Below the pieces are notes generated by a model. That model was not told the origin of the DNA. It saw only the letters and a program-made list of their open reading frames with translations, and did not search any database. Both the position numbers and the translations under genes were made by a program. Shown here one piece after another: positions 1 to 64,000 of a stretch of DNA of 64,000 nt. Source of the stretch: Naegleria gruberi (Eukaryota); the NCBI GenBank assembly GCA_000004985.1, contig GG738905.1. One strand, written 5' to 3'. Within the stretch, counting starts at the first letter, position 1. Each line of letters begins with the position of its first letter.

Positions 1-19
1 TTCCACTCATTCCTTCCTT

Positions 20-1006
20 ATGGTATGCTCAAAATGCAATAATCTCTTTGCTACCTTTATTCCACCAAAACAGGATTCAACATTGAAGGAGCCAGTCTTT
101 CCTGAACGATTTAAAACACATCCATTCACATTTGGAGTTCTTTTAGGAGATAATAAGAGAAGAAATGTTGCATTTACACCTAGGTTTTCTGAGGAAGATG
201 GAGAACAATTGTTTATTCCAACATTGTGTCAACCTGATTCGAAATATTTGGAAGAGGAATTTGATTGTAGGAAAATTCAAGAATCAGACCTTGCAGAAAT
301 GAAAGATAAATGTAAAATGGCTAGGGATATGGGAAAACTATTGAGATTATTTTGTAAGAAGTGTGGAACTAAGGTTGGCTCAATTTTAAAAGAACCACTC
401 CAATTGTCAGTTACTGAAGATATCAAATTACCTTTTAATACTTTTATGGATCAAGAGGATTGTTCCATAGTCGAGAAATGTCACTGCAACCATTCAGACT
501 CAGTCGATATGAATACGTATATTAACAGTGAAAATATTGTCAATGTTTCAGATTCTTCAACATTTAGAAAAGTTTCTTTGGGTGAATGGAAGTATAGCTC
601 ATTAGCTAGTATGCTTTTTGATATGCCAGACGTTCCACCAAAGAATTCATCAACTCACCATAACCGAAATAGGAATTACCACAATAATAATAGCAATAAC
701 AATGGAAGAGGAAGGTTCCCACAAAGAAAGTTCAATAATAATCAACCACACAGAAGAAACAATCAAAGACCAAAATCATCCAATCCACAGCAACAACAAC
801 AACAGAAACAGCAATCCTCTCAGAAAGTTCAATCACCACCACAACGAACACAAGAATCAACAACAACAAACAAAGAAGGTGGTGGCAAATCAAAGAAGAA
901 GCGATCCCAAAAGAGAAAGAAAAAGAACAACTCCAATGAACCAGAAAATAAGAAGATTAAAGTTGAAGCATCAACCACTACCACTCCTTCAAATTCTCAA
1001 AATTAA
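20..1006 (+). CDS. hypothetical protein with Cys-containing N-terminal region and strongly basic Q/N/K/R-rich C-terminal tail (nuclear-localisation-like)
   Basis: Uninterrupted 328-aa ORF starting at a real ATG (pos 20). CxxC...CxxC...HC motifs around aa 5-160. Tail of poly-Q/N and KKKRSQKRKKK. No recognisable catalytic domain. Confidence 0.45.
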   Translation: MVCSKCNNLFATFIPPKQDSTLKEPVFPERFKTHPFTFGVLLGDNKRRNVAFTPRFSEEDGEQLFIPTLCQPDSKYLEEEFDCRKIQESDLAEMKDKCKMARDMGKLLRLFCKKCGTKVGSILKEPLQLSVTEDIKLPFNTFMDQEDCSIVEKCHCNHSDSVDMNTYINSENIVNVSDSSTFRKVSLGEWKYSSLASMLFDMPDVPPKNSSTHHNRNRNYHNNNSNNNGRGRFPQRKFNNNQPHRRNNQRPKSSNPQQQQQQKQQSSQKVQSPPQRTQESTTTNKEGGGKSKKKRSQKRKKKNNSNEPENKKIKVEASTTTTPSNSQN

Positions 1007-1056
1007 AGATTTCACATATTTGTGGAATAATTTTTCACTTTTAATTACAAAAAAAA

Positions 1057-3036
1057 ATGTTTTCAAATCTACCACCAGAGATTTTGTACCAAATATTCGC
1101 GTACTATGTCAATCCGTATAATTTGATTGACAATTTGATGGTCTGGCGACAATTAAACATGTCAACCTATTCGATGCTCGAGACGAGTTCTACCTTGTCA
1201 CTATTATTGAACATGTCTATTCGTGATCCATTGGTATTGCAGGCTCCGAGCAGAACTAAATATTATGAACCGTATGGTTTTGTTTTGGATGCTGATAATT
1301 TAGATGATGATGATGATGATGAGGATGAAAAACTTGCATTGAAGAATGGTAATACGGAAGGAGTTGAAAATAATGCTCGTAAAGAAGAAGAAGAAAATAA
1401 TGAAGATGATGATGATGAGGAAGATGAAGAAGGAGAACAGAAATTATTTTACAATAGTCATTGTTTTATTGATCAATTGCTTTTACGTTCTTTACAAAAT
1501 CAATTTATTGGAAGAATGGGAAATAGAGATAAACATCATGAATGGAAGTACAAGACAAGGAATGGAGAGTTGTGTGATCCAAGTGAATATGATTGTTTCA
1601 AAGATGGCCCACAATTTCATGATAAGTTTGAGGAATGGATTGATGCCTACTCTGAGAAGAAGAGTTGGATTTTGCAATTATTGTTGGAAATTAGTCTTGG
1701 AAGGGAAATGATTGAGTATTTGGGGATGAGGAATGTTGGATTTTGCATTGTGCAATATTTTCACAAATTGTTCGAACCTGCCATTCGAACTGTTGAAAAT
1801 TGGAAGGAAAATCCAAAGTCAATTTTGGAATTTTCTGATATTTTCAATAGCAATTTATATGAATTGTTAGAGATGGCCATGAAGAAGGAAACAATTCTCA
1901 AGGATAACATGTCAGATTTCTGGTTTCAAATGGAAACAATTTCAAATTCAATTCCTAGACAAGTTATTTTGTTTATTGCTGAAAACTTTTCACATCTGAA
2001 TATTCGCTTAGGCGAGGGAGAGGAAATGACATGCTCTGTGTTTATATTCCAAGAACTGAGAAAGTTTGGTATTTGTGTGGAGAAGCTCCAATTCTTGGAT
2101 AAACGATCTAAATTTGGAAACTTTGAAAGAACTAGCTTTCTCAACTCGGTCATACCAGAAATTTCCGATGGGTTTTACTTGCAACACTTTGCTGTATGGA
2201 TTAAGAGCATTCCTCTATTAGAATGGTGTTTGGATGTAGATTCAACCCAAATGAATCAAACATTGGCCGAATGTTTACAAAAACCAAACCAATCAATTCT
2301 AAATGTGAAAATGAATTCCTATGCCAAAACCTATCTTGTTGACAAGCTACCATTTACTATTCTACACTATGCTGTATCGATGTGCAATGTTGAAATGGTT
2401 GAATTGTTGACCAACAAATATTTGGCAAATCCAGTGTTTGAAACTACATATCATGCAGTGAGTCCTCTCTCTTTAGCTATAAGAAATAGTAAGAATGTTG
2501 GAAAGGGAAGAAACAATGAAGAGGATGAAATTATGAAAATATTTTCCAAGCATTATCAAAGTGAAATTGAAAAACAAGGCACCAGTTCATCTGTGGGAAG
2601 TGAATCCAAAACTTTCGAAACTGATGGAAGAACGTATGAGGAAGATAATAGTGACCTAGATGAAGAATACTATTCAGATTATTCTTATGATATTCCTCCC
2701 CATCAAAATGTTGTTGTGGAACAATGGAATACTAAAATTTACGATACTCTTGGAGTCACTGACTTTAGTGACGATGAGTACGAGGAGGGATTAGATTTCA
2801 AGCAATTAGGCCACATTTTTAAAAACTTGGAAAATGAAGCAAATAATCCCCTCAAAAGAAAGAGATTTGATCCATTGGCATTCGAAGATTATTCACAAAA
2901 TTTCATTGAAAATAGATTGAAAAATACGATTGCACCTTTTGAATCCAATACATGGGATTACGACCTCAAGCAGGAGTTTGAAGGAGAGTTGACAGAAAAT
3001 ATTCCAGCCATTAAAATTCTGCAAGAGAAGGTGTAA
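1057..3036 (+). CDS. F-box-like protein with acidic D/E stretch
   Basis: 659-aa ORF with a real ATG. N-terminus LPPEILYQIFAYYVNPYNLIDNL matches the F-box consensus (LPxEIL..IF..L). Poly-D/E block at 1300-1440 nt. Stop TAA lies 14 nt before a scaffold gap. Confidence 0.5.
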   Translation: MFSNLPPEILYQIFAYYVNPYNLIDNLMVWRQLNMSTYSMLETSSTLSLLLNMSIRDPLVLQAPSRTKYYEPYGFVLDADNLDDDDDDEDEKLALKNGNTEGVENNARKEEEENNEDDDDEEDEEGEQKLFYNSHCFIDQLLLRSLQNQFIGRMGNRDKHHEWKYKTRNGELCDPSEYDCFKDGPQFHDKFEEWIDAYSEKKSWILQLLLEISLGREMIEYLGMRNVGFCIVQYFHKLFEPAIRTVENWKENPKSILEFSDIFNSNLYELLEMAMKKETILKDNMSDFWFQMETISNSIPRQVILFIAENFSHLNIRLGEGEEMTCSVFIFQELRKFGICVEKLQFLDKRSKFGNFERTSFLNSVIPEISDGFYLQHFAVWIKSIPLLEWCLDVDSTQMNQTLAECLQKPNQSILNVKMNSYAKTYLVDKLPFTILHYAVSMCNVEMVELLTNKYLANPVFETTYHAVSPLSLAIRNSKNVGKGRNNEEDEIMKIFSKHYQSEIEKQGTSSSVGSESKTFETDGRTYEEDNSDLDEEYYSDYSYDIPPHQNVVVEQWNTKIYDTLGVTDFSDDEYEEGLDFKQLGHIFKNLENEANNPLKRKRFDPLAFEDYSQNFIENRLKNTIAPFESNTWDYDLKQEFEGELTENIPAIKILQEKV

Positions 3037-3049
3037 AAAGAGAAAATGA

Positions 3050-3099
3050 NNNNNNNNNNNNNNNNNNNNNNNNNNNNNNNNNNNNNNNNNNNNNNNNNN
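3050..3099. other. assembly gap (50 N)
   Basis: Run of n characters read directly from the sequence. Confidence 0.98.
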
Positions 3100-3131
3100 T
3101 TGATAACATTTCTTCATGCTCATCTGACAGT

Positions 3132-3380
3132 ATGGTTTCGAATGCTTGCCAACTTAAAATGATTCTGAAATCAAATGAGGAAACAATTTTCGCCGATAAT
3201 ACCTGCATCTCTTGCAAGACCCTTGCCGATTACAAAGAAATGAATCCTGAATTGATTTGCACAACTGGAGATGGTTTTCCAACCATTATAGAATCACACC
3301 AATCTTACGATTATGAAATTAAATTCACAGAGAGCAGAGAAGAAGCAATTCATTGGATGAATGGCAAGTTATTCAATTAA
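3132..3380 (+). CDS. small orphan ORF (82 aa); could be a terminal exon of a gene interrupted by the gap
   Basis: ORF begins 33 nt after the gap. No recognisable domain. Codon usage is similar to neighbouring genes. Confidence 0.2.
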   Translation: MVSNACQLKMILKSNEETIFADNTCISCKTLADYKEMNPELICTTGDGFPTIIESHQSYDYEIKFTESREEAIHWMNGKLFN

Positions 3381-3388
3381 GGACTTTA

Positions 3389-4303
3389 TTAATCTGCAAA
3401 TCCAGAACCTCCATGGCTTGAGGAGCCACCTCCACCACCACCACCTCCTCCTCCAAAATCATTCGAAGTGGTATAATTGGTATCATTGAAAGAGGAATAA
3501 TTACCACCACTCCCATCACCACCATTTCCTCCACCACCTCCACCTTTTCTATTCCTCAAAACACAAAATAATATCAGACCTGTAAGGAGGAAAGTTCCAC
3601 CAATTACACTAAGGATAATGGCTGCATTGATGGCACTTTGGTCAATTAGGCATTTATCGTATTGGTTGGAATTGGTACGAAAGGTTACGGATGGGGTGTA
3701 TTGAGAAATGAGATTTGATTTCTGATAGAAAATGGAATATTGTTGATTGGAATTGAGTGTGAGAATTCCATTGCTGTCAGGAGTTGGGGGATTTGAGAAA
3801 TCAATAGTGGAATCAAAGATGAATGTGGAATTTAGATTTAAAATCTTGTAATTATCCTTGTAATAATACGAAACTTGATAAGCCTTTTGACTTTCAGTTT
3901 GGAAGAAACTGTTCGATCCAGAAATAGTATACGAAAGTTTAAAGGATAGTACAGTTATTCCATTTTCAGGAGTTGACGGCTCCAAATACAGTACTACATA
4001 TGGACTTTCACTAATTTTCTGATACTCACTTCTAATGTTATATCCATTATCCGAAACTAAAGTCACAGAACGATCATATGCATTGGAAGCGAGTGGAGGT
4101 AATGCTCTTCCAATTCTAGAAAAGGTTCCATTAAATTCATATTGAAAATATTCAACAATTTTCAATGAACAATCTCCGTTTCGAATATAAATTTCAGAAG
4201 AAAGTGATTGTAGTGAGTAGGATTTGGCAGTTGAAGAATTGGTCATGGCTGCTAGCAGCAGTAAAGCTATTAGAAATGCAGACAACAGGACGAAGATTCG
4301 CAT
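3389..4303 (-). CDS. type I membrane glycoprotein: signal peptide, extracellular domain, single TM, Gly-rich cytoplasmic tail
   Basis: Real ATG at 4303-4301. N-terminal hydrophobic MRIFVLLSAFLIALLLLAAM followed by multiple N-x-S/T sites. TM AAIILSVIGGTFLLTGLILFCVL then basic RNRK and poly-G. Single exon. Confidence 0.55.
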   Translation of the reverse strand: MRIFVLLSAFLIALLLLAAMTNSSTAKSYSLQSLSSEIYIRNGDCSLKIVEYFQYEFNGTFSRIGRALPPLASNAYDRSVTLVSDNGYNIRSEYQKISESPYVVLYLEPSTPENGITVLSFKLSYTISGSNSFFQTESQKAYQVSYYYKDNYKILNLNSTFIFDSTIDFSNPPTPDSNGILTLNSNQQYSIFYQKSNLISQYTPSVTFRTNSNQYDKCLIDQSAINAAIILSVIGGTFLLTGLILFCVLRNRKGGGGGGNGGDGSGGNYSSFNDTNYTTSNDFGGGGGGGGGGSSSHGGSGFAD

Positions 4304-4723
4304 TCTAATATTTTTTTTAATGTGTGTGAAAATTGATGTAAATTAGAAAGCTAATATTTGCGCGAGAAATAATTGCATTCGCCATTTTGAGAAAGCATGT
4401 TACCTGATTTTGATTATAATAACGAACTTTTCATTACATAAATTTTGTTGTTCTATCTACAAACAATGTTGTAAATAAAGATGAAGAACTGAGGTGGTGC
4501 CCTATTAAAAAAAAAATAATAATTATTTTGAAGGGATATTACAAGACGTTGGGAGTTTTCCAACAGAAATTAACAATTCATGACATTGAGTGAAATTGCA
4601 GATTTAACAAGTCAAATAGTGGTTAGAACCTGCACCGATTCTTCGGAAGAATTGTTGAATATTTTGATGAATGGTTGGAATGTATTTATTGTTGTATTTA
4701 TGGATCGGTGTAATGGAACACAT

Positions 4724-5189
4724 TCATTTAGTAATTTCTTTCAATTCATTAAGGTGCAACACTTGAACGTCATACGTATTACTCAATGTGTGAACACCAT
4801 AATCATTTGAAAGAAGCTTTACATTATTATTAATGCAAACGTTTTCTTTGAGATATTTGGCTGTCAAAATAATTTCCTCATCCCATGTAATATCTCCAAC
4901 CAACATGCTCCTAATATATTTCTGAACATCTTCTACAGGTTCATTATGTCTCAATGAACCTAATGAATCAGTAATTTGTTGTAGAGCTACTATTTTTTTC
5001 CTCAAAGCATTATCATTCTTCAAGCCATCCAATTCTATAAGAACTCTCCTGGGGAAACAAACTAACTCACCTAATAATTCAATGTAATCAAATACCTTTT
5101 GAGTTTCATCAATTTTCATGGTTATCAAAATATTGGTGTCAAACACCCAAATGCCAGTTATTGGTTTAACTAAATGATGAACAGTGCTG
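4724..5189 (-). CDS. PIN-domain-like protein, 5' end lost in the scaffold gap
   Basis: The frame stays open upstream of the listed M up to the N-run (..PITGIWVFDTNILITMK..). The VFDTNILI motif resembles PIN-domain motif I. The N-terminus is missing in the gap. Confidence 0.45.
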
Positions 5190-5239
5190 NNNNNNNNNNN
5201 NNNNNNNNNNNNNNNNNNNNNNNNNNNNNNNNNNNNNNN
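5190..5239. other. assembly gap (50 N)
   Basis: Run of n characters. Genes on both strands run into it. Confidence 0.98.
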
Positions 5240-7631
5240 AGCGTAAGTTTGGATTCACTTTGTTGACATTAAGATGTTAATTTTCGAAAATTCAGATGGT
5301 GAAATTGTTGAGTGCTACTCTTTAGAACCATTCATTGAGGGAGAATATCAAAAATATTTTAGTAATAGTGGAGAAGTGCCATGTATTGCGGCAGCCATCC
5401 AGTCTCCAGAAGTAATGGCATTATTCCAGACCTCCCAAACGTTCTCCCATTGGACATATGAAATAACCAAACAAAATTTAATAGTTACAGATATTCAGGG
5501 TGTGAAATATAGAATGACAGATCCAGCAATTTCCTCAGTAGGTCAATTATATGGAGAAACAGACACTGGTGAGGAAGGATTTAAAGACTTTTTTGAAGCT
5601 CACTATTGTAATGAACTTTGTTTAAAACTTGGATTGAAACATCCAAACGGTGATTTGTACATGGAACATCCATCTCTTCCAAAAACAATTTCAAACACAA
5701 TTGACCATGTAGACTTCTGTTCAGGATACTGTTGTGGAAACTATATTGAATACAAGATTGGTGAGAAAACACCAGATGGCACGCTTTTTTGCAACAAATG
5801 TAACCAGCGTAATAGTATAACTGAAAAGAAAGTTTGTAAAAAGAAAGGATGTTCCCTTAAATTTGAAATTGAAAGATGGTATTGGGTATCAACTGGAAAA
5901 CATCCACCAACCAAATGTCATCTACACAGAGGAACTATAGCATCTGAATTAAGGGATTGGAAGAAAAACAAAACCCTACCAAATGGAGCTCTCTTCACTC
6001 AAGAAGAAATGCAAAATCAATTAGATAAGGATCCAGATTTGAAAAAGCAATTTGAGAAGAGTATCATCCAAGAAAAGAAACCAGATTTATTTAATACTGT
6101 TGTTATTTCAAATCTCCCTGCTAGAACAAATTCCATGGATATCTTTAATATGCTTCCCCCTTTCTTCACTAATAGAAATCAGAAAGTGAAAGTCACTGAA
6201 CTTGAAGTGCCTTCAACCTTCAGCATTGAGTTTGAGAATGAACCAATTGCGTTAGAGGCATATCAAATTCTTGGATCATACATCCATAGAAGAAGATTAA
6301 TTGTTTGTAGACCTCTACAACACAAACATGAATCAGTGAAACTGGATAAAAGCTCCATCAATATTCAGTTGTCAAAGTATCCAAATGTTAAATGCAGTGA
6401 TATTTTACAATATTTCAAGGATTCGAATTACAAAATTCAAGACAAGTACTATGAGGAAAACAAGTTTGCAAATTTCACATTCTCTGATCCCTCAATAGCA
6501 CCAACCTTGGTCTCAAAAGGTTTATCTATTGATGGCACACTTGTTAAAGTTGTTTATAAGAAGGAGAAGCCAATTACTAAACAAGATGTACCACTAAAGA
6601 ATTTTAAGGAAAAGAAAATAGAAATTGATGAAAACGTTGACAAGACATCTGTACACATCAAATGGAGACCTAAAAATCCATCCGAATCTGTTCAGTTGCA
6701 AGAGATTGATCTTTTAAAACTTTTGAACCAATCTGACATTTTTAAGAAGAAATTCAATTCTGCTAAATCATTTATGCAAATTACTTTCAAATCAGAACAA
6801 TCTGCAGCATTATTGATTAAAAATGGTTTAAAGTTGCCAAACTTCAAGTTTACAATCAATTTCAAGAAGATACAAGAAAATGAAAGGAGCAATGATTGTA
6901 ATGAAAAACGAGTACAAAGTGAGGCCAAATCCAAAAAAGAAAAGCAATATCCAAAGGTTGTGGCAAACTCGCTTACTCCAACATCTGATTCAACTACCAA
7001 AAATCTTAAAAGCAATATTTCAACATCTAACAATCAATCACCCAAGCAACAAAATATTTCTAAAATGCAAAATTTGATGTTTGTTTTTGATATTAACACA
7101 CTTTTGAAAATTGGTAATTTACGTAATTTACTAGGACAATTTCTAGAAAACCACATCCAGTTTTGTGTTCCAGATATTAAATTGGACGAAATGAACGAAG
7201 ACACGTTTGCGGTTCAAAATTTAGTAGATGAATTCAAAGAAATCAATGTACAAGTTCCTGATGAATCAAATAATCTCACTTTAAGAACTCTTAAAGTAAC
7301 CAAAAAGGTGTCTGACAATTATCCAAATAGGAATGTTATGCTTGTGACAGATGATAAAGAATTGAAAGCTAACGCAGATAAATTCAGATTGAATGTTATC
7401 AATAGCTCAGCAATGAATCAATTAATTAGACAGTCAAGCGTAAATAATTCAGTACCAAAGCCAATACCATCAATTTCCAATCCATCACAAAAATCTACAA
7501 CTATTCCAACAACTAATACTGTTGAAACAATTATCATAGAACCATCTAATCAAAGAACAACCAACACACCTGTACCTGTTCCTGTTTTGCAAAGTATGAC
7601 CAAACTGATTAGTCATGGAAAGAGAAAATGA
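5240..7631 (+). CDS. alpha-kinase-family protein (C-lobe only visible) fused to an RRM-like segment and a C-terminal PIN-like domain; 5' exons missing in the gap
   Basis: First ~120 aa (LEPFIEGEYQKYFSNSGE...QTFSHWTYE...LIVTDIQGV..MTDPAI..GETDTGEEGFKDFFEAHYCNELCLKLGL) match the conserved C-terminal half of the alpha-kinase catalytic domain (MHCK/eEF2K family). The visible sequence starts mid-domain. agc|gtaagtttggattcactttgttgacattaag|ATG directly after the gap looks like a 31-nt intron (5243-5273), so upstream exon(s) lie in or beyond the gap. Residues ~265-340 (VVISNLPAR..LIVCRP) are RRM-like. The C-terminus FVFDINTLLK...VMLVTDDKEL is PIN-like. Confidence 0.55.
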
Positions 7632-7772
7632 ATCTAAATCAAAAAATAGACTATTATTAAATAATTTTTATTTTTGGATAATTATTGGATGAGAACAAAT
7701 GTTTGTTACAAACAATACCCTATTGATCGTCCACTGCGAAAGCTTTATGAATGGCAACTATTCATGAGTACT

Positions 7773-10700
7773 CTAATGGAGAGAAATGATAGCTTGTTTT
7801 TCCACATGTTGAGCACTTGAAGACATTCTCAAATTATCTAAACTCATTCTCAATGCAGAATCTCCTCCTCTAAAAACCTCCAAAGTTCCCTCCCTTAAAT
7901 CATCTTCCTTATTTGGTTCGTGAATGTATGTTTTCATTTGACCTTTTCCTTTCACTTCGACATATCGTTCTTGGAATTCGTGTTTATCTTTGAGTCGTTG
8001 ATAGCATGTTTCGGTTACTTGAATGAATCCTGCAGGGCATGTACTTTCCATTCTTGAAGCAGTCTTTGATAATGTTATTTAAATTGTAAAGTGTGAAAAA
8101 TAAACTTACATTCACAGCATCAGACCAGACATCGTAGGCATATTTCAATACTCCACAAACTCCTGCAACTATTGGTCCAGAGTTAATGCCAACTCTTATT
8201 CCAATATTCAATCCATGATCCTCACAAAACAATTGAACTACTTCTGACAACTTGACAGCAAATGTGAAAGTTCTTTCCACATGATGAGCTTCATTCATAC
8301 CATCAGGTTTCAATCCAGCAGTACAGAAATACTTGGATCCAATTGTCTTTATCTTTTCCAAATTGAAATTGATGGTCAAGTCATCAAATTCATGAATAAT
8401 TTCATTCAAAGTTTGAACCAAATCAAAAGCAGATAAATTCAAATCCAATAATCCAACAATATCACTAAACAAAATGGTTACATCATCGAACTTGTCAGCA
8501 ATCAGAGTTTCTCCTGCAATCAGACGTTGAGCTACACTCTCTGGCATGATATTCATCAAGAGAGATTCGCTTTTTTTCTTTTCCTCAGCTAGTTCCTTAA
8601 CTTGTACTTTGTGTTCTGAAATATCACGCATGAAACATGAAATGATGTTTCGTCCTTCTAGTGCCGAAACTGAAATTCTCAATTCAACTGGGAATGATGA
8701 AGAATTCTTTCTTAAACCATTTAGTTCAAGAGTTTCAGAATAGCTTGTGGCAGAAACTCCCATTTTGGAAATGACTGGTTCTAGATTGGCAGCTGATTCC
8801 TTGTCAAATAATTTGTGGAGTGGAAATCCAATAATTTGATCTCCTCTGAATCCAAATAACTTTTCAGAAGCATTGTTGAAAATGTCAATTGTGCCACTTG
8901 ATGAGCAAATGACAGCACTCGTTAAGGCAGCTTCTAGAATGGCTCTTTCTTTTGTCGTTTTGAATTTGTTTTTCGATCTGGACTTTCCATTAGATAAGAG
9001 ATGGAAGAAGATATAGTTTCGAATATCGTCATTGGTATCCAATATTTCCCATGGAATGTAATTGAACAATTTTCTGAGAACATAATTTTCATTCTCAATG
9101 GTAGAGGTATACGTGTAGGTAATCCATGTCAGAAATAGCAATAATGGACAACCTAGGACAGCTGACAGTATTGTCATCAATGGTTGTTCTTGGAAAAAGT
9201 TGTAATAACAGAGTTTGTTTAAGGTTTCCAAATTGGTGAGTAGTACTATGGAATGATCAAAGAGAAATTCTGCCAATTCATTGATTTGTTTCATTTCTAG
9301 AGAGATAGTTTCGTTTGAGATTAGTAATTGATTGAAATTCAAAATGCTAGTTCTGAACTGCCCTATTTGGGTATCCAAAGATTGACAATCAAAATGAGAA
9401 CAATTAGTTGGCAATGTCAATAATAAATTGTCGATATTCGGATTGAATCCACTCAAACTAAAGTAATCATCAATTTGAGAACCATATCTCAACATATTCC
9501 AGTTTCTGTCAAATAAACTCATATCTGCCAATAATCTGTCATGAAATTTAACTCTCTTCTCATAATCTGCAATTGAAGCTACTTGAAGAAGATCATATCT
9601 TAAACTCTGAGATATATGCATTGATTGTGCTGTAGATTCCAACTTGTAAAGTCCATGTTCCAATATTTTCAATTTTCTGAAAATATCAGCAACGATCAAA
9701 GACATGGTTGCTGTGGCCACAATGAAGGACAAACAAACAACAATTACCAAAAAACTATTGGATGAGATACTATCCTTTGTGGAGTCTACATTCGTACCAT
9801 CCTTATCAATCAATCTCTCCATTCCAATAATGACCTTCTTGGATTCGTCTTTTGGAATTTTCTTAAACAAGTTTAGGATTTGTTTTCTCTGGTGAAGGAA
9901 TTTAAAACTACAAAAACCATTGAAAATCAAATATAGAAAGAAAATTAATCCAATAAATGATGATAAGGCAATGTAAGCATATGAATAGTTCCTTAATTCG
10001 CCTTGTTGGAATTGAAGAGTTTTTTGGAAGAAATCTAACATTCCATCTGAGAATGCTACTCGATTCATTTCAATGAAATTCAATAATTCTTGACTGATCT
10101 TCAAGTTGGATGTGTTTGTGGAAATAATTGTTTCAGATAGAACTCGTTTCGTCTTTTTCACAAACCATGAAGTTGAGGAATTTTTGTAAACTTGATTATC
10201 AAGAAGGAGAGTCTTGTCTTGTTTAGTATACAATAAGGAAACCAATTCATTGAATGAGAAGGAATCGAATAGAGTTTCGAACGAGTCAATCTTTGCAAGG
10301 TCGTTTTCCAGAACGTTCTGAAATGATTTTCTATACTCTAAAGATGAGCTATAATTCAAAGTTGACATTGCTCCAATATTTCCATTCACATTCGAAACTC
10401 CACAAAGTGTAGAAGTCGGAATTGAACTCAACATGGCAGATTTCAACAAAATATCGAATACACTATCATTCTGTGTAAATGAAAGTCCAACAATTAACAA
10501 AATTGCAATCAACACAATCGAAACCAAACCAGAGCTCACAATAAAATAAAACGTCGTTCTATTCTCATCCTTCTTATGAAGTGCCGAGCTGAAAACTTCT
10601 TGTTGCTTATCAGCTTGATCCATCAACTCTTCTGGTTGTTGTTCACTTACAGAGATGGAATCAAAGGCCTCATCATTGACATTCTCACTGAACATGTCGA

Positions 10701-12705
10701 CTCTCATGCCGTTGTTGTTATTGCTGCTACTACTTGTGTAGCTCTTTGTTATGATGAGTTCTCCGTGTGTTTTATCTGATCTTTCATTATCTGAGTTGTT
10801 GTTATTGGATGAAGAATGTTGTGAGGATGGTTTGAATTTGAATTCTTCCTGATATTGAGCGAACATTTTCTGAATGGCATGATCTTCCTCATTGTCTATA
10901 AGGAGATTGTGGAAAGCTAGGTCGCATTCATTGGATAATCTTTGAATTTGTTGAACAATAGTGTCAACAGCAACAGAGGCCAATAAATTCTTCCAAAATT
11001 GGACAATTAGTAATCTAAGCATTTTGATTCTACGCTTCGTTCCCTCCATAATGATATCAGAGGCTCCCGAAGATGAAGTTCTCCCTTCAGATAAATTCTT
11101 TTCCAACTCTTTTGTTCGAATATAGAGAGAATATTGAATGAAAATGTTGGCTCTCTTTTTCTCTGCCTTCTTAATCACTATTAAGGCAAGAAAGAAGTTT
11201 GGTATTTCCTTGTAGAACATGGAAATGAGAATTAAACTCTGAGCATCATGGACTTCTGATTTGTGAACGATTCTAATGGCATCATTTGCTAATTTCTTAT
11301 CCTCATCCGATCCTTTCAATGAAAATTTAATAAAAGTTGACAAGTAAGGCAACTCTCTCTGTGTTAACAGGACATCAGATCCACAATTTACAATTGCCTT
11401 AGCGAGATGCGACCCCCTCCTCTTCACAGACTTGGAATAGAATTCCAATATCAGAAATCCAATCACGAAAAAGATGATTCCCAAAACAAGAGGTGAAAAA
11501 GTCAATCCCAATCCAAATTCCCACATGTCATCCACGTTGATGAGAGTACTCACGAGTGAGGCAATTCCTACTCCAACTCGAGCAAATCCAATTCCACCAT
11601 AAACTGCATTGGCTTTCCTCCTCAAGAATGGTAAATCGACAAACATCAAGACAATAAATCCAATAGAAAGAACAATATAATAGACAGGTCTCAGGAAATT
11701 GACTATATGAGGAGTCACTCCTGCCACAATCAAGTACAATTGATTCGTTCCAATCAGATAGCTCATCACGAATGGATTCTCCAAAACAAATTTGGCCTTA
11801 CTCGCCACCATCGTATCACAAAATATCATGACCGCGCTCATAGTGATCAGAATTTGAATGATACAGAACAGTAAACTGATACTAGCCAATATACCATTCA
11901 TCGTGCCCCAGCATTCCACATTTCTGAAATTCCTCAATGCAAATGAAGGTGGAGCTCCCTGAACAATAGAAACCTTACTAGTAAAATCACAATCAAAGAA
12001 ACCTTGCATGAGACCATAGGTTATTGGCAGAGAGAGGAAGGTCATTAGGAAGAAGACAAATCTACCTCCAGTTCTGATCTTTTTCCAATAAGAGCTACCC
12101 AGAATGATGGATCGGTAGGTAATGTAAATAATCAGAAAGCAAATTGACTGCATCACAAAGACAATCACTGCCAATGCAATAAATCCTTCATAGGGCAAGT
12201 ATTGAAATCCCAATGTTCTTGGTATGAGTAATATGTTATAAATGTATCTGCCATATTCACCCCAATTATAATCGATGGCCACTCCTAGTGAAAGCGTCTG
12301 ATAGGCAATCAGCATGTGTATCGAGAGACACATGAGTGGATGCAATGGTTTTTCCAATTTGAGTGATTGAACAAACATGAATAGTTTCCTAGTGATGGCT
12401 CCTTGATTGTCTGTTTGTGAAGGTTGTGAATTCACACCAGACAGTTCATCAGAAATTACATTAAAGTAACCACCTCCTCCTGCTGTTGTTTTTGTTATTG
12501 CTGCTGCTTGATTCCCTGAAGCATTATTAAGACTACTAGTACTTCCATTGATGGGAAGGATTGAGTTGGAGCTGGGAGCTTCGGAGAGTCTGTTAGTCGA
12601 TCGTCTGGAGAGAAAATTCGACCTCGTCTTGAGATTCCTTCCACTATTACTAGTATGAAGTGTATTGTTATTGTTATTATTTGAATTTGAATTTGATTTA
12701 TCCAT
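7773..12705 (-). CDS. polytopic membrane class III nucleotidyl (adenylyl/guanylyl) cyclase with an internal PAS-like domain; 2 exons
   Basis: Exon 1 is 12705..~8110 and exon 2 is ~8063..7773. A 46-nt intron (gtaagttt...atcaaag) splits the cyclase motif ..YDVWSDAVN|TASRMES.. and the phases agree. The cyclase homology domain shows FSDIVG.., IKTIGSKYF, GIRVGINSGPIVAGVCG, YDVWSDAVNTASRMES and KGKGQMKTY. About 8 TM helices lie at the N-terminus with further hydrophobic segments mid-protein. PAS-like segment ERAILEAALTSAVICSSSGTIDIFNNASEKLFGF. Real ATG at 12705. Confidence 0.75.
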
Positions 12706-13739
12706 ATTGATGAAATCTGGATTATGTTGAATAGGAATTGTATTCTTCCTTAATGTTCTAATAACAAAATATATGAACAGTTCGTTTTAACTAATTAGCT
12801 AATTGATATACTACTATTCTGTGTCAAAATATTTCCTTAGTCGTTAAAATTTCAACAATTTATGCCGCCTACTAATAATTTCACCACTTTTTTGCAATTA
12901 TTTGCAATAATTAAAGGTTCTATTTTGAATAAATTGATGTATAATATTGATGCAAATGATGATAAAGGAAAGATGTAGTGAGCCAAATTTTACTCTTGAT
13001 GATAATAATTCTTTGCTTTTTGTTTTAATATTGAGCGAAGAATAAGCTAGCTTACAGGAGCTAGTTTGCACAGCTCAAAGATGCAACAACAGCTCCAACC
13101 ACAACAACACACCACCACCAAAACAGTAGAAGCCACTATATTTCATTTGGCTTAAATTCATGTTTAGAAGTCGGTGTGATACGTTTATGGAAACTCCATC
13201 ACCTTCAAGAGATTTGTTTTCCAAATGGCCTTATTTACAGCTCCTCAGATTTTCGCCTCAATTTGAAGTTCGGCCTTAGAGTGGCGCGTTTACCAATTTT
13301 GAGTTCATCATATGTGCAACAGCAAAGAGTGAAAGCTTGGCATGAGAATGCTGTTTGAACCTATCAGAGAAAAGATGTGCAATTTGAAACCCAACATCTG
13401 GTAATGTGAGGTTGTGAATTATTAATGTTGTTGTTGTTTTTTTAGTATCTCTTGATCAGTTGAGTTGTGGTAAAATATCATGATTGAAGTTTCGTGTGGT
13501 TAAAAGTGGAGTATTCTGTTATGGGCCATGTCTTGATTGGGATTGAAAATCCTTAATTCCACCTTTGAATAAGATCAGGTTTGATCAATTCAACCTGAAA
13601 TGGCTTGATAAACCATAAAGTGATTTTTGCAATTCATTAGAACCCATGAGATATTGCCTTATCAATAAAAGACAAAATCAAACAGTTGTTATTATTATTG
13701 TTGCTGTTTATTAACATAAATGATTAACATAGAGGCGTG

Positions 13740-14246
13740 TTAGATTGAATCAGAATCAATAGTATTATCGACATCATTGGATTCTTCATTCACTTGCTCA
13801 ACAAATTGAGACATGAGTAATTTCATACAACGACCCTTATCTTCCAATGAAAGTTTCTTGAATTGTTTCAAGATTTGCTTGACTGAATCTTGTGTACTTT
13901 CTGATGATTCCTTCTTCTCCTTCTTTTCCTTTTTTACTATAGTTGGCAGTGGAGATCCACTTAGTAAACAGTGAAGTGCCTTTAGCTTTTCCTTCTTGTG
14001 ATAATCTTGAACCTTCTCTTTGAAATCACTGTATTCTCCAATCTCCTTTCCATTCAAGCTGAATTTAATTCTATCAGCAACTTGGCCACTTGTTTTATAA
14101 TCTGTAACTTCATTGCAAAATTCTGTAATACTGTCCAGTGAATTATTTGCATAGTGAATATGACCATCGGAGGACAATACTGCCTTGTGATCAACTTTTG
14201 TGTAGGTGAGGCTTAACTGAATAACAGTAGGAGTGGATGATGACAT
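13740..14246 (-). CDS. hypothetical protein (168 aa), K/E-rich
   Basis: Real ATG. Single ORF with no recognised domain. Confidence 0.35.
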   Translation of the reverse strand: MSSSTPTVIQLSLTYTKVDHKAVLSSDGHIHYANNSLDSITEFCNEVTDYKTSGQVADRIKFSLNGKEIGEYSDFKEKVQDYHKKEKLKALHCLLSGSPLPTIVKKEKKEKKESSESTQDSVKQILKQFKKLSLEDKGRCMKLLMSQFVEQVNEESNDVDNTIDSDSI

Positions 14247-14397
14247 TTTTTTTGTGATTGATTGGATGAGTTGTGTAGTATCTTTTTTTATTCTAAAATT
14301 GTCTAAAATTAGAATTGATAAGGAATTCCCTTAATATTCAATCAAAACAAGAAATTGTGTGTCGAAATACAATAATTTACACTTTTGTAGAGATGAT

Positions 14398-15547
14398 TTA
14401 TTTCTCCCAACCATATCTTTGAGCAACTCTGAAGAAAGCTTCCTTAGCTTCGTGTTCAGAGTATGGGGAGGTGTTTGAGAAATCCAATTGAGCTTCACCT
14501 GCAACCATTTCAGATCTGATTTGAACAAAGATTGATTCAAGAGAACAGACTGAACTCCAACCAGAGCTAGTCAACAATTCCATACAAATGGAACCACCAA
14601 TAGTGACGTGACCAGTACGGAAGGCAAATCTTGGCTTGAGAACTCTGATGAATGGTGGCTTGAACGGGAATTCAAGAGGGAAGGTCAAATCCAATGTAAT
14701 GTAACTGGTTGTGTTAATCAATTTGAAATAAAGAGATACTTACTCGATACCATTCTTCTTCTTGTATTCTTGCAAATCCTTGGCAATTTTACCATCTTCC
14801 TTGATATCAAAATTGAAGAATCTGATTTCCCAATGGAAAAGATCATCATTGACAGGATTGGCACTAATACCAAACTTTTCAGTGTTAGCTTGTTTAATCT
14901 TCATATATTCCTTCATAATGCAATTAACACAACCTTCTGAGGCACCAGTTGGTTTTTTGAATTTCTTCTTCATTTCTTCAAATTCTGGATCATATCCTCC
15001 ACTTGATTGATGAGTAACTGGTTGGATTGGATCATCATCCATATCATCACCAATATCAATTTCAACTTCCTCTGGTTCTTCGTCACCACCATCTTCATCA
15101 CCCAACAAGGCAGATTCAACTTCCTTGTAGAGAGCAGTAGCCTTTTGTAAAATATCAGTGAGAGATCTCTTTCCACTTCCACAATAATCACTCAATGATT
15201 TGACAAATTTAACATCTCCAACTTCTTCCAAAAGATAGTATTGACTGGTAACTTTCTATCATGATCAAGAATTAAATTATAATAATTGATGTATTTGATT
15301 GATAATTGATGTTGATCAATTTAATAACAAATAGTACATAAACTCTCCATCATCATTCAAATACTAAATTACTTACGAATGAATCTCCATTCTTTGTTAC
15401 GGAAAAGTATGGATTATCTTCAGCATCTACTTCGCTATCTACAATGACAATAATCTTCTCATCAGTACTATTACTCTTCAAAGTCCAAGAGAAGGAATTT
15501 TCCTTTGGGTTGTTGATGAACTTTTCTGCTTCAGCCTTTAAACTCAT
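14398..15547 (-). CDS. UBE2Q-family ubiquitin-conjugating enzyme E2 (3 exons) with long N-terminal extension
   Basis: Exons are ~15547..15377, ~15255..14744 and ~14704..14398. Donor ttc|gtaagt and acceptor gatag|aaagtt (phase 0). Second intron is 39 nt, gtaagtatc...aaccag, phase 2. The C-terminus ICMELLTSSGWSSVCSLESIFVQI..YGWEK closely matches the UBE2Q UBC core with the catalytic Cys. An acidic D/E insert sits in exon 2. Confidence 0.65.
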
Positions 15548-15994
15548 CTCTGATCAATTCGTGAATTTTTTTTGCTGGAAATTACTTTTGGGTCTAAATT
15601 TAGCTCAGATTGCTTCTGTTGGAAAATTCAATATTGAACTGAACAATGAACCAGCTGTTAAATTTTGTAATGTATTGAAATTGATATCAAATAAATTTAA
15701 CATTTCATATTAGTTTTTAATATTAGTACTAGCCAACAGTAACCAATCAAAATTATTCAATATTTGGAGTTAAAAAACTCCACTGAATTCTTCCTCCGCA
15801 AAATGCACTCCTCATTACTTCTCCAATATTGACCAGCAGCATCTTTCCACTTCGATATCGATTCCAACAATGCCTAACCACATCGGAGAAGTAAATCAAA
15901 AAAGAATCTTGTCAATTTTTCAAATATTTTTCAAATTTTTGTTATTTTAAAATTTTCTCTCACAGAAAAATCATCAACACCAAAGATTATTAAC

Positions 15995-17812
15995 ATGTCC
16001 TTGCAAAGAAGTTTAGAAGCAATCAAGGGTTTGCATCCTGCTCCATTGTGGAATTACTTTGTCAAACTCTCCCAATGCCCACGTCCATCCAAGAAGGAAG
16101 AAAAGGCTATTGAATTTTTGAGAGCCTACGCTAAGGAAAATAACTTTGATATCAATGTTGATAATGTTGGCAATTGTTTGATCAAGGTTCCAGCTACTCC
16201 AGGCTATGAAAATACTCCAACTGTTGCTATTCAAGGACATATTGATATGGTTTGTGAGGTAGGTTTATTGTTGCTGTGTGGATTGTTTAAATGTTTGGAT
16301 TAATACTTTCATGTGATGATGAATTAATTTATTATTATTTATATATTTAAATATTTAATATATGTGATAATGTGATTTATAATCATCATGATGATAATGC
16401 AATTTCCATATTGAAAATCATGCAATTTCCTGTTGTTTCCATCAATTTATCTTCATCATCAATTTATATAGAAAAATGTAAGCTTTAACATTTGGAAGTT
16501 TTCTCATCACTCTATTACTCTAATCAAACTAATTTAAATTATTCATCATGCTATTTAATAATTATCATAATAGAAAACCACTCAACATGATTTTGACACT
16601 GATCCAATTACATTGATTCGTAGTCAAGATGGTGATTGGATTCATGCTGATGGTACTACTCTCGGATCTGACAATGGTATTGGTGTTTGTTGTGGATTGG
16701 CTCTTGCCACTGATAAGGATGTTGTCCACGGACCAATTGAATTGTTGTTGACCATTGATGAAGAAACTGGCATGTCAGGAGTTATGGCATTAAAGCCAGA
16801 ATTCTGTACTGCCAAGTATTTGTTGAATTTGGATGCTGAAGAACTTGGTGCTTTCTATGTTGGTTGTGCTGGTGGTCAAGATACTACTGCTTCTTTCGAT
16901 ATTGTTGAAGAAGAATTGGTTGACTCATCTTCATTTGAACAAGTTTCAATTATGGTTTCTGGTTTGAAGGGTGGTCACTCTGGTATTGATATTCACACTG
17001 GACGTGGTAATGCCATTAAATTGTTGGCCAGAACTTTGAAGCATGTTTTGGATGAAGTTCCATCTGATAATCTCAAAGTTTTCTATATTGAAGCTGGTAG
17101 TAAGAGAAATGCAATTCCAAGAGAAGCTTGGGTTAATGCCTATGTCAAGAAGGATAAATTGGAAGCTGTTAAGGAAAGAGTTGCTGCTTTTGAAAAGTTA
17201 GCTGTTTCTGAATTCAGTGTTCCAGAACCAAACTTGAAGATTTCTGTTGGTCCAGTTGAATCTGCCACTACTTCTACTAAGGTCTTTGCTAGTGAATTCT
17301 TGTCCAAATTGATTTCAGTCATCTTTGCTGTTCCTCATGGTGTTTTCCAAATGAGTCCAGTTATTGAAGGTCTCGTTGAAACCTCTACCAACTTGGCTAT
17401 TGTCAATACTCGTGATGGTAAGATTGAATTCTGTACTTCTCAAAGATCAAGTGTCAACTCTGCCAAGAACTACGCTGCTCACAGTGTTGCTTCTGTCTTT
17501 GCCTTGTCAGGTGCTGACGTCAAACACTCTGATGGTTATGTTGGATGGCAACCAGATATGAATTCTCCACTCCTCAAGTTATGTAAGGATGTTTACACTG
17601 AAAAGTATAAGGCTACTCCAGAAATTAAGGCTATTCATGCTGGTTTGGAATGTGGTTTGCTCTTGGAAACTTATCCAAACATGCACATGATTGCTTATGG
17701 TCCAACCATTGTTGGTGCTCACTCTCCAGACGAAAAGGTCAGAATTGCTGATGTTGCTCATACTTATGAATTGACCAGTGCTATTTTGGAAGCTATTGCC
17801 AAGAGTCAATAA
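15995..17812 (+). CDS. Xaa-His (aminoacyl-histidine) dipeptidase, PepD-like M20C family; 2 exons
   Basis: Exon 1 is 15995..16258 (..IQGHIDMVCE|gtaggt). Exon 2 is 16574..17812 (ataatag|AAAACC, KTTQHDFDTDPITLIRSQDGDWIHADGTTLGSDNGIG). Phase 0 on both sides agrees with the ORF-table frame; intron ~315 nt. Motifs HIDMV, TTLGSDNGIG and IDEETGMSG are the PepD metal and catalytic signatures. Length ~500 aa, as in bacterial PepD. Confidence 0.8.
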
Positions 17813-17981
17813 ATTGTAATTTCCACATCATTTATTAATATCAAATCAGGTCTTTTTCAAGAGTTTAAATTTCAATTCATGTCTTTCTAATTCATTCGAA
17901 TTGAATGAAATTGTGAGCTAAAAGTCTTTTGGTTAGCTGTACAGTAAATTATTCCACCATCTTATTTAAATGATAACATCA

Positions 17982-18365
17982 TTATTCCTCATCCTCGTCT
18001 TCTTCATATCTGTAACGTTGTCTCTTTTGGAGCTGTCTCTCATATTCTGCTTGATAAACTTGACGAAGTTGTTCATCTTGAATTTCCTCAGGTTTTATAA
18101 TTGGTTTTCCTTGATTCGTTCTTTCTACATTTTCCTTGTAAATCTATTGTGAAAATTAAATTCCGAAATAATTCCAAATATTAAAAACGACATCAAATGT
18201 GAAATCCAAAGTTGATGTCACCAAATTTTTAAAAACACCTACTGAATAAAGAGGATTTTCATTGGCTTTCTTATCTAACCATTGTTTACTCCACTTGTTA
18301 ATTTGCAGCGAGAGGAACACTACTCCGATGACTGATAGTGGAGCAGCTACTGTGACAACCTTCAT
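17982..18365 (-). CDS. small single-pass membrane protein with charged C-terminus (2 exons, ~95 aa)
   Basis: Exon 1 runs MKVVTVAAPLSVIGVVFLSL..ENPLYS|gtaggtg. An ~100-nt intron ends cacaatag. Exon 2 is IYKENVERTNQGKPIIKPEE...RYEEDEDEE*. Phases are consistent. Confidence 0.35.
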
Positions 18366-18491
18366 CCATGTCTTCGGTTTTTGCATTTTTTTTGAATTGT
18401 ACAAGTTTTTGATTGAATCAATTAATTTATTTTTCTTTGGAGGTTATTCCTGTTTAAGGTTGATAGACAAGCAAAAGTTAAATAATGTGGT

Positions 18492-19923
18492 TTATTGATA
18501 GACAATTGTGGCTGATTTGGCAGCATACTCAACCAAGTTATGCTCGTTTTCGCCAACACCAAATGAGGTTTCAATAAATGCACACAACATTACGTTAAGA
18601 CCCTTAGGTTTAAAAATGTATAGCAAATGGTCAACTTCTGCAAAACCAATCCTCTTTACAAAATGGAAGTGGTATCGCGAAACTGAATCGAATGCACTAG
18701 CTCCAAATTTTGATGTGGCATCTTCATCCCTTACAATTGTCTCAATGCCATTGAAAGCATCATGGCTCAATTTGTGGAATAGCATATTTTCATATAGACC
18801 TTTTGTAAATTCGTAATCTTCATCTGTACATGAACTAATTTTCTGATAAACTATGGAGAGAATTTCAATTTGATCAGTTTCAGGACCGAGGCATCTGGTA
18901 GACCAAAATTCTGCTTCATAGTGGCTATGGCTATCCTTATTTACAGATTGTGCTTTCTTTACAATCCAATCGGCTGGAAGAAGAATGGTCAAATTCTTGC
19001 TTACAGATCTCTTTGTCCATCCCTTTACAAATTCATCAACATCAGAATTTTCCACAACAGGACGACTATTCGAGACGACACTATTACCATCCCAGTGACC
19101 TAATTCAATTCGAGCATGCTTATTACTCTCTTCGAGTAATAATGCTGCTGTAAAATGTTCGTTACGAATAATTTTAACTGATGCCTCAAGAGCTCCAGAG
19201 ATAGAGTTATCCTCCCTCAAAGAAGATAAATTTCCTTGTGATGCACTAGCCCTCAATTCGTGAGAGTCTGTATCTGGAGTACCGTTTGTATGATCAATTG
19301 TTGAACTATTGGAAGAAGTTGGAGAGCCAGGTCTAGAATTATGCATTCCCTTCATAGCAATCTTGATCGATTTTTCCACGTTCACACAACTCAAATCATC
19401 CCCATCCACATAAAAATCTCCTTCTGCAATCTTTTTATCCTTTCTCAATGTATGGGACTCCATTAATGTGAACCAAAATTTAATTCCATGCTGAGAACAT
19501 TCAATGGATGGAAAATCAAATTCTAATCACCATTAAATAATCAATATTGGAATCCAATATAAATTCAAAACAACTCTCAAAGAACTTACCTTGATTCCAA
19601 TTAAATACAAATTCATCTGTTTGATCATTGATCTTGACTTGAACTCCTGAAATATTATCATGAGATTCAATTGGTGTTGAGGCACATGATTCGGGATCAT
19701 AGGTTGACAATGCCTCATGACTATTTACACGATCCATTCCCAAATTTTCCAAACAAGGTGTCGATTTAACCTTAACAACTGTCTGTTTGTGACTCTTTTG
19801 ATCACAATGATGAGTTCCAGCCTGTTGTACCATCAAATAACATTTTCGTGGCAAATCCGCATGAGGAGCAAAGTGTCCAGCAAGAACTCGAAAATGTATT
19901 GAATCACCCTTAGCAAATACCAT
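18492..19923 (-). CDS. hypothetical protein, 2 exons (~450 aa), S/T-rich central region
   Basis: Exon 1 is 19923..19590 (donor caag|gtaagttc, phase 1). Exon 2 is 19522..18492 (acceptor gattag|aatttg). The ORF-table frames join correctly. No domain recognised. Confidence 0.45.
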
Positions 19924-20705
19924 CTTGTTTATATTCGATTGATGATGATCGTATTCGATTTTTCAAAATTCTCTCAAAATTCTCTATTATAATACTCTTT
20001 TGAATAATATTTGTACTCTACTACAAGTAACAAGTAAACTGTTCCGCAACTACTTTTTGATGAAATAATAATAGAGTTTCAACTGTTCGGAAAAAAGCGA
20101 GGGAAATTTCCAAAGACTTGTTTTGAATTTTTTTTTTGTGATTGTTGTTAGAGCGATAATATTCGTAACCGTTCATCTATGCATAGTTTCTGTTATTTGT
20201 CCGCCAAGAATCGCATTAAATGGGACAATTTGTCTTGTATTGGAGGGTAGACACAAGACGGCGAAATGGTGCATTGATGACATTTGGCAGTTTTAAAGTG
20301 AGGAAATAAGGGAAATGAAAATATCTTTTCCATTTCTCCTATCAATAATCTAATTGAATTTAGTTTACAACAGTTTACAATGAAATGCAAATTTAAGGTT
20401 ATATATAGTTGAATGCTTACTAAGATGAAGGTACTAGATAATACTAATAATTGATAGAAAATACTGGTACTCGATTCATTTCATCCTCTATCTAACTGTT
20501 TGAAAATTGTTATTTTTGGGTTGGATTAATTTTCCATAGAGGTTTCGAATTTCTGCAAAAAAGTTCTTTTTCTAATCTAGAGCACTCTTTACTTTCAAAA
20601 ATGAATTTCATTCATAAAAAGAACATTTGATTTTAAGTGTTAATAATAATTAAATATTAAATAGTCATTTGTAATTTATTATTTAAAAAAATAATTTTAA
20701 AAAAA

Positions 20706-23700
20706 ATGGACTCACACAATATCAGAGTTTTTCAATCACAAGATATTTTGTGCCCACACGATCTCGGACAGCCCTACTGCAGTGCTGCGAGTGATAGTTT
20801 ATTCTGGGTCGCATACAATGGAATTGTCAAAGGCTACTCGACACAAACAACACAGAAAGAGTTTCATTGCCTTTATGAATTTCAGCCTTTGTGGAATCAA
20901 GTGGATGCTATTCATTATTTGCCAGATATTAGGAGAGTAATTACGGTGGAAAGGAGAGTTTTATATTCATCATCTTCATCATCATTGAATGGAGGAGCAA
21001 CAATAACATCCTCTCCGATGAATAATAGTTTAAATGTTTTGGCAACATCATCAAATTTGACGGATTTTAAATCAAATCTCACGAGTGTTAATAATAATAA
21101 CAGTCAGGGAACAAATGGTGGAGTGAGTGTGGAGCAATGTTGTAGAGTTTATCATTTTGATTATGATAAGAAGGAGAGAAAGACAATAATTACACCTTCT
21201 ACATTACCGATTCAACATTTTACGACATTTGCTAGTGGAGATTCTTTAAATAGTGAATTGCTTATTTCTGTCTGTACATATAGTAATCAACTGTTGACTT
21301 GTGTGAAGGATGTTATTTCATTGTGGAAATTTACAAATCATGATACATCTGTTTGTGTGTTAAAACTTCACACTTCTTGGAATGTCAAGTGTATTTCTGT
21401 TTTTAACCAATTTATTGGGTACGGAACAACAAAAGATGTCCGTGTTGTGGAATTAAAATTAAAAGACAGTCAAAAGTTTGAATTTGTGGAGAATATTCAA
21501 GAGGATGACCTCATGGAAGAAGCTGAATTACAAAACAATGCAGAAATTCTCAACACTAAAAATCTATCACTATTGGATATTCAAAAGAAAATTCAATCAA
21601 GAATTCAGGATCAATTTATTGGACCAACTATTGAAACTCAATCCACACCAACCAGTACTTCCATTCTACAAAGGCAAAGAAATGGATCTGGTCCCCTCAC
21701 AAACAAGACAATGGCCATGTATTGGGGTAAAAGTCAATTGGAATCTAGTGACGAAATACAAATTCGTCTCGATATGGCAACCAAAGAATTACTTCCTTCT
21801 CCAGCCACTCAGAAATACAGTGAGGCTGTAGCAATAACACCTGAGGATAGAAAGAAGAAAAAGACTGCCATTACATTTTCAACTAATATTGCCTATGATA
21901 TTGTTGGAGAAACCACAACAGTCGATCACCCAGCTTTTGTAAATACTCACTACATGTAAGTTATCAATATTATTGACCTATGAATTTGTTTATTCATTAA
22001 TAATTACAGTGAGGCTTGTACCAATTTACTTCACAAACATTTCACCGATGAGGAAAGTCCAAGATCTATTCACTTTCTTCAAAACATTGCTCAAAAGAGA
22101 GACTTTAATCAAAATACAGGCATGAAATGTATTTTGAGTACTTCAACTTGTGGTTATGTTTATGGATTATCGAGTCCTCAACAATTACTTTGCGAATTTG
22201 AATATACAGGAGAATGCTTAATGAGTGCTGTCAATTCATTGTTCCTTTATGCTATTACACCAGTAGGATTGGAAATTTGGTCAGTTCTTGGCAGTAATAA
22301 TGGTTGCCTTCTCAGGTTCCATCCTTTCATTGGTCTCAAGAACGTCTCTGCCACAGACAAGCATGTCATTCTTCTCTCCAAGATGAGCAGCAACGAGAAT
22401 GTTTCCATTGCTGCCTATTATAACCAACAGACAGAGAAGACTGTTCTCGTGTCTGACATGAGAAGCATTGAGAAAGTCAGTAGAGCTTCAACAGCCAAAG
22501 AGGGTTCAAGAAGTGGCTCACTCCTACCAATTTTCAGTGCAAGAAGAAAAAAGGAAGAACCAAAATCCACAGCCCAACCAGTTGTTGAAGAATTTTCCTA
22601 TAACATTTATGCCCTGAACTCGGTAGAATTATGTGAAATTTATGAAGACATGCTCGAACATGCCATAATGTACAAGACCCAAGATAATGCCAAGTATATG
22701 AAACTTTTGAAGGAATCTCACAGCTTATTGCAATCAAAATATTTTGAACTTTTAGCAAAGGAAAAGAAATTGGATAGACCAGAGACAGATCCGGTCATTA
22801 TTTTAAAAACAAGAGTGGACTTGCAAAACTATACTACATTATTGAAGAGATCATTCGGATTAATAGGTGATACCTATGTTTCTGCTGGACAAATCGATAA
22901 GGCAGCCTATGCTTATTCGAATAGTGACAGACCAATCGATAATGTCTTTGAGAATTTGTCTGTTAGAGAAGAATCTCTTCTTCTCTTCCTGGATCATGTT
23001 CTCTTTGATAATGACATTAGCAATATGGAGAAGGTTTGCTCAGAAGAATTGGGTGATAAAATACTCTCCATTTACAGGCAAAGAACGCCACACAGATTGT
23101 CCAATGTCATCTTATCTGGTAGTATTAACTTTTCCAAGAGTCATGCCATCTCACTATTGCATGAAATCAGTGAAGAATATATCAAGGCTCAACAGACTGT
23201 TTCTCAACTTGAAATGAGTCAAGGAGAGCAAAACTGCATTGGAGAACAATCTTGGTTTGATATCATGCCTAAAGATGCAATTGTTCTTTCATTGATGCAA
23301 TTGAACAATGGAGAAGCTGAGCAAGCTATTACAATTTTAAGGTCTGTGGAAGGCAACTGTTTGGTTGACTTTTTGATCAATTATCCAAACTTGTTAACTT
23401 CACCAAGCGAGCCATTCTCCTTGTTTGCAAAAACTATTAGAGAATATGCTCCATGGTGTTTATTGGAAGCCCTTGTACGTTTGACCTCTGCTAATTGTTG
23501 TCCATTAGAAACTCAACACGTTCTCAATTTGCTGAAGGGAGAAGAAATCAAATTTACAGCTGAAGAACTTCCAATTACACCTCTTGTGATGCAACAAATC
23601 TACTTGTCCTCACTACTTATTGCTGGCGATTATACAAATGAGAAAATACTAATTGATAATGCTCTCCTATTACTCAAAGTATTCATATCGGAATTGGAAC

Positions 23701-24695
23701 AAGTAACTCTAACATTGAAGCAATCTGACATTGAGTTATTGGTCAAGTGTGTTAAGAGTAAGGTGGATTTGATTAATTCTTTGAATTCTCCTCAACCTTT
23801 CATGTCTCCTTCAGATATTTCATCAAATGAAGATATTATAGGTCAAGAGTTTGCTCCCCTCATCTCAAACCTTTCACAACTTCAAGATTTGAAGCAATAT
23901 TGTTCCTTCCTCCACTATTCATTTATTCCTTTCCGTGAAAATCTCAAATGGCCAAAAGAATTTGTAAATTATGAGTTTGAAAAGAATAGAGACTCGTTTG
24001 GAAATGTAAACTCTAAAACCCTCTCAGAAAAGTACAACGATGTTAATAGTATTTTAGAGAGCATTTCAATGGCAGATGCTACCCTCTTTTCTCTTACAGA
24101 GAATGACCCATTCCTTTTAATGATTCACTTGTTGTACAGTGCCCAAGGTTTGATTTGCTTCTTTGTTCAACTTCTTTCAGGAAATGGCGATCTTTTCCAA
24201 GAATTTATCAAGATTATTGAATCTTCCAACGCTCATTCTACAGTTGGTTTTGAGACTTTGAAAATTTTGTGTATGACTGGTTCAAAACAACTCAAGGAAG
24301 GCATTGAAAGATTATTTGAAATTCTTGGACAAGTGAATGAAGACAATGAAAATTTCAAATCTAAAATGGATGTTCTCTATGGATTCATTCAGGAACACTG
24401 CAAGAATGTTGAGGAATGGAAGTGTGTTCTCCAGTTAATCTTTGAATACATTCAACAAGTCGAATCAGTCAATACCCAAGATTCCAAGCCTGCCATCTGT
24501 CCTAAATTCCTCTACAATTTACTAGATCGTGTGTTGAGAAATTTGGCACTTACCAACACTCCTGAGGAATTCCTCACTCTAATCCCAAAGAATGGCAGTA
24601 TGAAATTCTTCTTTACCTACATTCAATTGTGTTATTCACATTTCACAATGAATATTACCAACAATACCAATCTCCTTAATTTTGAAATTTTGTAA
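20706..24695 (+). CDS. large hypothetical protein (~1270 aa), 2 exons
   Basis: Exon 1 is 20706..21955 (ACAT|gtaagttatc, phase 2). Exon 2 is 22031..24695 (acceptor aattacag|tgaggc). It is in frame with the 857-aa ORF. S/N-rich linker. No confidently recognisable domain. Confidence 0.55.
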
Positions 24696-24794
24696 TGTCA
24701 CCTCCACCAAGTAAAGACAATCCATTTACATTATCCACTCTCTCTTGATTTTCACTGTTATTTAAGTACATTCATAAAACACTTTACAAAAAAA

Positions 24795-25908
24795 ATGGTA
24801 GACAACGAGATTGGTAATCAGCCTCACGAACAACACAACGTTGTTACTCCTCCGAATAATTATAATAATGCAACGAATACAACGGATGATGAGGTAGGTT
24901 TGAAAATAATCAAAATAGAAAAAAAATAGAATCAACATATTGATGATGAATTTTACATCATTAAATAATCGACGAAAATCGGAAAAGGATTTGGAATTGG
25001 GAGTGGATGATTTGGATTTTATTAATAGTTCCTTCTCGGACCGTACACCATTGAATAAGGATTTTAATGATGATGCAAGATCAGATTTTTCAAACACTGA
25101 TAATTTAATACAGACACCATCAGAAAGAGTGAACAGTGGAGGGAGATCTATTCAGACAATTGTTGGATCTTGGTTTGAGAGAGTTAAAAAATGGTTTGGC
25201 AGTAGTATTTCATGGCTGATTTTTGCATCAATAGTTACAGTTTTAATTTGGCAGCTGCCATCGGATGTTGGACGATATATTGCTTATCCATTTACGATAT
25301 TTGGAACATTTTGGCACGAGATGGGACATGCCACAAGCGCTTTACTTTGTGGAAATAGTTTGAAATACATTATTATTGAAAGCAATGGATCAGGATTGAC
25401 TGTCTATGCCGATTATGCAGATAGTAGGATATGTAATGCTATCATTAGTGTGAATGGACCTCTTGGTCCAACATTCTTTGGCTGTTTAATCATTTGCTTA
25501 TCTGTTCTCTTTGTGAAACATGAAATATTCTCGAGAATTTTACTTGGTTTAATTTCAGTCATTGTATTTGTTTGTACAGTTTTACTGGTGAGAAAATCAT
25601 TATTTGGTATCATTTTCTTACCATGTCTTGCTGTAATTCTCTTGGTAATGTCTGTCAAAGCAAATGGAAAGATACTGACATTTTCATTGCAATTCATTGG
25701 AGTTCAAATGGCTATTTCCATGTATCAGAATATTCTCTACCTCTTCTCCAAAATGGATGGTAAATCAGATACTGGCTCTGTAGAGGTTCTCTTCAATGGA
25801 TTAGTTCCCTATTGGATGGTAGCAATATTCATCATTATTGTGAATGTCATTTTAATCTTGGTGAGCTTTCTCTTTGTCTTTCGTCAATCCCTCAAACAGA
25901 GTACCTAA
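24795..25908 (+). CDS. M50B-like polytopic zinc metalloprotease (HExxH in TM helix)
   Basis: The main exon (24919..25908) contains GTFWHEMGHATSALLCGNSLKYIIIESNGSGLTVY followed by several TM helices, as in the Peptidase_M50B family. A candidate 5' exon (24795..24893, MVDNEIGNQPHEQ..TDDE) joins through a 25-nt gtaggt...aatag intron in phase 0. That intron is shorter than any other here, so the N-terminus is uncertain. Confidence 0.5.
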
Positions 25909-26323
25909 GAATCAATCAACAATTACAAACCAAACACACAATTTTCACAATATGTCTTGCATTCTTAATGAAAAGTATCAAATTACTTAATTTACAGAAA
26001 GCATTCCTGTGCGGCATTACAATCCCTCCTTTCTTTGCTCATTGGAGAGAGCAAATAAATTGGAAAGGCCTCTTTTTGACACTTCAAAAACTTCGGGTCC
26101 TTACTTGCCTCGTCATCTATACTCTCTAACAACAACAGCACCACATCAATGGAATATTCACAACAAATTTAATTGTCAATATACACAGTAGAAAAAAACA
26201 AGAAGAACCGTTCATTGTTGTGGATAAGATCATAAGAGATATTTATAATAGCGGAGTTTGTGTAGAATAGTTTGACATCATCATTGTAGAGAAATATATA
26301 TTAATTCATCATCAGTAATAGAC

Positions 26324-28483
26324 ATGTGGAAGACATTGCAAAAGAGAGGAATAATTTCCTCCATTGTTGCCAATAACAGCAGTGGCAGCACTTCTACTAC
26401 CAATATTCATTCGAAAAGTCGTTTGATGATCAATTCTTCCTCTTCTTCATTGTCCAATTCTCTCATCACCAATAATAAGAAAAGATCTTTTGTACAGCCT
26501 GTAAATAAGCTTTTTACATCTAATCAACAACAAGAATTAATAGATATTAATAATAAGAATAATAATTTATCATCATCATCTTTATCAACAATACAACAAA
26601 CACGTAAATTCAGTACCATCAATAATTCTACAAATAATTCAACAACAACAGCAAGTTCTAAACAAATCATTGAAGAAAATAGTAATATAATTATTAATTT
26701 ATTGAGAAAGCTTGGAAAGGGAATCTTTTATCTTTCCTTTGGAATATTAGGTGCTTTAATTTCAGCCTTTCTATTGATGAAGGGTTGTTTAGAACTTTTT
26801 ACTAGATTTAAACTCGATGATCCAGAAGATGCACTCTTTTATAATGAAGCACTCATCAAATTCATGTATAATTTGGAGAATTTAGATAGATTTGTTAGGG
26901 CTTTCTTTACACTCTTTGTTATTGCTGGAGATTATTTCCTTCTCTTGGATACATCATGGAAGAATCCAAAGTATTGGTTCGGAGCACCTTTTCCTGATAA
27001 GAATTCAGATGAATTCAAGCAATTAAAGAAGGCACATCACTATATGAATGCAGTAAGATTGAAGAATTTGTTCATGTCTTTCAAGGGAATATATATCAAG
27101 TATGGTCAATTCTTTGCTTCGTTGGGAGGATGGATTCCAGATGAATATTGTACTGTAATGGCTGCTATGAGAGATCAAGCACCTACTGTTGGATATGATG
27201 AAGTGAGAAAGGTCATTCATCAAGATTTTGGAAAACCACTCGAGGAATTGTTTATTGAATTTGAGAAGGAACCAATTGCTTCTGCCTCTATTGCTCAAGT
27301 ACACAGAGCAAGAACTAAGGATGGCACTCTTGTTGCTGTTAAAATTCAATATCCCTATGTAAGAAGATTCTTCTTCAATGACATGGAAACCAATGATATT
27401 GCAAACAAGTTTTCAATTAATGTATACTATTTGCAAGATGATGCAGAGAATATTGATGCATTGGTAGCTCTCAACAACAAGTTCAATGAGGAGTTGAAGG
27501 ATGGTCTCTATACGGAACTTAACTTTTTACATGAGGCCAACAATGCAACCAAGGCAGCCGCAAACATGAAAAAGAGAAAGGACATTTACATTCCTAAAGT
27601 CTACTCTGATTTGACTAGTTCAAGAGTTTTGACTATGGAATTTATTGAGAATGCAGTGAAGGCAGACAATGTTGAAGCTATTAGAAAGATGGGATTTAGT
27701 GAATCAGACATTTCCAAGAGAATTTTAAAGTCCTTCTCTGAACAAATCATGGTTCATGGCTTGTTCCATTGCGACCCTCACCCTTCCAATATTCTTGTTA
27801 GACAAAACCCAAAGAATCCATCTGAACCACAAATTGTCATTCTCGACCATGGTTTATATAAGGAAATTGATGATGACTTCCGTAGAAATTATGCTAATTT
27901 TTGGATGAGTATTATTCTTGGAGATACCAAACACATGGAAAGATATTGCAATCAATTGGGAATTTCTGATTACAAGCTCTATGCTTCCATTATCATGATG
28001 CAAGGTTTTGACTCTCTTGTTTCTACTCAAAACGAAAAACAACTTACTGAAAAGGATTGGGAAGAGTTCTTCACAGCCATGCAAGTTCAAAGAGATGATT
28101 TTGTGAATATTTACAAGAATATGCCAGACAATATGGTCTTTATTTTGAGAACTGATAATATCCTCCGTGCTCTTAACAGAGATTTAGGAGCTAAGGTCAA
28201 TAGATTTTCAATCATGGCTAGAGCTGCTGCTAAGGGATGTTCCATTAGAAGTGACGATGGTAATATGAGTCGTTTGAGGAGAATTACTCAAAGAATTTCT
28301 TCCTTGTCAAGCAGAGCTTATTTTGAAATGAGATTATTCTGGCTCACCTATGTTAAATCATCACTCCTAGCTCTCTACGTTTCATTGTTTGGTATTTATG
28401 CTGAATGGAAGAGAAATACCACAATCGAACGTAATTTGTACATACTTGAAACATCCAAGCACATTTCTGCTGGATTTGAGTAA
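26324..28483 (+). CDS. ABC1/ADCK (UbiB-family) atypical protein kinase
   Basis: Motifs QFFASLGGWIPDEY, ASASIAQVHRARTKDGTLVAVKIQYP and FHCDPHPSNILV are diagnostic of the ADCK/UbiB kinase-like fold. Real ATG, single exon. S/N-rich N-terminus and a TM segment. Confidence 0.8.
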   Translation: MWKTLQKRGIISSIVANNSSGSTSTTNIHSKSRLMINSSSSSLSNSLITNNKKRSFVQPVNKLFTSNQQQELIDINNKNNNLSSSSLSTIQQTRKFSTINNSTNNSTTTASSKQIIEENSNIIINLLRKLGKGIFYLSFGILGALISAFLLMKGCLELFTRFKLDDPEDALFYNEALIKFMYNLENLDRFVRAFFTLFVIAGDYFLLLDTSWKNPKYWFGAPFPDKNSDEFKQLKKAHHYMNAVRLKNLFMSFKGIYIKYGQFFASLGGWIPDEYCTVMAAMRDQAPTVGYDEVRKVIHQDFGKPLEELFIEFEKEPIASASIAQVHRARTKDGTLVAVKIQYPYVRRFFFNDMETNDIANKFSINVYYLQDDAENIDALVALNNKFNEELKDGLYTELNFLHEANNATKAAANMKKRKDIYIPKVYSDLTSSRVLTMEFIENAVKADNVEAIRKMGFSESDISKRILKSFSEQIMVHGLFHCDPHPSNILVRQNPKNPSEPQIVILDHGLYKEIDDDFRRNYANFWMSIILGDTKHMERYCNQLGISDYKLYASIIMMQGFDSLVSTQNEKQLTEKDWEEFFTAMQVQRDDFVNIYKNMPDNMVFILRTDNILRALNRDLGAKVNRFSIMARAAAKGCSIRSDDGNMSRLRRITQRISSLSSRAYFEMRLFWLTYVKSSLLALYVSLFGIYAEWKRNTTIERNLYILETSKHISAGFE

Positions 28484-28844
28484 ATAGTTTTGTTTTCAAT
28501 CACTACAACTTCCATCTTTCAATTCTTCCTTCTGATTATGAATTGAATTATTAAACTTGAACTATGAGGTTTAATAATGGTATCAAGATCAAGTACTTCT
28601 ATTGTCAACTTTATCTAGAGACTTATCCTTAATGGACAAAAAGGAAACTTGACTAAACCTATCCCTCACAACCTTTTATTAATTTTTATAACCTTTTATT
28701 ATACTTTAATATTATTAAGGTATATGAACTCCGCTCCAAGGAGGAATACAATATCACACCGACAATTGCTATTTTACTACACATAAGGTAGGTACCTTCA
28801 CTGTTTCACGCACTTATTAAAAACAATGTTTGATAAAAAAAATG

Positions 28845-29578
28845 TTCAGTGAGTTCTCGCTCTCAGTTACCTTGACAACTTGGCTCTTGTTACTTCTTGC
28901 GCTTACTGCTGTTTGCGTTCAAGGCTCATTGAGTATTCTTAACGAGCAGCAACACAACAACAAAACCAAGAAACGAAACGTTATTATCCAACTCCAAATC
29001 CTAATGATTTACCATATTATGGTTATCCATTCAGTTTTAATACCAGCACTGAATTGTTTAAAGTCTATACATATGAAGGCCCTACATGTAGTAAGGACTA
29101 TTTGATCAGCATGGAAACTCAACCTCTCTACCAACCATCTCAATCATGCCTTCAAGTGAGTCCAGGTGTCTATCAACAATCACATTGTACCTATGCAAAC
29201 TTTATTCTTAGGGAGGAATGTGATGAAGAATGTAAGGTGTGTGCAAAGATGACAACTCTCCCTCTTCAACAATGTACTCCAACAGGTGATGGTCATGCAG
29301 TCATTAGAATGTGTGGTGTTCTTCCAAGAGAGAGACCACCTAAAATGTTGTGGAAACTTCAACATGAAGAGAATGGTAAAACATCATCATGCATTCATAA
29401 TAAGGTCATTAAGGTCAATGGAACAGTCATAAAGAAGAAAAAACCTATTTGGATACCAAGAGGTTTGAGAGGTAAAATTGAAGATGATGTTTCGTGTGAC
29501 ATTAGAGATTACAATGATGGAAAGAATACTGGAAAGATTGGAATTTGTAAAGGAAATCTTGAATATGAATGTTCTTAA
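28845..29578 (+). CDS. candidate secreted cysteine-rich protein; gene structure unresolved
   Basis: ATG at 28845 encodes a signal peptide (MFSEFSLSVTLTTWLLLLLALTAVCVQGS). The Cys-rich ORF 29054..29578 (14 Cys) is in a different frame and is open upstream to 28943 (..YYPTPNPNDLPYYGYPFSF..). An intron or frameshift must connect them. Confidence 0.3.
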
Positions 29579-29831
29579 AGATCACTTGCTGGAACAGAAT
29601 GGCTCATCATGCACATGAATAAATCTCAGGGCATGAGAAAACAACATTGTGTGAATAACTGATTATTGAAAGAATTGATATTGACCTCATTGTAAACAAT
29701 CGGATAATCTTTTTACATACCAAGCCAGTGACATACAATGTTGTTTCTGTATTAACAGACAATGTTTTCCTTATTGAAATGTGAAAGTTAAGAAGGATTC
29801 GAGAAGTGTCAACTTTCAACAAACAAAAAAA

Positions 29832-30250
29832 ATGAAAAAATTCTTCCAAAGCAAAAGTGTACCACAGATTGACGTTATCGATGTTCCTATAAACACGTGG
29901 ACTGTCAATAACTTTGCAGAGTGGTTAACCAGAGAACGTTACAACAAAACTGTTATTCAAGGTATGTAAAATAATCCGAAACTTTCTCTAACACTTTCCA
30001 ATAACTTTTCTCAGCCATTACTAAAGCCGGATTTGATGGTGGAGCTCTCATGAATTTCCACATTGATGATTTGGTGGATAGCAAAGTTCCCGAACCAACT
30101 GCACTCACAATCTACATTAAAATTCAAGATTTAAAAAAGAGACAAAGTCAAATGGGAATTCTTCATGGATATGTTGCAAATGATGGTTCTGATATGGTTG
30201 TTGTTGTGGCAGAAACAACCACTACATCAACTTATAGTGGTGATTTGTAA
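29832..30250 (+). CDS. small SAM-domain protein (2 exons)
   Basis: Exon 1 runs to 29961 (..TVIQG|gtatgtaaa, phase 1) and exon 2 starts at 30015 (ttttctcag|CCATTACT). The joined sequence WTVNNFAEWLTRERYNKTVIQAITKAGFDGGALMNFHIDDL fits the SAM fold. T-rich tail. Confidence 0.5.
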
Positions 30251-30578
30251 ATTGATTCATTGAAATGGATGGAAAATTGACTATTTTTAAATAGTTAATA
30301 TTTTTAAATATTTAATAGTAACAATAGTATTAGATAATTATTCGATGTAAAATAATGTAGAGTGGTTGGAGATGTTGGAGATGAGGAAAATTTTGTTATA
30401 TTATTTCTTGATAATTGTAAATTTATAAAACAATTTGTAAAATTAATTTCACACAAAACACAAAATGTCAATATATGAAAAGTAGATAAATAAATGTAAT
30501 TTTATTTATGAACACATTTCGATTTCCAATAAATTTGGAGAAACTCTTTGAATGAAATGATTGAGAAATGAAAATGGA

Positions 30579-31331
30579 TCATTCACCAAAATAAATTAAA
30601 ATTGAGGGCGAATCTGTTAAAAACTTCCAAGTATTTTTCAGTGAGATTCTTCTAATGTTTGGATAATCCAATTGCAACTTGACATTTACTCTTTCTGAAT
30701 CCTTAAAAAATGATTCGTATTCAGCATTCGATTCTCGAATTCTTTCTTCCTCAACCCTCAAAACTCTTTCAATTTCAGCTTCACAAATTGAATGATTATT
30801 TACAATTTTTCTCCTCAAAAAGTAAAACAAAACTCCCACAACAATTCCAATACCCAAAACGAAAGGAATTGCAATCAGAAAATAAACTAAACTATTGTCC
30901 ATGTCCACAATGAGTGGAATCACAAGACACAATGAAATTACACACAAAATCACAACTCCAACCACCACTCCAACACTATAATATTTATCCAATTTAGAAA
31001 CATGTTTTTCCATCAATGAATTGCACGGATACACAACATTTCTGATTAAATAATTTTCCTGATCTGAACTCAGCTGATTTTCCTCTTTTTCATTAATTTT
31101 CAATGATAATAACTTGGTATGAGAATCCAACTGAATGGTGGCTACTAATTTTACATCGTGTTCCTGTTCAAATGTTGGTTTTTCATCCTGTTTTTCCATT
31201 TTTGGTTTTTCCACAATAATTGATGTGGTATGTTCATCAGAAGAAAAATTGTGGATTAAATCCAATGGATCATAGGTCGGGATGGAAGTAGTTGTTTGTG
31301 CCGTGCTAGTGGATGTATCATGTTGAGCCAT
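30579..31331 (-). CDS. hypothetical two-TM membrane protein (250 aa)
   Basis: Real ATG. Hydrophobic segments VGVVVGVVILCVISLCLVIPLIV and LVYFLIAIPFVLGIGIVVGVLFYFL. Confidence 0.4.
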   Translation of the reverse strand: MAQHDTSTSTAQTTTSIPTYDPLDLIHNFSSDEHTTSIIVEKPKMEKQDEKPTFEQEHDVKLVATIQLDSHTKLLSLKINEKEENQLSSDQENYLIRNVVYPCNSLMEKHVSKLDKYYSVGVVVGVVILCVISLCLVIPLIVDMDNSLVYFLIAIPFVLGIGIVVGVLFYFLRRKIVNNHSICEAEIERVLRVEEERIRESNAEYESFFKDSERVNVKLQLDYPNIRRISLKNTWKFLTDSPSILIYFGE

Positions 31332-31480
31332 TTTTTTTAAAGAAGATTTTAAAACTTTTCAACTCCTTTTTCATCTCCGAAAAACTCCTGAACATGTTTT
31401 GATAATTCAAAACATTGTTTCCAGTGGACAAACTTTGCAATTTATTACACTCCTTCTAAATTTCATGTTCTAATTATCAT

Positions 31481-31765
31481 CTAATAGTTGGCCACATGAA
31501 GAATAAGGCACCCAAAGTTCCTCCACTCAACAAGATTGCAGCCAAAAATCCTCCCCAACCAAACAAGAAGAGAGTCAACGAAAATGGAAATACTCAATCC
31601 CATCAAACCACCAGCCAGAGGTGTTCTAGCTCTAAAGTGAGTCGCTCCAATCGAATAGCCAACAATATTGATTGCAATTGGAGCTAGGAAATATTTACCA
31701 ACTAAAAGACCGTAATGGGATAAAAGTTGTTGGAAATCTGGTGAGTTGGAGGTGGTGGTAGACAT
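31481..31765 (-). CDS. small hydrophobic protein (94 aa), G-rich TM (GGLMGLSISIF)
   Basis: Real ATG. Possibly a small organellar membrane-complex subunit. Not identified. Confidence 0.3.
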   Translation of the reverse strand: MSTTTSNSPDFQQLLSHYGLLVGKYFLAPIAINIVGYSIGATHFRARTPLAGGLMGLSISIFVDSLLVWLGRIFGCNLVEWRNFGCLILHVANY

Positions 31766-32343
31766 GTTGTTGTGTGTTTGTTTTTTTTTAAGATCAATTG
31801 ATTGGAATGGTTAAATGTTGAATTACGGGAATAGTCCACTTGATAAGGTGATTTTAAAAGTGTGACATGACAGCTAGTTATCAGTTATGACTTGTTTTTC
31901 TCAACATGTTTTGTTTTGTATCATGCATGAAAATGAATATATAGATGCAAATCCAATTTAAAGTTGATTTTGTAAATGGTGAACTTGCAAATTGATTGCT
32001 AATGAGAGAACCAAAAAGTGGATTCTGGACAGTAGCTTCCTCATGACTTAATCTTTTCATTCTTTCCTTTCTTTATCAATCAGTTTCTAATTTCGAATAT
32101 TTGTAAAATGAAAAACGAAATAGACTTGTTTAAATTGGTTTTACAACAGAAGGAGATTGATAAGTTGCAAGTAAACAATTGAATAAATGGATGACATCTA
32201 ACTTATTGACAAAGTACGAGTACATTTCAAAAAGACCCTCGCTCGCACTTTCGTACAAATTCTCTTTCCTTTAAAAAGAAACTCGACACAATTAACAAAT
32301 CAATAAAAAAAAAACAAACAGCAACACAATTAGAAGAAACAAG

Positions 32344-33462
32344 ATGAAGTATGAAAATTTAGGTAACACTGGCTTGAAAGTCTCCAAAATCTGTCTCGGA
32401 TGCATGAGTTTCGGCTCACCAAAATGGTTTGATTGGGTTTTGGAAGAATCAGAATCAATGATCATTCTCAAGAAGGCCTGGGAGTTGGGAATTAACTTCT
32501 TCGACACTGCCAACATTTATTCGAATGGTGAAAGTGAGAGAATTTTGGGTAAATTCATTAGGGAGAATAACATTCCGAGAGAGGAAGTTGTTATTGCCAC
32601 TAAGGTTTTTGGTCCGGTTGACAAGAGTGGAGAACAAAGATTGCTATTGTTGAGTGATGATAAGAAGGTGAATACTCATGGATTGTCGAGAAAGCATATT
32701 ATGCATGCTGTTGAGGAATCATTGGAAAGATTGGGAACTGATTGTAAGTAATTTTGAAAATTGCATCTCTTGGTTGACTGAATATTGTAAACAGACATTG
32801 ATTTGTATATTATTCATCGTTGGGATCCAGACACTCCTATTGAAGAAACCATGGAAACTTTGCATGATTTGGTAAAATCTGGAAAGGTCAGATATATTGG
32901 TGCCTCTTCAATGTTTGCTTGGCAATTTGCTAAAGCTCAACATTATGCTGATAAGAAGGGATTGACCAAATTTATTTCCATGCAAAATCTCTATCATTTA
33001 CTTTATAGAGAAGAGGAAAGAGACATGATTCCAATGTGTTTGGATCAGAAAGTTTCCTTAACTCCATACAGTCCACTTGCTAAGGGAATTTTGGCAAGAG
33101 CTCACGAATTTGTCAACTCTGAGAAAACAAGCAATGATGAGGATGATGATGAGAAATCCAAGAGAGCAAATTCAGATTTCATTCAAAAACAATTCAAAGA
33201 AACCATGACTGAAGGTGATAAGGAAAATTTGAGAAGAGTTTCAGAATTGGCTAATAAGAAGAATGTCTCACCAGCTCAAATTGCTATTGCTTGGCTATTG
33301 AAGAAACCAGGAGTTACTAGTCCTATTGTTGGTGCCACAAAAGTATCGAATATAGAATCGTCAATTGCTGCTTTGGATATTGAACTCACCCCTGAAGAAG
33401 TCAAATATTTGGATGAATCTTATACAGCTAAAGCACCTCATGCAGTTGGTGTTAGAAAGTAA
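32344..33462 (+). CDS. aldo-keto reductase (AKR) family oxidoreductase, 2 exons
   Basis: Exon 1 is 32344..32743 (..LGTD T|gtaagtaat, phase 1). Exon 2 is 32795..33462 (aaacag|ACATTGATTTGTAT). The joined sequence ..YIDLYIIHRWDPDTPIEETMETL..GKVRYIGASSMFAWQ is the AKR signature. GLKVSKICLGCMSFG at the N-terminus. 51-nt intron. Confidence 0.8.
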
Positions 33463-33762
33463 CGAATGAAATCGGCAATAAATTCTCATTAAAACTTGTT
33501 TGAATTTAAAGATTGAAACAGATAATTAGAAATTCCAAACTTGGCTTCCCGACTTGGAAATTCCAAGTTATCGTCATCATTAAGAAGAAAAAAAAATTGT
33601 CTTGAAATCTTTCCCAAGATTAGATTATAATTTATTTGAATCAAATTCTCTATCTGCTTAGATAACGAATCGATAGTGCTGATCATCTCTAATTTTGCTA
33701 ATAGTATCAGAGCCTCGGATCATCAATTTTAATTACCATCATCAAGTGTAACATATAACATA

Positions 33763-34558
33763 ATGACAGCACATATTCATTCGAGTGCCACTAGTAAATC
33801 ATCACTTTTTAAACGATTGGTCATTCTCACCATTGTAGTCTCCGTACTAATTTACTTGGCTTTTACTTTTAGTTTGTTCTCCGTTCCGACAAAGTTTCAA
33901 AAACAAGCTTTATCAACAACATTAGAAGCAAACTCTGCTAAACAACAACAACAACAAGAAGCAATAGTAGTAACACCAGCACAAGCAGCAACACCTGCTA
34001 AAGTTGATGAAGAAGTGAAGAAGCCTACGGGAATTGTAGTACAAACACCTGCAGCAGCCAACAAGCAAGTTGAGGAAAAACCAACAACAACAATTCAAAA
34101 AGAAGAAGAGGAACATGAGGATTTAGGAAATAGTATTCCTCCGCAACAACCTGTGCAAGATTTGAGTGGAGAAACCTATGATGATTTTATCAAATCATCA
34201 CCAAATGCATTGGTTTATGTTTTTTCACCAAGTTGTTCTCATTGCATTCAGTTTGCTCCAACTTTTGAAAAACTAGTTGTGGAATTGGGTAAAATTTATG
34301 GAGGAATAATCAATATTGGAAAGGGTATGTGAATTTTTATAATATTGACCTATGTTAACAATGATTTAACAATTATTTAACAAATTGAACTAAGTTGTTG
34401 GACCAAATCACATCAATACACTCGTGGTTCCACTGGGAGTCAGAGGTTACCCAACCTTGATGTTCTACACAAATGGAAATTTGAAATCCAAGAAGTTCTA
34501 CGAAGGAGCAAGAAAAATCCCAGAAATTTTAACATTCATCGAGAAACAAATCAAGTAG
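33763..34558 (+). CDS. thioredoxin-fold (PDI/TMX-like) membrane protein with CSHC active-site motif, 2 exons
   Basis: Signal anchor LVILTIVVSVLIYLAFTFSLF. ALVYVFSPSCSHCIQFAPTFEKL is a thioredoxin CxxC motif. Exon 1 ends ..NIGK G|gtatgtgaa (34324). Exon 2 starts ~34395 (ctaag|TTGTTGG) and continues ..VVPLGVRGYPTLMFYTNG..EKQIK*. 70-nt intron, phase 1. Confidence 0.65.
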
Positions 34559-34840
34559 TGAAATTCTTCCAATTATTAAATTATCAATGATTAAACTATC
34601 ATGCAACAAACATGAAATTGCCATAGAGTAACACCTTGACCTATTATGTTTCTTGGATAACATAGCCGGTAAGCGGTCCATAAGAGACAACCATTTTCAA
34701 GAGCTCTTCAACGTCTTGCTGTCGAATGTCACATTAAAAAAAATAACCAAACACTTTTCTTGAACCAGCACCATTTTCAAATTAATACACAGAGAGTGTT
34801 GGTAAAAAGTTATTTCTTTCTGCATTGAAATTATCAACCT

Positions 34841-37066
34841 ATGGGAAATAAATTTGCCAAAGGTGCTAGGTTTCGTCGACCAAATCAACAAGACGAAACC
34901 TCTCAAAGAAATGATGAAGCAACCTCTCCCTCCCAATATCGTATTGTGAGTACAGAAGAAATTCAAGCCAATTCCTCTCCTTCCAATCATCATCATCATC
35001 CCAACAATAATAATTCCAATTTTTCTTCTTCTGACTCACCAACACTCCGAAAATCCAAATCAAATCGAACAAGAAGTTTGAGTACCTCCACAACAACAGG
35101 TGGTAACAATGGTAGTAGTAGTAGTGGTAGCAATAATGCTCGTTCAAGTCCAGGTACCTCTCCGACAAGTCATCATCAACGTTTCCTTCTGACCAACAAT
35201 CATACAACAACAACAACTCCAAGCCTTGCATCCTCTTCATCAACAACAACAAAAAATTCCCCGCCAAATTCTACAGTAATTTCCAATCAGAAAAAAAAGA
35301 GTGGTGTTGGCGGTTCGTTCAGGTTCCGATCATTGAGAGGGAATAATTCGGCATCGGCATCATCATCGTCTTCATCATCGAGTAAGAAGAGTAAGAAGAG
35401 TAATGAGGGAAAGCATAATGAAAAGCAACAACCTCAATTGCAATTGAATGATTCGAATTTGAATTCATCAGTGCAAAATAATCAACATCATCACCATAAT
35501 AGAACAATATCAAATGGTTCGACACATAGTGGTGCAAGTGGACATTTTCCTCTACTTTCATCATCATCGACTGGAATGATACAAACTGGTGGACATTTTC
35601 ATAGAAAAACTTCAAGTCAGCCTCCACCTAATTGGGCTACTTTTAATTATCAAAATTCTGGAAGTTTATTGTCTCCTAATGGAACTGGTAATCCATTGGT
35701 TAGTTTACAAATGTCTCCAAGTCCTTCATCATGGCAGAATAATTACTTTATCTATAATTATGCAATTTTATCATCATCAGCTCCACAACCTTCCACAGTG
35801 AATAGAAGTTTATCTAGCTCACCAATGAGTGTTTCTTCAGCTGCTTCAAGTGTTAGTAATTCGAGAGATCAATTAGTGGAATATCAATTGATGGAATTCT
35901 CACCACAACAACGATTGGTTCATGAAAAACTGAGGGCCATGTTTCCTTCCATGAAAAATGTGCCTGACTATTTCTTGGCCTATTTTTCATTGGTTCTTTC
36001 AGATGAAATAACTTTGAAGGAGACAATCTTTTCAAATGTCAGTGATATTTCATTCTACTTGGAAATGCAATCCAAGATTGAAGAATTATTCCTCGAAGAA
36101 GAGGAAAGACTCGGAAAATCACCTAGTACTTCTAGAATGGATCATTTCACTCCTAAATCACCAGCTTATCATAGTGTTACCAATGACAATCTTCTTGCGA
36201 ACACTACTGAAGATGGTGACATTAACTATTCTTCCAATTTTTTCAATTCTAATGATGCCTATGAAAATATTACCTCTAACCTAAATTTGAACGACTCATA
36301 TTCTAGTAATAACACTTCTACCGAAAAAGGTGATATTCCTTCCTCAATTATCAATTTCCAATTAGATTTCCTAAATCCTTTCCACATGATGAGCAGAAGT
36401 GAGCTCACTGTTCGCTTAATCATTCTACCAAAAATTTTCAAAAATGTTTTCTATGCAAAGACTGAAGTTGCTCAATTAATGTCGCCTGTATTTTCTACTA
36501 GAAATAATTTACACTTCCGAGATTCCTTTATTCACAACGACGAGTTTGTTGTATGTATCATGATTGGATTTTGGGTACTCGAGTACATTCCATCCTCTGG
36601 AATTATTGTACCAAAACTTATTTATGGACCATCAGAGCTATTTTCATATATACAGAGTATTCCTGTAATTGCCACTCTGAATAATAGTGATGGACACGTA
36701 ATGAGTGCACTCATTTCTACAATAGTTAAATGGAATTGTGAAAAGAAGAATCCAAACACTAACTCTATGACGTTCATTGATGACTTACTAAAGACACTAC
36801 ACATTAACTTTAAATATGCCCATAATTCAACACTTGAAAATTGGAGGAAGGGTAACTCATCTCTTGAATGGACCATACCAAATCATTACAACCTGCTAAA
36901 GGATCCTAGTGTAAACACTACTAGTTCTCGAGTTTTGAAATTCAAATCAATTGAAGATTATGAATTATCAGTGCCTAAAATTGTTCACACCCTGAGTAGT
37001 GAATTGTTAATTTCTAATGGAGGAGTTTTTGATTATCTAAGTTGTCTCCAAAAATGTTTCTCGTAA
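34841..37066 (+). CDS. hypothetical S/T/N/H-rich protein (741 aa) with MGNKFAK N-terminus (possible N-myristoylation site)
   Basis: Real ATG. Long low-complexity N-terminal half; C-terminal ~350 aa globular. A gtaagt lies at the stop, so a further 3' exon is possible. Confidence 0.4.
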   Translation: MGNKFAKGARFRRPNQQDETSQRNDEATSPSQYRIVSTEEIQANSSPSNHHHHPNNNNSNFSSSDSPTLRKSKSNRTRSLSTSTTTGGNNGSSSSGSNNARSSPGTSPTSHHQRFLLTNNHTTTTTPSLASSSSTTTKNSPPNSTVISNQKKKSGVGGSFRFRSLRGNNSASASSSSSSSSKKSKKSNEGKHNEKQQPQLQLNDSNLNSSVQNNQHHHHNRTISNGSTHSGASGHFPLLSSSSTGMIQTGGHFHRKTSSQPPPNWATFNYQNSGSLLSPNGTGNPLVSLQMSPSPSSWQNNYFIYNYAILSSSAPQPSTVNRSLSSSPMSVSSAASSVSNSRDQLVEYQLMEFSPQQRLVHEKLRAMFPSMKNVPDYFLAYFSLVLSDEITLKETIFSNVSDISFYLEMQSKIEELFLEEEERLGKSPSTSRMDHFTPKSPAYHSVTNDNLLANTTEDGDINYSSNFFNSNDAYENITSNLNLNDSYSSNNTSTEKGDIPSSIINFQLDFLNPFHMMSRSELTVRLIILPKIFKNVFYAKTEVAQLMSPVFSTRNNLHFRDSFIHNDEFVVCIMIGFWVLEYIPSSGIIVPKLIYGPSELFSYIQSIPVIATLNNSDGHVMSALISTIVKWNCEKKNPNTNSMTFIDDLLKTLHINFKYAHNSTLENWRKGNSSLEWTIPNHYNLLKDPSVNTTSSRVLKFKSIEDYELSVPKIVHTLSSELLISNGGVFDYLSCLQKCFS

Positions 37067-37230
37067 GTATTATTATTTCTAAGATATTTAATTTAATGAT
37101 TAATGTTGTATTTCATTATCTGATCAATAACATTTATAGAGAGGACTATTTCATGTTACAAACAATTAGAGCCTCATTACAATTAAAAGAATTCGCCCAC
37201 TTGAAATAAATGCAGTTCAAATTTTGTTTA

Positions 37231-38320
37231 TTAAAGCATTTGAATAGACTTGTTATATTGTTTAATTTCGTGGCACTTGACACGATTTTTCTTTTGACAT
37301 TTAATTCTAATATCAACACCTGCATGAGAAAATTTCATAGCTCTTGGTGGAACAAGTGCAACAAGATCATATCTGACCTTATTCTTCTTTGACTTGTAGA
37401 AATCCACAACTCTGGCAAATTCTGGAATGGCAGCATTAATAGTTGAAACAAATTTGGCATCGCCAGTTCTAGGTTGACCAAAAGTAATTAATTTAATCTT
37501 GGCATTCTTATAATCAACGTATTTTGATGAAACAAAGTCCAAAGCAGCAATACTAGTAACAGCAGCTCCCTAATAATAATTATTAATTTTCCAATCAAAT
37601 GTTTTAAGTAATTAAATTAAATTCCGTTATGTTGTTGTGAAAATCCAATATCCAAAAATGTTCAATGATAATTCGGATCACAAATTTATCACCATCATCC
37701 TTTCGTATAAATTCTAATAAAAAAATATAACAAACCTTTGAATGTCCAGTAAACATGACAGTGTCAACTTGATTTTCACTACTAAAAACCTTCTTTAAAG
37801 CAGCAACCAAAGTTTCCTTCAATTTCTTATAATGTTGCAAGAAACCTCTATGAACCTTTCCATTTCCATTAAAATCAGTCAACTTGAAATTAAACGAATC
37901 AGCCCAATTTTTAACATTCTTTGGTTCAACTCCTCTGAATGAAATTACAACAGTTCTAGTCAATGCATTATAATAAATTTTGAAAGAAGTTTGTGATGAA
38001 CGATGAAACTTGACAACTTTGTAATCTTTGGCATTTGGCAGGGATGAACATTTGACAATTGGAACTTGTGAAATTTTGTTATGATAAACATCTTGAGAGA
38101 AAAATCCTGCCCATTCAATATCTCTTGGACAAATAGTTTTCAATCTTCTATTCACAATTTCCATTTCCTTGTCACTATTGACAAGTGACTTGACAGTTTT
38201 TGCGACATTTTTAATCTTCTTGACAGCTTGCTTTAATTTAAGTCCTTCTACTTGTTGTGTGTAGATGGAAAACAAGGCAAGCGTGAGAAGAAGAGCAAAA
38301 ACTAATTTGTTTGCTTTCAT
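37231..38320 (-). CDS. secreted class 3 (fungal-type) lipase, 2 exons
   Basis: Signal peptide MKANKLVFALLLTLALFSIY. VVISFRGVEPKNVKNW...GKVHRGF...VMFTGHSK|GAAVTSIAAL. Exon 1 is 38320..37736 (donor aag|gtttgt) and exon 2 is 37569..37231 (acceptor ttattag|GGAGCT), phase 0. This restores the GHSxG nucleophile elbow. ~166-nt intron. Confidence 0.75.
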
Positions 38321-38755
38321 TTGTCGGTTGTGAATTTTTTTTTAAAGATAATTTTCAAGTGACCTGACAGCTGAATTTGTGATGTGAGAAAGTGTCGTTT
38401 TTTTGAGCTCTGGCCCATTACATGGATAATTGGTGATCTAGCAAGGCATGAGATTTTCATTTTACAATACAAACGAATGAGAAAAATCTATTCGAAATAT
38501 ACAAATTTCGAATAATATTATTCGAATAGTATTTTCATGAATAATTTGAAGAAATGAATGTTTTATTAGTTTCAATAATATTAATCATAATGATGAATCC
38601 TTTGTTGTTCAGACATATTGGAACAATACCTTTCGAATTCAATCATTATACATTCGTTCAATTTCCCATATTATTTTCAAAATCTTATTTCACATATTAT
38701 CTAAATTGTAACATTGTAAATGGAAACCAATTTAAATTGCAACCTAATCTCTCTA

Positions 38756-39148
38756 TTAATAAAACATATTGTAAACTTTAATATCATCCTGAGTTTCCTT
38801 TAACTCATCCTTCATGTCAGAAATAATTCTCTCTCTATATTCCTTATGTAACATTTCTGGATAGTCCAGATATTCCCTAAAATAGGAATCTTTGAGCAAA
38901 TTTTGAACCAAGACTTCACGTCCCATTCCTTCTGGATTACCGAGATAGACTGACCAGAGTCCATACTTTTTAGAATTCTTCATTAAATGATCTGGAATTT
39001 GTAGAGAATGTGCATGTTGAGAATAAACTGAATTACCATCAAAGGCAAATCCATAATATTCGGACATGTTTTTAAAATCATCACTGTCTGATTTGACTCC
39101 GTCTTGAGAGAGGAGAAAATCAAGGGCAAGTTGTTTGGTTTGTTCCAT
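38756..39148 (-). CDS. hypothetical protein (~130 aa)
   Basis: The ORF-table start is TTG. The first ATG is at 39148. No domain recognised. Confidence 0.3.
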   Translation of the reverse strand: MEQTKQLALDFLLSQDGVKSDSDDFKNMSEYYGFAFDGNSVYSQHAHSLQIPDHLMKNSKKYGLWSVYLGNPEGMGREVLVQNLLKDSYFREYLDYPEMLHKEYRERIISDMKDELKETQDDIKVYNMFY

Positions 39149-39715
39149 CAAGTGCTTTCGTTTTTTTTTAATCTACTTTCGGTTAGTATTATTAGAAAGG
39201 TTAATTTAAATGAGTTTTTTATATAGGACAATACCTTGTTTAACACTTACTAGAAAAGGAATGAAGGAGATAATGCATTTTTACCAAAAATAATCCAATC
39301 TAGATGGATAATCATTAGAAATAAACTGTTATCTCACTTTAGTTTGTTTGGATTGAATCAAATTGGAGGAATCTAATTGTTGAATAGGAAAATATCAGTT
39401 ATTTTGGACCAGCTTTCCATCATTAATGATGTGAAGAAAAAGTTCAATTGGATTAATTTTCAATTATAAATTTAGTTTACTTTCCATTAAGGTTTCTCTC
39501 TTGTCAACTGCTCATAATCATTTTAATTTCTGGCCAAACTGAATAACATATGATAAGAATGATTTCAATATTTTCTTTCCATCTTCTAGAAAGTATCCAA
39601 ATAATACTTTTCCCTTCTTTGTCAACTAACTTTTCAAAACATTGTAAAAAAAGATTCTTGTAAAAAAACATTTCAACGCTCAATTCTGTTAGTAAAAACA
39701 AACAAAAAACGAAAC

Positions 39716-40471
39716 ATGTGTTGGTCTCTCAGAGCTTCCTTGTTCTTTTCCATCCTAGGAGGATTGATGACTTTGGATCAGATTCGAAGAACACTTGCTA
39801 TTCGAAAGGAGTGGAGAGCACGGAGTATATCTCAAGTATTAATGTACCTGTCGTATACCTTGATGGAATTCCTACAATTTCTACAGTATTGGTTTGGAAT
39901 TGAAGGAACGTGTGGCACCACTTCAAATATTTTCCTGTCAATTGTGGCTCACTTTCTAATTTGGACTCAACCACTGGCACACAATTATTGGTGTTTAAGG
40001 AATACAGCGAAGGGAAGAAGTACTTTCAGATATGCTTTGTTTTGCTCCTTCTCCACCCTAATTCTGGCAAGTATCAGTTTGGCAATGGGTTATTTTCAAG
40101 TTGGTGGATTTGGTGTTGGAATTGAAAATGACAATCTGGAAGGTGTTCCAGGAAATGTTTTGGGAATTGAAATTCAAAATGTGAATACCAAATTGTGTTC
40201 AATGCAAGGACCTAATCATTTATATTGGATGTTTCCCTATCATCCAATATGGGGACATGGCATTTCGTGGTTTACTTGGTTGATGGTTGCTGCATTTCCT
40301 CATTTCTTTAGATATTCAGTTAAGGATAATGATTTCTTTGGAAAGAGTTGGGTGATGGGAAGTGTTGTCGTTGGTGGATGGTTAGTTGCCTTGGCAGTCA
40401 CTTTGACAATTGGCAATTTCCATGAGACACCTTCTTATTGGTGCCTTATTTCAGTTCCATGTTTGGTGTAG
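39716..40471 (+). CDS. hypothetical polytopic membrane protein (251 aa, ~6 TM, W/C-rich)
   Basis: Real ATG. Multiple hydrophobic helices. It ends ~70 nt upstream of the retroelement repeat. Confidence 0.4.
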   Translation: MCWSLRASLFFSILGGLMTLDQIRRTLAIRKEWRARSISQVLMYLSYTLMEFLQFLQYWFGIEGTCGTTSNIFLSIVAHFLIWTQPLAHNYWCLRNTAKGRSTFRYALFCSFSTLILASISLAMGYFQVGGFGVGIENDNLEGVPGNVLGIEIQNVNTKLCSMQGPNHLYWMFPYHPIWGHGISWFTWLMVAAFPHFFRYSVKDNDFFGKSWVMGSVVVGGWLVALAVTLTIGNFHETPSYWCLISVPCLV

Positions 40472-40539
40472 CCCTATGTGTCTGCATTCTTCAATCCTAA
40501 ACGATTCATTGTTCGAGAGGAATTGTATGTCAAAATGCC

Positions 40540-40795
40540 AAAGTCTTCATCTTCTGAATATGATTCAAAGAAAGTTGCCTAATTTTTGAGGGATGAGAAT
40601 TGATGGATTGAAAGCCTCCATCTCATTGAGAATGAGCATTGACAATAATAGTGGAATCATTCAATGTCGATTTGAAACTATTTCAAATAAATTTCGAGTT
40701 GGAATCTGCTACTTTTTTTAAGTGTTTGGTGATAAACGTTGGGTCAATTTGTTACTTTCCATTTTGAGGAGTCATGCAGATTTCTTGAATGAAAG
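40540..40795 (+). repeat. terminal repeat A1 of the DIRS-like element
   Basis: About 90% identical to 44976-45236. Both start aaagtcttcatcttctgaatatgattcaaagaaagttgcctaattt and end gatttcttgaatgaaag. Confidence 0.85.
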
Positions 40796-40796
40796 T

Positions 40797-40915
40797 TGAA
40801 GTGAGTACCCCACTCACTAAGGTTTATTGTAAACTACACACACCAATAAATATGAAAAATTTTTGTCTGAAAAAATTTCAACACAGCAAGATGTTAAAAG
40901 ACAAGATTTACGCTC
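40797..40915 (+). repeat. repeat B1
   Basis: ttgaagtgagtaccccactcactaaggtttattgtaaactacacacaccaataaatatgaaaaatttttgtctgaaaaaatttcaacacagcaagatgttaaaagacaagatttacgctc is identical to 44800-44921. Confidence 0.9.
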
Positions 40916-42034
40916 TTATTAAAGAACACTCCAGTGATGTTATGGCTAGTATGCCTCCAAACACCATCAAGATGGTATTGGATCTACTTGGCGAAAACCC
41001 TGAAGACAAAGAAAGATGGCTAGAAATTGTTGAAGACGCAGGTGGTGCGTTATTCAACAACTTCTCAACAAAAGCAGAGGCCCAGGAATACTTTACCAAA
41101 GGTATTAAGAAGTTAGCAAAGAGTGGTAAAGTTGCTTCCACTAGAAGTAAGACTACCTCTTTGCAAGAGGCAAGCACTCCAAGTAACATGAATAAGACTT
41201 CTTCTTCATCTCAAATGGCTACCCCAAAGGTTTCTAGCGTTAGTCAGGTTAGAGAGTTCGTCCAAAAGAGAAGGATTGAAGAAACAGACGACAAGGAGTG
41301 GAAGAGAAGAGGTGTTATTCTTGACCCAGCTGATTTCCTTGAAAAGCCAGCTACTTGGAATCTCCCAAGTAGACAACAATGGGAAGAGATGAACCGCCAA
41401 ATCAACATTTTAGTGGTCGGTAAACAGGTTGAAGAAAAGGTTAAGGAAACGTTTCCGCCATTGAGTACCAATAACCAAGCATTGAAAGCAGAGTACGACA
41501 CCTTGAAAGAGGTCGCAGGAAGCGTCTACGGTGCTGCATTGTTGAACAAGGATGAGTCAGTTGCAGACAAGTTGGAGGGTGCCATTGAATATATCAAGGA
41601 GAAAGCGGTACACCTCAAGCTCGTTTCCTTCGACAAGCATCTTGCGGAGAAGGTTCGTATCATTCGTTCAGATAAGACCTGGAGAGAACAGGCTGACCTT
41701 ATTAAGGTCGCCTCCAAGTTGATGAAGGTAGAAAGTGAAGTGATTAAGAATGGAAACTTGCCAGTCATCAATAATATGACTAAAGCTGTTGAAAAGGCAA
41801 GAGATACCTATCCTGTAGCTTCCCACTGTTTCAAATGCGGAGAAGTTGGACACTTGGCAAAGAATTGCAATAAATCCACTTCCAAATACGTCTCGGTAAG
41901 TACTATTTTTCGATCCTCCAGATGCGGCAGAGATACGGGAGAGGAAACAAGCTGTTCACTCCATTTCGAATGCTTGGAAGGAGTGGAAGAGAAGAGGAGC
42001 GAAACCTTCGATAATAAGGCTCCTGAAAGAGGGT

Positions 42035-43852
42035 GTGAAAGTGCTTCCTTCAACAGGGTTCAAAAGATCAGTGGAGACAGTAAATTCAGCCAAGTTCTCA
42101 ATAAGGGAACTACAGTGGTTGGAAAGGGAGATAAATTTGCTAAAGAAGATTGGTGCATTAGAAGCTTGTCAGAATGCGGAAGTAGTGGCCAAGTTCAGAT
42201 TGGTACCAAAGGGAGAACAGTACAGATTGATTGTAGACTTGAGACCCTTAAACAAATATTGCCTCATCCCCAAATTCAAGTACAACACATTGAAGAGATT
42301 CTTAGAGTTTATTCCAGAATCTGGAACCATGTTCCTATCATCATTCGATTTGAAGTCTGGGTACCACCAGCTAAAAGTCCACAAGGACTCAAGAAAATTT
42401 TTTGCTATCAACTATTTTGGACAATTATTACAGTTTACTGTGTTGCCCTTTGGCTGGAATGGATCACCATAGAACTTCACTTTGGTAATGAATCAAGCGG
42501 TAATTTTGATGGAATCACCACTCATGCGTCTTTCCAATTATTTGGACGATGTGCAAATAGTGAATGTAGTGGAAGAAACAATAGCCGTACAGAATGTAGA
42601 AATATGCAGGGAAGATGCAAACCAGCTTGGTTTAGTGTTAGAGAGAAGAAAGAGTGTAATGAAACCAATGACAGAATTAGTAGTGTTGGGGTCATGTGTG
42701 AATATTATAACGAAGACACTATCAATGACAGAGGCTACGATAGTGAAGATTACGAATATGATAAAATCAGTACTCACGCGGATTCATTTAGGCAAAACAG
42801 TGTCGGTAAGGAAGATGAGTTCGATAAGCGGGACAGTGATTGCTTATTTGGAATGTTTTATCCCAGCAAGGGTGATGCTTGCTCCCATATTCGCCTTAAT
42901 AGCAAAAACAGTAGTGAAGTACGGATGGAAAGCTTCGGTATTCGTAAGGGATGTCAGGGTCATTCACAACCTTCAATGGATTATTGCAAATATAAGGATG
43001 TGGAATGGAAAACACTTCCAGAGGCCATCATTGGTCTATTACTTCTGGACAGATGCATCAGATTGGGGTTGGGGAGCATATTTCGAGGAGAAGGACTTGA
43101 AGATAGGTGGTCAATGGTCGGAACAAGAAAGAAAACTTCATATCCATATAAGAGAAATGTTAGCGGTGTTAAGAGCTTTGATGGAATGGAAGCATTTGTT
43201 CGAAGAGAGAAAGATCATTATTTATGTGGACAATTGGATTATCTTACACAACATTTTAAAGGGATGGGCAAAAAGCCCACTTATGAGAAGGTTAATTATG
43301 AGCTTCTGGAGAATTATATTCAGCCACAATATAACTCTATTGTCTGTGGAATGGTTACCGTCGGAAGAGAATTATATGGCAGACGGGATCAGCAGGGGGA
43401 TAATGAACGATCCCACGGATTGGGAGATGACTATTCCAGCATTTCAAAGGATTCAGAAGGAACTTCTAGTGGAAATAGGATTCGACAGATTCGCTTCCCA
43501 CGTAAGCTTCAAAGTCAAGCCTTACATGGTAAGAGAAAGAAATTTCAGAGGAGAGAAAGCAGACGCCTTCTCTACATTATGGACAGAAGAGGTTGTAAAT
43601 TTGTGTTGCGTCCCATTCAACTTAATAGGAAGAGTATTGAAACATTGCGAAGAATCAAAAGCTATAATGGTGTTGATTCATCCAGTATGGAAGAGAAGGT
43701 TTTGGTGGCCAATTCTAGAAAAGTATCGTATAAGGAGTGTATCGATGAATGGAAAGGACTTCTTTACAAAGTCCAATACAGGTCACGTAGAACCTTGCAA
43801 GAAATCTTGGCTATTAGAGGCAAGTCTGATAGATTGTCGAACTCGGAACTAA
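42035..43852 (+). pseudogene. RT/RNase H ORF of the DIRS-like element, interrupted by one in-frame TAG (~42473)
   Basis: Both sub-ORFs are in the same frame. The stop falls between the LPFGWNGSP motif and the YLDD motif. Otherwise the frame is intact. Confidence 0.7.
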
Positions 43853-44772
43853 TTAGAATTGCCAAGGAGGTCATTAGCTCTCACAGATACAAAGAGAGCA
43901 CTGACAAGAACTACAGAAGATATTGGGTGCGCTTTATTAGATTTAACATTGAAAGAAAGGCTTGTTTTCCTCCTTCAGAAGATAATCTTATTGCTTTCCT
44001 GACGAACATGTTCCTTAAAACACCGTCAGGAAGCAACTGCAGTGCAGCATATGCTGCTATCATGGCATTTGCCAAGAAATTTAGTTTAGATCAGGGAATG
44101 CGAGGAGATAATATTCGAGAAGTTTTAAATGGAATGACTAATCTTTCAAGAGTGGCTAGTGAGAAGGAAAGAAATGCTTGGCAACTAGAATTTATTAGAA
44201 AGTGGGTGAGCATAGGTAGGAGAAGCGTGTCTGACAGAGAATTTGTATTATACACATCTATGATGATCATAGGTCTACGAACTATGTTGAGAGGAAGTGA
44301 ACTTGGTGAACTAAAGACCGAAGATGTTCAATTTCTTCGCTTGGAGAATGGTAAAATGGCAGTCAAATTGAAATGTAGAAGAGTTAAATCTAGTCAGGGT
44401 AGAATGGGTAGAATTATGTGTATAGAGAGTACAGGAAATGATTTGTGCCCAGTATCTTGGTTGAATAGGTGGATGGTGTATAGAGATCAAGGTGATTACT
44501 TATTTGGTAATAGTAAGGCTTTGACTACAATCGACATTTCGTGGATACTGAGATTTGTGGCGTCAGTTATTGGAGTAGATGGATGTTTCTCCTCTCATTC
44601 TTTAAGAATTGGAGGTGCTAATGAAGCAGCTCAAGCAGGTTTTTCTCTCGCTGCTATTCAAGCTTTAGGCAACTGGTCTTCAAATGCGGTTGACAAATAT
44701 TTCAGATCTGAGTTTTTCTATAGTAGAAACGTATCAAAAGAATTGGGTTTCTAGTAGGGGCTCATTGTTTTC

Positions 44773-44849
44773 GTATTTATTGGTGTGTAGTTGGATAAAT
44801 TGAAGTGAGTACCCCACTCACTAAGGTTTATTGTAAACTACACACACCA
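44773..44849 (+). promoter_or_regulatory. 19-bp perfect inverted repeat (tttattggtgtgtagtt(a) / aactacacacaccaataaa), candidate internal complementary region
   Basis: The left arm at ~44775-44793 lies just inside the internal region before B2. Its complement lies inside B2 (and inside B1 at ~40828-40846). A 19-bp stem with a ~31-nt loop. Confidence 0.6.
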
Positions 44850-44921
44850 ATAAATATGAAAAATTTTTGTCTGAAAAAATTTCAACACAGCAAGATGTTA
44901 AAAGACAAGATTTACGCTCCC
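44800..44921 (+). repeat. repeat B2
   Basis: Identical to B1. It is followed by cccacca and then the N-gap. Confidence 0.9.
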
Positions 44922-44925
44922 ACCA

Positions 44926-44975
44926 NNNNNNNNNNNNNNNNNNNNNNNNNNNNNNNNNNNNNNNNNNNNNNNNNN
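44926..44975. other. assembly gap (50 N) between B2 and A2
   Basis: Run of n characters. Confidence 0.98.
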
Positions 44976-45236
44976 AAAGTCTTCATCTTCTGAATATGAT
45001 TCAAAGAAAGTTGCCTAATTTATGAGAATGGATGAGAATGGATGGATTGAAAGCATTTCATCTCATTGAGAATGAGTATTGACAATAATAGTAGAATCAT
45101 TCAATGTCGATTTGAAACTATTTCAAATAAATTTCGTTATTGCAATCTGCCACATTTTTTAAGTGTTTGGTGACAAATGTTGGTCAGTTTGTTATTTTCC
45201 ATTTTTGAGGTGTCACGCCGATTTCTTGAATGAAAG
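44976..45236 (+). repeat. terminal repeat A2
   Basis: Matches A1 with a few substitutions and indels (e.g. ttatgagaatggatgagaatggatgg versus tttttgagggatgagaattgatgg). It starts exactly at the gap edge, so its true 5' extent is unknown. Confidence 0.85.
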
Positions 45237-47119
45237 ATTTCTCTTGTTGAACGTGATTTCCAGATATCAAGCTAAATGAAAATCCAAATGTTGTCGATAT
45301 TCGTTGAAATTGAAAATTCATGAAGGAAAGCAACATTTCCATACAATTACAATTTGTTTCTTATCACCACTCGAGATGATCTTGTTTCATGTGATCTTTC
45401 GAATGAACTTGTGAAAGATCCTAATTACAAAAGTGAAACTGTTCAATAAAAATTACGTTAAATGCAATGTTTTAAAGATGTTGATGAATATTTCATTTAC
45501 AGTCGTCCTCAAAAGGTAATATACTGTCGAGTTCACTCATTCCCAATTACGAAAACATTTCTAATAATTCATTCAACATCCAATAGAGAATCTTCAAACT
45601 ATGAAAACATGATCTCCACAATCTCCCCATTAAGTCGAATATTCCAAACCAATTAGTACTTTGAATTAAGGGCATTTAACCTATTTGGATGCTTATTTCC
45701 CCTTAATTGGACAATTGCACTACGGTACTTCCTCAACAGTCCATTGAGATTTTTTAGATAAAATACCCAAAATTCAAGGCACCTTGAAAATAGTTTAAAG
45801 GAAGCCATGCATGTGAGATGATGAAGAAGGCATGTTTGCATGCGAAAGTTATGATGAAATCTAGTCATGTACATGTTGGTGCACATGACAGTATGTGAGA
45901 AGATTACATGTCTACTCTTTGATGTTGTAAGGGCATGTCTGAATGAAAATCCACACATTGGATGGAGATGTATGTGTGATGATAAGAGAGATACTCATCT
46001 TGATTAGATCTTTTACTTCTGCAGAGTTGGAAATAATTAAGAACTGTTTGTCAATAGTACTTACCAAGTTTTTGTTTTCCTTCATGTAATCATGGTGATG
46101 TAAATTGACATCATGTTTGTCAAGAATGAACATGAATCAAGTGTTTAGCATGGAGTGGTTGTGCGTCACTACTCCATCAACATGTGAAATTATTTCACAC
46201 CAACAAGAACAAAAGGTAATTTAGCAACAAAACACATATATGGCAAAGCACACCCCCATTATCACCAAGCAAACTGTTCTTTCAAGATGTTCCATCACCT
46301 CACTTGAATCTCGGTTAGTGGTGCTACCATTGAAAGTTGTTGATTTAAATCTTGTCCACCAAAAGATGAGAGGAAGTAGTGCGCACCTCATTGTTGCCTG
46401 GTTGGTGATGTTGTTCTTGTTGTTGAATTGGTAATAACCAACTCAAACAAACAGCCTCAACAAGAGTGCATTTCATTGCTTTGCAATTTGCTTTCTTTTT
46501 TTCTAAAGTGTTGTTCATCATCATATCGCTTAATATTTATTTTAAGAGAGTAATCAGGTGGTGTGTGATTCTTGGACTAGTAGTGCGCAGAGTGATTATT
46601 AGTATTATTATTATTAATTATAATCAATTATTTATATCTTTAAAATCATCAACACATCAAATATTTAATAAGGGTTTGAGTTGTTTCCCGCCAAAAATAT
46701 AATTGACTCTTGAAAGGGGTAGGTACCTACCTGATCATTTATTTATAATATTATTTAATATTATAATATCTAAGATCTTGCTTCGAAACTCTATCAATTG
46801 ATTTCTTTTAAATTTTTAAGAACTGTAGAATCATAAGAATTACCAAATAGAACGGACCAAAGCAAAAGAGAGTAAAATCTGCGATATATCTCAAATCACA
46901 TCCAATTTAATCTTAAGAATCCGAGATTCTATTTTTACGCCAAGTCGCTACAAGTACGGAAGTAAAGAGCCATAGAGTGAAATTTTTTTGCTATTAGATT
47001 GTGGACTCCATTGTGTTTTAGTGGTCGAGTGACAGTTTCAAAGTTATAAGAAACTCTAAAAAATTGAACACATCTCTCACTTTGAGGTTCCATTACTGAG
47101 AGAATAGTTTCGAATAATT

Positions 47120-48856
47120 ATGTCGGAAAGTGACGAATCTTCAAGGGAGGAATTGGCAACGAACAGTGTTTCGAATAGTGCTTCATCTGCTGTTGGTTAT
47201 CTACATGTGAAAATGCCCCAAACAATTCTCTCAAAACGACAAAGACCAGGCATAAACTATTCAAATCAGCAACAACACAAAAATCCATCATCAGACCCAT
47301 CACAATTTAACATTGTAGACGAAACAGACAAGACAACACTCGATGTCAATAAGAAACTAAGAAAGAAGCGAAAGAAAAATCTACCTCCATTCCTTTCGAA
47401 TACATGTCAACAACAAAAATCATCAACACCAAACAGCAGCAACGACAATTTAAATAATGGTAATAATAATGAAGAGGAAATTTTGGATTCAATCGAAGAT
47501 ATCGATCCTTCCATCAAGGTCTATGCATTCGAAAAACCACTAATGACAAGCGCTACCAATTTTAAAGATAATTACTTCATACTGACACCTGTCGTGAACA
47601 ATACTACATCTAGCACATCTAATAATGCTACTGTTAATTCTACAACTCAACATGTTTCCTCTCCATCAAGAAAATCTCAAAATCAAACTATCTCAACTAA
47701 TCCGCACCGAAAAAATTCTAGACGAAAATGTTCGTCTTCCTCCTCTTCAAACTCTTCCAATAACAATAATACTTCAGCAGCATTACTTTCGAATAATAAT
47801 CTGTCTAGTACTACTCCACATGTTGTAAATTCGACAAGTGCTGTACATGTTCATAACGCTAGGAAATCGAGTCAACAACAACAACAAGTATCACATGTGA
47901 TTATTGAGTATCCACAACAACATCAACAACAACAACTTGCAAATCAACAACAGTGTGAATTAGGTGGATATGAGAATGGTAATACGGTGTTCAAGTTTGG
48001 TAATTCCTCATCTGTTCGTGAAGTTTCTGGCATGGATAAATTGACTGAGAATCCCCTTAATGATTTTTTACAACTACAATCCTCGTTGAATAGTAATAAT
48101 GCGGGTAATAGTGGTGTGTCTTCGGCAGTTGCCTTGCTAGCATCAGTATTGGCCAATAACCAAGTTTCGAATAATGATTCGAATGGTTCATCTATGGCTT
48201 TTGATTACGATTCCATGATATCCATGTTGGATAAATTGCTTTGCAGGCAACCAAACATGTCATCTTCATCTGGTGCATCTTCATCTGATAACATGTTATA
48301 CAACATGCACAATAATAACACAACTAGTCCAACAAGTTTAGTTTCAAATACTAATCCTTCAAATCTATTCATGACAAGTGGCAACAACATGCAACATGGT
48401 ACCTCCTCCACAACATCCCAAAATCAACTCAATAATTTATCCCTTCAACTCATTTCACAAATTGTTGAACTCTTAATTCAACGATATCAACAACAATTAC
48501 AAAGCGTATTAAGCCAAAATCAAATATCGAATTCTTCATCATTGAATAATTCTCCAATTTCCAATCCAACCTCCAATTTTGTACAACATTTATTTAATCA
48601 AGATCCTCAAGTTTCGAATATTTCGACGAACCTATCTCAATATATAATGAATGCTCGATTTCCATCCAATGATGATTCGAATAATCAATTGCCACAAATG
48701 GTAGATCAGCAACAACTGAATCAGACATCCATGCAACCAAATAATGTTTCGTCCTCCTCAAACGAAACAATTTCACAACAAGACATTCTAAGGTTTATTC
48801 TCCAAAATCAACATCTTCTCTTTCCAAATTCGAATAATCAATCAAATAATCAATAA
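47120..48856 (+). CDS. hypothetical Q/N/S-rich protein (578 aa), possibly a nuclear regulator
   Basis: Real ATG. Extreme low complexity (poly-N, poly-Q, poly-S). Basic KKLRKKRKK NLS-like patch. Confidence 0.4.
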   Translation: MSESDESSREELATNSVSNSASSAVGYLHVKMPQTILSKRQRPGINYSNQQQHKNPSSDPSQFNIVDETDKTTLDVNKKLRKKRKKNLPPFLSNTCQQQKSSTPNSSNDNLNNGNNNEEEILDSIEDIDPSIKVYAFEKPLMTSATNFKDNYFILTPVVNNTTSSTSNNATVNSTTQHVSSPSRKSQNQTISTNPHRKNSRRKCSSSSSSNSSNNNNTSAALLSNNNLSSTTPHVVNSTSAVHVHNARKSSQQQQQVSHVIIEYPQQHQQQQLANQQQCELGGYENGNTVFKFGNSSSVREVSGMDKLTENPLNDFLQLQSSLNSNNAGNSGVSSAVALLASVLANNQVSNNDSNGSSMAFDYDSMISMLDKLLCRQPNMSSSSGASSSDNMLYNMHNNNTTSPTSLVSNTNPSNLFMTSGNNMQHGTSSTTSQNQLNNLSLQLISQIVELLIQRYQQQLQSVLSQNQISNSSSLNNSPISNPTSNFVQHLFNQDPQVSNISTNLSQYIMNARFPSNDDSNNQLPQMVDQQQLNQTSMQPNNVSSSSNETISQQDILRFILQNQHLLFPNSNNQSNNQ

Positions 48857-48988
48857 ATTGAAAGTTTGAAACTCTTCTCAAAACTTCAATAATTGTCATT
48901 GTAATCTTAATTCGCATCTTTACAATGACAAGTTCACATTTCCAATCAGCGCTGATGAACTTGCCACAAAATTTACAATAAAAAAAAA

Positions 48989-49963
48989 ATGGCATCACTT
49001 GAGGAACAGCTTTTACTTCGTCGTCAATTAATCTTCTCCAAAGTTACGGAAAAGATTGGACCTTCCCTTCCCAATGATGATAAAAAAGAGGCAAATTTAA
49101 TGATTCGGGTGGCATGTTTCGTCTATAAAAAAGATGGAGCCGATCGACATTGGAAAGACCTGTTGCAAGCCTTGACTGATACCTCACATCCTAAGGAGAG
49201 AATTATTAAGAAAGATGATCACAGTGATGGACATGAGATGATGCCTCACTTGTTGAATTTGAAAAGAGTTCAATTTGAATGTATTCAATTTGATCCGAAT
49301 GATATTGGAAATGGTCAATTGATAACTAAAAAGATACATGTTGTGTTTTGTGGAGGAGGATTGGGTCCTGCACATGCTAGTCAATTGGGAGGAAAAGGAA
49401 AGAGGGAAATTATCAAGTTCTTGGAACAGGGAGGAGGTTATATTGGATGTTGTGCTGGAGCTTATTTAGCATGTAGGTAATCTGTGATATTTATTGAATA
49501 TTCTAATATTGAATGGAATGAAAAATAGGCACAGCGTATGATGCTTCTTTAAGTTTCTGGAATTATGGATTGATTGACTATCATATTCTTGATTTGTCAA
49601 TGTGAAAACACTCCACAAGGTTCTGATATTCTCGTTTCAAACTTGAACGACTCTATTAGAAATGTCTATTACAGAAATGGACCTCTCTTTACACCAGTTA
49701 CAGATGAAAAACTTCGTGAAAAGTATTCGGGAAACAAGATTGGACAATCGATGGTTTTACAAAATTTCAAACAAGAATTCACAAAGAAGAAGGTTGATTT
49801 GGAATCCAAATCAGTCATGATCGATACTCCCTCCATAATTGCCAATCAATATGGTCAGGGAAGGGTTGTGGTGTTTAGTGCACACCCAGAAGCTTCAGAT
49901 GAACAGGTTAGAAATGAATTCAAATGTGCCTTTGTTTGGGCTTCCTCTCAATTGATTTATTGA
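48989..49963 (+). CDS. class I glutamine-amidotransferase-like (BPL_N-type) domain protein, 2 exons
   Basis: Exon 1 is 48989..49472 (..GAYLAC, donor gcat|gtaggtaatc, phase 1). Exon 2 is 49620..49963 (ccacaag|GTTCTGAT), consistent with the table frame. ~147-nt intron. HVVFCGGGLGPAH...GGGYIGCCAGAYLAC and ..QGRVVVFSAHPE resemble the stand-alone N-terminal domain of biotin-protein ligases. Confidence 0.45.
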
Positions 49964-49973
49964 AAACACAATC

Positions 49974-50498
49974 TTAATGATTTTTTGGTAGTGTAACTGC
50001 CAATGTGATAATGACAATGAGGATGGACAGACAGACATTGAATGCCACCAATGACCAAAATGTTGATTTTGCCAATTGTCCATATTTTCTTGCTCCTCTC
50101 ACTTCATGACTTGAATATTTAAAGACAAACATGTATGGAATGCAAGCAAAGAAGGGTGTAAAGATGAAGAATACTAGAAATGAAATGACAGTAGCAATCA
50201 AAAAGGCATTCTTTGCCTTGTCAGTTTGATGTTTCTCATGAAACCAATTGTTGGTTCCAGCATTTGTGTAGGGATGTTCTTGTCTATTCACAAGAGGAGT
50301 TGAGGTTGTTTCAGCTGTTGTAGTATAAACCTGCTGTTGTTGCTGAGGAGGAATCAGATTTTGTTTCAAATTCTCATGGAATGGATGCGATGTATAATGA
50401 ATCGCTTGAGGAGGTGGAGGGATTTCTCCATTACTTGGATAGGCAGAATTACTGTACGAAGTAGAATTGACTGTTGCTTGGTAATTGGTTGGATTCAT
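49974..50498 (-). CDS. CD225/dispanin-like two-TM protein with Pro/Gln-rich N-terminus
   Basis: The first ATG is at MNPTNYQ; the table start is TTG. The C-terminal half NAFLIATVISFLVFFIFTPFFACIPYMFVFK..GARKYGQLAKSTFWSLVAFNVCLSILIVIITLAV fits the CD225 topology. Confidence 0.45.
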   Translation of the reverse strand: MNPTNYQATVNSTSYSNSAYPSNGEIPPPPQAIHYTSHPFHENLKQNLIPPQQQQQVYTTTAETTSTPLVNRQEHPYTNAGTNNWFHEKHQTDKAKNAFLIATVISFLVFFIFTPFFACIPYMFVFKYSSHEVRGARKYGQLAKSTFWSLVAFNVCLSILIVIITLAVTLPKNH

Positions 50499-50826
50499 TT
50501 TTTCAAAATTTGTTTCTTCAATTTGAAATGATCTTATTTCAAACAATTGCCTCTTTTGGAATTGTTACAAAATTGGAAATGTAATATTTTTACATTAAAA
50601 TACTCTCAAAGAAAAAGGTTTATTTTGGAGTAATTTTGGTCGTACGAAGGAAGAGGAATAAACGTAGTGGTTGTCGTCGTAGTGGAGGAAACGAAAGGAT
50701 TAAGATTCCAAAGTTCCTGCGCTTATAAGCTTTTATTCATTAATTTTCCAAATTGATTTTGAAATGATATTTGAATTAGGGGCATTGTGATGGATAATGA
50801 TGGACACACATGTGGTTTACATGTGG

Positions 50827-51376
50827 TTAGTCTTGAATGGGTTGATAGGCATGTCCTTGAGAATCATAATATTCAGGAGGAGGAGAATCTTCATATGCTG
50901 GAGGTTGTGTAGTGGTGCTCAATTGACCACTTCGTGTTTTCTCAGGAATTATTCCAAAATCTTCAGCTAACAACTCAATTGTGAGTGTTCCCTTTTGTGC
51001 ATTGTGCAAATTCAAAGTCAATTGTTGAGCTATTCCTTTTTCCAAACTGTCCAATGACACTGATGCCTTGCCAATCACATCATTCACCAATCGATCATAA
51101 TCAAAAACTTCAAAATAAATAGTTTCTATCTCAGGATTAAAATTTGAAGGTAAATCCATGTGGAAAGTGGCATTCCAATCTGGATTGCAATTCTTCTTGA
51201 TGACTTCTGTTCGTAATTGAATGGTACCGAGTTGAATTTTGACAAATGGATCTTTAAACAATTAATGGAATGTTAAACAAGATAATTTGATGAGAAATAA
51301 ACTTACCAGAAGTGCCTCCTCGATCCTTTGCATCTAAATCTCGGCAGTTAATAACTGTTAATTTGAGTTTTGGCAT
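50827..51376 (-). CDS. C2-domain protein, member 1 of tandem array (2 exons)
   Basis: Exon 1 is 51376..51307 (MPKLKLTVINCRDLDAKDRGGTSG, 70 nt, donor tctg|gtaagt). Exon 2 is 51251..50827 (tttaaag|ATCCATTTGTC, DPFVKIQLG...). C2 signatures VFDYDRL..DVIGKA and LAEDFG. Pro-rich tail. Confidence 0.75.
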
Positions 51377-51451
51377 TTTTTTGATTGATATGACGCTTGA
51401 CTTTTGTGAAAAAGGATACATGTCGGACTAATAAGGTTTATAGTTCAACAT

Positions 51452-52294
51452 TTATTGATTATATTGTGGTGGATAACTTGGTGGTGGTGGTTGAGAATAA
51501 CCAATTGGTGGATACCCTTGAAAATTTTGATTTGGATATTGAGATTGATCTGAATATTGAGGTGGTGGTGGTTGACATTGAGATTGATCTGAATATTGGG
51601 GAGGAGGAGGTTGTGAATTGAATGAGTTATCATTTTGAGGAGGAGGTTGATTAGGAATTGGGTATTGAGGAGGTGATACAGATGATTGATTATTCGAATA
51701 GTATTGAGGTGGAGGAGGAGATGAATTGCTGCTATCGTATTGTGGAGGTGGAGGAGTGGGAGGTTGTGTGTTAAAATTATTAATATTCGAATGATTATAA
51801 TTCAATTGAGTGGCACTTCTGTTGTGAACAGATTGTTGTGTTGGCAGAGTTGGTGGTTTAATTTCTGGAATTATTCCAAAATCCTCAGCTAGTAACTCAA
51901 TGGTGAGTGTTCCTTTGTGTGCATTGTGTAAATTCAATGTCATTTGTTGAGCTATTCCTTTTTCCAAGTTGTCCAATCGAGCAGATGTCTTTCCAATCAA
52001 ATCATTTGATGAAAATCTATCATAATCATAAACATCAAAGTAAATACTTTCAAATTCTGGATCAAATTTTGCTGGCAAATCCAAATTAAAAACAGCATTC
52101 CAATCTGGGTTACAATTCTTCTTGACAATTTCAGTTTTAACTTGAAGAGTGCCAATTTTAATTTTGACAAATGGGTCTTTAAAGAGTCATGATGATTTGA
52201 TATTATGTCAACAATTTAACCTACCTGAAGTGCCACCCATATCTTTGGCATCTAAATCCCGAGCATGAATAACTGTGAGTTTGAGTTTTGGCAT
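51452..52294 (-). CDS. C2-domain protein, member 2 (2 exons) with PPPPQY/SDQSQ repeat tail
   Basis: Exon 1 is 52294..52225 (MPKLKLTVIHARDLDAKDMGGTSG, donor cag|gtaggt). 48-nt intron. Exon 2 is 52176..51452 (DPFVKIKIGTLQVKTEIVKKNCNPDWN...). Confidence 0.75.
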
Positions 52295-52409
52295 TTTTTT
52301 AAAGTTGACTTGGTTTGTGATTGATGTTTAGATTCCATTATTGAAATTACAATAAATTCATTGATAAGCATTAAATTGCTAGTTTAAATTACAAATTTAT
52401 AGTACACAA

Positions 52410-53490
52410 TTATTGGAATGGTTGTGGAGGATATCCCATTTGAGGTGGGTAACCCATTTGAGGTGGGTAACCCATTTGAGGTTGTTGAGGGTAACCTTGC
52501 ATTGGCTGTTGTGGATAGCCTTGCATTGGTTGTTGAGGATAACCTTGCATTGGTGGTTGTTGTGGATAACCTTGTTGCATTTGAGGGTAACCTTGCATTG
52601 GTGGTTGTTGTGGATATTGTTGATAACCCATTTGAGGTTGTTGTTGGGGATAACCTTGCATTGGTTGTTGTTGAGGGTAGCCCATTGGTTGTTGAGGATA
52701 TCCATAACCTTGCACTCCCTGTGGTTGATAACCCATTGGTTGTTGTTGTTGTTGTTGTGGATAACCATAACCTTGAACTGGTGGACCTTGATTGAGTGGT
52801 TGTGATTGAGTAACTGATTGAGTTGGCATGGCTTGTCCAAAATCTTCAGCCAACAATTCCACAGTCAAAGTACCCAACTTGGAATATTGCAATTTGAGAT
52901 CGACACGTTGTGGTTGTCCCTTATATAAAGTTCCCAAAGCAACTGTTGCCTTACCAATAATATCATTTCCTCCAAAACGATCATAATCATAAACTTCAAA
53001 GACAGCACTTTCACTGGCTGGATTAACAGAAGGAGGCAAATCAAAGAACAAGGTTGTGTTCCATGTTGGATTGCAATTTTTGCTGATGTGATCAGTCTTT
53101 CTTTGAACGGAACCAATTGTTACTCTAACATATGGATCTAAATAGTATTAATTAATTAATATATAATGATGATGATAATGAATGATTATTAATATATATA
53201 TGAATAATATTTGTTAACCAATCACAAAATCATTGTTAATGTACAAAACAATATTAAATATATTAAAATCGATTGTACATTGTAGTTGAATAACACAAAT
53301 AATATAAGAAATATTTCATTGTTATAAGAAATTCATCATCATGGATGTAACATCACCAAAATTCATCATCATCATCACATGTAAAATTAAATCATCATCA
53401 AATTCGCATCATCAACCTACCAGAAGTACCACCAACATCCTTTCCTTCCAAATTTCTAGCAGAAATAACAGTAATCTTGAGTTTGCCCAT
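52410..53490 (-). CDS. C2-domain protein, member 3 (2 exons) with QGYPQQP repeat tail
   Basis: Exon 1 is 53490..53421 ([24 protein letters not shown], donor tctg|gtaggtt). ~283-nt AT-rich intron. Exon 2 is 53137..52410 ([27 protein letters not shown]...). Confidence 0.75.
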
Positions 53491-53708
53491 TCTTTGTGTG
53501 TCTATTTTTTGCTAAAGTTTCCATTCCGTGTTGCTTGTTTGAGAAACTCATCGCGTTTCATGTGTTTTATAAATAAGAATGGATCGCTCATGTTCATGTG
53601 TGTATTTTTACCGCCAAAAAAAACTACAATATGAACTTTGTTTTATTCCTTACCTCTGGGGTTGATGATGGGAATGTAAAATTATAATTTAATATAACAG
53701 TTAGTTTA

Positions 53709-54080
53709 TTAAGTTTGACTTGGATGAGGAGAACCTCTCAAGTGAGGAAGAATAGTATGATGTTGGGAATGATGAGGTTTGAAATGAGAAATAATTGGTC
53801 TGATTATATGATGAGAACCAAATACTTTGAATGGTGGTTGGACGGTATCACCCGATTGTTGTGGTGTAGGAATGGAAATTTGTGGCAATTGTTCTTGTTG
53901 GACGGTATCACCTGATTGTTGAGGGGTTGGAATGGAAACTTGTGGTAATTGTTCTTGTTGGACAGTATCGCCTGATTGTTGTGGAGTTGGAATGGAAATT
54001 TGTGGAAGTTGGCAATCAACTAAACAATTGGCAATAATGAAGCATGAAATGAATAGCAAGAGAATGAGAAATTTAGTCAT
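53709..54080 (-). CDS. small secreted protein with three tandem 20-aa repeats (QLPQxSIPTPQQSGDTVQQE) and His-rich C-terminus
   Basis: Signal peptide MTKFLILLLFISCFIIANC. Three near-perfect 60-nt DNA repeats at ~53835-54010. HH/HSQHH tail. Real ATG, single exon. Confidence 0.55.
   Translation of the reverse strand: MTKFLILLLFISCFIIANCLVDCQLPQISIPTPQQSGDTVQQEQLPQVSIPTPQQSGDTVQQEQLPQISIPTPQQSGDTVQPPFKVFGSHHIIRPIISHFKPHHSQHHTILPHLRGSPHPSQT
53835..54010. repeat. 3 x 60-bp tandem repeat (coding)
   Basis: ggtatcacc(c/t)gattgttg(t/a)gg(t/g)gt(a/t)ggaatggaaa(t/c)ttgtgg(c/t)aattgttcttgttggac is repeated with 2-4 substitutions per unit. Confidence 0.8.
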
Positions 54081-54383
54081 CTTTTTTGAAAATGTTACTA
54101 ATACCTTTTCATTCTTCCTGAATTTGAATCATTGTAATGCCAATGAACAATGTTAAATTGATATGTTTCGTTTAAGGATATTTACAGTTTAAAGATTTTT
54201 CCCAAGAGAGGATTTGGACACTTTGGTATTTTCAAGCAGATGGTAATGTTATATTTATATAGTAATTCATCTTTTGTGAAGTTAGAAATCCAACTGTTTG
54301 TGACCTCTGCGTGTTAGAAGAAGAAGGAGAACTATATAAGGAAGATAATGTATTATTTACACAATTTCAAGAAGAAATTCAAA

Positions 54384-55152
54384 TTATTGATATGGTGGAT
54401 ATCCTTGTTGAGGAGGATATTGTTGTGGTGGATATTGTTGTGGGTATCCTTGTTGTGGTGGAAAACCACCTTGTTGTGGGTATCCTTGTTCAGGAGGATA
54501 GCCATATCCTTGCATTGGAGGTTGTCCATAGTATGGTTGTTGTGGATATCCTTGTTGTGGTGGATACATTTGTTGTTGAGGGTAACCTTGTTGAGGGTAA
54601 CCTTGTTGAGGATATCCTTGTTGTTGTGGTGGAAAACCACCTTGTTGTGGATTAGTTGTGGTTTGAGTAGTAGTTGGTATGGCTTGTCCAAAATCTTCTG
54701 CCAACAATTCAACAGATAAGATTCCATTCCTTGAGTTGGCCAACCTTAAATCAACTTTTTGAGCGTGTCCTTTGTAAAGTGTTCCCAAAGCAATTGTTGC
54801 TCTTCCAATCAAGTCAGAAGATCCCAAACGATCATAATCAAAAACTTCAAAAGAAGCTGATTCTGTGGCTGGGTTGACACTTGGTGGCAAATCAAAGAAG
54901 AGAGAAGTATTCCAAGTTGGATTAGTAGTCTTGGTCAAGTGGTCAGTCTTGTGTTTAATTGTTCCAACAGAAACAACAACAAAAGGATCTATTCAGTGTT
55001 TAAAATATGATATTATTATTCAGTAGGATTATACAGATGTAAGTGTAATGATCAATGAAATTGTTTAAATAGTAACACCTACCTGATGTACCTCCAATAT
55101 CCTTTCCTTCTAAATCACGTGCAGAAATGATGGTTACTTTAAGTTTGCCCAT
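54384..55152 (-). CDS. C2-domain protein, member 4 (2 exons) with GYPQQ repeat tail
   Basis: Exon 1 is 55152..55083 ([24 protein letters not shown], donor catcag|gtaggtg). ~94-nt intron. Exon 2 is 54988..54384 ([27 protein letters not shown]...). Confidence 0.75.
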
Positions 55153-55496
55153 TGTTGATGATTGTTAAATTAATTGATGAACAGTGTTTGAGGTGTTTTT
55201 TTTGTTTTTAGAAATTATTGGTTTTGCAAAAGTTCCAATTTTAAATCTCAGAACGAATATTGGCAAGTTCAAAAAAGTTGCTCGCCCAATTAGATCGCCA
55301 TCAAATTAAACAATTATGGACTTTTGGGTAAATAACAAAAAATTGAAAGCAAGGTCAAGGGCATGCTTCATTGTAACAAAACTGTAGTCCTTGAGAATTA
55401 TTAATAATATAATTATTATTTTTATGTTAGAAATATTCAAAATTAAGGTATTTCCAAAAAAGTTAAGCACAATTATCAAACAAAAACAGAAAAAAA

Positions 55497-56738
55497 ATGT
55501 TCAAACACCAAGCTCAAACATTTCCCGCCAATTTTCATCAAGATGATGAAAGCGCACTAGATGATATTGAAACAACACTCTCAATACATAATAATCCATC
55601 TTGTTTTAATCATCATCAATTATTGTCTTCCGATACCATCACAATCATTGCAAGTTTCTTGCCAATTTCCGATTGGTTTTCAATGAGTGCTGTGAATGAG
55701 TGTTGGTTTCAAGCTATGCATCACGGAATGAATCATGAATGGAAGAGAATTTATTATAAGGAATGGAAATTGGATCGAATCATTGCTCATCATGACCATT
55801 TGAAACTTTATGATGAAAATGATTTAAAGATGGAAAAGGGAAAATTTAATCCTGGTAAAGGAGAAGAAGAAGAACAGCACGATGAGGAAGATAATGATCA
55901 TGATGATGATTTGAGAGGTGATGAGGAGGGAACAGTGGATTGGATGAGAGTGATTCAATACTATTTAAACAAATTACCAATCAAGACAGAAACTGTGGAG
56001 AGAGGAGAATGTTTAAACTTTTGTGAGGAGAGGAATAAGAGAATGGAATGGGAAAGTCCAATAATACAGAATGGAAAGGGAATTGTGGAGGGAGAGAATA
56101 GTTTTAGTATCTTTCAATTCTCGTTTCATGTATTGAATAGAATGAAAGAGTCGATTGAGAATTTCAAAAATATGGACGAAAGCTTGGAAGATCTGCAGCT
56201 GGAACTATTTAAACAATATAGAGTTTGTCTATTTATGGAATATTTGAGTTTGGGATTTAGACCTAGTGTAGTTTCAGATGTAGTTAATATTTGGGAAGGA
56301 ATTTATGATAATGAACCCATTCTAACATTACCTCTAGTTTCCTTTCTCTTTATACTACATCAAGACAATCCAATAGAAATCATGGAAGAGTTCATTCAGG
56401 AGGAATATGGTGAAATCTCCAATTGGATCTACGTTTCACTTTCTCAATGTCCACAAGATCGATTAGGATTCTCTCTAATTTTGAAAGAATTGGATCTCAC
56501 TAACTTTTCCTATGATTGGAATGGAAAGCTCCCTTGGTACCATCAAACTGATATCAATGAAAAGAATTTCCCACTCTACCTTGGAGTTTCCCAACATTTA
56601 GCTGATTATGAAACAAGCTACTACATGGATGATTATGACACCTCTCCATGTCGAGTCTATCATTTGAGTATTTCATGTGAATTATTGGCAACTCATCATG
56701 TCAAATTGTACAGAGAGGAAAAGATAATGAATTATTAA
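55497..56738 (+). CDS. F-box-like protein (413 aa) with acidic insert
   Basis: Real ATG. LSSDTITIIASFLPISDWFSMSAVNECWFQA resembles an F-box. D/E/H-rich stretch. Confidence 0.4.
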   Translation: MFKHQAQTFPANFHQDDESALDDIETTLSIHNNPSCFNHHQLLSSDTITIIASFLPISDWFSMSAVNECWFQAMHHGMNHEWKRIYYKEWKLDRIIAHHDHLKLYDENDLKMEKGKFNPGKGEEEEQHDEEDNDHDDDLRGDEEGTVDWMRVIQYYLNKLPIKTETVERGECLNFCEERNKRMEWESPIIQNGKGIVEGENSFSIFQFSFHVLNRMKESIENFKNMDESLEDLQLELFKQYRVCLFMEYLSLGFRPSVVSDVVNIWEGIYDNEPILTLPLVSFLFILHQDNPIEIMEEFIQEEYGEISNWIYVSLSQCPQDRLGFSLILKELDLTNFSYDWNGKLPWYHQTDINEKNFPLYLGVSQHLADYETSYYMDDYDTSPCRVYHLSISCELLATHHVKLYREEKIMNY

Positions 56739-56874
56739 CTGTATCTCTCAGTATTCTTCAATATTTTGTAATAATAATTGCAAAGTTCTCGTGAGAAAAA
56801 TTCTGAAAAATGTAATATTCTAAAAATTCTAAAAGTAACTTCATCTCCATCAAAAACAACAACAAAAAAAAAGA

Positions 56875-57564
56875 ATGACAATTTCTAAACCACCTCCATC
56901 TTCAGGTAATAATAATACCTCAACAGGAGCAGTAGAAGAATCCATTATTTTGCAACAAGCTTTATATTGTATAGAAGATAATTATGATGTGATGATGGCC
57001 TCACCAATCACGCTCCAACTCATCTCATCAATTTGTACCAATATTGTGACTCATCCGAACGAGGAAAAGTTTAGAAAGATTAAAATTGCCAATCCAAAGT
57101 TTAATGACTTTGTGATGGGCGTTGAAGGAGCTGTAAATTTATTAATGTTGTGTGGATTTGAAATTGATGATAGTGGAGAGTATATTATTCTCAAGAAGGA
57201 GAATTTTGTTGCTAGTGATTTGAAGGATTTGATTGCTGCCATTGATATCAAGACAAAGAATAATTTAACTACACCACAAAAGCCAAGTAGTAGTAGTTCA
57301 GCATCATCAAGTGTTGTGAAACCAACTGGTAGCAGCAGTTCAGTTTCCGATGCTGAAATAGAAGAGAGAAAGAAGAAAATGATGGAAGAAAAGAAAAAGA
57401 TTCAAGCTGAAAAGGACAAAATCAAGCAACAATTGCTTGCTGATAAGGAGGAAAGAAAGCATTTGCCAACTGGTGTTTGCTCTAGAAAGACTACCAAACC
57501 AAATAGCACTTCTAAAAAGACTTTTAGAGACATTGGCGTCGAGCTCAACAAGGGAGGAGGCTGA
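56875..57564 (+). CDS. PUB (PNGase/UBA-or-UBX) domain protein with S-rich linker and coiled-coil
   Basis: EEKFRKIKIANPKFNDFVMGVEGAVNLLMLCGFE matches the PUB-domain core. The KKKMMEEKKKIQAEKDKIKQQLLADKEERK segment is predicted coiled-coil. Confidence 0.5.
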   Translation: MTISKPPPSSGNNNTSTGAVEESIILQQALYCIEDNYDVMMASPITLQLISSICTNIVTHPNEEKFRKIKIANPKFNDFVMGVEGAVNLLMLCGFEIDDSGEYIILKKENFVASDLKDLIAAIDIKTKNNLTTPQKPSSSSSASSSVVKPTGSSSSVSDAEIEERKKKMMEEKKKIQAEKDKIKQQLLADKEERKHLPTGVCSRKTTKPNSTSKKTFRDIGVELNKGGG

Positions 57565-57910
57565 TGTTAATGGCAAGGAAGTTGAGAAAGAGATAGAATT
57601 TGATTGTTGTTCACTTGATTGGAAGAAGATTGAAAATATTTGAAATAGCTTAATTAGTATTTGAGAATCTTGATTCCAAAAAGTGATAGCATGTTTTGAG
57701 GATGACGATGTAAATGGTCAATTCAGCTTGTATTGCACCCTCAAATAGGTCAACAAGCAATCATTCACATCTGAGATCAACATGTTAAAACATGTCAAAT
57801 TTGAACTTGATTGATTTCTTTGCCTAGATATTTTAAATATCTTTTTATTAAATAATAAATTAATGATGTAAAACATTTCTACATTCCTCACACAAAGTTT
57901 AAATATCTAT

Positions 57911-58864
57911 TTACAAAGTACCGAATTGAACATAGACAGCTCTAAATTCCCATATTCTCTTCAATAAGAGACCTGCAAAACCAACAAAGATAGCACCAAT
58001 CAAGACAACAACAAGAGCCCACCAGTCAAATCCGATATGAGTTCCAAATTGAACAGCAAAATCCAAAACCAAATAAATTCCACTGAATGGAACAAGTGAA
58101 ACAATACTTGTAAACAACCACATACAAGCCAATACTAGAATAGTGTTGATATAATTCTTGTGAGTTTTCAAGAGACCAAAGAAGAATTCTTTCCTTATGA
58201 TCATTATGCATGATATTAAACCACAAGTAGCTCCAAACAAACTCATCAATGCAGCAATTACCAAACAAAAAACACTAATTCCACTAAAAAGACTCACTTG
58301 ATCATCTTCCAAATATCCGTTATCTTCATAATAATCCTCATTCTTATCATACTTTGCATGATAATCTTGCACAAAATCAATAGTCAACTTGATTTCAACA
58401 AATGACAAGATTAAAAAGATAACCGCATAAACGAAATTCAAAATTGCTGCAATCAATGGAATTAATACCCTGATAGGTTTTGGATCTCCAGCACCTCCCA
58501 CAACACTACTACTAATATCACTCTTTTCAATTGAAACTCTAATATTATCAACTGATGGTTCGGCAATTGGCTCTGTTCTTTCAACTTTTTCATCAACCGT
58601 TTCTTCATCATTAATTTTCTCCTTTTTTTCATGATAATGATCTTCGGAGGTATTATTTACTTCTTCTTCATGATGAGAAGATGATGTTGTTTCTTGTTGT
58701 ATCATTTCATCTTCCAATTCTATTGTTTCTTCGCGATAGACAGGTATTGTTGTTTGTTCTTCCTCTTCATGTTGTTCTTCATGTTGTTGTGATGATTCTT
58801 CGTTAATCACCTCATCAACCATATGACTCACAGTGTTGTTGTTGTTATTTTCATTATTGGACAT
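57911..58864 (-). CDS. hypothetical 4-TM membrane protein with acidic E/Q-rich N-terminus
   Basis: Real ATG. Four hydrophobic helices in the C-terminal 180 aa. Confidence 0.4.
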   Translation of the reverse strand: MSNNENNNNNTVSHMVDEVINEESSQQHEEQHEEEEQTTIPVYREETIELEDEMIQQETTSSSHHEEEVNNTSEDHYHEKKEKINDEETVDEKVERTEPIAEPSVDNIRVSIEKSDISSSVVGGAGDPKPIRVLIPLIAAILNFVYAVIFLILSFVEIKLTIDFVQDYHAKYDKNEDYYEDNGYLEDDQVSLFSGISVFCLVIAALMSLFGATCGLISCIMIIRKEFFFGLLKTHKNYINTILVLACMWLFTSIVSLVPFSGIYLVLDFAVQFGTHIGFDWWALVVVLIGAIFVGFAGLLLKRIWEFRAVYVQFGTL

Positions 58865-59162
58865 TTTTTTGCTAATTATTTTTTTTTTAAATCTTTTGTA
58901 AAATGTGTTTCAATTAATATTATTGGAGCAATGACTATTTGAGTGAGGGTTGCCAATTGGTTGTTGTGGAATGCATTGGAGAGTTGACTGCTTGTTGTGA
59001 AATGTATTGGTTTGTTGGGTCGCCCTTGTATGTAAAATAATTGTAATGATATTTTAAATCTCCGATTCAAATTCGAAACTTAGTTCTATTGGGGAATCCA
59101 AAAGATGCATTCAGAGTGATAAGTAAGATATTCAAGATCCTATTGTTTGTAAAATAAATAAT

Positions 59163-62100
59163 TTATATTCTTCTTTCACTTTGTGAGTAAGTGTTGGCAT
59201 TTCTGTTACCACCATAATTGTTTTGTTGGGAAGCATAAGGACTTTGTCTAGCTTGGGAGTATGGGCTAGTAGATGGTTGTTGATTGGATGGTTGTTGATT
59301 GTTGTTGGCAGTAGTGGAATAAGGTGATTGTTGGGCAGCAACTGTGGCAGCGTATGGACTTTGGGAGTAAGGTGATTGTTGAGGAGTTGAGGAAGCATAA
59401 GGTGATGGGGCATACGGACTTGTTTGTGGTGTAGAACTGTATGGAGACTTTTGATAATTATTGTTAGAATTGGACGAGTATGGACTATTTTGATAATTTG
59501 GAGGATTAGTTCTTTGACCTCTATCATATGAATCATCTCTTCTTTGATACCTACTATCACCACCATAATTTCTATTTTCATTTCTATTATCATTTCTATT
59601 ATCATTTCTATCAGAATAGTTGCGATTATTATTTCTATCACCAGAATAGTCTCTGTTGTATCTGTTGTTATTATCATTTCGGTTATTATCATAGTTTCTG
59701 TCAGAATTATTTCTATATGAATTATTTCTGTCATCTCTATTGTCATTTCTTTGGTAATCCCTGTTATCATTACGTTGATAATTCGATCTGTCACCTCTGT
59801 CATAATTTCTATTATCTCTGTTATCATTACGTTGATAGTTATTGTCTCCTCTATTTCTATTGTGGAAGTTGCCACTTCTTGAAAAGTCTACACGTTCTCT
59901 ATTGTTATAGTCGTGTCTGCCTCCACCTCCATTTCTTCTAAAGCTCAAATAGTTATTTCTTGGTTTACCATTCATAATATTATCAATCATTTCTCTTGAA
60001 GAGCAGAAAGTGACAGTCTTTTCACCATTTTGTCCAATTACAACTGGAACACTGCCTGAATCCAAAATTGTTGGCAACATTCTTGGAGGAAGTGTTACAT
60101 TTGGTAATAATTTGGCAATATACTTGCACTTGGATTTTTCAACCAATGGGAAATCAAAACAAGCACTAACAGCTGCAGTCTCTGCAACATCATCTAATAA
60201 ATCAGCTTTCCATGGTACCTTAACCATATCTGAAGGTGCCACCGAGAGTGGATCTTGTCTGAATGTACCTGCAACATCTTTTGATGCCTTATTAAAGTCA
60301 ACAAAGGAACTATCATCCAAATAGCATGACATGATTGAATTTTGGAGTGGATGTTCAAAGTGAACATATAGAGTAGTATTGCCTAGAGTATTTCTTTCCT
60401 TTTCCTCACTTGACAATTTAGGTTCAACAGTCTTGATGGCTGCTTGTAATTCTTCTTGATCAATGAAAGGAAGTAAGCATACACCCATCCATGTCTTGGT
60501 CTTTCCATTCAAATCAATCTTGAAATCTGTAGGGTAATAGTTAATAATTGGACTATCATCAGACAACATCAATTCACGATAACATGGAGGAAGAGCATGA
60601 GAACTTCTTGGAGGTAAAACACCCAACAATTGAGAGAAAGGTTTGTAAGGTTGACCTTTCTTAAAATTGAGACCAAGTTTTGAACTATCAACCATGGCCA
60701 TATCAGAAGCAAACGGAGCAAAATGGTAAGGATAGAACCAATCCCAAGAATCACAACCAGTATAATAATATCTAAATACCCAAACCAAACCTTCCAAATA
60801 TTTCAAAGAAACATCCCAATATTCATCAGTTCCAATATTAATATCCATCTTGTCCTTGTAATATCTTTCCTTCCATCCCTGAGAACCCAATTTCACTGTA
60901 TCAGGGAATTTTTCGGTATCAACATTCTTTGCTTCATCAAGTCTTAATTTCAAGCTATCTTGATATTGTTTGGAATCCATTTTAGAGATGGAAGATGAGG
61001 CAGCACCTTCAACCGAAGTTGTGGCTGTAGATGATGGTTCGGATGGTTGTTCCTCAGTTTCTTTTAACTTTTTTTCAACAGGAGCTTCCTCTTCCAATTC
61101 TTCATTTTCCTCCTCATCCTTTTTTCTTTTACCTAGGAATGATTTTTCAGGTGTATTTTCCAATCCTTGCTTTTTTCTGAAATCTTCATATGGATTTGTA
61201 ATGTGACCAAACTTTCCACGATGTTCTTTCAAAATTGGAACAATTTCAACACCTTCAGGTTTGTATGATTGATCCTTTCTTTCCTTTTGTTCACGCTTAC
61301 GTTGTTCTTGTTGTTTTTTAAAGTATTCTTCTCTCTTTTCTCTGACAGAGAATATTTTATCTTCATACTCTGAAACTTGTTTGAGCAGATACTGGACACG
61401 TGAAACATTGACATCACCATTTTCTGTAAGATAACCACCCATAACAGGTAAACTCTCCTTGTACAATGCAAGTAACAAGTCAATTGCACCTTCTCTAATA
61501 TCCAAAGAAGGTAAATGAGGTAAGAAATCGTTACCAACAAAGAAGCAAATAAAGACAAAATCATCCAAGCCTCTCTCAAATTCATATTGGAACGGAAGAC
61601 GATCAGTTTCTTGTAGCAATTCAATTTCCAAATATTCTCTCAGTACACTAATGTGTAAAATTTCTAATGGCTTGTATTCATAGGGATGGGCACCACTATT
61701 CTTCTTTTCCACATCATAACCCTTTCCTCCAGAATTTTTACCAAAATTGACTTTTTCTCTTAGATTGTAAAAGTATGGTTCGTGTGTTGCAAGAGCAAGC
61801 ATTGTAAGATCAGCATCCAATCCATGGATAACATGACTAGTATTTGGATTATATCCTTTCATTTCTCTTTGGGATCTAATAAAATCCATAATTTTATGTT
61901 CTCCTTCACCTGGAACATTTGCATCACTTAAAATAATTTTGACCTTTTTCCATCCTTCATCAGTGGTCAACTTCATGTGAATGAAATATCTTAGAGCTTT
62001 TCCTAGACGATACATGAAAGGAGTACCAGGAGTAATCACGTTTGAATCCCAATTATCTCCTGCAGGGTGAATTTCAAAATATTCATCCTCTTCCTCCTCC

Positions 62101-62771
62101 TGATTATTATTACTATCTTCAAATTCTTCATTGAGTGGCATATCATTATCTTCCATTAATAAACTAGCTAATTCCTTATTCTTGAAAGAAGAAAGTTTTT
62201 TCTTTTTCAAAATTCTAATTGGTTTCTCTGCAATAGAATCAATCTTTTCTGGTGGTGGTTCTAATCCACGACTAATTAATTCCTCACGTAAATCTCTTTC
62301 AACTTTCTTTTGATCTTCCATATCTTTTGCAGATTTATAACGACGAGCACGTTGTTGATTTTGTTTGGCTCTCGGAGCAGGACCATCAACAGCCATGAAT
62401 AAAACTTTTCTTGGTCTGATGGCTGCATAAATTCTCTCTACATATTCAAAGATCTTTTCATACATTTCTTCTTCTGTTTTAGGTGCTTCTTCATCTTCTG
62501 GATGGCAACAAGGGTGAATAATACCATTCATATCCAAATATAAATTATCAAATTCTTTTCCGTTAGGATTTGGTTTGGTTGTATCAATTCCTTGGGTTAC
62601 AATTCTAACAGTCTTCTTTTTAATGGTTGGTAATTGTCCATCAGCAACCTCAAAATCATCATAATTTGATGAAATTGTTGTTTTTTGTACTGTAGGTATT
62701 TCTTCAACACATTCCGATACAATATTTGGATATTTCTCTGTTAAATATCTATATAATCCTGGTACACCCAT
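59163..62771 (-). CDS. 5'-3' exoribonuclease, XRN family (Xrn2/Rat1-like size), with RG/DN-repeat and SPY-repeat C-terminal tail
   Basis: N-terminus MGVPGLYRYLTEKYPNIV. The conserved acidic active-site region has LYLDMNGIIHPC, FMAVDGPAPRAK, ILSDANVPGEGEHKIM and GLDADLTMLAL. A single 1202-aa ORF with real ATG. The tail has DNRDNRNYDRGDRSNYQRNDNR repeats followed by SPY(S/A) repeats. Confidence 0.85.
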   Translation of the reverse strand: MGVPGLYRYLTEKYPNIVSECVEEIPTVQKTTISSNYDDFEVADGQLPTIKKKTVRIVTQGIDTTKPNPNGKEFDNLYLDMNGIIHPCCHPEDEEAPKTEEEMYEKIFEYVERIYAAIRPRKVLFMAVDGPAPRAKQNQQRARRYKSAKDMEDQKKVERDLREELISRGLEPPPEKIDSIAEKPIRILKKKKLSSFKNKELASLLMEDNDMPLNEEFEDSNNNQEEEEDEYFEIHPAGDNWDSNVITPGTPFMYRLGKALRYFIHMKLTTDEGWKKVKIILSDANVPGEGEHKIMDFIRSQREMKGYNPNTSHVIHGLDADLTMLALATHEPYFYNLREKVNFGKNSGGKGYDVEKKNSGAHPYEYKPLEILHISVLREYLEIELLQETDRLPFQYEFERGLDDFVFICFFVGNDFLPHLPSLDIREGAIDLLLALYKESLPVMGGYLTENGDVNVSRVQYLLKQVSEYEDKIFSVREKREEYFKKQQEQRKREQKERKDQSYKPEGVEIVPILKEHRGKFGHITNPYEDFRKKQGLENTPEKSFLGKRKKDEEENEELEEEAPVEKKLKETEEQPSEPSSTATTSVEGAASSSISKMDSKQYQDSLKLRLDEAKNVDTEKFPDTVKLGSQGWKERYYKDKMDINIGTDEYWDVSLKYLEGLVWVFRYYYTGCDSWDWFYPYHFAPFASDMAMVDSSKLGLNFKKGQPYKPFSQLLGVLPPRSSHALPPCYRELMLSDDSPIINYYPTDFKIDLNGKTKTWMGVCLLPFIDQEELQAAIKTVEPKLSSEEKERNTLGNTTLYVHFEHPLQNSIMSCYLDDSSFVDFNKASKDVAGTFRQDPLSVAPSDMVKVPWKADLLDDVAETAAVSACFDFPLVEKSKCKYIAKLLPNVTLPPRMLPTILDSGSVPVVIGQNGEKTVTFCSSREMIDNIMNGKPRNNYLSFRRNGGGGRHDYNNRERVDFSRSGNFHNRNRGDNNYQRNDNRDNRNYDRGDRSNYQRNDNRDYQRNDNRDDRNNSYRNNSDRNYDNNRNDNNNRYNRDYSGDRNNNRNYSDRNDNRNDNRNENRNYGGDSRYQRRDDSYDRGQRTNPPNYQNSPYSSNSNNNYQKSPYSSTPQTSPYAPSPYASSTPQQSPYSQSPYAATVAAQQSPYSTTANNNQQPSNQQPSTSPYSQARQSPYASQQNNYGGNRNANTYSQSERRI

Positions 62772-62905
62772 GGTGATGAATATATATTATTAGAATGGTG
62801 CTGATGATCAAACGATGATGATGAAAAACAACAATCGATGACGATCAAATTTTTTTTGAACTTTTTTAATAAAATTATAAAATACTTTTGGTTCAATTAA
62901 ACGGC

Positions 62906-64000
62906 TCAAATTCTTAGCATGTTGAAAACTTCCTTCTTGAGGGAATCTAATAGGATTGGTTTGTAAATGACAGAGTCAAAACCATGACCCACTAGAGTAT
63001 CAACACTTTCCCAAGTATTGGCTGTAATGGCTAAAATTGGTGTTTGTTTTTCAGTTTCGTTTTGTTTCTCTGCTTTACGAATCATTTCACATGCTTCCTT
63101 ACCTGAAAGAATTGGCATGAAACAATCCAACAAGATAATGTCGTACTTCTTTCGTTTGTACATGTTGAAACATTCCATTCCATCACAGGCTACATCAATA
63201 TCTTTAAATCCAATAACTCTTAGCATTTTGGTGAGGATTTTCCTATTAACTGCATTATCATCTACAACAAATATTGATTTCTTACTAATGTCAGGTCGAA
63301 TAGGACTGGATGGGTGGTGAGATTCTGATCTTTCACTTGTTGGAGAGGCTGTTTCTACTCCCAAGAATGTTGGCATGCTGCCTACTTCAACAATTGATTG
63401 TCTTGGGGTACAACTGGCTTTCTTGCAATGTGCATTGTGCGGTTTCTCTTTCAACACCAAATCAGCCAAATCAACAAACTTGATCGGTTTGGTCAGGTAT
63501 GAGAAAGTTTGATGATGTCTTGTTTCTCCTCTGAATATTGAAGGAATTATCATGCAATTCAATTGTTCCACAAATCTAGTGCCTTGAATTTGAGTACAGA
63601 ACGATTCTGGGCAGAAAATCATATATTTACAGGAATGATCTGCAACATGGAGAATATTTTCAGATTCTTGAACAAAATCTGCATGAGTTTCAAAATCTTG
63701 AATAAGCACAACTCGTTTGAACAAGTTCAAATAGGAAGACAGTACTTGTCTAAAAACTGGATCCTCATCAATAATGATAATACTCAAATCTTGTGATTGA
63801 TCTTCACTTAGAACGTCCAATAAATTTTCTGGATTCAAATTAATGTGAGTTGAGGAAGAAGAGCCTTCAGAATCTGTAACTTGCTCTTGTTTGTCCATTT
63901 CTTCGAGAGGGATATAGACGTTCATTGTTGTTCCTTCTCCTACTCTTGAGTTGACAATAATCTTTCCTTCCATTTTCTCAATAATTTGCTTAGTAATATT
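62906..64000 (-). CDS. hybrid sensor histidine kinase, C-terminal part (end of HATPase_c plus receiver domain); 5' portion beyond window end
   Basis: The frame stays open to the window edge. GKIIVNSRVGEGTTMNVYIPL is the G2 box end of an HK ATPase domain. The receiver domain is IFVVDDNAVNRKILTKMLRVIGFKDIDVACDGMECFNMYKRKKYDIILLDCFMPILSGKEACEMIRK (DD...D...K pattern). Confidence 0.75.
   Translation of the reverse strand, partial: NITKQIIEKMEGKIIVNSRVGEGTTMNVYIPLEEMDKQEQVTDSEGSSSSTHINLNPENLLDVLSEDQSQDLSIIIIDEDPVFRQVLSSYLNLFKRVVLIQDFETHADFVQESENILHVADHSCKYMIFCPESFCTQIQGTRFVEQLNCMIIPSIFRGETRHHQTFSYLTKPIKFVDLADLVLKEKPHNAHCKKASCTPRQSIVEVGSMPTFLGVETASPTSERSESHHPSSPIRPDISKKSIFVVDDNAVNRKILTKMLRVIGFKDIDVACDGMECFNMYKRKKYDIILLDCFMPILSGKEACEMIRKAEKQNETEKQTPILAITANTWESVDTLVGHGFDSVIYKPILLDSLKKEVFNMLRI

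What the first reader, a model, noticed from the sequence alone, without database searches (positions are those of the whole stretch)
4724..7631. Gap-split locus: divergent PIN-domain gene and an alpha-kinase/RRM-like/PIN multi-domain gene both run into the 50-N gap
The plus-strand gene begins mid-way through an alpha-kinase catalytic domain (the N-lobe is missing). A probable 31-nt intron lies right after the gap. The same protein carries an RRM-like segment and a C-terminal PIN-like nuclease fold. The oppositely oriented neighbour is also PIN-like and 5'-truncated by the gap. I do not recognise an alpha-kinase fused to a PIN nuclease fold as a described architecture. It suggests a kinase-regulated RNA nuclease or NMD-like factor. 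The gap hides the kinase N-lobe and both promoters.
Basis: partly seen in the sequence, partly recalled or inferred. Interest (0 to 1): 0.6.

Follow-up and report, generated by a model that had tools for sequence, protein, structure and literature searches.

The report
Gap-truncated Naegleria alpha-kinase with RNA-type modules
Two real Naegleria gruberi genes face away from an unsized assembly gap: a small PIN nuclease gene, and an alpha-kinase that lost its front half to the gap and carries three degenerate RRM-fold modules plus a weak, unproven PIN-like tail, which is an unusual but only partly verifiable domain combination.

Summary
The window is Naegleria gruberi, which belongs to Heterolobosea, not Amoebozoa. 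A 50-N placeholder gap (5190-5239) separates two divergently oriented genes. Both are already public as truncated "predicted proteins" (NAEGRDRAFT_73531 and NAEGRDRAFT_73532).

**Confirmed**
- The plus-strand ORF (5274-7631, 785 codons) opens in the middle of an Alpha_kinase domain (Pfam profile 75/81-185 of 185, about 119-127 bits). All C-lobe catalytic and zinc ligands are intact.
- The minus-strand neighbour is a complete PIN_4 domain (34.9 bits) that lacks only its start codon.

**Supported**
- A Cys/His module follows the kinase and is conserved in the relatives.
- Three RRM-fold modules follow it. Two fold as beta-alpha-beta-beta-alpha-beta, and Foldseek returns only tandem-RRM proteins as top hits. 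The third is a duplicate of the second.
- Pfam RRM_1 does not match, and the RNP aromatic residues are degenerate.

**Not established**
- The C-terminal PIN is unproven. PIN_4 scores 19.7 bits, below the 21.9 cut-off (E 0.0011).
- Similarity to the neighbour's PIN is weak (z about 4).
- The AlphaFold model is unusable (pLDDT 40).
- No homologue of the tail exists among 1.84 billion representative proteins.

**Probably wrong**
- The "31-nt intron" translates in frame into kinase sequence that matches the closest relative.

The closest relative is a Naegleria lovaniensis protein with vWA, alpha-kinase, Cys/His module and two RRM-like modules, but no PIN. The function is inferred only.

The parts
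4724..5188 (-). Small PIN-domain gene (public model NAEGRDRAFT_73531 / XP_002671506, 131 aa). The stop codon is at 4724-4726. The frame stays open up to the gap, and the start codon is lost in the gap.
   Evidence: ORF and translation. 100% identical to P0005, 'predicted protein [Naegleria gruberi]'. The public model starts at Met24 (5119) and so cuts off the first strand carrying the VFDTN aspartate.
4757..5149 (-). Complete PIN_4 domain of the neighbour gene. It carries the motifs VFDTN, IELDG, WDEEI and LSNDY, so all four acidic positions are present.
   Evidence: Pfam PF13638: 34.9 bits, E 2.2e-8, residues 14-144, profile positions 1-129 of 132. Assigning the motifs to catalytic positions is my inference from general PIN-domain knowledge.
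5190..5239 (.). Scaffold gap of 50 N. The length is a placeholder. It hides both 5' ends, the intergenic region, the kinase N-lobe and probably a vWA domain.
   Evidence: all three gaps in the window are exactly 50 N. In the closest relative, P0003, 459 residues precede the point aligned to window base 5247.
5243..5273 (+). It is disputed. Bases 5247-5273 are more likely coding (VWIHFVDIK), blocked only by a TAA at 5244-5246.
   Evidence: For an intron: GTAAGT is rare (7 on the + strand in 64 kb), and several copies are genuine donors of 39-67 nt introns. Against an intron: the in-frame translation aligns without gaps to P0003 (IGLKVLEIQ); the chance of an open frame with an equal or better score is 0.006; the Pfam score rises from 124.7 to 126.6 bits and the profile start moves from 81 to 75; the tblastx match to the N. 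lovaniensis gene begins at 5247; that gene has no introns.
5247..5621 (+). Alpha-kinase catalytic domain, C-terminal part only (profile positions 75-185 of 185). It contains the zinc ligand His in FSHWTYE, the catalytic Asp and Gln in TDIQGV, the Asp in TDPAI, a Gly-rich loop, and the zinc ligands in AHYCNELC.
   Evidence: Pfam PF02816: 118.8-126.6 bits. PDB matches: TRPM7 kinase 1ia9 (E 1.4e-13), eEF2K, MHCK A and ALPK1, with residue-level alignment. Motif coordinates.
5706..5939 (+). Cys/His-rich module, presumed to bind zinc, directly after the kinase. It is conserved in all three relatives and matches no Pfam family.
   Evidence: Invariant C149, C154, C173, C176, C188, C215 and H218 across four proteins. 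It is the part of the query matched by P0003 (E 2.4e-22) and P0004. The only Pfam signal is a non-significant zinc-ribbon hit (E 0.12). AlphaFold2 confidence is low here.
6093..6314 (+). RRM-fold module 1. It has an RNP2-like VVISNL motif, but its RNP1 motif lacks the canonical aromatic residues.
   Evidence: AlphaFold2 secondary-structure order E-H-E-E-H-E, pLDDT 53-66. Foldseek returns tandem-RRM proteins. Homologous to module 1 of N. lovaniensis P0003 (z 5.0, 0 of 1000 shuffles), which itself scores 15.6 bits on RRM_1, below the cut-off.
6351..6563 (+). RRM-fold module 2.
   Evidence: AlphaFold2 beta-alpha-beta-beta-alpha-beta order, pLDDT 51-74. Foldseek alignments of 170-285 columns span two RRMs.
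6645..6881 (+). RRM-fold module 3, a tandem duplicate of module 2.
   Evidence: Collinear 55-residue alignment to module 2 (z 4.5, 3 of 1000 shuffles). AlphaFold2 did not fold this module, so the fold is inferred from the duplication.
6882..7067 (+). Low-complexity linker rich in Ser, Lys and Asn.
   Evidence: Composition.
7068..7439 (+). Lineage-specific domain of about 120 aa that is weakly PIN_4-like. Its motifs are FVFDIN, IKLDEM (Lys where the neighbour has Glu), PDESNN and VTDDKE.
   Evidence: Pfam PIN_4: 19.7 bits, below the 21.9 cut-off, E 0.0011. Ten decoys gave no PIN hit. Collinear weak similarity to the neighbour's PIN. hhalign was not significant. No PDB, NCBIfam, PADLOC or PHROG support. 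AlphaFold2 pLDDT 39.8, unusable. No homologue in the exhaustive search.
7440..7631 (+). Tail rich in Thr, Pro and Ser, presumed disordered, followed by the stop codon (7629-7631).
   Evidence: Composition and ORF end.

Best explanation
Two genuine Naegleria gruberi genes diverge from an unsized scaffold gap.

**The plus-strand gene (NAEGRDRAFT_73532)**
- It belongs to the vWA-type (VwkA-like) branch of the alpha-kinases. The gap has removed its 5' part, which would hold the kinase N-lobe and, by analogy with its relatives, probably a vWA domain.
- What remains encodes, in order: a catalytically intact kinase C-lobe; a Cys/His (zinc) module conserved in this subfamily; three degenerate RRM-fold modules, the third a duplicate of the second; a low-complexity linker; a species-specific domain of about 120 residues that is probably a diverged PIN_4-like fold; and a disordered tail.

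**Likely mechanism (inferred, not shown)**
- The protein is most likely an active Ser/Thr alpha-kinase.
- Its C-terminal RRM-fold modules target it to an RNA-protein complex or a protein partner.
- The PIN-like tail most likely acts as a weakened or non-catalytic binding module, as the PIN domain of SMG5 does, and not as a regulated nuclease.

**The minus-strand neighbour (NAEGRDRAFT_73531)**
- It is a free-standing PIN_4 protein with all four acidic residues, so it is probably an active small RNase.
- The kinase's tail may derive from an old duplicate of this gene.

**The '31-nt intron'**
- It is most likely coding sequence. The stop codon four bases after the gap is either the end of an intron that starts inside the gap (acceptor AG at 5246-5247) or a contig-end error.
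For: - **Identity and public models:**
- **Single open frame of 785 codons:** chance about 3e-26.
- **Alpha_kinase match:** 119-127 bits, covering only the C-terminal 105-111 of 185 profile positions.
- **Catalytic residues:** the Asp/Gln/Asp residues and the His/His/Cys/Cys zinc ligands align to TRPM7 kinase 1ia9.
- **Relatives:** P0003 (N. lovaniensis) and P0002 carry vWA, a full Alpha_kinase domain and the same Cys/His module. P0003 and P0004 add RRM-like modules, and P0004 adds a canonical CCCH zinc finger.
- **RRM fold:**
- **PIN_4 in the neighbour:**
- **Weak PIN_4 signal in the tail:**
- **Intron region is coding-like:**
- **Gap length is a placeholder:**
Against: - The PIN-like tail fails the Pfam threshold. 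hhalign against the neighbour is not significant (E 0.13). No structure could be obtained.
- The RRM modules get no Pfam RRM_1 hit. The model supporting them has only moderate confidence (overall pLDDT 43). Their RNP aromatic positions are mostly non-canonical, so RNA binding is unproven.
- The vWA domain is inferred only from paralogues. The N. lovaniensis locus shows no synteny with this window, so P0003 is likely a paralogue and not the orthologue.
- GTAAGT at 5243 is a rare hexamer that usually marks true introns in this window. This keeps the intron reading alive.
- No expression or functional data were available.
Confidence: 0.55

Rival explanations
1. The tail is an active PIN endonuclease fused to the kinase, so the protein is a kinase-coupled RNA nuclease. 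This would resemble IRE1 or RNase L in logic. The RRM modules would bring in the RNA substrate.
For: - The first-strand Asp (FVFD, D606) and the last Asp (VTDD) align with the neighbour's catalytic positions.
- A third Asp (PDES) can be aligned by eye to WDEE.
- The PIN_4 hit at E 0.0011 beats all 10 decoys.
- RRM-fold modules are present.
- The relative P0004 carries an RNA-type CCCH finger.
Against: - The second acidic position is Lys (IKLDEM against IELDG).
- The third Asp depends on the alignment, and MAFFT places a gap there.
- The Pfam score is below threshold, and only the last third of the profile matches.
- No fold evidence exists.
- The tail is absent from the closest relatives, so it is not a conserved functional core of the subfamily.
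Confidence: 0.15
2. The tail is not a PIN domain at all. It is a fast-evolving species-specific segment whose resemblance to PIN_4 and to the neighbour gene is chance. The protein would then be simply a VwkA-like alpha-kinase with a Cys/His module and RRM-fold modules.
For: - The score is below the Pfam gathering threshold.
- PIN_4 was not listed when the whole protein was scanned.
- hhalign gives E 0.13.
- No hits in PDB, NCBIfam, PADLOC or PHROGs.
- No homologue in 1.84 billion representative proteins.
- The AlphaFold2 model did not fold into anything recognisable.
Against: - Two partly independent weak signals point to the same family. The Pfam hit covers the C-terminal third (E 0.0011). 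The match to the neighbour covers the N-terminal strand and is collinear over the whole domain (z about 4.1-4.2; 2-5 of 2000 shuffles).
- The signature motifs fall in the right order: hydrophobic-hydrophobic-Asp-x-Asn at the start, and hydrophobic-Leu-Val-Thr-Asp-Asp-x-x-Leu near the end.
- The decoys gave nothing comparable.
Confidence: 0.3
3. The kinase fragment is a decaying or truncated gene, or an assembly artefact. Either the TAA at 5244-5246 is real and the protein starts at Met5274 without an N-lobe, making it kinase-dead, or the two contigs are wrongly joined.
For: - An in-frame TAA lies four bases after the gap.
- The automated public model starts even further downstream, at Met81.
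- The scaffold join cannot be verified here.
Against: - A 785-codon frame is intact.
- Every C-lobe catalytic and zinc ligand is conserved.
- Homology continues right up to the base after the stop codon. This is expected if the exon continues upstream beyond an intron or an error, and not if translation starts at 5274.
Confidence: 0.08

Closest known systems
Naegleria lovaniensis XP_044543997 (C9374_010400, 911 aa; P0003), an uncharacterised 'Alpha-type protein kinase domain-containing protein'
   Same: - 41% identity across the kinase C-lobe.
- The same Cys/His module (E 2.4e-22 over query residues 23-178).
- A homologous RRM-like module 1 (z 5.0) and a second RRM-like module.
   Different: - It has the complete kinase and an N-terminal vWA domain. 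In this window that region is hidden in the gap.
- It has two RRM-like modules, not three.
- It has no PIN-like tail.
- Its gene has a single exon, and its flanks show no synteny with this window. It is therefore probably a paralogue.
Dictyostelium VwkA (von Willebrand factor A alpha-kinase)
   Same: It is an alpha-kinase of the branch that pairs the kinase with a vWA domain. The nearest relatives of the window gene have this vWA plus alpha-kinase arrangement (description of VwkA in PMC2827801).
   Different: In VwkA the kinase sits at the extreme C-terminus (PMC2827801). Here about 670 further residues follow it: the Cys/His module, the RRM-fold modules and the PIN-like tail. The presence of a vWA domain in the window gene cannot be tested. 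VwkA is linked to myosin II regulation, and nothing here bears on that.
PIN_4 family (Pfam PF13638; from my own knowledge this includes the PIN domains of SMG6, SMG5 and Swt1)
   Same: The neighbour gene is a clear member. The kinase tail shows the family's terminal motifs and a sub-threshold hit. SMG5 is the precedent for a PIN fold that has lost catalytic residues and serves as a binding module (my own knowledge, not tested here).
   Different: There is no 14-3-3-like or TPR region, nor any other NMD-factor feature. The tail fails the family threshold and has Lys at one acidic position. No PDB PIN sequence is matched by either protein.
IRE1 and RNase L (kinase or pseudokinase fused to a KEN-domain RNase)
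   Same: The similarity is conceptual only: a protein kinase fold on the same polypeptide as a ribonuclease fold.
   Different: The folds are unrelated: an atypical alpha-kinase and not a eukaryotic protein kinase, and PIN-like and not KEN. No evidence of coupling exists. This is an analogy from my own knowledge, not a tested relationship.
Tandem-RRM proteins (hnRNP A1 UP1, SFPQ/NONO, IMP3 RRM12, nucleolin RBD12)
   Same: These are the best structural matches to modules 1 and 2 (Foldseek E about 1e-5, probability 0.99-1.00, 170-285 aligned columns).
   Different: Sequence identity is 12-18%. There is no Pfam RRM_1 hit. The aromatic residues at RNP1 positions 3 and 5 are largely replaced, as read from the sequence. 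The query model is of only moderate confidence.

Membership tests
Alpha-kinase (Pfam PF02816) | Profile HMM score above the gathering threshold | tested here: met
   118.8 bits (whole ORF) to 126.6 bits (with the 9 extra residues), against a cut-off of 21.3.
Alpha-kinase (Pfam PF02816) | C-lobe catalytic Asp/Gln, metal-binding Asp and the His/His/Cys/Cys zinc site | tested here: met
   The alignment to TRPM7 kinase 1ia9 shows FSH, TDIQGV, TDP and H-x-C-x3-C all conserved. Residue roles come from my knowledge of the published ChaK structure.
Alpha-kinase (Pfam PF02816) | N-lobe with the ATP-binding Lys and P-loop (profile positions 1-74) | not testable with these tools
   This region lies inside the 50-N gap. 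No other copy of the locus was found.
vWA-type alpha-kinase (VwkA-like) | N-terminal von Willebrand A domain upstream of the kinase | not testable with these tools
   Hidden by the gap. It is present in the relatives P0002 and P0003.
vWA-type alpha-kinase (VwkA-like) | Shared Cys/His module immediately after the kinase (a feature of the relatives found here, not a published definition) | tested here: met
   Seven invariant Cys/His positions in four proteins.
PIN_4 (PF13638): C-terminal tail of the kinase | Profile HMM score above the gathering threshold | tested here: not met
   19.7 bits against 21.9, E 0.0011, profile positions 87-128 only. Not listed in the whole-protein scan.
PIN_4 (PF13638): C-terminal tail of the kinase | Four conserved acidic residues forming the metal site | tested here: inconclusive
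   The first and last Asp align with the neighbour's. The second position is Lys. The third is aligned only by eye, and MAFFT puts a gap there.
PIN_4 (PF13638): C-terminal tail of the kinase | PIN (Rossmann-like alpha/beta/alpha) fold | tested here: inconclusive
PIN_4 (PF13638): minus-strand neighbour | Profile HMM score above threshold with full domain coverage | tested here: met
   34.9 bits against 21.9, profile positions 1-129 of 132. The precomputed Pfam annotation PF13638 on P0005 agrees.
RRM (PF00076) | Profile HMM score above the gathering threshold | tested here: not met
   No hit for any of the three modules, even at E up to 10. The N. lovaniensis module 1 scores 15.6 bits against 20.7.
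RRM (PF00076) | beta-alpha-beta-beta-alpha-beta fold resembling solved RRMs | tested here: met
   Modules 1 and 2 meet this: secondary-structure order and pLDDT 50-74, and all 50 top Foldseek hits are tandem RRMs. Confidence is moderate. Module 3 is inferred from its similarity to module 2.
RRM (PF00076) | Canonical RNP1 and RNP2 aromatic residues for RNA stacking | tested here: not met
   Read from the sequence. Module 1 has an RNP2-like VVISNL but Thr and Ser at RNP1 positions 3 and 5. Modules 2 and 3 keep only the position-3 Phe.
NMD factor of the SMG5/SMG6 type | 14-3-3-like/TPR phosphopeptide-binding region together with a C-terminal PIN | tested here: not met
   No such domain appears in the Pfam scans of the ORF. 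The part hidden in the gap cannot be checked.

The most novel reading that the evidence does not exclude
The tail is a functional PIN endonuclease. This Naegleria protein would then join an atypical alpha-kinase, three RNA-binding-type modules and an RNase on one chain. That would be a kinase-nuclease coupling analogous to IRE1 or RNase L but built from unrelated folds. It would have been assembled recently by capture of a copy of the adjacent free-standing PIN gene, with which it shares a divergent promoter region.
Probability: 0.12. Interest if true: 0.7.

Novelty: new variant of a known kind. Interest (0 to 1): 0.36.

Why it matters
Alpha-kinases are known to be fused to ion channels, vWA domains, WD40 repeats and Ig domains. 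They have been tied to translation (eEF2K), the cytoskeleton and innate immunity.

This work points to a small subfamily in Naegleria, plus one protein from an unidentified sequencing sample, whose kinases carry a conserved Cys/His module followed by RRM-fold modules. In one case a CCCH finger is present, and here a possible PIN fold. That would link this kinase class to RNA or RNA-protein biology, a connection not described in the literature I could search.

If the PIN tail were real and active, it would be an independent invention of a kinase-nuclease fusion.

On the practical side, both public gene models (XP_002671445 and XP_002671506) are truncated by the gap and by automated start-codon choice. 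The RRM-type and PIN-type parts are invisible to routine Pfam annotation.

Tried and rejected
1. **Closing the gap.** No other copy of the locus or protein turned up. The exact look-up of P0001 found nothing. The word-indexed searches returned only the public models. The exhaustive HMMER search of residues 117-785 against 1.84 billion representatives found only the protein itself, P0003 and P0004.
3. **Other sequence routes to the PIN.**
   - PDB phmmer with the tail, with the neighbour, and with a two-sequence profile gave no PIN hits.
   - NCBIfam, PADLOC and PHROGs gave nothing relevant.
   - hhalign of the tail against the neighbour gave E 0.13.
4. **A 53-nt alternative intron (5243-5295).** Rejected, because it would delete MLIFENS. 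That stretch aligns to LLVFTDA of P0003 and lies inside the Pfam match.
5. **Synteny with N. lovaniensis.** tblastx of the 22.7-kb locus L001 against the window matched only the kinase gene. P0003 therefore cannot be called the orthologue, and its neighbourhood holds no PIN gene to compare.
6. **Profile search with the Cys/His plus RRM alignment.** It returned only P0001, so the search was wasted.
7. **Literature.** No paper holds both 'alpha-kinase' and 'PIN domain'. None mentions the locus tags or accessions. I could not retrieve published Naegleria intron-length statistics.
Full report
**What is in the sequence**

The window is Naegleria gruberi, which belongs to Discoba, Heterolobosea and not to Amoebozoa. 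A run of 50 N occupies 5190-5239. The window holds three gaps, and all are exactly 50 N, so the length is a convention and says nothing about how much is missing.

To the left of the gap, a minus-strand frame is open from the gap edge (5188) to a stop codon at 4724-4726. To the right, a plus-strand frame of 785 codons runs from 5274 to 7631. An open frame of that length has a chance probability of about 3e-26 at this base composition. The last 190 codons alone have a probability of about 7e-7. The kinase part and the C-terminal part therefore belong to one gene.

Both genes are public as automated, truncated 'predicted proteins':
- XP_002671445 / NAEGRDRAFT_73532 / D2VWW9, 705 aa, starting at Met81 of the ORF.
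- XP_002671506 / NAEGRDRAFT_73531 / D2VWW8, 131 aa, starting at Met24 of the visible fragment.

**The kinase**

Pfam Alpha_kinase (PF02816) matches residues 5-116 at 118.8 bits (E 3.9e-34). Only profile positions 81-185 of 185 are covered.

PDB sequence matches include the TRPM7 kinase domain (1ia9, E 1.4e-13), eEF2K, MHCK A and ALPK1. In the printed alignment, the following all line up with their TRPM7 counterparts:
- the His of FSHWTYE;
- the Asp and Gln of TDIQGV;
- the Asp of TDPAI;
- the H-x-C-x3-C of AHYCNELC.

From my knowledge of the published ChaK structure, these are the catalytic residues and zinc ligands of the C-lobe. The visible half thus looks like part of a working enzyme and not a decayed fragment.

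**The supposed 31-nt intron**

GTAAGT at 5243 and AAG at 5271-5273 do delimit a 31-nt GT-AG candidate. Two points favour it. GTAAGT is rare here, with 7 copies on the plus strand and 11 on the minus strand in 64 kb. At least four copies, plus one I read by eye in the neighbouring cyclase gene, are clear donors of introns 39-67 nt long that join long ORFs.

Several results argue against it:
- Bases 5247-5273 translate in the ORF's own frame to VWIHFVDIK. This aligns without gaps to IGLKVLEIQ, directly upstream of the aligned LLVF in the closest relative.
- The chance that a random 27-mer is open and scores as well in that fixed register is 0.006.
- Including these nine residues raises the Pfam score from 124.7 to 126.6 bits and moves the profile start from 81 to 75.
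- An unbiased tblastx match to the N. lovaniensis gene starts at 5247.
- That gene has a single exon.
- A 31-nt intron would be shorter than any seen in the window.

I therefore think this stretch is coding. The TAA at 5244-5246 would then be either the end of an intron that begins inside the gap (acceptor AG at 5246-5247) or a contig-end error. This is not settled and needs cDNA. A 53-nt alternative (5243-5295) is excluded because it would remove residues that lie inside the homology.

**Relatives and what the gap probably hides**

I ran an exhaustive HMMER scan of ORF residues 117-785 against 1.84 billion representative proteins. It found only three proteins:
- P0001, the protein itself.
- P0003 (E 2.4e-22), Naegleria lovaniensis XP_044543997, 911 aa.
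- P0004 (E 1.1e-4), 962 aa, from a Logan assembly of run SRR28082858.

The first word-indexed search had also returned P0002, a 763-aa protein from metagenomes.

Pfam gives these architectures:
- P0002 and P0003: vWA plus a full Alpha_kinase domain.
- P0004: Alpha_kinase plus a canonical C-x8-C-x5-C-x3-H finger, which scores 20.4 bits against a cut-off of 20.5.

By analogy, the gap most likely hides the N-lobe and a vWA domain. In P0003, 459 residues precede the point aligned to base 5247. The gap also hides both promoters and the PIN gene's start. The real gap is therefore probably well over 0.5 kb and may be 1.5-2 kb (inference). The N. lovaniensis locus shares nothing else with this window, so P0003 is better regarded as a paralogue.

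**After the kinase**

*Cys/His module (about residues 145-222).* Seven Cys/His positions are invariant in all four proteins. The module matches no Pfam family and is presumably a zinc-binding extension of this kinase subfamily.

*Three modules with an RRM-like sequence pattern (residues 274-347, 360-430 and 458-536).*
- Pfam RRM_1 does not match any of them. The N. lovaniensis counterpart of module 1 reaches only 15.6 bits against a cut-off of 20.7.
- An AlphaFold2 model built on a four-sequence alignment is poor overall (pLDDT 43). It does give pLDDT 50-74 and beta-alpha-beta-beta-alpha-beta order for modules 1 and 2.
- Foldseek against the PDB returns 104 hits at E <= 0.001. All 50 top hits are tandem-RRM proteins such as SFPQ/NONO, hnRNP A1 and A2B1, IMP3 RRM12, nucleolin RBD12 and Sxl.
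- Module 3 did not fold in the model. It is a collinear duplicate of module 2 (z 4.5, 3 of 1000 shuffles).
- Module 1 is homologous to the N. lovaniensis module 1 (z 5.0).
- Read from the sequence, the aromatic residues at RNP1 positions 3 and 5 are mostly replaced. RNA binding is therefore plausible but not implied, because such degenerate RRMs often bind proteins.

*A Ser/Lys/Asn-rich linker (residues 537-598)* comes next.

**The PIN-like tail (residues 599-722)**

Evidence for a PIN fold:
- Scanned alone, the segment scores 19.7 bits on PIN_4 (E 0.0011), over the last third of the profile.
- One reversed and nine shuffled decoys gave no PIN hit, and nothing better than E 0.015.
- The N-terminal strand (MFVFDINTLL) matches the neighbour's IWVFDTNILI by BLASTP (E 0.018).
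- Local and semi-global alignments to the neighbour's Pfam-validated PIN are collinear across the domain. They give z 4.1-4.2, and 2-5 of 2000 shuffles reach the observed score.

Evidence against, or missing:
- The Pfam score is below the gathering cut-off of 21.9.
- PIN_4 was not listed when the whole protein was scanned.
- hhalign of the two single sequences is not significant (E 0.13).
- There are no PIN hits in PDB sequences, NCBIfam, PADLOC or PHROGs.
- The single-sequence AlphaFold2 model is unusable (pLDDT 39.8). Fold searches on it mean nothing.
- The tail has no detectable homologue anywhere, including in the N. lovaniensis relative.

On the acidic positions, the first and last Asp align with the neighbour's. 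The second position is Lys (IKLDEM against IELDG). The third can be aligned only by eye (PDESNNLTLRTLK against WDEEIILTAKYLK).

My estimate is about 60% that this is a diverged PIN-type fold, and well under half of that that it is an active nuclease.

**The neighbour**

PIN_4 scores 34.9 bits (E 2.2e-8) and covers profile positions 1-129 of 132. VFDTN, IELDG, WDEEI and LSNDY provide all four acidic positions (motifs; the assignment to catalytic positions is my inference). The gap removes only the start codon and perhaps a few residues. The public 131-aa model wrongly removes the first strand. No close homologue was found.

**Most likely mechanism**

*Shown:*
- An alpha-kinase C-lobe with intact catalytic and zinc residues.
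- A subfamily-specific Cys/His module.
- RRM-type folds.
- A separate bona fide PIN_4 gene in divergent orientation.

*Inferred:*
- The complete protein is an active Ser/Thr alpha-kinase of the vWA-type branch.
- Its C-terminal modules localise it to an RNA-protein complex or to a protein partner. The CCCH finger in P0004 independently hints at RNA-related targeting in this subfamily.
- The PIN-like tail most probably serves as a weakened or non-catalytic binding module. It may derive from an old copy of the adjacent PIN gene.

'Kinase-regulated nuclease' remains possible but is the less likely reading. 'NMD-like factor' has no support.

**Comparison with the known, and novelty**

The gene is a member of the alpha-kinase family. 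The HMM and C-lobe features are met, and the N-lobe is untestable. It sits closest to VwkA-like kinases, but in Dictyostelium VwkA the kinase is the C-terminal end of the protein (PMC2827801). I found no description of alpha-kinases joined to RRM-type or PIN-type modules.

I rate this a new variant of a known kind. The kinase, Cys/His and RRM-fold arrangement is real and shared by a handful of proteins. The PIN addition is unique to this gene and unproven.

Interest is moderate (0.36), for three reasons. The most striking element failed its threshold test. The gene is incomplete. No functional data exist.

Noticed in passing
window 3050-3099, 5190-5239, 44926-44975: All three assembly gaps in the window are exactly 50 N, so gap lengths in this scaffold are placeholders and carry no size information.
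   Followed up: yes
window 7773-12705 (-), intron 8064-8109: A large multi-pass membrane protein with a PAS_9 domain and a class III adenylate/guanylate cyclase catalytic domain (113 bits). The cyclase domain is split by a 46-nt GTAAGT...AAAG intron between ...DAVN and TASRMEST..., so the 1573-aa mechanical ORF reads into the intron at its end.
   Followed up: partly
window 14705-14743 (-), 19523-19589 (-), 21956-22009 (+), 32744-32794 (+): Short GTAAGT...AG introns of 39, 67, 54 and 51 nt each join two long ORFs. GTAAGT is rare in the window (18 copies on both strands), and a large share of the copies are genuine donors.
   Followed up: partly
window 5706-5939 (+); also P0002, P0003, P0004: A Cys/His-rich module with seven invariant Cys/His positions directly follows the alpha-kinase domain in all four related proteins and matches no Pfam family. 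It looks like an undescribed zinc-binding extension of vWA-type alpha-kinases.
   Followed up: partly
L002 857-3745 (Logan SRR28082858 contig, protein P0004): An alpha-kinase from an unidentified organism carries the same Cys/His module, an RRM-like stretch and a canonical C-x8-C-x5-C-x3-H zinc finger (20.4 bits against a cut-off of 20.5). Its kinase domain looks degenerate (26 bits, DIQGV replaced). The source organism was not determined.
   Followed up: no
window 3389-4303 (-): A 304-aa ORF with a hydrophobic N-terminus, a hydrophobic segment near the C-terminus and a long poly-Gly/Ser tail. It has no Pfam hit and runs towards the 3050 gap region.
   Followed up: no
window 40001-44000: GC content rises to about 0.40, against about 0.34 elsewhere, with strongly positive GC skew (0.15-0.21), just before the third gap. 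Not examined.
   Followed up: no
L001 4752-6260 (-) (N. lovaniensis PYSW02000042.1): A second VWA_4-containing gene (438 aa) lies about 4 kb upstream of the N. lovaniensis vWA alpha-kinase gene, suggesting local clustering of vWA genes. No PIN gene is present in that 22.7-kb locus.
   Followed up: no

What the first reader, a model, noticed from the sequence alone, without database searches (positions are those of the whole stretch)
7773..12705. Unusual cyclase architecture: ~12 hydrophobic segments plus a PAS-like module and a single C-terminal cyclase homology domain split by a 46-nt intron
The catalytic domain is class III (FSDIVG.. / GIRVGINSGPIVAGVCG / YDVWSDAVN-TASRMES / KGKGQMKTY). A single CHD implies homodimeric activity. 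The N-terminal 500 aa form a multi-helix membrane domain, and further TM segments flank a PAS-like region. This differs from the two-CHD 12-TM topology of ACA/GCA-type cyclases. It looks like a sensor cyclase whose substrate specificity (ATP versus GTP) cannot be read off confidently here.
Basis: partly seen in the sequence, partly recalled or inferred. Interest (0 to 1): 0.6.

Follow-up and report, generated by a model that had tools for sequence, protein, structure and literature searches.

The report
Heterolobosean 12-TM PAS cyclase, half-dead site
This is a real, single, spliced gene for a large membrane-bound sensor adenylate cyclase of a family confined to Naegleria-like amoebae; its catalytic domain has lost one of the two metal-binding aspartates, so it probably works only when paired with a complementary sister cyclase rather than with itself.

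Summary
The gene model is confirmed. On the minus strand, exon 1 is 12705-8110, a 46-nt GT..AG intron is 8109-8064, and exon 2 is 8063-7773. The protein is 1628 aa.

Pfam gives Guanylate_cyc (E=2e-47) read across the splice junction and PAS_9 (E=1e-15). Twelve TM helices are supported.

The organism is not a dictyostelid. Orthologues are in Naegleria gruberi and N. fowleri, with close paralogues in N. lovaniensis and Willaertia magna. The protein belongs to a family found essentially only in Heterolobosea: an 8-TM module, a TmcB-type TPR, 4 TM with two helical ectodomains, a cytosolic PAS, a cyclase-transducer element, and one class IIIa CHD.

Substrate residues are Lys1453/Asp1525, the ATP type.

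The main new point concerns the metal site. The second metal-binding Asp is Ser1457, and the GFT motif after Asp1415 is GLL. Asn1532 and Arg1536 are intact. This is the pattern of a mammalian C2 domain, and it is conserved in the orthologues.

N. gruberi and W. magna also carry paralogues with the opposite defect (both Asp kept, Asn/Arg lost). This is inferred, not shown.

Novelty and interest are moderate.

The parts
8110..12705 (-). Exon 1 (codons 1-1532). It ends with the catalytic Asn1532 codon (8112-8110).
   Evidence: Single ORF with no stops. Sequence at the start and at the junction read. Translation.
8064..8109 (-). 46-nt intron, GTAAGT...ATCAAAG, phase 0, inside the cyclase domain.
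   Evidence: Removing it restores the conserved DAVN|TASRMES motif and the C-terminal third of the CHD (Pfam match continuous across the junction). Read-through would give 41 unrelated residues and then a stop.
7773..8063 (-). Exon 2 (codons 1533-1628 plus stop at 7775-7773). It contains Arg1536 (8054-8052) and the KGKG motif.
12376..12705 (-). N-terminal Ser/Asn-rich low-complexity region (residues 1-110), predicted cytosolic.
   Evidence: Sequence. pLDDT below 50 at the start of the N-terminal model.
11431..12348 (-). 8-TM membrane module (residues about 120-425) with conserved Cys-containing outer loops and a conserved RRxxNxxYGG motif.
   Evidence: Hydropathy. AF2 helices. Invariant columns in A5. 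A profile of this module finds 115 representative proteins, essentially all heterolobosean.
10831..11418 (-). Cytosolic helical-repeat region, TmcB-type TPR (residues about 430-625).
   Evidence: The window protein's own Pfam hit to PF25474 TPR_TmcB is below cut-off (13.4 bits, E=0.075). Homologous positions in family members pass it at 31-59 bits. The AF2 model shows stacked helix pairs.
9106..10563 (-). 4-TM module (TM9-TM12, residues about 715-1200) carrying two predicted extracellular helical domains of about 170 aa each. ECD1 is residues 740-909 (window 9979-10488). ECD2 is residues 1006-1176 (window 9178-9690) and has a conserved Cys pair.
8614..8946 (-). Cytosolic PAS domain (residues 1254-1364).
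8521..8604 (-). Coiled-coil linker / cyclase-transducer element (residues 1368-1395, ...EEKKKSESLLMNIMPESVAQRL).
   Evidence: Weak Pfam hit to the HNOBA C-terminal end. The motif KSE-LL-NI-P is conserved in class IIIa homologues (consensus).
7923..8499 (-). Class III cyclase homology domain (residues 1403-1579), interrupted by the intron.
   Evidence: Pfam PF00211 E=2e-47. PDB phmmer hits to AC9, AC5 and AC8 C2 domains and to mycobacterial Cya/Rv1625c, E=1e-43 to 1e-60. 45-52% identity to cyanobacterial class IIIa cyclases.
8335..8337 (-). Ser1457 codon, at the position of the second metal-binding Asp (canonical GDxYM; here GSKYF).
   Evidence: Aligned to Asp of AC9 C1 'LGDCYY'. Aligned to Asp in 118 of 141 CHDs tabulated and in all bacterial homologues of A1. 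Also Ser in the N. gruberi orthologue and two N. fowleri genes.
8461..8463 (-). Asp1415 codon (first metal-binding Asp, retained). It is followed by GLL instead of GFT and by a 2-residue deletion.
8347..8349 (-). Lys1453 codon, the substrate-specifying Lys (ATP type). Its partner Asp1525 is at 8131-8133.

Best explanation
The locus encodes one 1628-aa polytopic receptor-type adenylate cyclase. It belongs to a family found essentially only in Heterolobosea (Naegleria, Willaertia, Pharyngomonas).

Domain order, as shown:
- cytosolic low-complexity N-terminus;
- 8-TM module;
- cytosolic TmcB-type TPR;
- TM9, ectodomain 1, TM10, short cytosolic loop, TM11, ectodomain 2, TM12;
- cytosolic PAS;
- coiled-coil cyclase-transducer element;
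- one class IIIa catalytic domain.

Proposed mechanism (inferred): the two helical-bundle ectodomains, and/or the PAS, sense a signal. That signal is passed through TM12, the PAS and the transducer helix to a dimeric catalytic core.

What the catalytic domain keeps and lacks: it keeps everything a mammalian C2 domain contributes (Lys1453 and Asp1525 for adenine, Asn1532 and Arg1536 for the transition state). It has lost part of what a C1 domain contributes (second metal Asp replaced by Ser1457, GFT replaced by GLL).

Consequence (inferred): a homodimer should have two crippled sites. I therefore infer that it acts as the C2-like subunit of an obligate heterodimer. The partner would be a paralogue that supplies the Asp pair. 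The best candidate is the orthologue of N. gruberi XP_002675302 / W. magna KAL9658602, which has the mirror-image defect (both Asp kept, Asn and Arg lost). Such a pair would have one active ATP site and one dead pseudo-site, as in mammalian tmACs.
For: Gene model and domains.

Topology. Lys/Arg-rich loops fall on the predicted cytosolic side, and the Cys pairs fall in predicted outer loops.

Family: a profile of the N-terminal module finds 115 representatives. Those that carry a name are N. gruberi, N. fowleri, N. lovaniensis, W. magna and Pharyngomonas. Of the six full-length members scanned, five show TPR_TmcB + PAS_9 + Guanylate_cyc; the sixth, N. fowleri P0251, shows only PAS_9 + Guanylate_cyc.

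Catalytic residues:
- AC9 C1 and C2 alignments.
- A 141-CHD table in which 118 are canonical D-FT-K-D-D-N-R and the window protein is D-LL-K-S-D-N-R. The K-S-D-N-R part is also found in animal tmAC C2 domains.
- Ser at this position is conserved in N. gruberi P0001, the N. fowleri locus L002 and P0018/P0273.
- Glu occupies the position in the related P0002, P0140, P0250/1 and P0174.

Complementary paralogues: W. magna P0141 has Asn->Ile and Arg->Lys. N. gruberi P0258 has Asn->Thr and Arg->Lys. Both keep both Asp.

Relatedness: by full-length BLAST, P0141's best hit outside its own orthologues is the Glu-type P0002, and P0141 ranks directly after the Ser/Glu group for the window protein. An NJ tree places the C1-like pair next to the C2-like clade.

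Precedents:
- Rv1625c D300A is inactive alone but active when paired with R376A (PMC4821796, read).
- Obligate heterodimeric single-CHD rhodopsin cyclases exist in chytrids (PMC10622942).

Against: - No activity, interaction or expression data exist for any family member.
- The proposed partner is not in the window, and its presence in this organism is unverified.
- Bootstrap support for an exclusive C1-like + C2-like clade is weak: 19%, or 54% if the Pharyngomonas sequence is included. Only the C2-like clade (81%) and the C1-like pair (100%) are well supported.
- Asp1415 is retained in all orthologues. A pure C2-type subunit would not need it, so residual or unusual metal chemistry in a homodimer cannot be excluded.
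- Relatives with Glu at the second position may still bind metal.
- The ectodomain models rest on 6-sequence alignments. Mean pLDDT is 68, and ECD1 is below 50.
- No Pfam sensor-domain family matches the ectodomains.
Confidence: 0.55

Rival explanations
1. It is an ordinary homodimeric sensor adenylate cyclase. Asp1415 plus Ser1457 (or a water or a neighbouring residue) would be enough for metal binding, and two symmetric sites would work.
For: There is a single CHD, like the homodimeric bacterial class IIIa enzymes to which it is 45-52% identical. Asp1415, Lys, Asp, Asn and Arg are all conserved. Most members of the same family are fully canonical and presumably homodimeric. The whole domain is clearly under purifying selection across species.
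Against: The second metal Asp is present in 118 of 141 related CHDs and in every canonical family member with a complete domain. Its Ala mutant in Rv1625c is inactive (PMC4821796). The adjacent GFT phosphate/metal loop is also altered and shortened. The same K-S-D-N-R pattern is found in animal C2 domains, which do not supply the metal site.
Confidence: 0.2
2. It is a catalytically inert pseudo-cyclase. It would be a receptor or scaffold that keeps the CHD fold for nucleotide binding or for dimerising with, and regulating, other cyclases, without ever forming an active site.
For: Part of the metal and phosphate site is lost. Degeneration appears progressive across the clade: Asp, then Glu, then Ser, and FT, then FL/FA, then LL. 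An inactive NeoR cyclase domain in chytrids is a precedent.
Against: The four residues that would act in trans (Lys, Asp, Asn, Arg) are strictly kept in all Ser- and Glu-type members over the Naegleria-Willaertia divergence. That is unexpected if no site is ever completed. Paralogues with exactly the complementary loss exist.
Confidence: 0.2
3. It is a guanylate cyclase, or a cyclase of relaxed specificity.
For: The Pfam family covers both activities.
Against: The positions that are Glu and Cys/Ser/Thr in guanylate cyclases are Lys1453 and Asp1525 here, as in AC C2 domains and Rv1625c-type enzymes. A guanylate-cyclase-type E/C signature appears in the comparison table only in unrelated proteins such as P0008.
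Confidence: 0.03
4. The region holds two genes, a membrane protein and a separate PAS-cyclase, as annotated at the N. fowleri locus.
For: N. fowleri annotation splits all three related loci: FDP41_002182 plus its neighbour, FDP41_008683/008682, and FDP41_000411/000410.
Against: In the window, 1532 codons are open without interruption. In N. fowleri, homology runs straight through the annotated gene boundary, with a frame change inside a poly-T run. Single 1500-1800-aa products are called in W. magna, N. lovaniensis and Pharyngomonas transcripts.
Confidence: 0.02

Closest known systems
Uncharacterised heterolobosean cyclases in public databases: N. gruberi D2-series 'predicted protein' / 'adenylate/guanylate cyclase' entries (P0001; XP_002676156), N. 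fowleri FDP41_002182 plus neighbour and FDP41_008683/008682, N. lovaniensis C9374_012229, W. magna KAL9658648
   Same: They share the whole architecture (8 TM, TmcB-type TPR, 4 TM, PAS, CHD). They are 34-51% identical overall and about 65-75% identical in the PAS-CHD region. The orthologues have the same Ser at the second metal position.
   Different: The window comes from a different, unidentified species. Only a 3.6-kb metagenome contig is 96-97% identical at the DNA level. Intron positions in the CHD differ from those in N. fowleri. Several public models are split or fused, whereas this locus gives a clean model.
C2 catalytic domain of mammalian membrane adenylate cyclases (AC9, AC5, AC2)
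   Same: These are the best PDB sequence matches, at E=1e-57 to 1e-60. They share Lys/Asp/Asn/Arg, have Ser or Ala at the second metal position, and have the cyclase-transducer helix in front.
   Different: The window protein's CHD is on its own polypeptide with no C1 domain. The first metal Asp is retained. The membrane part is 8+4 TM with large ectodomains rather than 2x6 TM. A PAS domain is inserted. No G-protein-regulated features were tested.
Mycobacterial Rv1625c/Cya and cyanobacterial class IIIa cyclases (homodimeric, single CHD, often PAS/GAF-linked)
   Same: One CHD per chain. 45-52% CHD identity. The same transducer element. PAS-CHD tandems are common.
   Different: Those enzymes carry all six canonical residues. 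This one naturally carries the equivalent of the inactivating Rv1625c D300 substitution.
Heterodimeric single-CHD cyclases: soluble guanylate cyclase alpha/beta and chytrid RGC/NeoR
   Same: Separate polypeptides whose CHDs have complementary losses, so that only the heterodimer has a complete site (sGC from general knowledge).
   Different: Those are guanylate cyclases with haem-NOB or rhodopsin sensors. Here pairing is only predicted from residue patterns in paralogues.
Dictyostelium cyclases ACA/GCA, ACG, ACB, sGC
   Same: Class III CHD. ACG is also a single-CHD receptor type (general knowledge).
   Different: No specific relationship was seen. No dictyostelid protein appears among the best hits of any search. 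The only link is the TmcB-type TPR Pfam family, which is named after a Dictyostelium protein.

Membership tests
Class III nucleotidyl cyclases (Pfam PF00211) | Cyclase homology domain detectable above the curated threshold | tested here: met
   161.6 bits against a cut-off of 21.9, profile positions 3-180 of 183.
Class III cyclases, catalytically canonical homodimer type | All six canonical residues present in one chain: two metal Asp, Lys, Asp, Asn, Arg | tested here: not met
   The second metal Asp is Ser1457. The other five are present.
Adenylate (versus guanylate) cyclase specificity | Lys and Asp at the two base-recognition positions (Glu and Cys/Ser/Thr in GCs) | tested here: met
   Lys1453 and Asp1525. 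Actual substrate use was not assayed.
Class IIIa subclass | Cyclase-transducer element immediately N-terminal to the CHD, and closest similarity to tmAC, GC and Rv1625c-type domains | tested here: met
   The ...KKKSESLLMNIMPESVAQRL motif aligns with the consensus KSE-LLLNILPE-IA-RLK of homologues. There is a weak HNOBA C-terminal hit. The best PDB hits are AC9/5/8 and mycobacterial IIIa enzymes.
PAS domain superfamily | HMM match above threshold and the PAS fold | tested here: met
Haem-binding FixL/DosP-type PAS | Proximal His on the F-alpha helix | tested here: not met
   In the phmmer alignment, the His of the FixL RSRHDSY segment aligns to Leu in the window protein. By eye, the N. gruberi and N. 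fowleri sequences also have Leu in the corresponding segment (sequences, not formally aligned to FixL).
LOV-type PAS | Flavin-adduct Cys in a GxNCRFLQ motif | tested here: not met
   No such motif is present in residues 1254-1364 (sequence). Contrast the bacterial hit P0031, which has GRNCRFLQ.
Mammalian/ACA/GCA-type 12-TM cyclases | Two CHDs (C1, C2) in one chain, each preceded by 6 TMs | tested here: not met
   One CHD only. The TM arrangement is 8+4 with large ectodomains.
Heterolobosean 8TM-TPR-4TM-PAS-CHD cyclase family (unnamed) | Homology over the N-terminal 8-TM/TPR module plus the same downstream domain order | tested here: met
   N-terminal module hits at E=1e-110 to 1e-169. The profile search gives 41 proteins below 1e-30. 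The domain order is shared.
TmcB-type TPR (Pfam PF25474) | HMM match above the gathering score | tested here: inconclusive
   The window protein scores 13.4 bits (E=0.075) against a cut-off of 27. The aligned region of relatives scores 31-59 bits.
NIT / four-helix-bundle (4HB_MCP, PilJ) extracellular sensor domains | Sequence-profile match, or a confident fold match of the ectodomains | tested here: inconclusive
Obligate heterodimeric class III cyclase (C1-like + C2-like subunits) | A physical and functional partner with the complementary residue set | not testable with these tools
   Complementary paralogues exist in N. gruberi and W. magna. Pairing, and the partner's presence in this organism, could not be tested.

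The most novel reading that the evidence does not exclude
Heterolobosea may have independently evolved split 'C1/C2' adenylate cyclases. After duplication within one receptor-cyclase family, one lineage lost the metal site (this gene: Asp->Glu->Ser, GFT->GLL). A sister lineage lost the transition-state Asn and Arg. Two different 12-TM PAS receptors would then have to heterodimerise to make a single active site plus one regulatory pseudo-site. That would be a two-input coincidence detector, convergent with mammalian tmACs and sGC but built from separate receptor polypeptides.
Probability: 0.4. Interest if true: 0.65.

Novelty: new variant of a known kind. Interest (0 to 1): 0.42.

Why it matters
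Naegleria-type amoebae encode about a hundred cyclases whose inputs and wiring are unknown (PMC9928731).

This locus gives a clean full-length model for one conserved subfamily. Its public orthologues are mostly mis-split or mis-fused.

The work shows three further points:
- The 12-TM architecture is lineage-wide.
- Substrate specificity is assigned as the ATP type.
- The subfamily carries a conserved, C2-like half-site defect, with mirror-image paralogues elsewhere in the family.

If the predicted heterodimers are real, they would be an independent origin of the asymmetric one-active-site design of animal adenylate and guanylate cyclases. They would also be a tractable system for asking why that design evolves. 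In addition, the number of functional cyclase species in these genomes would not simply equal the gene count.

If they are not real, this is simply another member of a known expanded gene family.

Tried and rejected
- **Dictyostelid origin and comparison with acgA/sgcA/gca.** Rejected. No dictyostelid hits appeared in any search.
- **Second CHD or partner cyclase nearby.** tblastn of the PAS-CHD, N-terminal and middle regions against the window finds only the gene itself.
- **Internal duplication of the two ectodomains.** BLASTP of ECD1 against ECD2 shows nothing (best E=2).
- **Haem or flavin cofactor for the PAS.** The nearest PDB relatives are haem-PAS domains, but the ligand His is absent and there is no LOV motif.
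- **Fetching the N. gruberi orthologous locus.** The protein is not on record in the contig index.
- **First profile search.** It failed because the profile exceeded 1200 positions, and was redone with a trimmed alignment.
- **Literature.** No paper in the held library describes this architecture or heterodimeric cyclases in Heterolobosea. A TmcB search returned only irrelevant acronyms. The N. gruberi genome paper is not held.
- **Synteny with N. fowleri.** None was seen. The neighbours differ.


Full report
**1. What is in the sequence**

On the minus strand a single ORF runs from the ATG at 12705 to 7984. Up to 8110 it encodes conserved cyclase sequence ending in ...KYAYDVWSDAVN. The next bases are GTAAGT.

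Forty-six nucleotides later (...ATCAAAG, 8064) the frame resumes as TASRMESTCPAGFIQV...VEVKGKGQMKTYIH and continues to a TAG at 7775-7773. The spliced product is 1628 aa.

Pfam's Guanylate_cyc model matches residues 1403-1579 as one stretch (profile 3-180 of 183, E=2e-47) straight across the junction. PAS_9 matches 1264-1364 at 58 bits against a gathering score of 27.

Unspliced read-through would replace the last third of the domain, including the catalytic Arg, with 41 unrelated residues and a stop. The intron is therefore supported by homology, although not by transcript data.

tblastn finds no other cyclase domain in the 64-kb window.

**2. Topology**

Hydropathy and the helices of two AlphaFold2 models (mapped) agree on twelve TM helices.
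- Eight lie between residues 123 and 424.
- Four more lie at 721-739, 910-928, 987-1005 and 1177-1195.

Lys/Arg-rich loops fall on one side, and the two loops with conserved Cys pairs fall on the other. This gives the following arrangement:
- cytosolic N-terminus;
- cytosolic helical-repeat region (430-625);
- two ectodomains of about 170 aa (740-909 and 1006-1176);
- a cytosolic PAS-linker-CHD tail.

The PAS, however, is not flanked by TM segments, because nothing hydrophobic follows it.

**3. Whose gene it is**

The best full-length hits are a Naegleria gruberi predicted protein (42% identity) and a N. lovaniensis hypothetical protein (34%).

The N-terminal module alone hits N. fowleri and N. 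lovaniensis 'transmembrane proteins'. It also hits a 3.6-kb ENA metagenome contig that is 96-97% identical at the DNA level to window 10384-14028.

Neighbouring ORFs are ordinary eukaryotic genes: an alpha-kinase, an M20 peptidase, HPS3, an ABC1 kinase and XRN.

The window is therefore from an unidentified heterolobosean related to Naegleria. It is not from a dictyostelid.

**4. One gene or two**

N. fowleri annotation splits the orthologous locus into a 495-aa membrane protein and a 1043-aa PAS-cyclase. In the DNA, however, homology to the window protein continues through the annotated boundary, with a frame change inside a poly-T run.

Two other N. fowleri loci of the family are split in the same way. 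The N. gruberi model is fused to downstream genes and skips part of the TM module.

In the window, 1532 codons are open. Single products of 1500-1800 aa are called in W. magna, N. lovaniensis and in Pharyngomonas transcripts. I conclude it is one gene.

In N. fowleri the same part of the CHD is interrupted by two introns at other positions: after ..AFD, and inside the Arg codon of ASRMES. Intron positions are therefore not conserved, although the coding sequence is.

**5. The family**

An exhaustive HMMER search with a profile of the N-terminal module found 115 representative proteins, 41 of them below E=1e-30. Every named one among the stronger hits is heterolobosean: N. gruberi, N. fowleri, N. 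lovaniensis, Willaertia magna and Pharyngomonas kirbyi. Only weak TPR-only hits lie outside this group, in Diphylleia and fish.

Five of the six full-length members tested show TPR_TmcB + PAS_9 + Guanylate_cyc in the same order. The sixth, N. fowleri P0251, shows only PAS_9 + Guanylate_cyc at E<=0.001.

The window protein's own TPR_TmcB hit is sub-threshold at 13.4 bits, but it aligns with that region of its relatives.

The architecture is therefore lineage-wide and old, and the gene is a member of the well-known cyclase expansion of these amoebae ('at least 81 cyclases', PMC9928731). I found no paper describing this particular architecture.

**6. The modules**

- *PAS.* It is closest to haem-binding FixL and DosP (E about 4e-7), but the proximal His aligns to Leu. 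There is also no LOV motif. The cofactor, if there is one, is unknown.
- *Linker.* The sequence ...EEKKKSESLLMNIMPESVAQRL is the cyclase-transducer element typical of class IIIa.

**7. The catalytic domain**

The CHD is class IIIa. It is 45-52% identical to cyanobacterial enzymes. Its best PDB sequence matches are the C2 domains of AC9, AC5 and AC8 and the mycobacterial Cya/Rv1625c enzymes.

The base-recognition residues are Lys1453 and Asp1525, the ATP type. The transition-state residues Asn1532 and Arg1536 are present, and so is the first metal Asp, Asp1415.

The second metal Asp (canonical GDxYM) is Ser1457 (GSKYF). The GFT that follows the first Asp is GLL, with a two-residue deletion.

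In a table of 141 related CHDs, 118 are canonical D-FT-K-D-D-N-R. The K-S-D-N-R pattern is otherwise seen in animal tmAC C2 domains.

The Ser is not a sequencing accident. It recurs in the N. gruberi orthologue (TIQSKYF), in two N. fowleri genes (TIGSKYF) and in a further N. fowleri paralogue (TIQSHYF).

The next relatives carry Glu there: N. lovaniensis P0002, N. fowleri P0250/1, W. magna P0140 and Pharyngomonas P0174. P0174 has also lost the first Asp.

In the well-studied homodimeric Rv1625c, the D300A mutant is inactive on its own but forms an active dimer with R376A (PMC4821796). That D300 is this second metal Asp is from my own knowledge; it is consistent with the Lys-x3-Asp spacing.

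A homodimer of the window protein should therefore have two incomplete sites.

**8. A candidate partner**

The same family contains the mirror image.
- W. magna P0141 keeps both Asp, the Lys and the Asp, but has Asn->Ile and Arg->Lys.
- Its N. gruberi orthologue P0258 (XP_002675302) has Asn->Thr and Arg->Lys.

By full-length BLAST, P0141's best hit outside its own orthologues is the Glu-type P0002. For the window protein, P0141 ranks immediately after the Ser/Glu group and ahead of all canonical members.

An NJ tree on 1509 columns places the C1-like pair next to the C2-like clade. Bootstrap support, however, is strong only for each group separately (100% and 81%). For their union it is 19%, or 54% with the Pharyngomonas sequence included.

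In a heterodimer, both defects would fall in the same pseudo-site and leave the other site complete. This is the design of mammalian tmACs, of sGC, and of the obligate heterodimeric rhodopsin cyclases of chytrids (PMC10622942).

This is my preferred mechanism. It is an inference from residue patterns. The partner's presence in this organism and any physical pairing are untested.

**9. Alternatives**

- A homodimer with unconventional metal binding remains possible, because Asp1415 is conserved.
- An inert pseudo-cyclase also remains possible.
- A guanylate cyclase and a two-gene model are both unlikely.

**10. Verdict**

The interpretation needs three corrections: the organism and comparison set, the readable ATP specificity, and above all the assumption of homodimeric activity.

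The gene is a new species' copy of a conserved but uncharacterised heterolobosean receptor-cyclase subfamily. I rate it a new variant of a known kind and of moderate interest. The complementary half-site degeneration is the point worth following up.

Noticed in passing
window 40789-44754 (+): A 1321-aa ORF carries a CCHC zinc knuckle and a C-terminal tyrosine-recombinase (Phage_integrase) domain. It sits in a local GC rise (0.39-0.43 against about 0.34). It looks like a DIRS/Ngaro-type tyrosine-recombinase retroelement.
   Followed up: partly
window 5274-7631 (+): The neighbouring convergent gene starts with only the C-terminal half of an Alpha_kinase domain (profile positions 81-185 of 185). 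Upstream exon(s) are therefore probably missing from this ORF. Its stop lies 141 bp from the cyclase stop.
   Followed up: no
L001 about 2455 versus window 11503-11588: The 96-97% identical metagenome contig (ENA ERZ929261) lacks 86 nt between short ATTG/GGATTG repeats, inside the conserved TM7 coding region. This shifts the frame and splits the called gene. It is not bounded by GT..AG, so it is an assembly artefact or a deletion allele rather than an intron.
   Followed up: partly
L002 (N. fowleri VFQX01000028.1) 10001-15399; also FDP41_008683/008682 and FDP41_000411/000410: Public N. fowleri annotation splits three genes of this family into two genes each. At L002 the break coincides with a frame change in a poly-T run near 11560-11580. 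The N. gruberi orthologue model (2426 aa) is fused to downstream hydrolase-like genes and skips about 100 aa of the TM module.
   Followed up: partly
L002 14860-15060: The N. fowleri orthologue has two short introns in the stretch where the window gene has one, and all three are at different codon positions. There are also further introns in the PAS region. This indicates rapid intron turnover in this gene.
   Followed up: no
W. magna proteins P0140 (KAL9658648, ABK040_006184) and P0141 (KAL9658602, ABK040_006139): The Glu-type (C2-like) and the C1-like family members of Willaertia magna lie on the same 520-kb contig, about 45 locus tags apart. They are linked but not adjacent.
   Followed up: no
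protein P0003 (diatom Conticribra weissflogii): A soluble protein has eight or so tandem PAS domains that keep a FixL-like His, followed by a canonical CHD. It was the best non-heterolobosean full-length hit.
   Followed up: no

What the first reader, a model, noticed from the sequence alone, without database searches (positions are those of the whole stretch)
15995..17812. Bacterial-type PepD (Xaa-His dipeptidase) gene carrying a spliceosomal intron: candidate ancient horizontal acquisition
The protein is collinear with bacterial PepD (M20C) over its whole ~500-aa length and has all metal-binding and catalytic motifs. The gene is interrupted by a ~315-nt GT-AG intron in phase 0, and its codon usage matches its neighbours, so it is a bona fide host gene. 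PepD is widespread in bacteria. Among eukaryotes, animals have related M20 enzymes (CNDP1/2 carnosinases), but these are not PepD-type. That pattern suggests horizontal acquisition.
Basis: partly seen in the sequence, partly recalled or inferred. Interest (0 to 1): 0.55.

Follow-up and report, generated by a model that had tools for sequence, protein, structure and literature searches.

The report
Bacterial-derived dipeptidase gene in Naegleria
This is a real nuclear gene of the amoeba Naegleria gruberi for a bacterial-type dipeptidase (PepD), most likely captured long ago from an Ignavibacteria-like bacterium; it later gained introns, two of which flank a 6-base micro-exon. This is a clean but fairly ordinary case of bacterium-to-protist gene transfer.

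Summary
Window 15995-17812 (+) encodes a full-length M20C/PepD dipeptidase (TIGR01893, 537 bits) with every metal-binding and catalytic residue intact.

The "315-nt intron" is really two phase-0 GT-AG introns of 213 and 96 nt. They flank a 6-nt micro-exon, AAAAAT (Lys-Asn, 16472-16477). This micro-exon is conserved in all five heterolobosean genes examined and restores the bacterial CEKNK motif. The resulting 502-aa product is identical to the public N. gruberi model XP_002671446.1 ("predicted protein").

Orthologues occur in N. lovaniensis, N. fowleri, Willaertia magna (two copies) and a Naegleria-like metagenome contig. They share the micro-exon and a second intron position.

The closest non-heterolobosean proteins are all prokaryotic: Melioribacteraceae/Ignavibacteria at about 53-56% identity. 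PepD-type genes do exist in other eukaryotes (green and brown algae, Lotharella; Entamoeba by annotation). The algal proteins are only about 40% identical, sit next to marine group II archaea, and share no intron position with the heterolobosean genes. Forcing heteroloboseans to join the algal clade costs 93 lnL units (z 4.5).

Horizontal acquisition before the Naegleria-Willaertia split is therefore supported. The kind of event is well known and the gene model is already public, so interest is modest.

The parts
15995..16258 (+). Exon 1 (88 codons, Met1-Glu88). Contains the HIDMV motif with metal ligand His82 and catalytic Asp84.
16259..16471 (+). Intron 1 (213 nt, GTAGGT...ATATAG, phase 0). 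This position is shared by all heterolobosean orthologues.
16472..16477 (+). 6-nt micro-exon AAAAAT encoding Lys89-Asn90. It restores the conserved CEKNK motif.
16478..16573 (+). Intron 2 (96 nt, GTAAGC...AATAG, phase 0).
16574..17812 (+). Exon 3 (412 codons plus TAA). Covers the rest of the catalytic domain, the lid/dimerisation domain (M20_dimer) and the C-terminal metal ligand His473 (502-aa numbering).

Best explanation
The locus is the Naegleria gruberi gene NAEGRDRAFT_81522. It encodes a 502-aa di-zinc M20C dipeptidase of the PepD (aminoacyl-histidine / broad-specificity dipeptidase) type.

Origin (inferred). An ancestor of Naegleria and Willaertia acquired the gene from a bacterium of the FCB group whose PepD resembled that of today's Melioribacteraceae/Ignavibacteria. 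The intronless bacterial gene then drifted to host composition. It gained spliceosomal introns, and the two oldest lie 6 nt apart and enclose a Lys-Asn micro-exon. It was duplicated in Willaertia, and it gained and lost further introns within Naegleria. N. gruberi lacks the HAGLE|CG intron that the other lineages have.

Function (inferred from homology). The protein has no N-terminal extension relative to the bacterial enzymes, so it probably acts in the cytosol. By analogy with PepD it would work as a homodimer, cleaving dipeptides with a metal-activated water (His82, Asp123, Glu154, Asp177, His473; general base Glu153; lid His225/Asn269/Arg381). That would be the last step in digesting peptides from ingested bacteria.

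Shown here: the gene structure, conservation across species, residue conservation and phylogenetic affinity. Inferred: the direction of transfer, the donor, enzyme specificity and cellular location.
For: Family membership:
- TIGR01893 match of 537 bits, PDB 3MRU/2QYV matches, and Pfam Peptidase_M20 plus M20_dimer.
- All catalytic and ligand residues are invariant.

Host gene:
- Introns are present and the neighbours are eukaryotic.
- Composition is host-like.
- The translation exactly equals XP_002671446.1.

Age:
- Orthologues occur in N. lovaniensis, N. fowleri, Willaertia (two copies) and contig L085.
- They share the micro-exon and the intron at 447/448.
- The adjacency of PepD and NYD-SP28 is shared by N. 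lovaniensis, Willaertia and L085.

Bacterial affinity:
- After the heteroloboseans, the top 117 hits among 5.8 billion proteins are prokaryote-sized. The named ones are Melioribacteraceae, Ignavibacteria or Bacteroidota, at 50-56% identity.
- The best species-level genomes are Melioribacteraceae, at 50-54%.
- Mean identity is 52.8% to that group, against 39.7% to algal PepD and 41.4% to other bacteria.
- NJ bootstraps give the same picture.
- ML placement puts the clade with the Melioribacteraceae group, inside an FCB-dominated part of the tree.
Against: - The heterolobosean clade, with the unidentified eukaryote L084, is sister to the sampled Melioribacteraceae group rather than nested inside it. 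The exact donor and even the direction of transfer are therefore inferred from distribution, not read from the topology.
- The deeper backbone has negligible NJ support.
- The ML analysis used a home-made BLOSUM62-derived model on a fixed NJ backbone and moved only one clade.
- Other Heterolobosea and Discoba, and the Entamoeba and Trichomonas homologues, were not in the trees.
- No transcript or enzyme data were examined here.
Confidence: 0.8

Rival explanations
1. A single bacterium-to-eukaryote transfer happened in some other eukaryotic lineage, related to the organism behind metagenome contig L084. The gene then passed between eukaryotes or was inherited from a deeper common ancestor, so heteroloboseans were not the direct recipients.
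For: ML places the heterolobosean clade as sister to the L084 protein (RELL 0.93, against 0.07 for sister to the bacteria alone). L084 is eukaryotic: it has a 33-nt GT-AG intron and an AMPK-beta neighbour.
Against: - L084 and its 83%-identical relative are themselves closest to the same bacterial group (48-53%), not to Naegleria (about 46%); no heterolobosean protein is among their 120 listed hits.
- L084 shares no intron position and no micro-exon with heteroloboseans.
- The grouping could be attraction between two fast-evolving branches.
- NJ recovers it in only 26% of replicates.
Confidence: 0.12
2. PepD was present in the last eukaryotic common ancestor and inherited vertically, with many losses. 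The similarity to Ignavibacteria is then a rate artefact, or reflects transfer from eukaryotes to bacteria.
For: PepD-type genes occur in several eukaryotic supergroups: Chlorophyta, brown algae, Rhizaria, Heterolobosea, and Entamoeba by annotation. Heteroloboseans are sister to the bacterial group, not nested within it.
Against: - Heterolobosean and algal proteins are only about 40% identical, while each is 53-59% identical to a different prokaryotic group: Ignavibacteria versus marine group II archaea.
- The sister group of the heteroloboseans contained an alga in 0 of 300 NJ replicates.
- Placing the heteroloboseans beside the clade that holds all sampled algal proteins costs 93 lnL units (z 4.5).
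- No intron position is shared with Coccomyxa, Chlorella or Pylaiella.
- The family is very common in bacteria (over 3600 representative clusters at E<1e-30).
Confidence: 0.05
3. The sequence is bacterial contamination or an assembly artefact, and the intron is not real.
For: None beyond the bacterial-type protein.
Against: - The coding sequence is interrupted by AT-rich, stop-filled sequence with canonical splice sites.
- The same interrupted structure recurs in four other genomes or contigs.
- Flanking genes are eukaryotic.
- GC3 is host-like.
Confidence: 0.01

Closest known systems
Bacterial PepD, MEROPS M20C (Vibrio alginolyticus PDB 3MRU, Haemophilus somnus 2QYV, E. coli PepD)
   Same: Collinear over the whole length. 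Has the same two-domain layout (catalytic plus lid/dimerisation) and the same metal ligands, catalytic Asp/Glu and lid His/Asn/Arg.
   Different: The sequence is far from the gammaproteobacterial enzymes. It scores 421 bits on the E. coli-type equivalog model, whose cut-off is 991, so the same substrate range cannot be assumed. It is encoded in a eukaryotic nucleus with introns.
Aminoacyl-histidine dipeptidases of Melioribacteraceae/Ignavibacteria (for example loci L004-L011, proteins P0004-P0122)
   Same: These are the closest sequences outside Heterolobosea (50-56% identity). They share the CEKNK motif and length, and they are the sister group in NJ and ML trees.
   Different: They are intronless bacterial genes. 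The heteroloboseans are sister to this group, not nested within it.
Heterolobosean orthologues: N. lovaniensis C9374_008714, N. fowleri FDP41_004419, Willaertia magna ABK040_006414 and ABK040_013303
   Same: 61-83% identical for the N. lovaniensis and Willaertia ABK040_006414 proteins, and 56% for the second Willaertia paralogue. They have the same micro-exon and first intron pair.
   Different: They carry extra introns that N. gruberi lacks (447/448; 185/186 and 263/264 in N. lovaniensis; 473/474 in one Willaertia copy). The conserved downstream NYD-SP28 neighbour is absent in N. gruberi.
Algal PepD-type proteins (Coccomyxa, Chlorella, Picochlorum, Chlamydomonas schloesseri, Bryopsis, Lotharella, Pylaiella, Cladosiphon)
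   Same: Same family, also nuclear and intron-bearing.
   Different: Only about 40% identical. Many have N-terminal extensions. They are nearest to marine group II archaea, their intron positions differ, and likelihood separates them from the heteroloboseans.
Animal carnosinases CNDP1/CNDP2 (M20A)
   Same: Same clan and overlapping chemistry (Xaa-His dipeptides), according to the review PMC6271292.
   Different: They belong to a different subfamily. Among the NCBIfam models, the M20A-type PepV gives only 19 bits here, against 537 for the M20C model. CNDP sequences themselves were not compared.
Constitutive micro-exons of plants and animals (3-30 nt)
   Same: A very short coding exon flanked by strong canonical splice sites, conserved across species, and encoding conserved residues (general background from PMC8831610 and PMC7821500 abstracts).
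   Different: This one lies in a heterolobosean protist and in a gene of bacterial origin, so both flanking introns must have been gained after transfer. Inclusion in mRNA was not checked here.

Membership tests
Peptidase M20C / PepD (aa-his-dipept, TIGR01893) | Full-length match to the subfamily model above its curated cut-off | tested here: met
   536.9 bits against a cut-off of 343.75, covering residues 14-496 of 500.
Peptidase M20C / PepD (aa-his-dipept, TIGR01893) | Di-metal ligands (His, Asp, Glu, Asp, His), catalytic Asp and Glu, and lid His/Asn/Arg | tested here: met
   H82, D84, D121, E151, E152, D175, H471, H223, N267 and R379 (500-aa numbering) are invariant in alignment A1 and align with the Vibrio residues. 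Residue roles are taken from PMC6271292.
Peptidase M20C / PepD (aa-his-dipept, TIGR01893) | Catalytic M20 domain with an inserted dimerisation/lid domain | tested here: met
   PF01546 spans residues 78-494 and PF07687 spans 217-298.
E. coli-type cytosol non-specific dipeptidase (NF011600 equivalog) | Score above the equivalog cut-off | tested here: not met
   420.9 bits against a cut-off of 991. It is a subfamily member, not a demonstrated functional equivalent of E. coli PepD.
Peptidase M20C / PepD | Hydrolysis of Xaa-His and other dipeptides, dependent on metal | not testable with these tools
   Requires an enzyme assay.
Gene acquired by prokaryote-to-eukaryote horizontal transfer | Genuinely part of the eukaryotic genome (introns, eukaryotic neighbours, orthologues in related species) | tested here: met
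Gene acquired by prokaryote-to-eukaryote horizontal transfer | Groups with a specific prokaryotic clade to the exclusion of other eukaryotic homologues | tested here: met
   In 86% of NJ replicates the heteroloboseans sit with the Melioribacteraceae group, and their sister group contains an alga in 0/300. ML delta lnL is 93.4 against a position beside the algal clade. Caveats: simple methods, and Entamoeba, parabasalids and other Discoba were not sampled.
Gene acquired by prokaryote-to-eukaryote horizontal transfer | Recipient clade nested inside donor diversity, which gives the direction of transfer | tested here: inconclusive
   The clade is sister to the sampled Melioribacteraceae group, not nested within it. 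The wider neighbourhood is FCB bacteria but is poorly supported.
Gene acquired by prokaryote-to-eukaryote horizontal transfer | Absence from close outgroups of the recipient (other Heterolobosea and Discoba) | not tested
Only the top 120 hits per search are visible.
Coding micro-exon | An exon of 30 nt or less, bounded by canonical AG and GT, in frame, and conserved between species | tested here: met
   AG|AAAAAY|GTAWG is found in five genes, with only a synonymous T/C difference. It is unique in the window.
Coding micro-exon | Inclusion in mature mRNA | not testable with these tools
   Indirect evidence only. The public protein models of N. gruberi, N. lovaniensis, N. fowleri (two annotations) and Willaertia all contain the Lys-Asn.

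The most novel reading that the evidence does not exclude
Because the gene came from an intronless bacterial donor, every intron in the heterolobosean PepD genes is a datable post-transfer gain. That includes two introns inserted 6 nt apart before the Naegleria-Willaertia split, which created a constitutive 6-nt coding micro-exon, one of the smallest conserved coding exons seen in this analysis in a protist. The locus would then be a natural experiment. It could inform intron gain and loss rates in Heterolobosea (at least 6 gains and 1 or more losses in one gene family). It could also show how a divergent spliceosome recognises a 6-nt exon without the animal-specific micro-exon machinery.
Probability: 0.45. 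Interest if true: 0.5.

Novelty: new member of a known kind. Interest (0 to 1): 0.35.

Why it matters
It adds a well-documented and roughly datable (pre-Naegleria/Willaertia) bacterium-to-protist transfer of a peptide-catabolism enzyme, with a plausible donor group (Ignavibacteria, common in sediments and biofilms where these amoebae graze).

It shows that PepD-type enzymes entered eukaryotes at least twice, from different prokaryotic sources.

It also provides an unambiguous case of post-transfer intron gain that includes a conserved 6-nt micro-exon.

The enzyme is present in the pathogen N. fowleri and has no human orthologue of the same subfamily (humans have M20A CNDP1/2), which may be of minor practical interest.

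None of this overturns current views. Such transfers are common in free-living protists, and the gene model is already in public databases.

Tried and rejected
The N. lovaniensis orthologue P0001 was used instead.
- A single-protein scan of genome contigs found nothing. An alignment-based scan worked.
- Flanking synteny between the window and N. lovaniensis or Willaertia: none within about 10 kb.
- Rfam scan of 15800-18000 for an intronic RNA: nothing.
- Literature searches for this gene, its accessions, Naegleria HGT lists and Naegleria micro-exons returned nothing specific. The N. gruberi genome paper is not held.
- The N. gruberi protein did not appear as a self-hit. I first suspected masking or a different species. 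The cause is a faulty 90% cluster represented by unrelated short Salmonella fragments, so a contamination reading was rejected.
- The exact-bipartition bootstrap for heteroloboseans plus the Melioribacteraceae group is low (0.26-0.33) because a few rogue taxa move. A tolerant clade measure and ML placement were used instead.
- A shared-intron test against algae was negative.

Full report
**What is there**

The window is AT-rich (about 34% GC). Its large ORFs carry eukaryotic domains: alpha-kinase, PAS-adenylate cyclase, HPS3, ABC1 and XRN1.

At 15995 an ATG opens an 88-codon exon that ends at 16258. A second reading frame runs from 16574 to the TAA at 17810-17812. The 315 nt between them begin with GT and end with AG. 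They have 22% GC against 39.5% in the exons and are full of in-frame stops.

The joined product belongs to the PepD family:
- It matches NCBIfam TIGR01893 (aa-his-dipept) end to end, at 536.9 bits against a cut-off of 343.75.
- It matches Pfam Peptidase_M20 plus M20_dimer.
- It matches the solved PepD structures 3MRU (E 2e-119) and 2QYV (E 7e-112) over residues 10-498.
- The residues that a review of the Vibrio structure names as metal ligands (H80, D119, E150, D173, H461), catalytic residues (D82, E149) and lid residues (H219, N260, R369) (PMC6271292) correspond to H82, D121, E152, D175, H471, D84, E151, H223, N267 and R379. All are invariant in a 26-sequence alignment.
- It does not reach the equivalog cut-off for E. 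coli PepD (421 bits against 991). It is therefore a subfamily member with unproven specificity.

**The gene structure needs correcting**

The annotated orthologues read ...MVCEKNKTTQ..., whereas the single-intron model gives ...MVCEKTTQ.... The bacterial consensus is CEKNKGT.

Inside the "intron" lies AG|AAAAAT|GTAAGC. An AG|AAAAAY|GT hexamer occurs exactly once in the corresponding interval of N. lovaniensis, a Naegleria-like metagenome contig (L085) and both Willaertia paralogues. In a five-way DNA alignment this AGAAAAAYGTAWG island is the only conserved block between the exon borders, and its only variation is a synonymous T/C. The pattern is unique in the 64-kb window, where 0.08 occurrences are expected.

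The structure is therefore:
- exon 1, 15995-16258
- intron, 16259-16471 (213 nt)
- micro-exon, 16472-16477 (Lys-Asn)
- intron, 16478-16573 (96 nt)
- exon 3, 16574-17812

The 502-aa translation is identical, residue for residue, to Naegleria gruberi XP_002671446.1 / EFC38702.1 / D2VWX3 (NAEGRDRAFT_81522, "predicted protein"). The 500-aa version is not in the collection. This identifies the organism and shows that the public model already contains the micro-exon.

The self-hit was missing from the first search because the protein's 90% cluster is represented by unrelated short Salmonella fragments. That is a clustering artefact.

**A host gene, and an old one**

GC3 (0.29) lies within the range of neighbouring ORFs (0.27-0.36). 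The RSCU correlation with the pooled neighbours is 0.76, against 0.76-0.97 for those ORFs. T-ending codons are unusually frequent (50%).

Orthologues exist in N. lovaniensis (83% identity), N. fowleri (same 90% cluster), Willaertia magna (two paralogues, 61% and 56%) and contig L085.

All of them share the intron pair and micro-exon after MVCE. All except N. gruberi also have an intron at HAGLE|CG (position 447/448). Other introns are more restricted:
- N. lovaniensis and L085 share one at 185/186.
- N. lovaniensis alone has one at 263/264.
- One Willaertia copy has one at 473/474.

PepD is followed by an NYD-SP28 (DRC1-like) gene in N. lovaniensis, Willaertia and L085, but not in N. gruberi. 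N. gruberi shows no flanking synteny with these loci within about 10 kb.

The gene, with its first introns, therefore predates the Naegleria-Willaertia divergence.

**Where it came from**

After the heterolobosean entries, the top 117 hits among 5.8 billion proteins are prokaryote-sized (484-529 aa, nearly all 486-490) and 50-56% identical. Every named one is Melioribacteraceae, Ignavibacteria or Bacteroidota. In species-representative prokaryotic genomes the best matches are Melioribacteraceae (50-54%), followed by Saprospirales, Calditrichaceae and Bacteroidales (44-51%).

PepD-type proteins are not absent from other eukaryotes. They occur in:
- many green algae (Picochlorum, Chlorella, Coccomyxa, Trebouxia, Chlamydomonas schloesseri, Bryopsis, a pedinophyte, Stichococcus)
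- the chlorarachniophyte Lotharella
- brown algae (Pylaiella, Cladosiphon, Nemacystus)
- Entamoeba histolytica EHI_042170, which is annotated as one (PMC12965686)

The algal proteins are only about 40% identical to the Naegleria enzyme. Their nearest prokaryotes are a different group, whose named members are marine group II archaea (Poseidoniia/Thermoplasmatota).

**Trees**

NJ trees of 263-306 sequences gave these results:
- The four heteroloboseans are monophyletic (100%).
- Their sister group is the Melioribacteraceae-type group or a subset of it in about 63% of replicates, the unidentified eukaryote L084 in 26%, and never contains an alga (0/300).
- In 86% of replicates the smallest clade holding the heteroloboseans plus at least 20 other taxa is essentially the Melioribacteraceae group.

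No ML program was available, so I wrote a likelihood evaluator. It uses a BLOSUM62-derived reversible matrix with four gamma categories and analytic gradients. I placed the heterolobosean clade on every branch of a 55-taxon backbone.

After full branch-length optimisation, the results were:

| Placement of the heterolobosean clade | Delta lnL vs best | KH z | RELL |
|---|---|---|---|
| Sister to L084, then the Melioribacteraceae group (best) | 0 | - | 0.93 |
| Sister to the Melioribacteraceae group alone | -8.8 | 1.4 | 0.07 |
| Sister to the algal + archaeal clade | -93.4 | 4.5 | 0 |
| Sister to a six-alga clade | -235.8 | 8.0 | 0 |

The resulting tree puts the eukaryote pair and the Melioribacteraceae group, with Saprospirales, inside an FCB-dominated region.

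Intron positions in Coccomyxa (9 introns), Chlorella variabilis (15) and Pylaiella (10) do not coincide with any heterolobosean position. Green and brown algae do share one with each other, at 80/81.

**Interpretation**

The best-supported history is as follows:
1. A PepD gene was transferred from an Ignavibacteria-like FCB bacterium into an ancestor of Naegleria and Willaertia.
2. Its composition ameliorated toward that of the host.
3. It gained introns, the oldest two lying 6 nt apart.
4. It was duplicated in Willaertia.
5. Introns were later gained and lost in individual lineages.

Function is inferred from homology. With no N-terminal extension relative to the bacterial enzymes, it is probably a cytosolic homodimeric di-zinc dipeptidase that completes peptide breakdown in a bacterivore. 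The strong T3 codon bias hints at high expression, which is inference only.

**Limits**

- The recipient clade is sister to the sampled donor group, not nested within it. The direction of transfer therefore rests on the family's huge bacterial distribution (over 3600 representative clusters at E<1e-30) against its patchy eukaryotic one.
- L084 (46% identical, with a 33-nt intron at 438/439 and an AMPK-beta neighbour) may represent the same acquisition or an independent one. Its own best hits, after an 83%-identical relative, are the same bacteria, not Naegleria.
- Other Heterolobosea and Discoba, Entamoeba and parabasalids were not in the trees.
- The ML model is improvised, and only one clade was moved on a fixed backbone.

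**Novelty**

No paper in the held library mentions this gene, its accessions or a Naegleria PepD transfer. The N. gruberi genome paper could not be read.

The gene model is public and the phenomenon is common, so this is a new, well-supported member of a known kind. The conserved 6-nt micro-exon in a gene of bacterial origin is the most unusual feature.

Noticed in passing
window 40789-44754 (+): A 1321-aa ORF with a CCHC zinc knuckle and a C-terminal tyrosine-recombinase (Phage_integrase) domain. It sits in the only GC-richer stretch of the window (0.40-0.43, with strong GC skew). It looks like a DIRS-like or tyrosine-recombinase retroelement.
   Followed up: partly
protein collection, cluster of P0535 (N. 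gruberi XP_002671446.1): The N. gruberi PepD protein sits in a 90% cluster whose representative and other members are unrelated 39-56-aa 'Salmonella enterica' partial proteins (8/34 identities). This clustering artefact hid the self-hit in the homology search.
   Followed up: yes
loci L087-L089; proteins P0274-P0397 and P0350-P0407: Algal PepD-type genes (green algae, Lotharella, brown algae) form a group next to marine group II archaea (Poseidoniia). Green and brown algae share an intron at window position 80/81, and many of the proteins have N-terminal extensions. This looks like a separate acquisition or exchange worth its own analysis.
   Followed up: partly
L084 1163-2686 (JGI 3300051390, Ga0503153_040033): An unidentified eukaryote contig (36% GC) carries a PepD that is 46% identical to Naegleria's. 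It has a single 33-nt phase-0 GT-AG intron at position 438/439, the same position as a Coccomyxa intron, and an AMPK-beta (AMPKBI) gene downstream. Its closest named relatives are Melioribacteraceae.
   Followed up: partly
L001 12186-14348; L002 11758-13743; L085 3431-5482: PepD is immediately followed by an NYD-SP28 (DRC1-like flagellar) gene in N. lovaniensis, Willaertia and a Naegleria-like metagenome contig. This adjacency is broken in N. gruberi, where no flanking gene within about 10 kb is shared.
   Followed up: partly
window 62906-63997 (-) and L003 18821-21771: A response-regulator / hybrid histidine-kinase ORF at the end of the window is about 55% identical to a gene lying 7 kb from the Willaertia PepD paralogue P0003. 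This could be residual synteny or just a large gene family.
   Followed up: no
window 15995-17812: Third codon positions of the PepD gene are 50% T, against 35-36% in neighbouring large ORFs. This may reflect high expression.
   Followed up: no

What the first reader, a model, noticed from the sequence alone, without database searches (positions are those of the whole stretch)
40540..45236. Near-intact DIRS-type tyrosine-recombinase retrotransposon with an A-B...B-A direct-repeat layout
The element encodes Gag with a CCHC knuckle, RT (YLDD), RNase H (TDAS) and a tyrosine recombinase with R/HxxR/Y. Those are the hallmarks of DIRS-order elements. The termini do not match the classic DIRS1 layout of inverted terminal repeats, nor the PAT/Ngaro split-direct-repeat order A1-internal-B1-A2-B2. 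Here a ~256-bp repeat A and a ~120-bp repeat B occur as A1-B1-[internal]-B2-[gap]-A2, all in direct orientation. B abuts the coding region on both sides like a short LTR. A is duplicated outside it with ~90% identity. This could be a new terminal-repeat architecture for a YR retroelement. It could instead be a tandem or circular-junction-derived arrangement, or a misassembly across the 50-N gap.
Basis: partly seen in the sequence, partly recalled or inferred. Interest (0 to 1): 0.8.

Follow-up and report, generated by a model that had tools for sequence, protein, structure and literature searches.

The report
Naegleria tyrosine-recombinase retrotransposon, 3' end unassembled
This is a genuine, nearly intact tyrosine-recombinase retrotransposon in Naegleria gruberi, but its 'new A-B...B-A repeat layout' is not real: B is the ordinary split direct repeat, the true 3' end lies in the assembly gap, and A is neighbouring host DNA that appears twice.

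Summary
A1/A2 are 90.5% identical over 262 columns and B1/B2 are 99.2% identical over 123 nt. Pfam finds CCHC, RT, RNase H and a tyrosine recombinase.

The window is Naegleria gruberi, where DIRS-like sequences were already reported. The closest named relatives are three gap-free, 99.8-99.9% identical copies in N. lovaniensis. Their layout is a split direct repeat, A1-ORFs-B1A2-(~500-nt tail)-B2, with no outer repeat.

- the 5' motifs are shared;
- the ORF start lies inside the repeat;
- a conserved hairpin sits at the internal junction;
- CCCACC follows A2 in both species.

So the tail and terminal B2 fall in the 50-N gap.

Three things argue that A is not part of the element:
- Its left limit is the gap edge, and its right limit is the insertion point.
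- The A pair is about ten times more diverged than the B pair (p = 0.0007), and far more than the almost intact ORFs allow.
- It has no counterpart at the N. lovaniensis copies.

A is host flank. It is either an allelic empty-site contig or an older local duplication, and I cannot tell which.

Verdict: an ordinary new member of the DIRS/PAT group. Interest is low.

The parts
39716..40471 (+). Host gene upstream of the insertion (251-aa ORF, DUF5765-like). Its stop codon lies 68 nt before A1.
   Evidence: ORF. Pfam DUF5765, E = 1.1e-07.
40540..40795 (+). This is host flank directly left of the insertion point. It is not part of the element.
   Evidence: 90.5% identical to A2. No match inside the element. 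Ends exactly where the element begins.
40793..40798 (+). Left junction core AAGTTG. The internal junction reads AAATTG, so this looks like a hybrid crossover core.
   Evidence: N. lovaniensis copies carry AAATTC-type cores at both ends and one copy at the internal junction.
40796..40915 (+). It holds the 5' UTR and the first 25 nt of the gag ORF (ATG at 40891).
   Evidence: Motif homology to N. lovaniensis A1/A2.
40789..44754 (+). Continuous 1321-codon frame. Gag is at the 5' end (likely start ATG 40891), a stretch overlapping pol is in the middle, and the tyrosine recombinase is at the 3' end.
   Evidence: Same plan in N. lovaniensis. 39% identity over the last 490 residues.
41824..41871 (+). 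CCHC zinc knuckle of Gag.
   Evidence: Pfam zf-CCHC, residues 312-327 of the frame starting at 40891.
41900..43852 (+). pol frame, shifted +1 relative to gag. RT includes YLDD. RNase H lies at about 43022-43237. A methyltransferase-like region lies at about 43415-43801.
   Evidence: Pfam RVT_1 and RT_RNaseH. Translation. The C-terminal region aligns to the Dam-domain region of P0002. 6 of 7 metagenomic relatives scanned carry Dam.
42470..42472 (+). In-frame TAG in RT, in the motif GWNGSP*NFT. It is a single-base change from the Tyr/Phe codon of relatives and inactivates this copy's pol unless it is read through.
   Evidence: Relatives read GWNGSPY and GWNGSPF.
43858..44700 (+). Tyrosine recombinase: N-terminal SAM-like domain plus the catalytic domain (R, HSLR, Y).
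   Evidence: Pfam Phage_int_SAM_4 and Phage_integrase. Translation.
44755..44799 (+). Internal 'B1' half of the split repeat, lying directly upstream of the second copy of B. Its extent is unknown because its terminal twin is not assembled.
   Evidence: Aligned to the N. lovaniensis B1|A2 junction. GTAGTTGGATAAA occurs only once in the window.
44768..44862 (+). Long imperfect hairpin across the internal junction. The sequence upstream of B2 is the inverse complement of part of B.
   Evidence: Fold of 44755-44875: dG -25.4 kcal/mol, z = -6.6. Same structure in N. lovaniensis, z = -6.5. 3 of 7 tip pairs are compensatory.
44797..44919 (+).
   Evidence: 99.2% identical to B1.
44920..44925 (+). CCACCA, the first bases of the element's 3' tail. 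They diverge from gag (TTATTA after B1).
   Evidence: N. lovaniensis A2 is followed by CCCACCCTCC.
44926..44975 (.). 50-N scaffold gap. It hides the rest of the tail and the terminal 'B2' repeat, about 0.5 kb by analogy with N. lovaniensis.
   Evidence: Tail of 502 nt plus 44-nt B2 in L006.
44976..45236 (+). It starts at the contig edge and ends at the position homologous to the insertion point. Unoccupied flank follows it.
   Evidence: No element sequence downstream.

Best explanation
**What it is.** One young copy of a DIRS-group (PAT-like) tyrosine-recombinase retrotransposon in Naegleria gruberi. It is inserted at 40795/40796, 0.3 kb downstream of a host gene.

**Layout.** The tail and the terminal repeat are not assembled. 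They fall in the 50-N gap.

**What A is.** It is host flank that appears twice because the contig to the right of the gap restarts upstream of the insertion point. There are two ways this could happen, and I cannot separate them:
- The right contig is the unoccupied allele of a hemizygous insertion (my slight preference).
- There is an older local duplication, and the first copy received the insertion.

**How it works (inferred from the DIRS/PAT/Ngaro models).**
1. RNA is copied to cDNA.
2. The internal junction, which repeats the two ends side by side and folds into a conserved hairpin, serves to restore and join the ends.
3. The recombinase exchanges the junction core (AAATTG here, AAATTC in N. 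lovaniensis) with a similar short target sequence. This leaves no target duplication beyond the core.
For: **Shown**
- The domain set is present.
- The window is N. gruberi.
- The nearest named relatives are N. lovaniensis proteins.
- The three N. lovaniensis loci hold 4.78-kb copies that are 99.8-99.9% identical. Their layout is A1 (180 nt) - ORFs - B1 (44 nt) overlapping A2 - 502-nt tail - B2 at the very end. The flanks of the three copies are unrelated to each other.
- The N. gruberi 5' repeat and internal junction align with the N. lovaniensis ones. Shared blocks include ACTNAGGTTTNTTGTAA and CAAAAAATTT, and the ATG lies inside the repeat in both.
- CCCACC follows the second copy in both species.
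- The junction hairpins have z = -6.6 and -6.5, with 3 compensatory pairs in the tip stem.
- The sequence expected at the 3' terminus occurs only once in the window, so the terminus is missing from the assembly.
- A2 starts at the first base after the gap.
- The A pair has 25 differing columns of 262. The B pair has 1 of 123. Fisher p = 0.0007.
- At the A-pair rate, the 3.86-kb coding span would hold roughly 270 substitutions and 75 indels pairwise, so about half of that on one lineage. It actually has no frameshift and one or two stop codons.
- A has no match inside the element.

**Inferred**
- The replication steps and the circular or joined intermediate come from the literature (PMC7192593, PMC3266345, PMC8547959).
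Against:
- The tail and terminal repeat are predicted by analogy with a relative whose pol is only about 35% identical.
- The A pair differs by 7% in substitutions, which would be very high for two alleles.
- The core at the putative empty site (AAGATT) matches the element core (AAATTG) at only 3 of 6 positions. The three N. lovaniensis targets match theirs at 5-6 of 6.
- The true size of the gap is unknown.
Confidence: 0.8

Rival explanations
1. A is derived from a mobile element. For example, it could be the leftover 3' end of an older copy, or an unrelated dispersed repeat, into or beside which the new copy integrated. DIRS-type elements often insert into their own kind.
For: - DIRS-1 prefers pre-existing DIRS-1 copies (PMC7192593).
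- Solo AB repeats exist for split-repeat elements (PMC8547959).
- A1 ends exactly at the element's 5' end.
- The age difference between the A and B pairs would fit an old remnant plus a young insertion.
Against: - A shares nothing with the element's internal junction or any internal sequence. It therefore cannot be the terminal repeat of this family.
- There are no other A copies in 64 kb.
- A1 starts no more than 68 nt after a host stop codon, where a 3' UTR is expected.
- No N. lovaniensis copy has such a neighbour.
Confidence: 0.08
2. B2 is the start of a second, head-to-tail copy of the element that collapsed in assembly. On this view the locus is a tandem dimer rather than a split direct repeat.
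For: - B2 repeats the 5' UTR and the first 25 nt of gag.
- Contig 1 ends inside it, as contigs often do in repeats.
- The junction is palindromic.
Against: - After position 44919 the sequence leaves gag: CCACCA instead of TTATTA.
- It does so with the same CCCACC motif that follows A2 in three gap-free N. lovaniensis copies. There A2 is followed by a tail, not by gag.
Confidence: 0.05
3. The A duplication was made by the insertion itself. It could be a very long target duplication, or homology-assisted (Campbell-type) integration of a circular cDNA that carried read-through host sequence.
For: The geometry fits. One A copy ends at the element's 5' end, and the other could start at its hidden 3' end and ends at the same homologous position.
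Against: - The A copies differ at 9.5% of columns, including 5 indels. The element is almost undamaged and B1/B2 differ at 1 of 123 positions.
- Three N. lovaniensis insertions show only a 6-nt core at each end.
- YR elements are described as making no target duplication (PMC3266345).
Confidence: 0.04
4. One reading: A-B...B-A is a real, new terminal-repeat architecture of a YR retroelement.
For: All four repeat copies are real and direct.
Against: - The closest related family has no outer repeat.
- A's limits are the gap edge and the insertion point.
- The A and B pairs have very different ages.
- Element sequence continues past B2 into the gap.
- The expected terminal repeat is absent from the right-hand contig.
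Confidence: 0.03

Closest known systems
Unnamed N. lovaniensis element (proteins annotated as hypothetical C9374_002847, C9374_004722, C9374_010711; loci L006-L008)
   Same: - Same gene plan: a long gag...YR frame with pol in an overlapping frame.
- pol is about 35% identical, and the last 490 residues of the long frame (YR plus the end of the overlap) are 39% identical.
- The 5' repeat and internal junction are homologous.
- The junction hairpin is conserved.
- CCCACC follows the second repeat copy in both.
   Different: - It is in a different species and has diverged too far for overall nucleotide alignment.
- Its 5' repeat is 180 nt, against 120 nt here.
- Its copies are intact and gap-free, whereas this copy has stop codons in pol and an unassembled 3' end.
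PAT-like (Pat1-type) elements of the DIRS group
   Same: - Gag with a zinc finger.
- RT-RH-MT-like pol.
- YR in the same orientation.
- Split direct repeats (PMC4157794).
- Here the internal repeats lie downstream of YR.
   Different: - In the Naegleria family a roughly 500-nt tail separates A2 from B2 (seen in N. lovaniensis, inferred here). The textbook form is B1A2B2 adjacent.
- There is a long ORF overlap, which is more often described for DIRS1-like elements.
- No phylogeny against Pat1 references was possible.
DIRS1-like elements
   Same: - Same domain set, including an MT-like region.
- Long overlap of the YR ORF with pol, with the catalytic YR domain in the non-overlapping 3' end (PMC3266345).
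- N. gruberi sequences were assigned to this group by TBLASTX in that paper.
- An internal region repeats or complements both ends.
   Different: - There are no inverted terminal repeats and no ICR complementary to the outermost ends.
- The repeats are direct.
- Only a partial inverse complement exists between the short B repeat and a subterminal part of the 5' repeat.
Ngaro elements
   Same: A1-[ORFs]-B1A2B2 order, with the internal repeats downstream of YR (PMC8547959, PMC4157794).
   Different: Ngaro lacks the MT domain and usually has no ORF overlap (PMC3266345). This element has both.

Membership tests
DIRS order (YR retrotransposons) | Reverse transcriptase plus RNase H | tested here: met
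   Pfam RVT_1 and RT_RNaseH. YLDD and TDAS are readable in the translation.
DIRS order (YR retrotransposons) | A tyrosine recombinase with R...HxxR...Y, in place of a DDE integrase | tested here: met
   Pfam Phage_integrase, E = 3.6e-09, plus the SAM-like N-domain. No rve or protease hit. GLRTMLRGSEL, HSLRIGG and DKYFR are readable.
DIRS order (YR retrotransposons) | No target-site duplication beyond a short shared core | tested here: inconclusive
   The right junction is not assembled here. In N. lovaniensis only a 6-nt AAATTC-type core sits at both ends.
PAT-like (DIRS group) | Split direct repeats A1...B1A2...B2 | tested here: inconclusive
The terminal B2 lies in the gap. The feature is fully met in the three N. 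lovaniensis relatives, with a 502-nt tail between A2 and B2.
PAT-like / DIRS1-like (DIRS group) | Methyltransferase-like domain after RNase H | tested here: inconclusive
   No direct Pfam hit. However, residues 315-443 of the 459-residue pol segment that starts after the TAG (42473-43849) align with the Dam-domain region of P0002. 6 of 7 metagenomic relatives scanned carry Pfam Dam there.
Pat1-type | Zinc finger in Gag | tested here: met
   zf-CCHC at 41824-41871.
DIRS1-like | Inverted terminal repeats, plus internal complementary regions matching the outermost ends | tested here: not met
   The repeats are direct. The inverted match involves a subterminal part of the 5' repeat, not its first bases.
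DIRS1-like | Long overlap of the YR ORF with pol | tested here: met
   The gag-YR frame has no stop from 40789 to 44751. The pol frame is open from 41900 to 43849 apart from one TAG.
Ngaro | No MT domain and no long ORF overlap | tested here: not met
   An MT-like region and a 2-kb overlap are both present.
LTR retrotransposon | Identical terminal LTRs that bound the element, DDE integrase, and a short TSD | tested here: not met
   There is no integrase or protease. Element sequence continues beyond B2. The A pair is 90% identical and has no defined ends.

The most novel reading that the evidence does not exclude
The Naegleria family may be the 'intermediate form' between split-direct-repeat (PAT/Ngaro) and inverted-repeat/ICR (DIRS1) termini. 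A survey of nematode YR elements noted that such a form is not observed (PMC4157794).

In this family the short terminal repeat is also the inverse complement of a subterminal part of the 5' repeat. The internal junction can therefore pair with the ends both as a direct copy and as a fold-back. The fold is conserved between N. gruberi and N. lovaniensis with compensatory changes. A tail of about 500 nt sits between A2 and B2.

Probability: 0.2. Interest if true: 0.5.

Novelty: new member of a known kind. Interest (0 to 1): 0.22.

Why it matters
The proposed new terminal architecture would have challenged the replication models for tyrosine-recombinase retroelements. It does not hold up.

What remains has modest value:
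- It is a clean, nearly intact reference copy for the DIRS-like elements that a 2011 survey could only list as degraded in N. gruberi.
- It links to an apparently active family in N. lovaniensis, where three copies are 99.8-99.9% identical.
- That family has clear ends, a 6-nt recombination core and a conserved junction hairpin, so it could be used to test the end-joining step experimentally.

Tried and rejected
**Searches that led nowhere**
- Exact-protein look-ups found nothing for the element ORF, two neighbouring host ORFs and the N. gruberi ABC1 protein. Other N. gruberi copies and other assemblies of this locus could therefore not be reached.
- A word-based homology search with the 1287-aa gag-YR frame found nothing.
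- The same kind of search with pol found only two metagenomic relatives. Their contigs are truncated and show no termini.
- The JGI metagenome scan gave two short contigs of a 28%-identical family, also without informative ends.
- Rfam found nothing in the window.
- Tandem Repeats Finder found nothing relevant.
- The Cell 2010 N. gruberi genome paper is not held, so assembly and heterozygosity details rest on nothing I can cite.
- MAFFT misaligned the two junction hairpins. I counted pairs only on the gap-free tip.

**Readings considered and rejected**
- *DIRS1-type ITR/ICR.* The inverted match is not to the outermost bases.
- *Tandem second copy.* The sequence leaves gag after B2.
- *Simple LTR.* Element sequence continues after B2.
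- *Low-quality contig ends as the cause of A1/A2 divergence or of CCACCA.* The differences are spread along the whole of A, with the first 47 nt identical. CCCACC is confirmed by N. lovaniensis.
- *A as the element's 3' tail.* It has no internal twin.

**Other checks**
- The other two 50-N gaps gave no clue to what a 50-N gap means in this assembly.


Full report
**1.

- A1 (40540-40795) and A2 (44976-45236) align over 262 columns at 90.5% identity.
- B1 (40793-40915) and B2 (44797-44919) are 99.2% identical, 4004 nt apart.
- All four copies are direct.
- Nothing else in the 64-kb window resembles A, B or the element's proteins.
- A 50-N run sits at 44926-44975, and the window has two more runs of exactly 50 N.
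- Pfam finds zf-CCHC, RVT_1, RT_RNaseH, Phage_integrase and its SAM-like N-domain.
- YLDD, TDAS and R...HSLR...Y are readable in the translations.
- One detail matters later. A2 begins at the very first base after the N run, so the left limit of 'A' is an assembly edge.

**2. Anatomy of the element**

- One frame runs without a stop from 40789 to 44751. It holds Gag at the 5' end and the recombinase at the 3' end.
- The RT-RNase H frame (41900-43849) lies inside it, shifted by +1, and has a single TAG at 42470.
- The third frame has 167 stops between 40540 and 45236, so the two-frame openness over 2 kb is not chance.
- The TAG replaces the Tyr/Phe of the GWNGSP(Y/F) motif of relatives.
- The pol frame also lacks the ATG that the N. 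lovaniensis pol has, and carries a TAA at 41897.
- The region after RNase H gives no Pfam hit. It does align with the Dam-type methyltransferase region of relative P0002. Six of seven metagenomic relatives scanned carry Pfam Dam there.
- Gag zinc finger, RT-RH-MT-like pol, YR and a long YR/pol overlap together place it in the DIRS1/PAT group, not in Ngaro (definitions in PMC3266345 and PMC4157794).

**3. Source and prior knowledge**

- A host ORF in the window is 100% identical to a Naegleria gruberi predicted protein.
- Piednoël et al. 2011 already listed seven DIRS1-like sequences in N. gruberi. They were too damaged for that study's phylogeny and were assigned by TBLASTX (PMC3266345).

**4. 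The decisive comparison**

A full HMMER scan with pol found 7569 relatives. The best named ones are three N. lovaniensis 'hypothetical proteins'. Their loci (L006-L008) have no N within or near the element; the only N run, in L008, is about 6.5 kb downstream of it. They hold three copies of one 4.78-kb element that are 99.8-99.9% identical. Homology between loci stops sharply at both ends.

Within each copy (L006 coordinates):
- A1 spans 9891-10070, with the ORF's ATG at 10001 inside it.
- The ORFs follow.
- B1 spans 13912-13955 and overlaps A2 (13949-14128) by a few bases.
- A 502-nt tail follows, rich in GGATGCC repeats.
- B2 spans 14631-14674 and ends the element.

This is a split direct repeat with a tail between A2 and B2. 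There is no outer repeat. Both ends carry a 6-nt core (AAATTC, with variants TAATTC, AAATT|t and AAACTC), which appears once at the internal junction. That is the pattern expected from recombinase exchange within a short core.

**5. Mapping N. gruberi onto this plan**

The two regions align with conserved blocks (ACTNAGGTTTNTTGTAA, CAAAAAATTT, the YR C-terminus and its stop). The start codon lies inside the repeat in both.
- After the second copy, N. lovaniensis continues CCCACCCTCC and N. gruberi continues CCCACCA, then the gap. The six odd bases before the gap are therefore the start of the tail, not sequencing noise. B2 is also not the start of a second tandem copy.
- The junction folds into a long hairpin in both species: dG -25.4 kcal/mol with z = -6.6, and dG -21.4 kcal/mol with z = -6.5.
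- In the 7-bp tip stem, three pairs differ on both sides and stay paired. With only two sequences this is suggestive, not proof.
- The sequence expected at the 3' terminus (a second ...GTAGTTGGATAAA) occurs only once in the window. The true 3' end is therefore unassembled.

**6. What A is**

- The A pair has 18 substitutions and 5 indel events. The B pair has one difference (Fisher p = 0.0007).
- At the A-pair rate, the 3.86-kb coding span would carry about 270 substitutions and 75 indels pairwise, so roughly half of that on one lineage. It actually has no frameshift and one or two stops.
- The A duplication is therefore much older than the insertion. It cannot be a terminal repeat or a target duplication made by this insertion.
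- A matches nothing inside the element.
- A1 begins no more than 68 nt after a host stop codon.
- Its two 'limits' are the gap edge and the insertion point.
- The natural reading is that the right-hand contig restarts upstream of the insertion point. It is either the unoccupied allele of a hemizygous insertion or the second unit of an older local duplication. In the second case the right-flank counterpart of A1 also lies in the gap.
- I cannot separate these two. The 7% substitution divergence is high for alleles. The core at the putative empty site (AAGATT) matches the element core (AAATTG) at only 3 of 6 positions.

**7. Mechanism**

*Shown:*
- the domains;
- the split repeat;
- the short core at both ends in N. 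lovaniensis;
- the conserved junction fold.

*Inferred from the literature:*
- The transcript lacks the extreme ends.
- cDNA ends are restored and joined using the internal junction. The DIRS-1 ICR has been shown to be essential, and the cDNA is mostly linear and single-stranded (PMC7192593).
- The recombinase then exchanges the junction core with a similar target sequence, without target duplication (PMC3266345).

**8. Verdict**

The element is real and is a new, reasonably well-preserved member of a known kind. The A-B...B-A architecture is not supported. The interesting residue lies outside the original claim: the Naegleria family combines split direct repeats with a fold-back complementarity between the short terminal repeat and the 5' repeat, and has a long tail between A2 and B2.

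Noticed in passing
window 40789-44754 and 41900-43852; L006 9950-13903 and 10977-13004; L001 1787-3211 and 2037-3716; L004 693-2660 and 776-2839: Two overlapping frames stay open together for about 2 kb. In the two Naegleria elements the gag...YR frame is one uninterrupted ORF of about 1320 codons, with pol embedded in another frame. The double openness persists in relatives whose pol is only 28-50% identical. Long YR/pol overlap is known for DIRS1-like elements, but I did not find a continuous gag-to-YR frame described.
   Followed up: partly
window 44768-44862; L006 13921-14008: A conserved long hairpin spans the internal B1|A2 junction (z about -6.5 in both species), with three compensatory pairs in the tip stem. 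The short terminal repeat is therefore also an inverted copy of a subterminal part of the 5' repeat.
   Followed up: partly
L006 14129-14630 (same in L007, L008): A 502-nt tail lies between A2 and B2 of the N. lovaniensis element. It contains roughly 71-105-nt repeats rich in GGATGCC. The textbook split direct repeat has A2 and B2 adjacent.
   Followed up: partly
L006 9891-9896 and 14668-14673; L007 10636-10641 and about 15413-15418; L008 9891-9896 and 14665-14670: A 6-nt core (AAATTC, with single-base variants at some ends) sits at both ends of each N. lovaniensis copy and once at the internal junction. It looks like the recombinase crossover region and a weak target preference.
   Followed up: partly
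L006, L007, L008 (N. lovaniensis GCA_003324165.2): Three copies of the element on different contigs are 99.8-99.9% identical with intact ORFs. This suggests a recently active family that is annotated only as hypothetical proteins.
   Followed up: partly
window 41816-41899 and 42470-42472: The N. gruberi pol frame has no ATG where the N. lovaniensis pol starts (MMRK...). It has a TAA at 41897 just before the conserved FFD...HSISN block, plus the TAG in RT. Either pol needs a +1 frameshift from gag, or this copy is dead.
   Followed up: partly
L008 5925-8459 and 14947-16501: Host sequence on both sides of one N. lovaniensis copy contains direct repeats of 85-95% identity. They do not abut the element (1.4 kb and 0.3 kb away). 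This is probably a local duplication and was not examined further.
   Followed up: no
window 50942-55156: A cluster of diverged direct repeats (66-89% identity) overlaps two about 210-aa ORFs on the minus strand, each with a partial C2 domain. It looks like a small tandem gene family.
   Followed up: partly
window 3050-3099, 5190-5239, 44926-44975: All three gaps in the window are exactly 50 N. The gap length is therefore probably a placeholder and says nothing about the amount of missing sequence.
   Followed up: partly
window 45237-47119: About 1.9 kb downstream of A2 has only one ORF of 100 aa or more (101 aa, minus strand, 45653-45958), in an otherwise gene-dense, intron-poor region. There is no Rfam hit and no similarity to the element.
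   Followed up: partly
L004 4078-4199: The metagenome contig ends in a perfect 61-nt palindrome. This is probably an assembly artefact.
   Followed up: no

What the first reader, a model, noticed from the sequence alone, without database searches (positions are those of the whole stretch)
40789..44754. A single 1321-codon frame runs through the whole element and overprints the RT/RNase H frame for ~1.8 kb
Frame 1 is open from Gag to the recombinase domain with no stop. The RT/RH protein is encoded in frame 2 over 42035-43852. Long overlapping ORFs (YR overlapping RT) are a known peculiarity of DIRS1. Here the overlap looks even more extensive: in frame 1, Gag and the YR are continuous. The middle of frame 1 has no recognisable domain, so it may be an overprinted linker kept open by selection.
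Basis: partly seen in the sequence, partly recalled or inferred. Interest (0 to 1): 0.55.

Follow-up and report, generated by a model that had tools for sequence, protein, structure and literature searches.

The report
Recombinase frame overprinting reverse transcriptase gene
A tyrosine-recombinase (DIRS-type) retrotransposon in the amoeba Naegleria gruberi keeps one reading frame stop-free from its capsid-like gene, across the whole polymerase gene (which sits in another frame), to its recombinase; this is a clear new example of an overlap already known in this element group.

Summary
Frame 1 is open over 40789-44754 (1321 codons). Pol (RT/RNase H/MT-like) lies in the +1 frame, 41900-43852. 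Keeping the pol protein fixed and permuting its synonymous codons predicts 30.6±3.9 frame-1 stops; none is seen (P about 6e-20).

Corrections:
- The ATG at 40789 is host DNA; the element starts near 40796.
- Pol has a premature TAG at 42470, so this copy is probably defective.
- The 3' end is lost in an assembly gap.

Relatives keep the same frame stop-free: two metagenomic elements with 53-54% pol identity and a Naegleria lovaniensis fragment. Among 72 distinct DIRS-like loci the count of stops in this frame is bimodal: 0 in 24 loci, 22-77 in 48.

The overprinted 631-residue stretch has no domain. It evolves like a non-coding frame (apparent dN/dS 1.6-3.6; pol 0.08-0.21). Selection acts on openness, not on sequence.

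Best reading: a translated spacer carries ribosomes from Gag to the 3' recombinase, and pol, which has no start codon, is reached by a +1 frameshift.

Long YR/pol overlap is already documented for DIRS elements. The only variant here is the missing stop between gag and the YR frame. Interest is moderate to low.

The parts
40796..44925 (+). DIRS-order tyrosine-recombinase retroelement in Naegleria gruberi. It is not annotated as a gene; its 3' end is lost in the assembly gap.
   Evidence: Domains. Left junction defined by the empty-site-like copy of the flank. Flanking ORFs are exact matches to EFC38710 and EFC38711, consecutive accessions.
40789..44754 (+). Stop-free frame-1 ORF of 1321 codons (Gag, overprinted spacer, YR). 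The first two to three codons, including the ATG, are host flank.
40796..40915 (+). Repeat A1, the 5' copy of a 123-nt direct repeat (reported by the tool as 40793-40915).
   Evidence: 99% identical to 44797-44919
44797..44919 (+). Repeat A2, the 3' copy of the direct repeat. It is followed by CCCACCA and then the N gap.
40852..41895 (+). Gag-like region in frame 1, counted from the first ATG inside the element. The CCHC zinc knuckle is at 41824-41871.
   Evidence: Pfam zf-CCHC E = 2.9e-5 and 1.3e-5. 24% identity to the L001 gag.
41899..43791 (+). Overprinted spacer: 631 frame-1 codons overlapping pol. No stops, no recognisable domain, rich in S/R/G/E/K.
41900..43852 (+). Pol frame (frame 2, +1 relative to gag). 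RT at 42212-42691, RNase H at 43022-43237, MT-like tail at about 43427-43849. No ATG before 42329.
42470..42472 (+). In-frame TAG inside the RT domain (SP*NFT). The homologous residue is Y in L002 and F in L001. Most simply a nonsense mutation of this copy.
41900..41929 (+). The only window in which a gag-to-pol +1 shift can occur. It lies between the opening of the pol frame and the first conserved pol residues (EIRER). It contains ATT TTT CGA at 41903-41911.
   Evidence: L001 has CCC TTT TGT in the equivalent window. The site itself is inferred, not shown.
43792..44751 (+). Tyrosine recombinase. SAM-like N-domain at 43858-44079, catalytic domain at 44257-44700 (HSLRIGGA ... GNWSSNAVDKYF).
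   Evidence: 46.6% identity to the L001 YR and 41% to N. lovaniensis C9374_003580.
44768..44862 (+). Strong hairpin just after the YR stop. Segment 44774-44794 pairs with 44839-44861 inside repeat A2.
   Evidence: -29.4 kcal/mol, z = -5.5. (self-complementary hit).
40540..40795 (+). Host flank X1, directly upstream of the element.
44976..45236 (+). X2, a copy of flank X1 (90% identity by blastn, with indels) placed right after the 50-N gap (44926-44975). It continues into unique DNA and so looks like the uninterrupted target site.

Best explanation
The locus is a young but defective copy of a DIRS-order (tyrosine-recombinase) retrotransposon of Naegleria gruberi. Its zero frame reads Gag, then a 631-residue spacer, then the recombinase, as one polyprotein.

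The spacer is the -1 frame of pol. It is translated, but its sequence is essentially free. Selection removes only stop codons, because ribosomes must pass through it to reach the 3'-proximal recombinase on the full-length RNA. Scanning could not reach the recombinase otherwise: 11 frame-1 and 21 frame-2 ATGs lie upstream of it.

Pol has no start codon of its own for 143 codons. It is reached by a +1 shift of a fraction of ribosomes within 41900-41929, giving Gag-Pol.

What is shown:
- dual-frame openness far beyond chance;
- conservation of that openness across relatives;
- neutral evolution of the spacer sequence;
- absence of a pol start codon.

What is inferred:
- that the spacer is actually translated;
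- that Gag stays joined to YR;
- the +1 shift and its site.
For: - 0 frame-1 stops against 30.6±3.9 expected; 0 of 193 susceptible codon junctions; P = 6e-20.
- The same frame is stop-free in relatives. L001: 0 against 31.9±4.0. L002: 0 against 24.2±3.4. L004: 0 against 21.4±3.5. L007: 0 against 21.6±3.5. It is also open in the N. lovaniensis fragment L089.
- Among 72 distinct loci the count is bimodal: 0 in 24, 22-77 in 48, nothing between. On a rough NJ tree the zero state falls in a few clades.
- Among zero-stop loci where a YR was detected, it lies in the pol -1 frame, contiguous with the open stretch. The exception is L001, where a 1-nt deletion displaces the YR.
- Pol third positions diverge freely (39% differ between L035 and L040) while no stop appears. 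dN/dS is 0.08-0.21 for pol and 1.6-3.6 for the spacer frame, equal to a non-coding control.
- Spacer identity barely exceeds the baseline.
[quoted passage not shown] In the window and in L001 that stop is absent.
- Pol has no ATG before 42329, and its frame opens only 30 nt before conserved pol residues.
Against: - There is no transcript, ribosome-profiling or peptide evidence.
- This copy has a nonsense codon in RT, so it cannot show that the arrangement works.
- A constitutive Gag-spacer-YR product would make recombinase equimolar with Gag. DIRS elements have no protease to release Gag.
- The +1 site is weak. CGA is 10% of host Arg codons, so not very rare. No RNA structure follows the site (z = +0.5).
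- Two thirds of the DIRS-like loci surveyed manage without the overlap, so another route to YR expression exists.
- In relatives with gag in a different frame (L004, L082), entry into the YR frame is unexplained.
- Many zero-stop loci are GC-rich (up to 0.71). There, chance openness is less improbable, and I tested it by permutation only for L001, L002, L004 and L007.
Confidence: 0.5

Rival explanations
1. Only part of the open frame is translated. The recombinase is made from an internal ATG in the spacer (for example 43579 or 43687), or from a spliced or subgenomic RNA. The openness further upstream would then be a leftover or serve another purpose.
For: Frame 1 has 11 ATGs within 41897-44000. 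Gene callers place YR starts at internal ATGs in relatives: L004 at 3486 and L001 at 2706. 5'-truncated copies that keep only the pol tail plus YR exist: L089, L090 and, in part, L002.
Against: Stops upstream of an internal start would be harmless, yet none occurs over about 630 codons in any zero-group locus, and no locus has an intermediate count. In L007 and in nine other loci the open frame begins at, or just before, the stop of the upstream gag-like ORF.
Confidence: 0.2
2. RNA-protection reading. The frame is kept open so that non-shifted ribosomes do not terminate about 3 kb before the RNA's 3' end. That avoids nonsense-mediated decay of the genomic RNA. The spacer-YR protein from these ribosomes would be incidental.
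For: The spacer sequence is unconstrained and only stops are purged. This is what a 'keep translating' requirement predicts. Long 3' UTRs triggering NMD, and retroviral counter-measures, are established knowledge and were not tested here.
Against: The frame ends in a conserved, clearly functional YR domain in the same frame. The simplest purpose is therefore to make YR. Nine relatives do have a gag stop upstream of the spacer, and NMD avoidance does not predict that.
Confidence: 0.1
3. The frame-1 middle section encodes a real, fast-evolving functional domain: a true overprinted gene rather than a mere spacer.
For: Identity is slightly above baseline: window against L001 z = 2.1, L001 against L002 z = 2.6, and the MT-overlapping tail z = 1.8. 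Overprinted viral proteins are often disordered and invisible to Pfam (general knowledge).
Against: No Pfam hit at E<=1 and no PDB hit. Apparent dN/dS is the same as for a non-coding control frame. Pol third-position identity is not elevated (0.41 against 0.43 expected).
Confidence: 0.12
4. The openness is due to chance or composition: purine-rich sequence, with few T at pol third positions.
For: The region has positive GC and AT skew, and T is only 20% of pol third positions.
Against: Permutations that keep exactly this codon composition still predict 30.6±3.9 stops, with a minimum of 18. The other alternative frame has 84 stops. The same element's gag and YR regions have 31 and 37 stops in their -1 frames. 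Relatives with similar GC (L008 at 0.43) have 55.
Confidence: 0.01

Closest known systems
DIRS1-like retrotransposons with 'long ORF overlap' (Dictyostelium DIRS-1; Piednoel et al. 2011, PMC3266345)
   Same: [quoted passage not shown] Long overlap was reported in half of 28 annotated elements, and N. gruberi is listed as a host of uncharacterised copies.
   Different: In the window, gag and the YR ORF are one uninterrupted frame, whereas DIRS-1 is described with three ORFs. The terminal repeats seen are direct (A1/A2), not inverted. No ITR/ICR pair was found, but the right end is missing.
PAT-like / Ngaro-type elements with split direct repeats (A1 ... B1 A2 B2)
   Same: The 5' terminal sequence is repeated directly near the 3' end (123 nt, 99%), just downstream of the YR stop. 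The pol tail is homologous to MT-bearing relatives, as in PAT-like elements.
   Different: B2 cannot be seen because of the gap, so the split-repeat pattern is only half verified. Ngaro and VIPER are said to lack MT and usually to lack ORF overlaps (PMC3266345).
Single-ORF TATE copies of Bodo saltans (PMC6681497) and metagenomic proteins P0064, P0076 and P0080
   Same: Gag-like, RT and YR signatures in one long ORF of 1236-1352 aa.
   Different: In those proteins RT itself lies in the long ORF, either as a true single frame or as a frame-switched chimera. In the window the long ORF avoids the RT frame completely and overprints it.
Retroviral and retrotransposon recoding: MLV gag-pol read-through and Ty1/Ty3 +1 frameshifting
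   Same: A downstream enzyme is made as a C-terminal extension of Gag. Pol is +1 relative to gag and lacks a start codon. Relatives have UAG-G or UGA-C gag stops followed by GC hairpins.
   Different: No stop separates gag from the YR frame in the window. No slippery site or stimulator has been demonstrated. Two different downstream products would branch from one gag.

Membership tests
DIRS order (tyrosine-recombinase retrotransposons) | RT/RNase H of the Ty3/gypsy type, plus a tyrosine recombinase instead of a DDE integrase | tested here: met
   RVT_1 E = 7.4e-15, RT_RNaseH E = 3.8e-8, Phage_integrase E = 2.8e-9. No rve/DDE hit.
DIRS order (tyrosine-recombinase retrotransposons) | No aspartic protease | tested here: met
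   No protease family among the Pfam hits in either frame.
DIRS order (tyrosine-recombinase retrotransposons) | Upstream gag-like ORF | tested here: met
   zf-CCHC at aa 346-361, and 24% identity to the gag of L001.
DIRS1-like superfamily | Inverted terminal repeats plus an internal complementary region | tested here: inconclusive
   The repeat finder gave no terminal inverted repeat, only the direct A1/A2 pair. A 21-nt segment after the YR stop is complementary to the inside of repeat A. The right terminus lies in the N gap.
DIRS1-like / PAT-like | Methyltransferase-like domain after RNase H | tested here: inconclusive
   No Pfam hit for 43304-43849 at E<=1. However, the pol tail aligns over 91-92% of the query with relatives that carry PF05869 (P0003, P0006). 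It is 61% identical to the L002 tail.
DIRS1-like elements with long ORF overlap | YR ORF overlaps pol extensively, with the catalytic domain in the non-overlapping 3' end | tested here: met
PAT-like (split direct repeats) | A1 at the 5' end; B1-A2-B2 at the 3' end | tested here: inconclusive
   A1 and A2 are present (123 nt, 99%). B2 is not visible because of the gap at 44926-44975.
Programmed +1 ribosomal frameshift (gag to pol) | The downstream ORF lacks an initiator and overlaps the upstream frame | tested here: met
   The pol frame opens at 41900. Its first ATG is at 42329, inside RT. The same holds in L001.
Programmed +1 ribosomal frameshift (gag to pol) | Conserved shift-prone site and stimulator; measured shifting | tested here: inconclusive
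   A T-run is present in both elements (ATT TTT CGA in the window, CCC TTT TGT in L001). There is no significant downstream structure, and CGA is only moderately rare. Measuring the shift needs an experiment.

The most novel reading that the evidence does not exclude
In a large subset of DIRS-like elements, about 600-1000 codons of the pol -1 frame act as a sequence-free 'translational bridge'. Selection maintains nothing but translatability, so that one RNA yields a spacer-YR product. Where gag shares that frame, the product is Gag-spacer-YR, made in the zero frame or by read-through. Pol is made by a +1 shift where gag shares the YR frame. The Naegleria element would be the constitutive extreme, with the gag stop deleted. 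This would be an unusually long example of an ORF conserved only for being open.
Probability: 0.4. Interest if true: 0.55.

Novelty: new member of a known kind. Interest (0 to 1): 0.36.

Why it matters
The purpose of the long YR/pol overlap in DIRS elements is, as far as I found, still unexplained; the literature I read describes it only descriptively. This locus and its relatives sharpen the question into three testable points:
- the overlap is all-or-none;
- it is conserved for openness only;
- it is often in phase with gag.

That points to translation through the spacer as the route to the recombinase. It can be checked directly by ribosome profiling, or by placing pol-synonymous stop codons in an active DIRS element.

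The locus also gives the first reasonably complete description of a Naegleria DIRS-type element, which the N. gruberi annotation omits. It does not reveal a new kind of system.

Tried and rejected
- A homology search with the whole 1321-aa ORF returned nothing. Searches with pol alone and with YR alone worked.
- Intron idea. GTAAGT...CCAG at 41896-41921 (26 nt) looks like a tiny intron. Removing it puts gag into frame 3, which stops at 42012, not into pol. The L001 counterpart would be 30 nt and change no frame. The length is also implausible for Naegleria. Rejected.
- Alternative genetic code (TAG as a sense codon). Rejected, because the annotated upstream gene EFC38710 ends at a TAG.
- RNA structure or a known recoding element at the gag/pol junction. 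There is no Rfam hit in 40400-45400, and the fold z is +0.5.
- A domain in the spacer. No Pfam hit at E<=1 and no PDB match.
- Minus strand. Its frames carry 47, 53 and 101 stops; the longest open stretch is 100 codons.
- There is no other copy of the element in the window and no tRNA gene.
- Failed or faulty calls. Searches failed on input errors and timed out. In one search my 'YR' control was off-frame; it is corrected.
- Structure prediction of the spacer was not attempted, because the alignment would have had only three shallow rows.
Full report
**What is there**

The window is Naegleria gruberi nuclear DNA. It is intron-poor, has about 34% GC, and encodes an alpha-kinase, a PAS-cyclase, XRN and other host proteins. 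The ORFs flanking the finding are exact matches to EFC38710 (39716-40471) and EFC38711 (47120-48856). These accessions are consecutive, so the element between them was never annotated.

Between these genes lies a retroelement. Its frame 1 (40789-44754) is open for 1321 codons. In that frame Pfam finds a CCHC zinc knuckle (aa 346-361), a SAM-like recombinase N-domain (aa 1024-1097) and Phage_integrase (aa 1157-1304). In the +1 frame it finds RVT_1 and RNase H. There is no protease and no DDE integrase. This is a DIRS-order tyrosine-recombinase (YR) retrotransposon.

**Corrections to the description**

- The pol frame is open from 41900, directly after a TAA, rather than from 42035. It is broken by one TAG at 42470 within 'LPFGWNGSP*NFT'. 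Relatives have Y or F at that position, so this copy carries a nonsense mutation.
- The ATG at 40789 is host sequence. The 256-bp flank 40540-40795 recurs after the 50-N gap at 44976-45236 (90% identity by blastn, with indels). Homology stops exactly at ...GAATGAAAG, after which the second copy runs into unique DNA. The element therefore begins near 40796, and the first internal frame-1 ATGs are at 40852 and 40891.
- The element's first 123 nt (A1) are repeated directly at 44797-44919 (A2, 99%), just after the YR stop. The sequence then enters the gap, so the right terminus is unknown.

**Is the openness more than chance?**

Yes, by a wide margin.

| Null model or comparison | Frame-1 stops |
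|---|---|
| Observed | 0 |
| Pol protein and codon composition held fixed, synonymous codons permuted | 30.6±3.9, minimum 18 of 3000 |
| Codon order shuffled | 39.4±4.7 |
| Synonymous codons drawn from gag+YR usage | 53.8±5.8 |

None of the 193 pol codons beginning AA, AG or GA is preceded by a T-ending codon, against 133 of 456 elsewhere. The binomial P is 6e-20. The remaining frame has 84 stops. The gag and YR regions have 31 and 37 stops in their own -1 frames. The minus strand has nothing.

**Relatives**

A pol query found two close relatives (53-54% identity) and many distant ones (23-30%) in metagenomes.

- L001 has gag, pol and YR. Two indels shift both frames together: a 7-nt gap at about 1076, and 'CGTAGAACC' against 'CGT-GAACC' at about 2689. 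Once these are allowed for, L001 has the same architecture as the window: gag, spacer and YR in one frame, with pol at +1. It has no stop in the spacer frame, against 31.9±4.0 expected.
- L002 and L003 are the same 5'-truncated, frameshifted copy next to a kinase gene. They have 0 stops against 24.2±3.4 expected.
- A YR query found a Naegleria lovaniensis protein (C9374_003580). Its locus, L089, is a 5'-truncated copy with the same frame relation and both frames open.

A metagenome scan added 80 DIRS-like loci. Over 72 distinct loci the number of stops in the pol -1 frame is strictly bimodal: 0 in 24 loci and 22-77 in 48, with none between 1 and 21. Among zero-stop loci where a YR was detected, it lies in that frame, contiguous with the open stretch (apart from L001, displaced by its 1-nt deletion). 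YR-frame ORFs reach 1294 codons (L004), at least 1410 (L082) and at least 1686 (L046, with the YR motifs HSLRKGAA...GGW...Y). On a rough NJ tree without bootstrap support, the zero state falls in a few clades.

**Constraint per frame**

- For the 80%-identical pair L035/L040, pol has dN/dS 0.08 while the spacer frame shows 3.6. For L017/L034 the values are 0.09 and 2.0.
- The -1 frame of the single-coding YR domain gives 2.9 and 1.7. The spacer therefore behaves like a non-coding frame.
- Window against L001: spacer identity is 29.8%, against 26.4±1.6% expected from pol conservation plus a no-stop rule (z = 2.1). Pol third-position identity is not raised.
- The spacer has no Pfam hit at E<=1 and no PDB relative. 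It is rich in S, R, G, E and K.

Selection therefore keeps the frame open but hardly cares what it encodes.

**How it most likely works**

The only ordinary force that removes stops from a frame while ignoring its sequence is that ribosomes must read through it. The YR domain sits about 3 kb from the 5' end, behind dozens of ATGs. Making it as the C-terminal end of a long zero-frame product solves the access problem.

[quoted passage not shown] These stops are UAG-G, UAG-C or UGA-N, and several are followed by strong GC hairpins (L015 z = -3.1, L058 z = -3.4). In the window and in L001 that stop is missing, so Gag-spacer-YR would be constitutive.

Pol is +1 relative to gag and has no ATG for 143 codons. 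Its frame opens only 30 nt before the conserved 'EIRER' motif. A +1 shift within 41900-41929 is therefore inferred. The window has ATT TTT CGA there and L001 has CCC TTT TGT. The site is unproven: CGA is 10% of host Arg codons, and no structure follows. In L017 and L034 the hairpin after the gag stop also lies where a +1 shift at the stop would enter pol. Those signals could therefore serve shifting rather than read-through.

**Rivals**

- Internal initiation, or a separate RNA for YR. This does not explain the absence of stops far upstream.
- NMD avoidance.
- A genuine fast-evolving overprinted domain. There is a weak excess of identity only.
- Chance or composition. This is excluded.

**Comparison with what is known**

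Long YR/pol overlap is documented. [quoted passage not shown] They also list uncharacterised N. gruberi copies (PMC3266345). Other papers call YR and RT/RH ORFs 'frequently extensively overlapped' and note single-ORF TATE copies (PMC6681497; PMC3783388).

The window is therefore a new member of this kind. Its small twist is that gag and the YR frame are fused without a stop. Its direct A1/A2 repeats resemble PAT-like or Ngaro split repeats more than DIRS1 inverted repeats, but the gap prevents a decision.

**Verdict**

Novelty is modest. The useful outcome is a concrete, testable model for why these elements keep a 600-1000-codon frame open.

Noticed in passing
window 42470-42472: In-frame TAG in the RT domain, where relatives have Tyr or Phe. 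This copy's pol is truncated although frame 1 is intact.
   Followed up: yes
window 40540-40795 and 44976-45236 (gap 44926-44975): The host flank is duplicated on the far side of the assembly gap (90% identity by blastn, with indels), and homology ends exactly at the insertion point. This looks like a haplotype mis-join or an old duplication rather than a target-site duplication. It also shows that the ORF's ATG at 40789 is host DNA.
   Followed up: partly
window 44768-44862: Very stable hairpin (-29.4 kcal/mol as ssDNA, z = -5.5) just after the YR stop. It pairs a 21-nt segment with the inside of terminal repeat A. It may be the counterpart of a DIRS internal complementary region.
   Followed up: partly
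window 41896-41921: GTAAGT...CCAG, a 26-nt intron-like string at the gag/pol junction. Removing it would end gag in frame 3 at 42012. Judged coincidental.
   Followed up: yes
L015:1446, L017:2221, L034:2288, L058:1231, L072:1129, L047:1514, L059:2576, L073:2913, L074:515: In nine relatives a gag-like ORF and the roughly 1000-codon YR-frame ORF are in one frame, split by a single stop (UAG-G, UAG-C or UGA-N). Several stops are followed by strong GC hairpins. This suggests read-through and/or a +1 shift at the stop.
   Followed up: partly
L009-L088 (survey): The number of stops in the pol -1 frame is bimodal across 72 distinct DIRS-like loci: 0 in 24 and 22-77 in 48. On a rough NJ tree the zero state falls in a few clades.
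   Followed up: yes
L089:8005-9359 (N. lovaniensis PYSW02000001.1), L090:2240-3423, L002:1720-3716: Several relatives are 5'-truncated copies that keep only the pol tail plus YR, or pol without gag. Two of them lie next to protein-kinase genes. The N. lovaniensis copy is annotated as a 452-aa hypothetical protein.
   Followed up: partly
proteins P0064, P0076, P0080: Metagenomic proteins of 1236-1352 aa carry RVT_1 and Phage_integrase in one ORF; two of them (P0076, P0080) also carry zf-CCHC. They are either true single-frame elements or chimeras made by indels between two open frames. No DNA was available to decide.
   Followed up: no
window 39716-40471: The upstream host gene (EFC38710, DUF5765-like) clusters at the tool's 90% identity level with a paralogue (NAEGRDRAFT_82064) on another N. 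gruberi scaffold.
   Followed up: no
window 3050-3099, 5190-5239: Two further 50-N scaffold gaps in the window.
   Followed up: no
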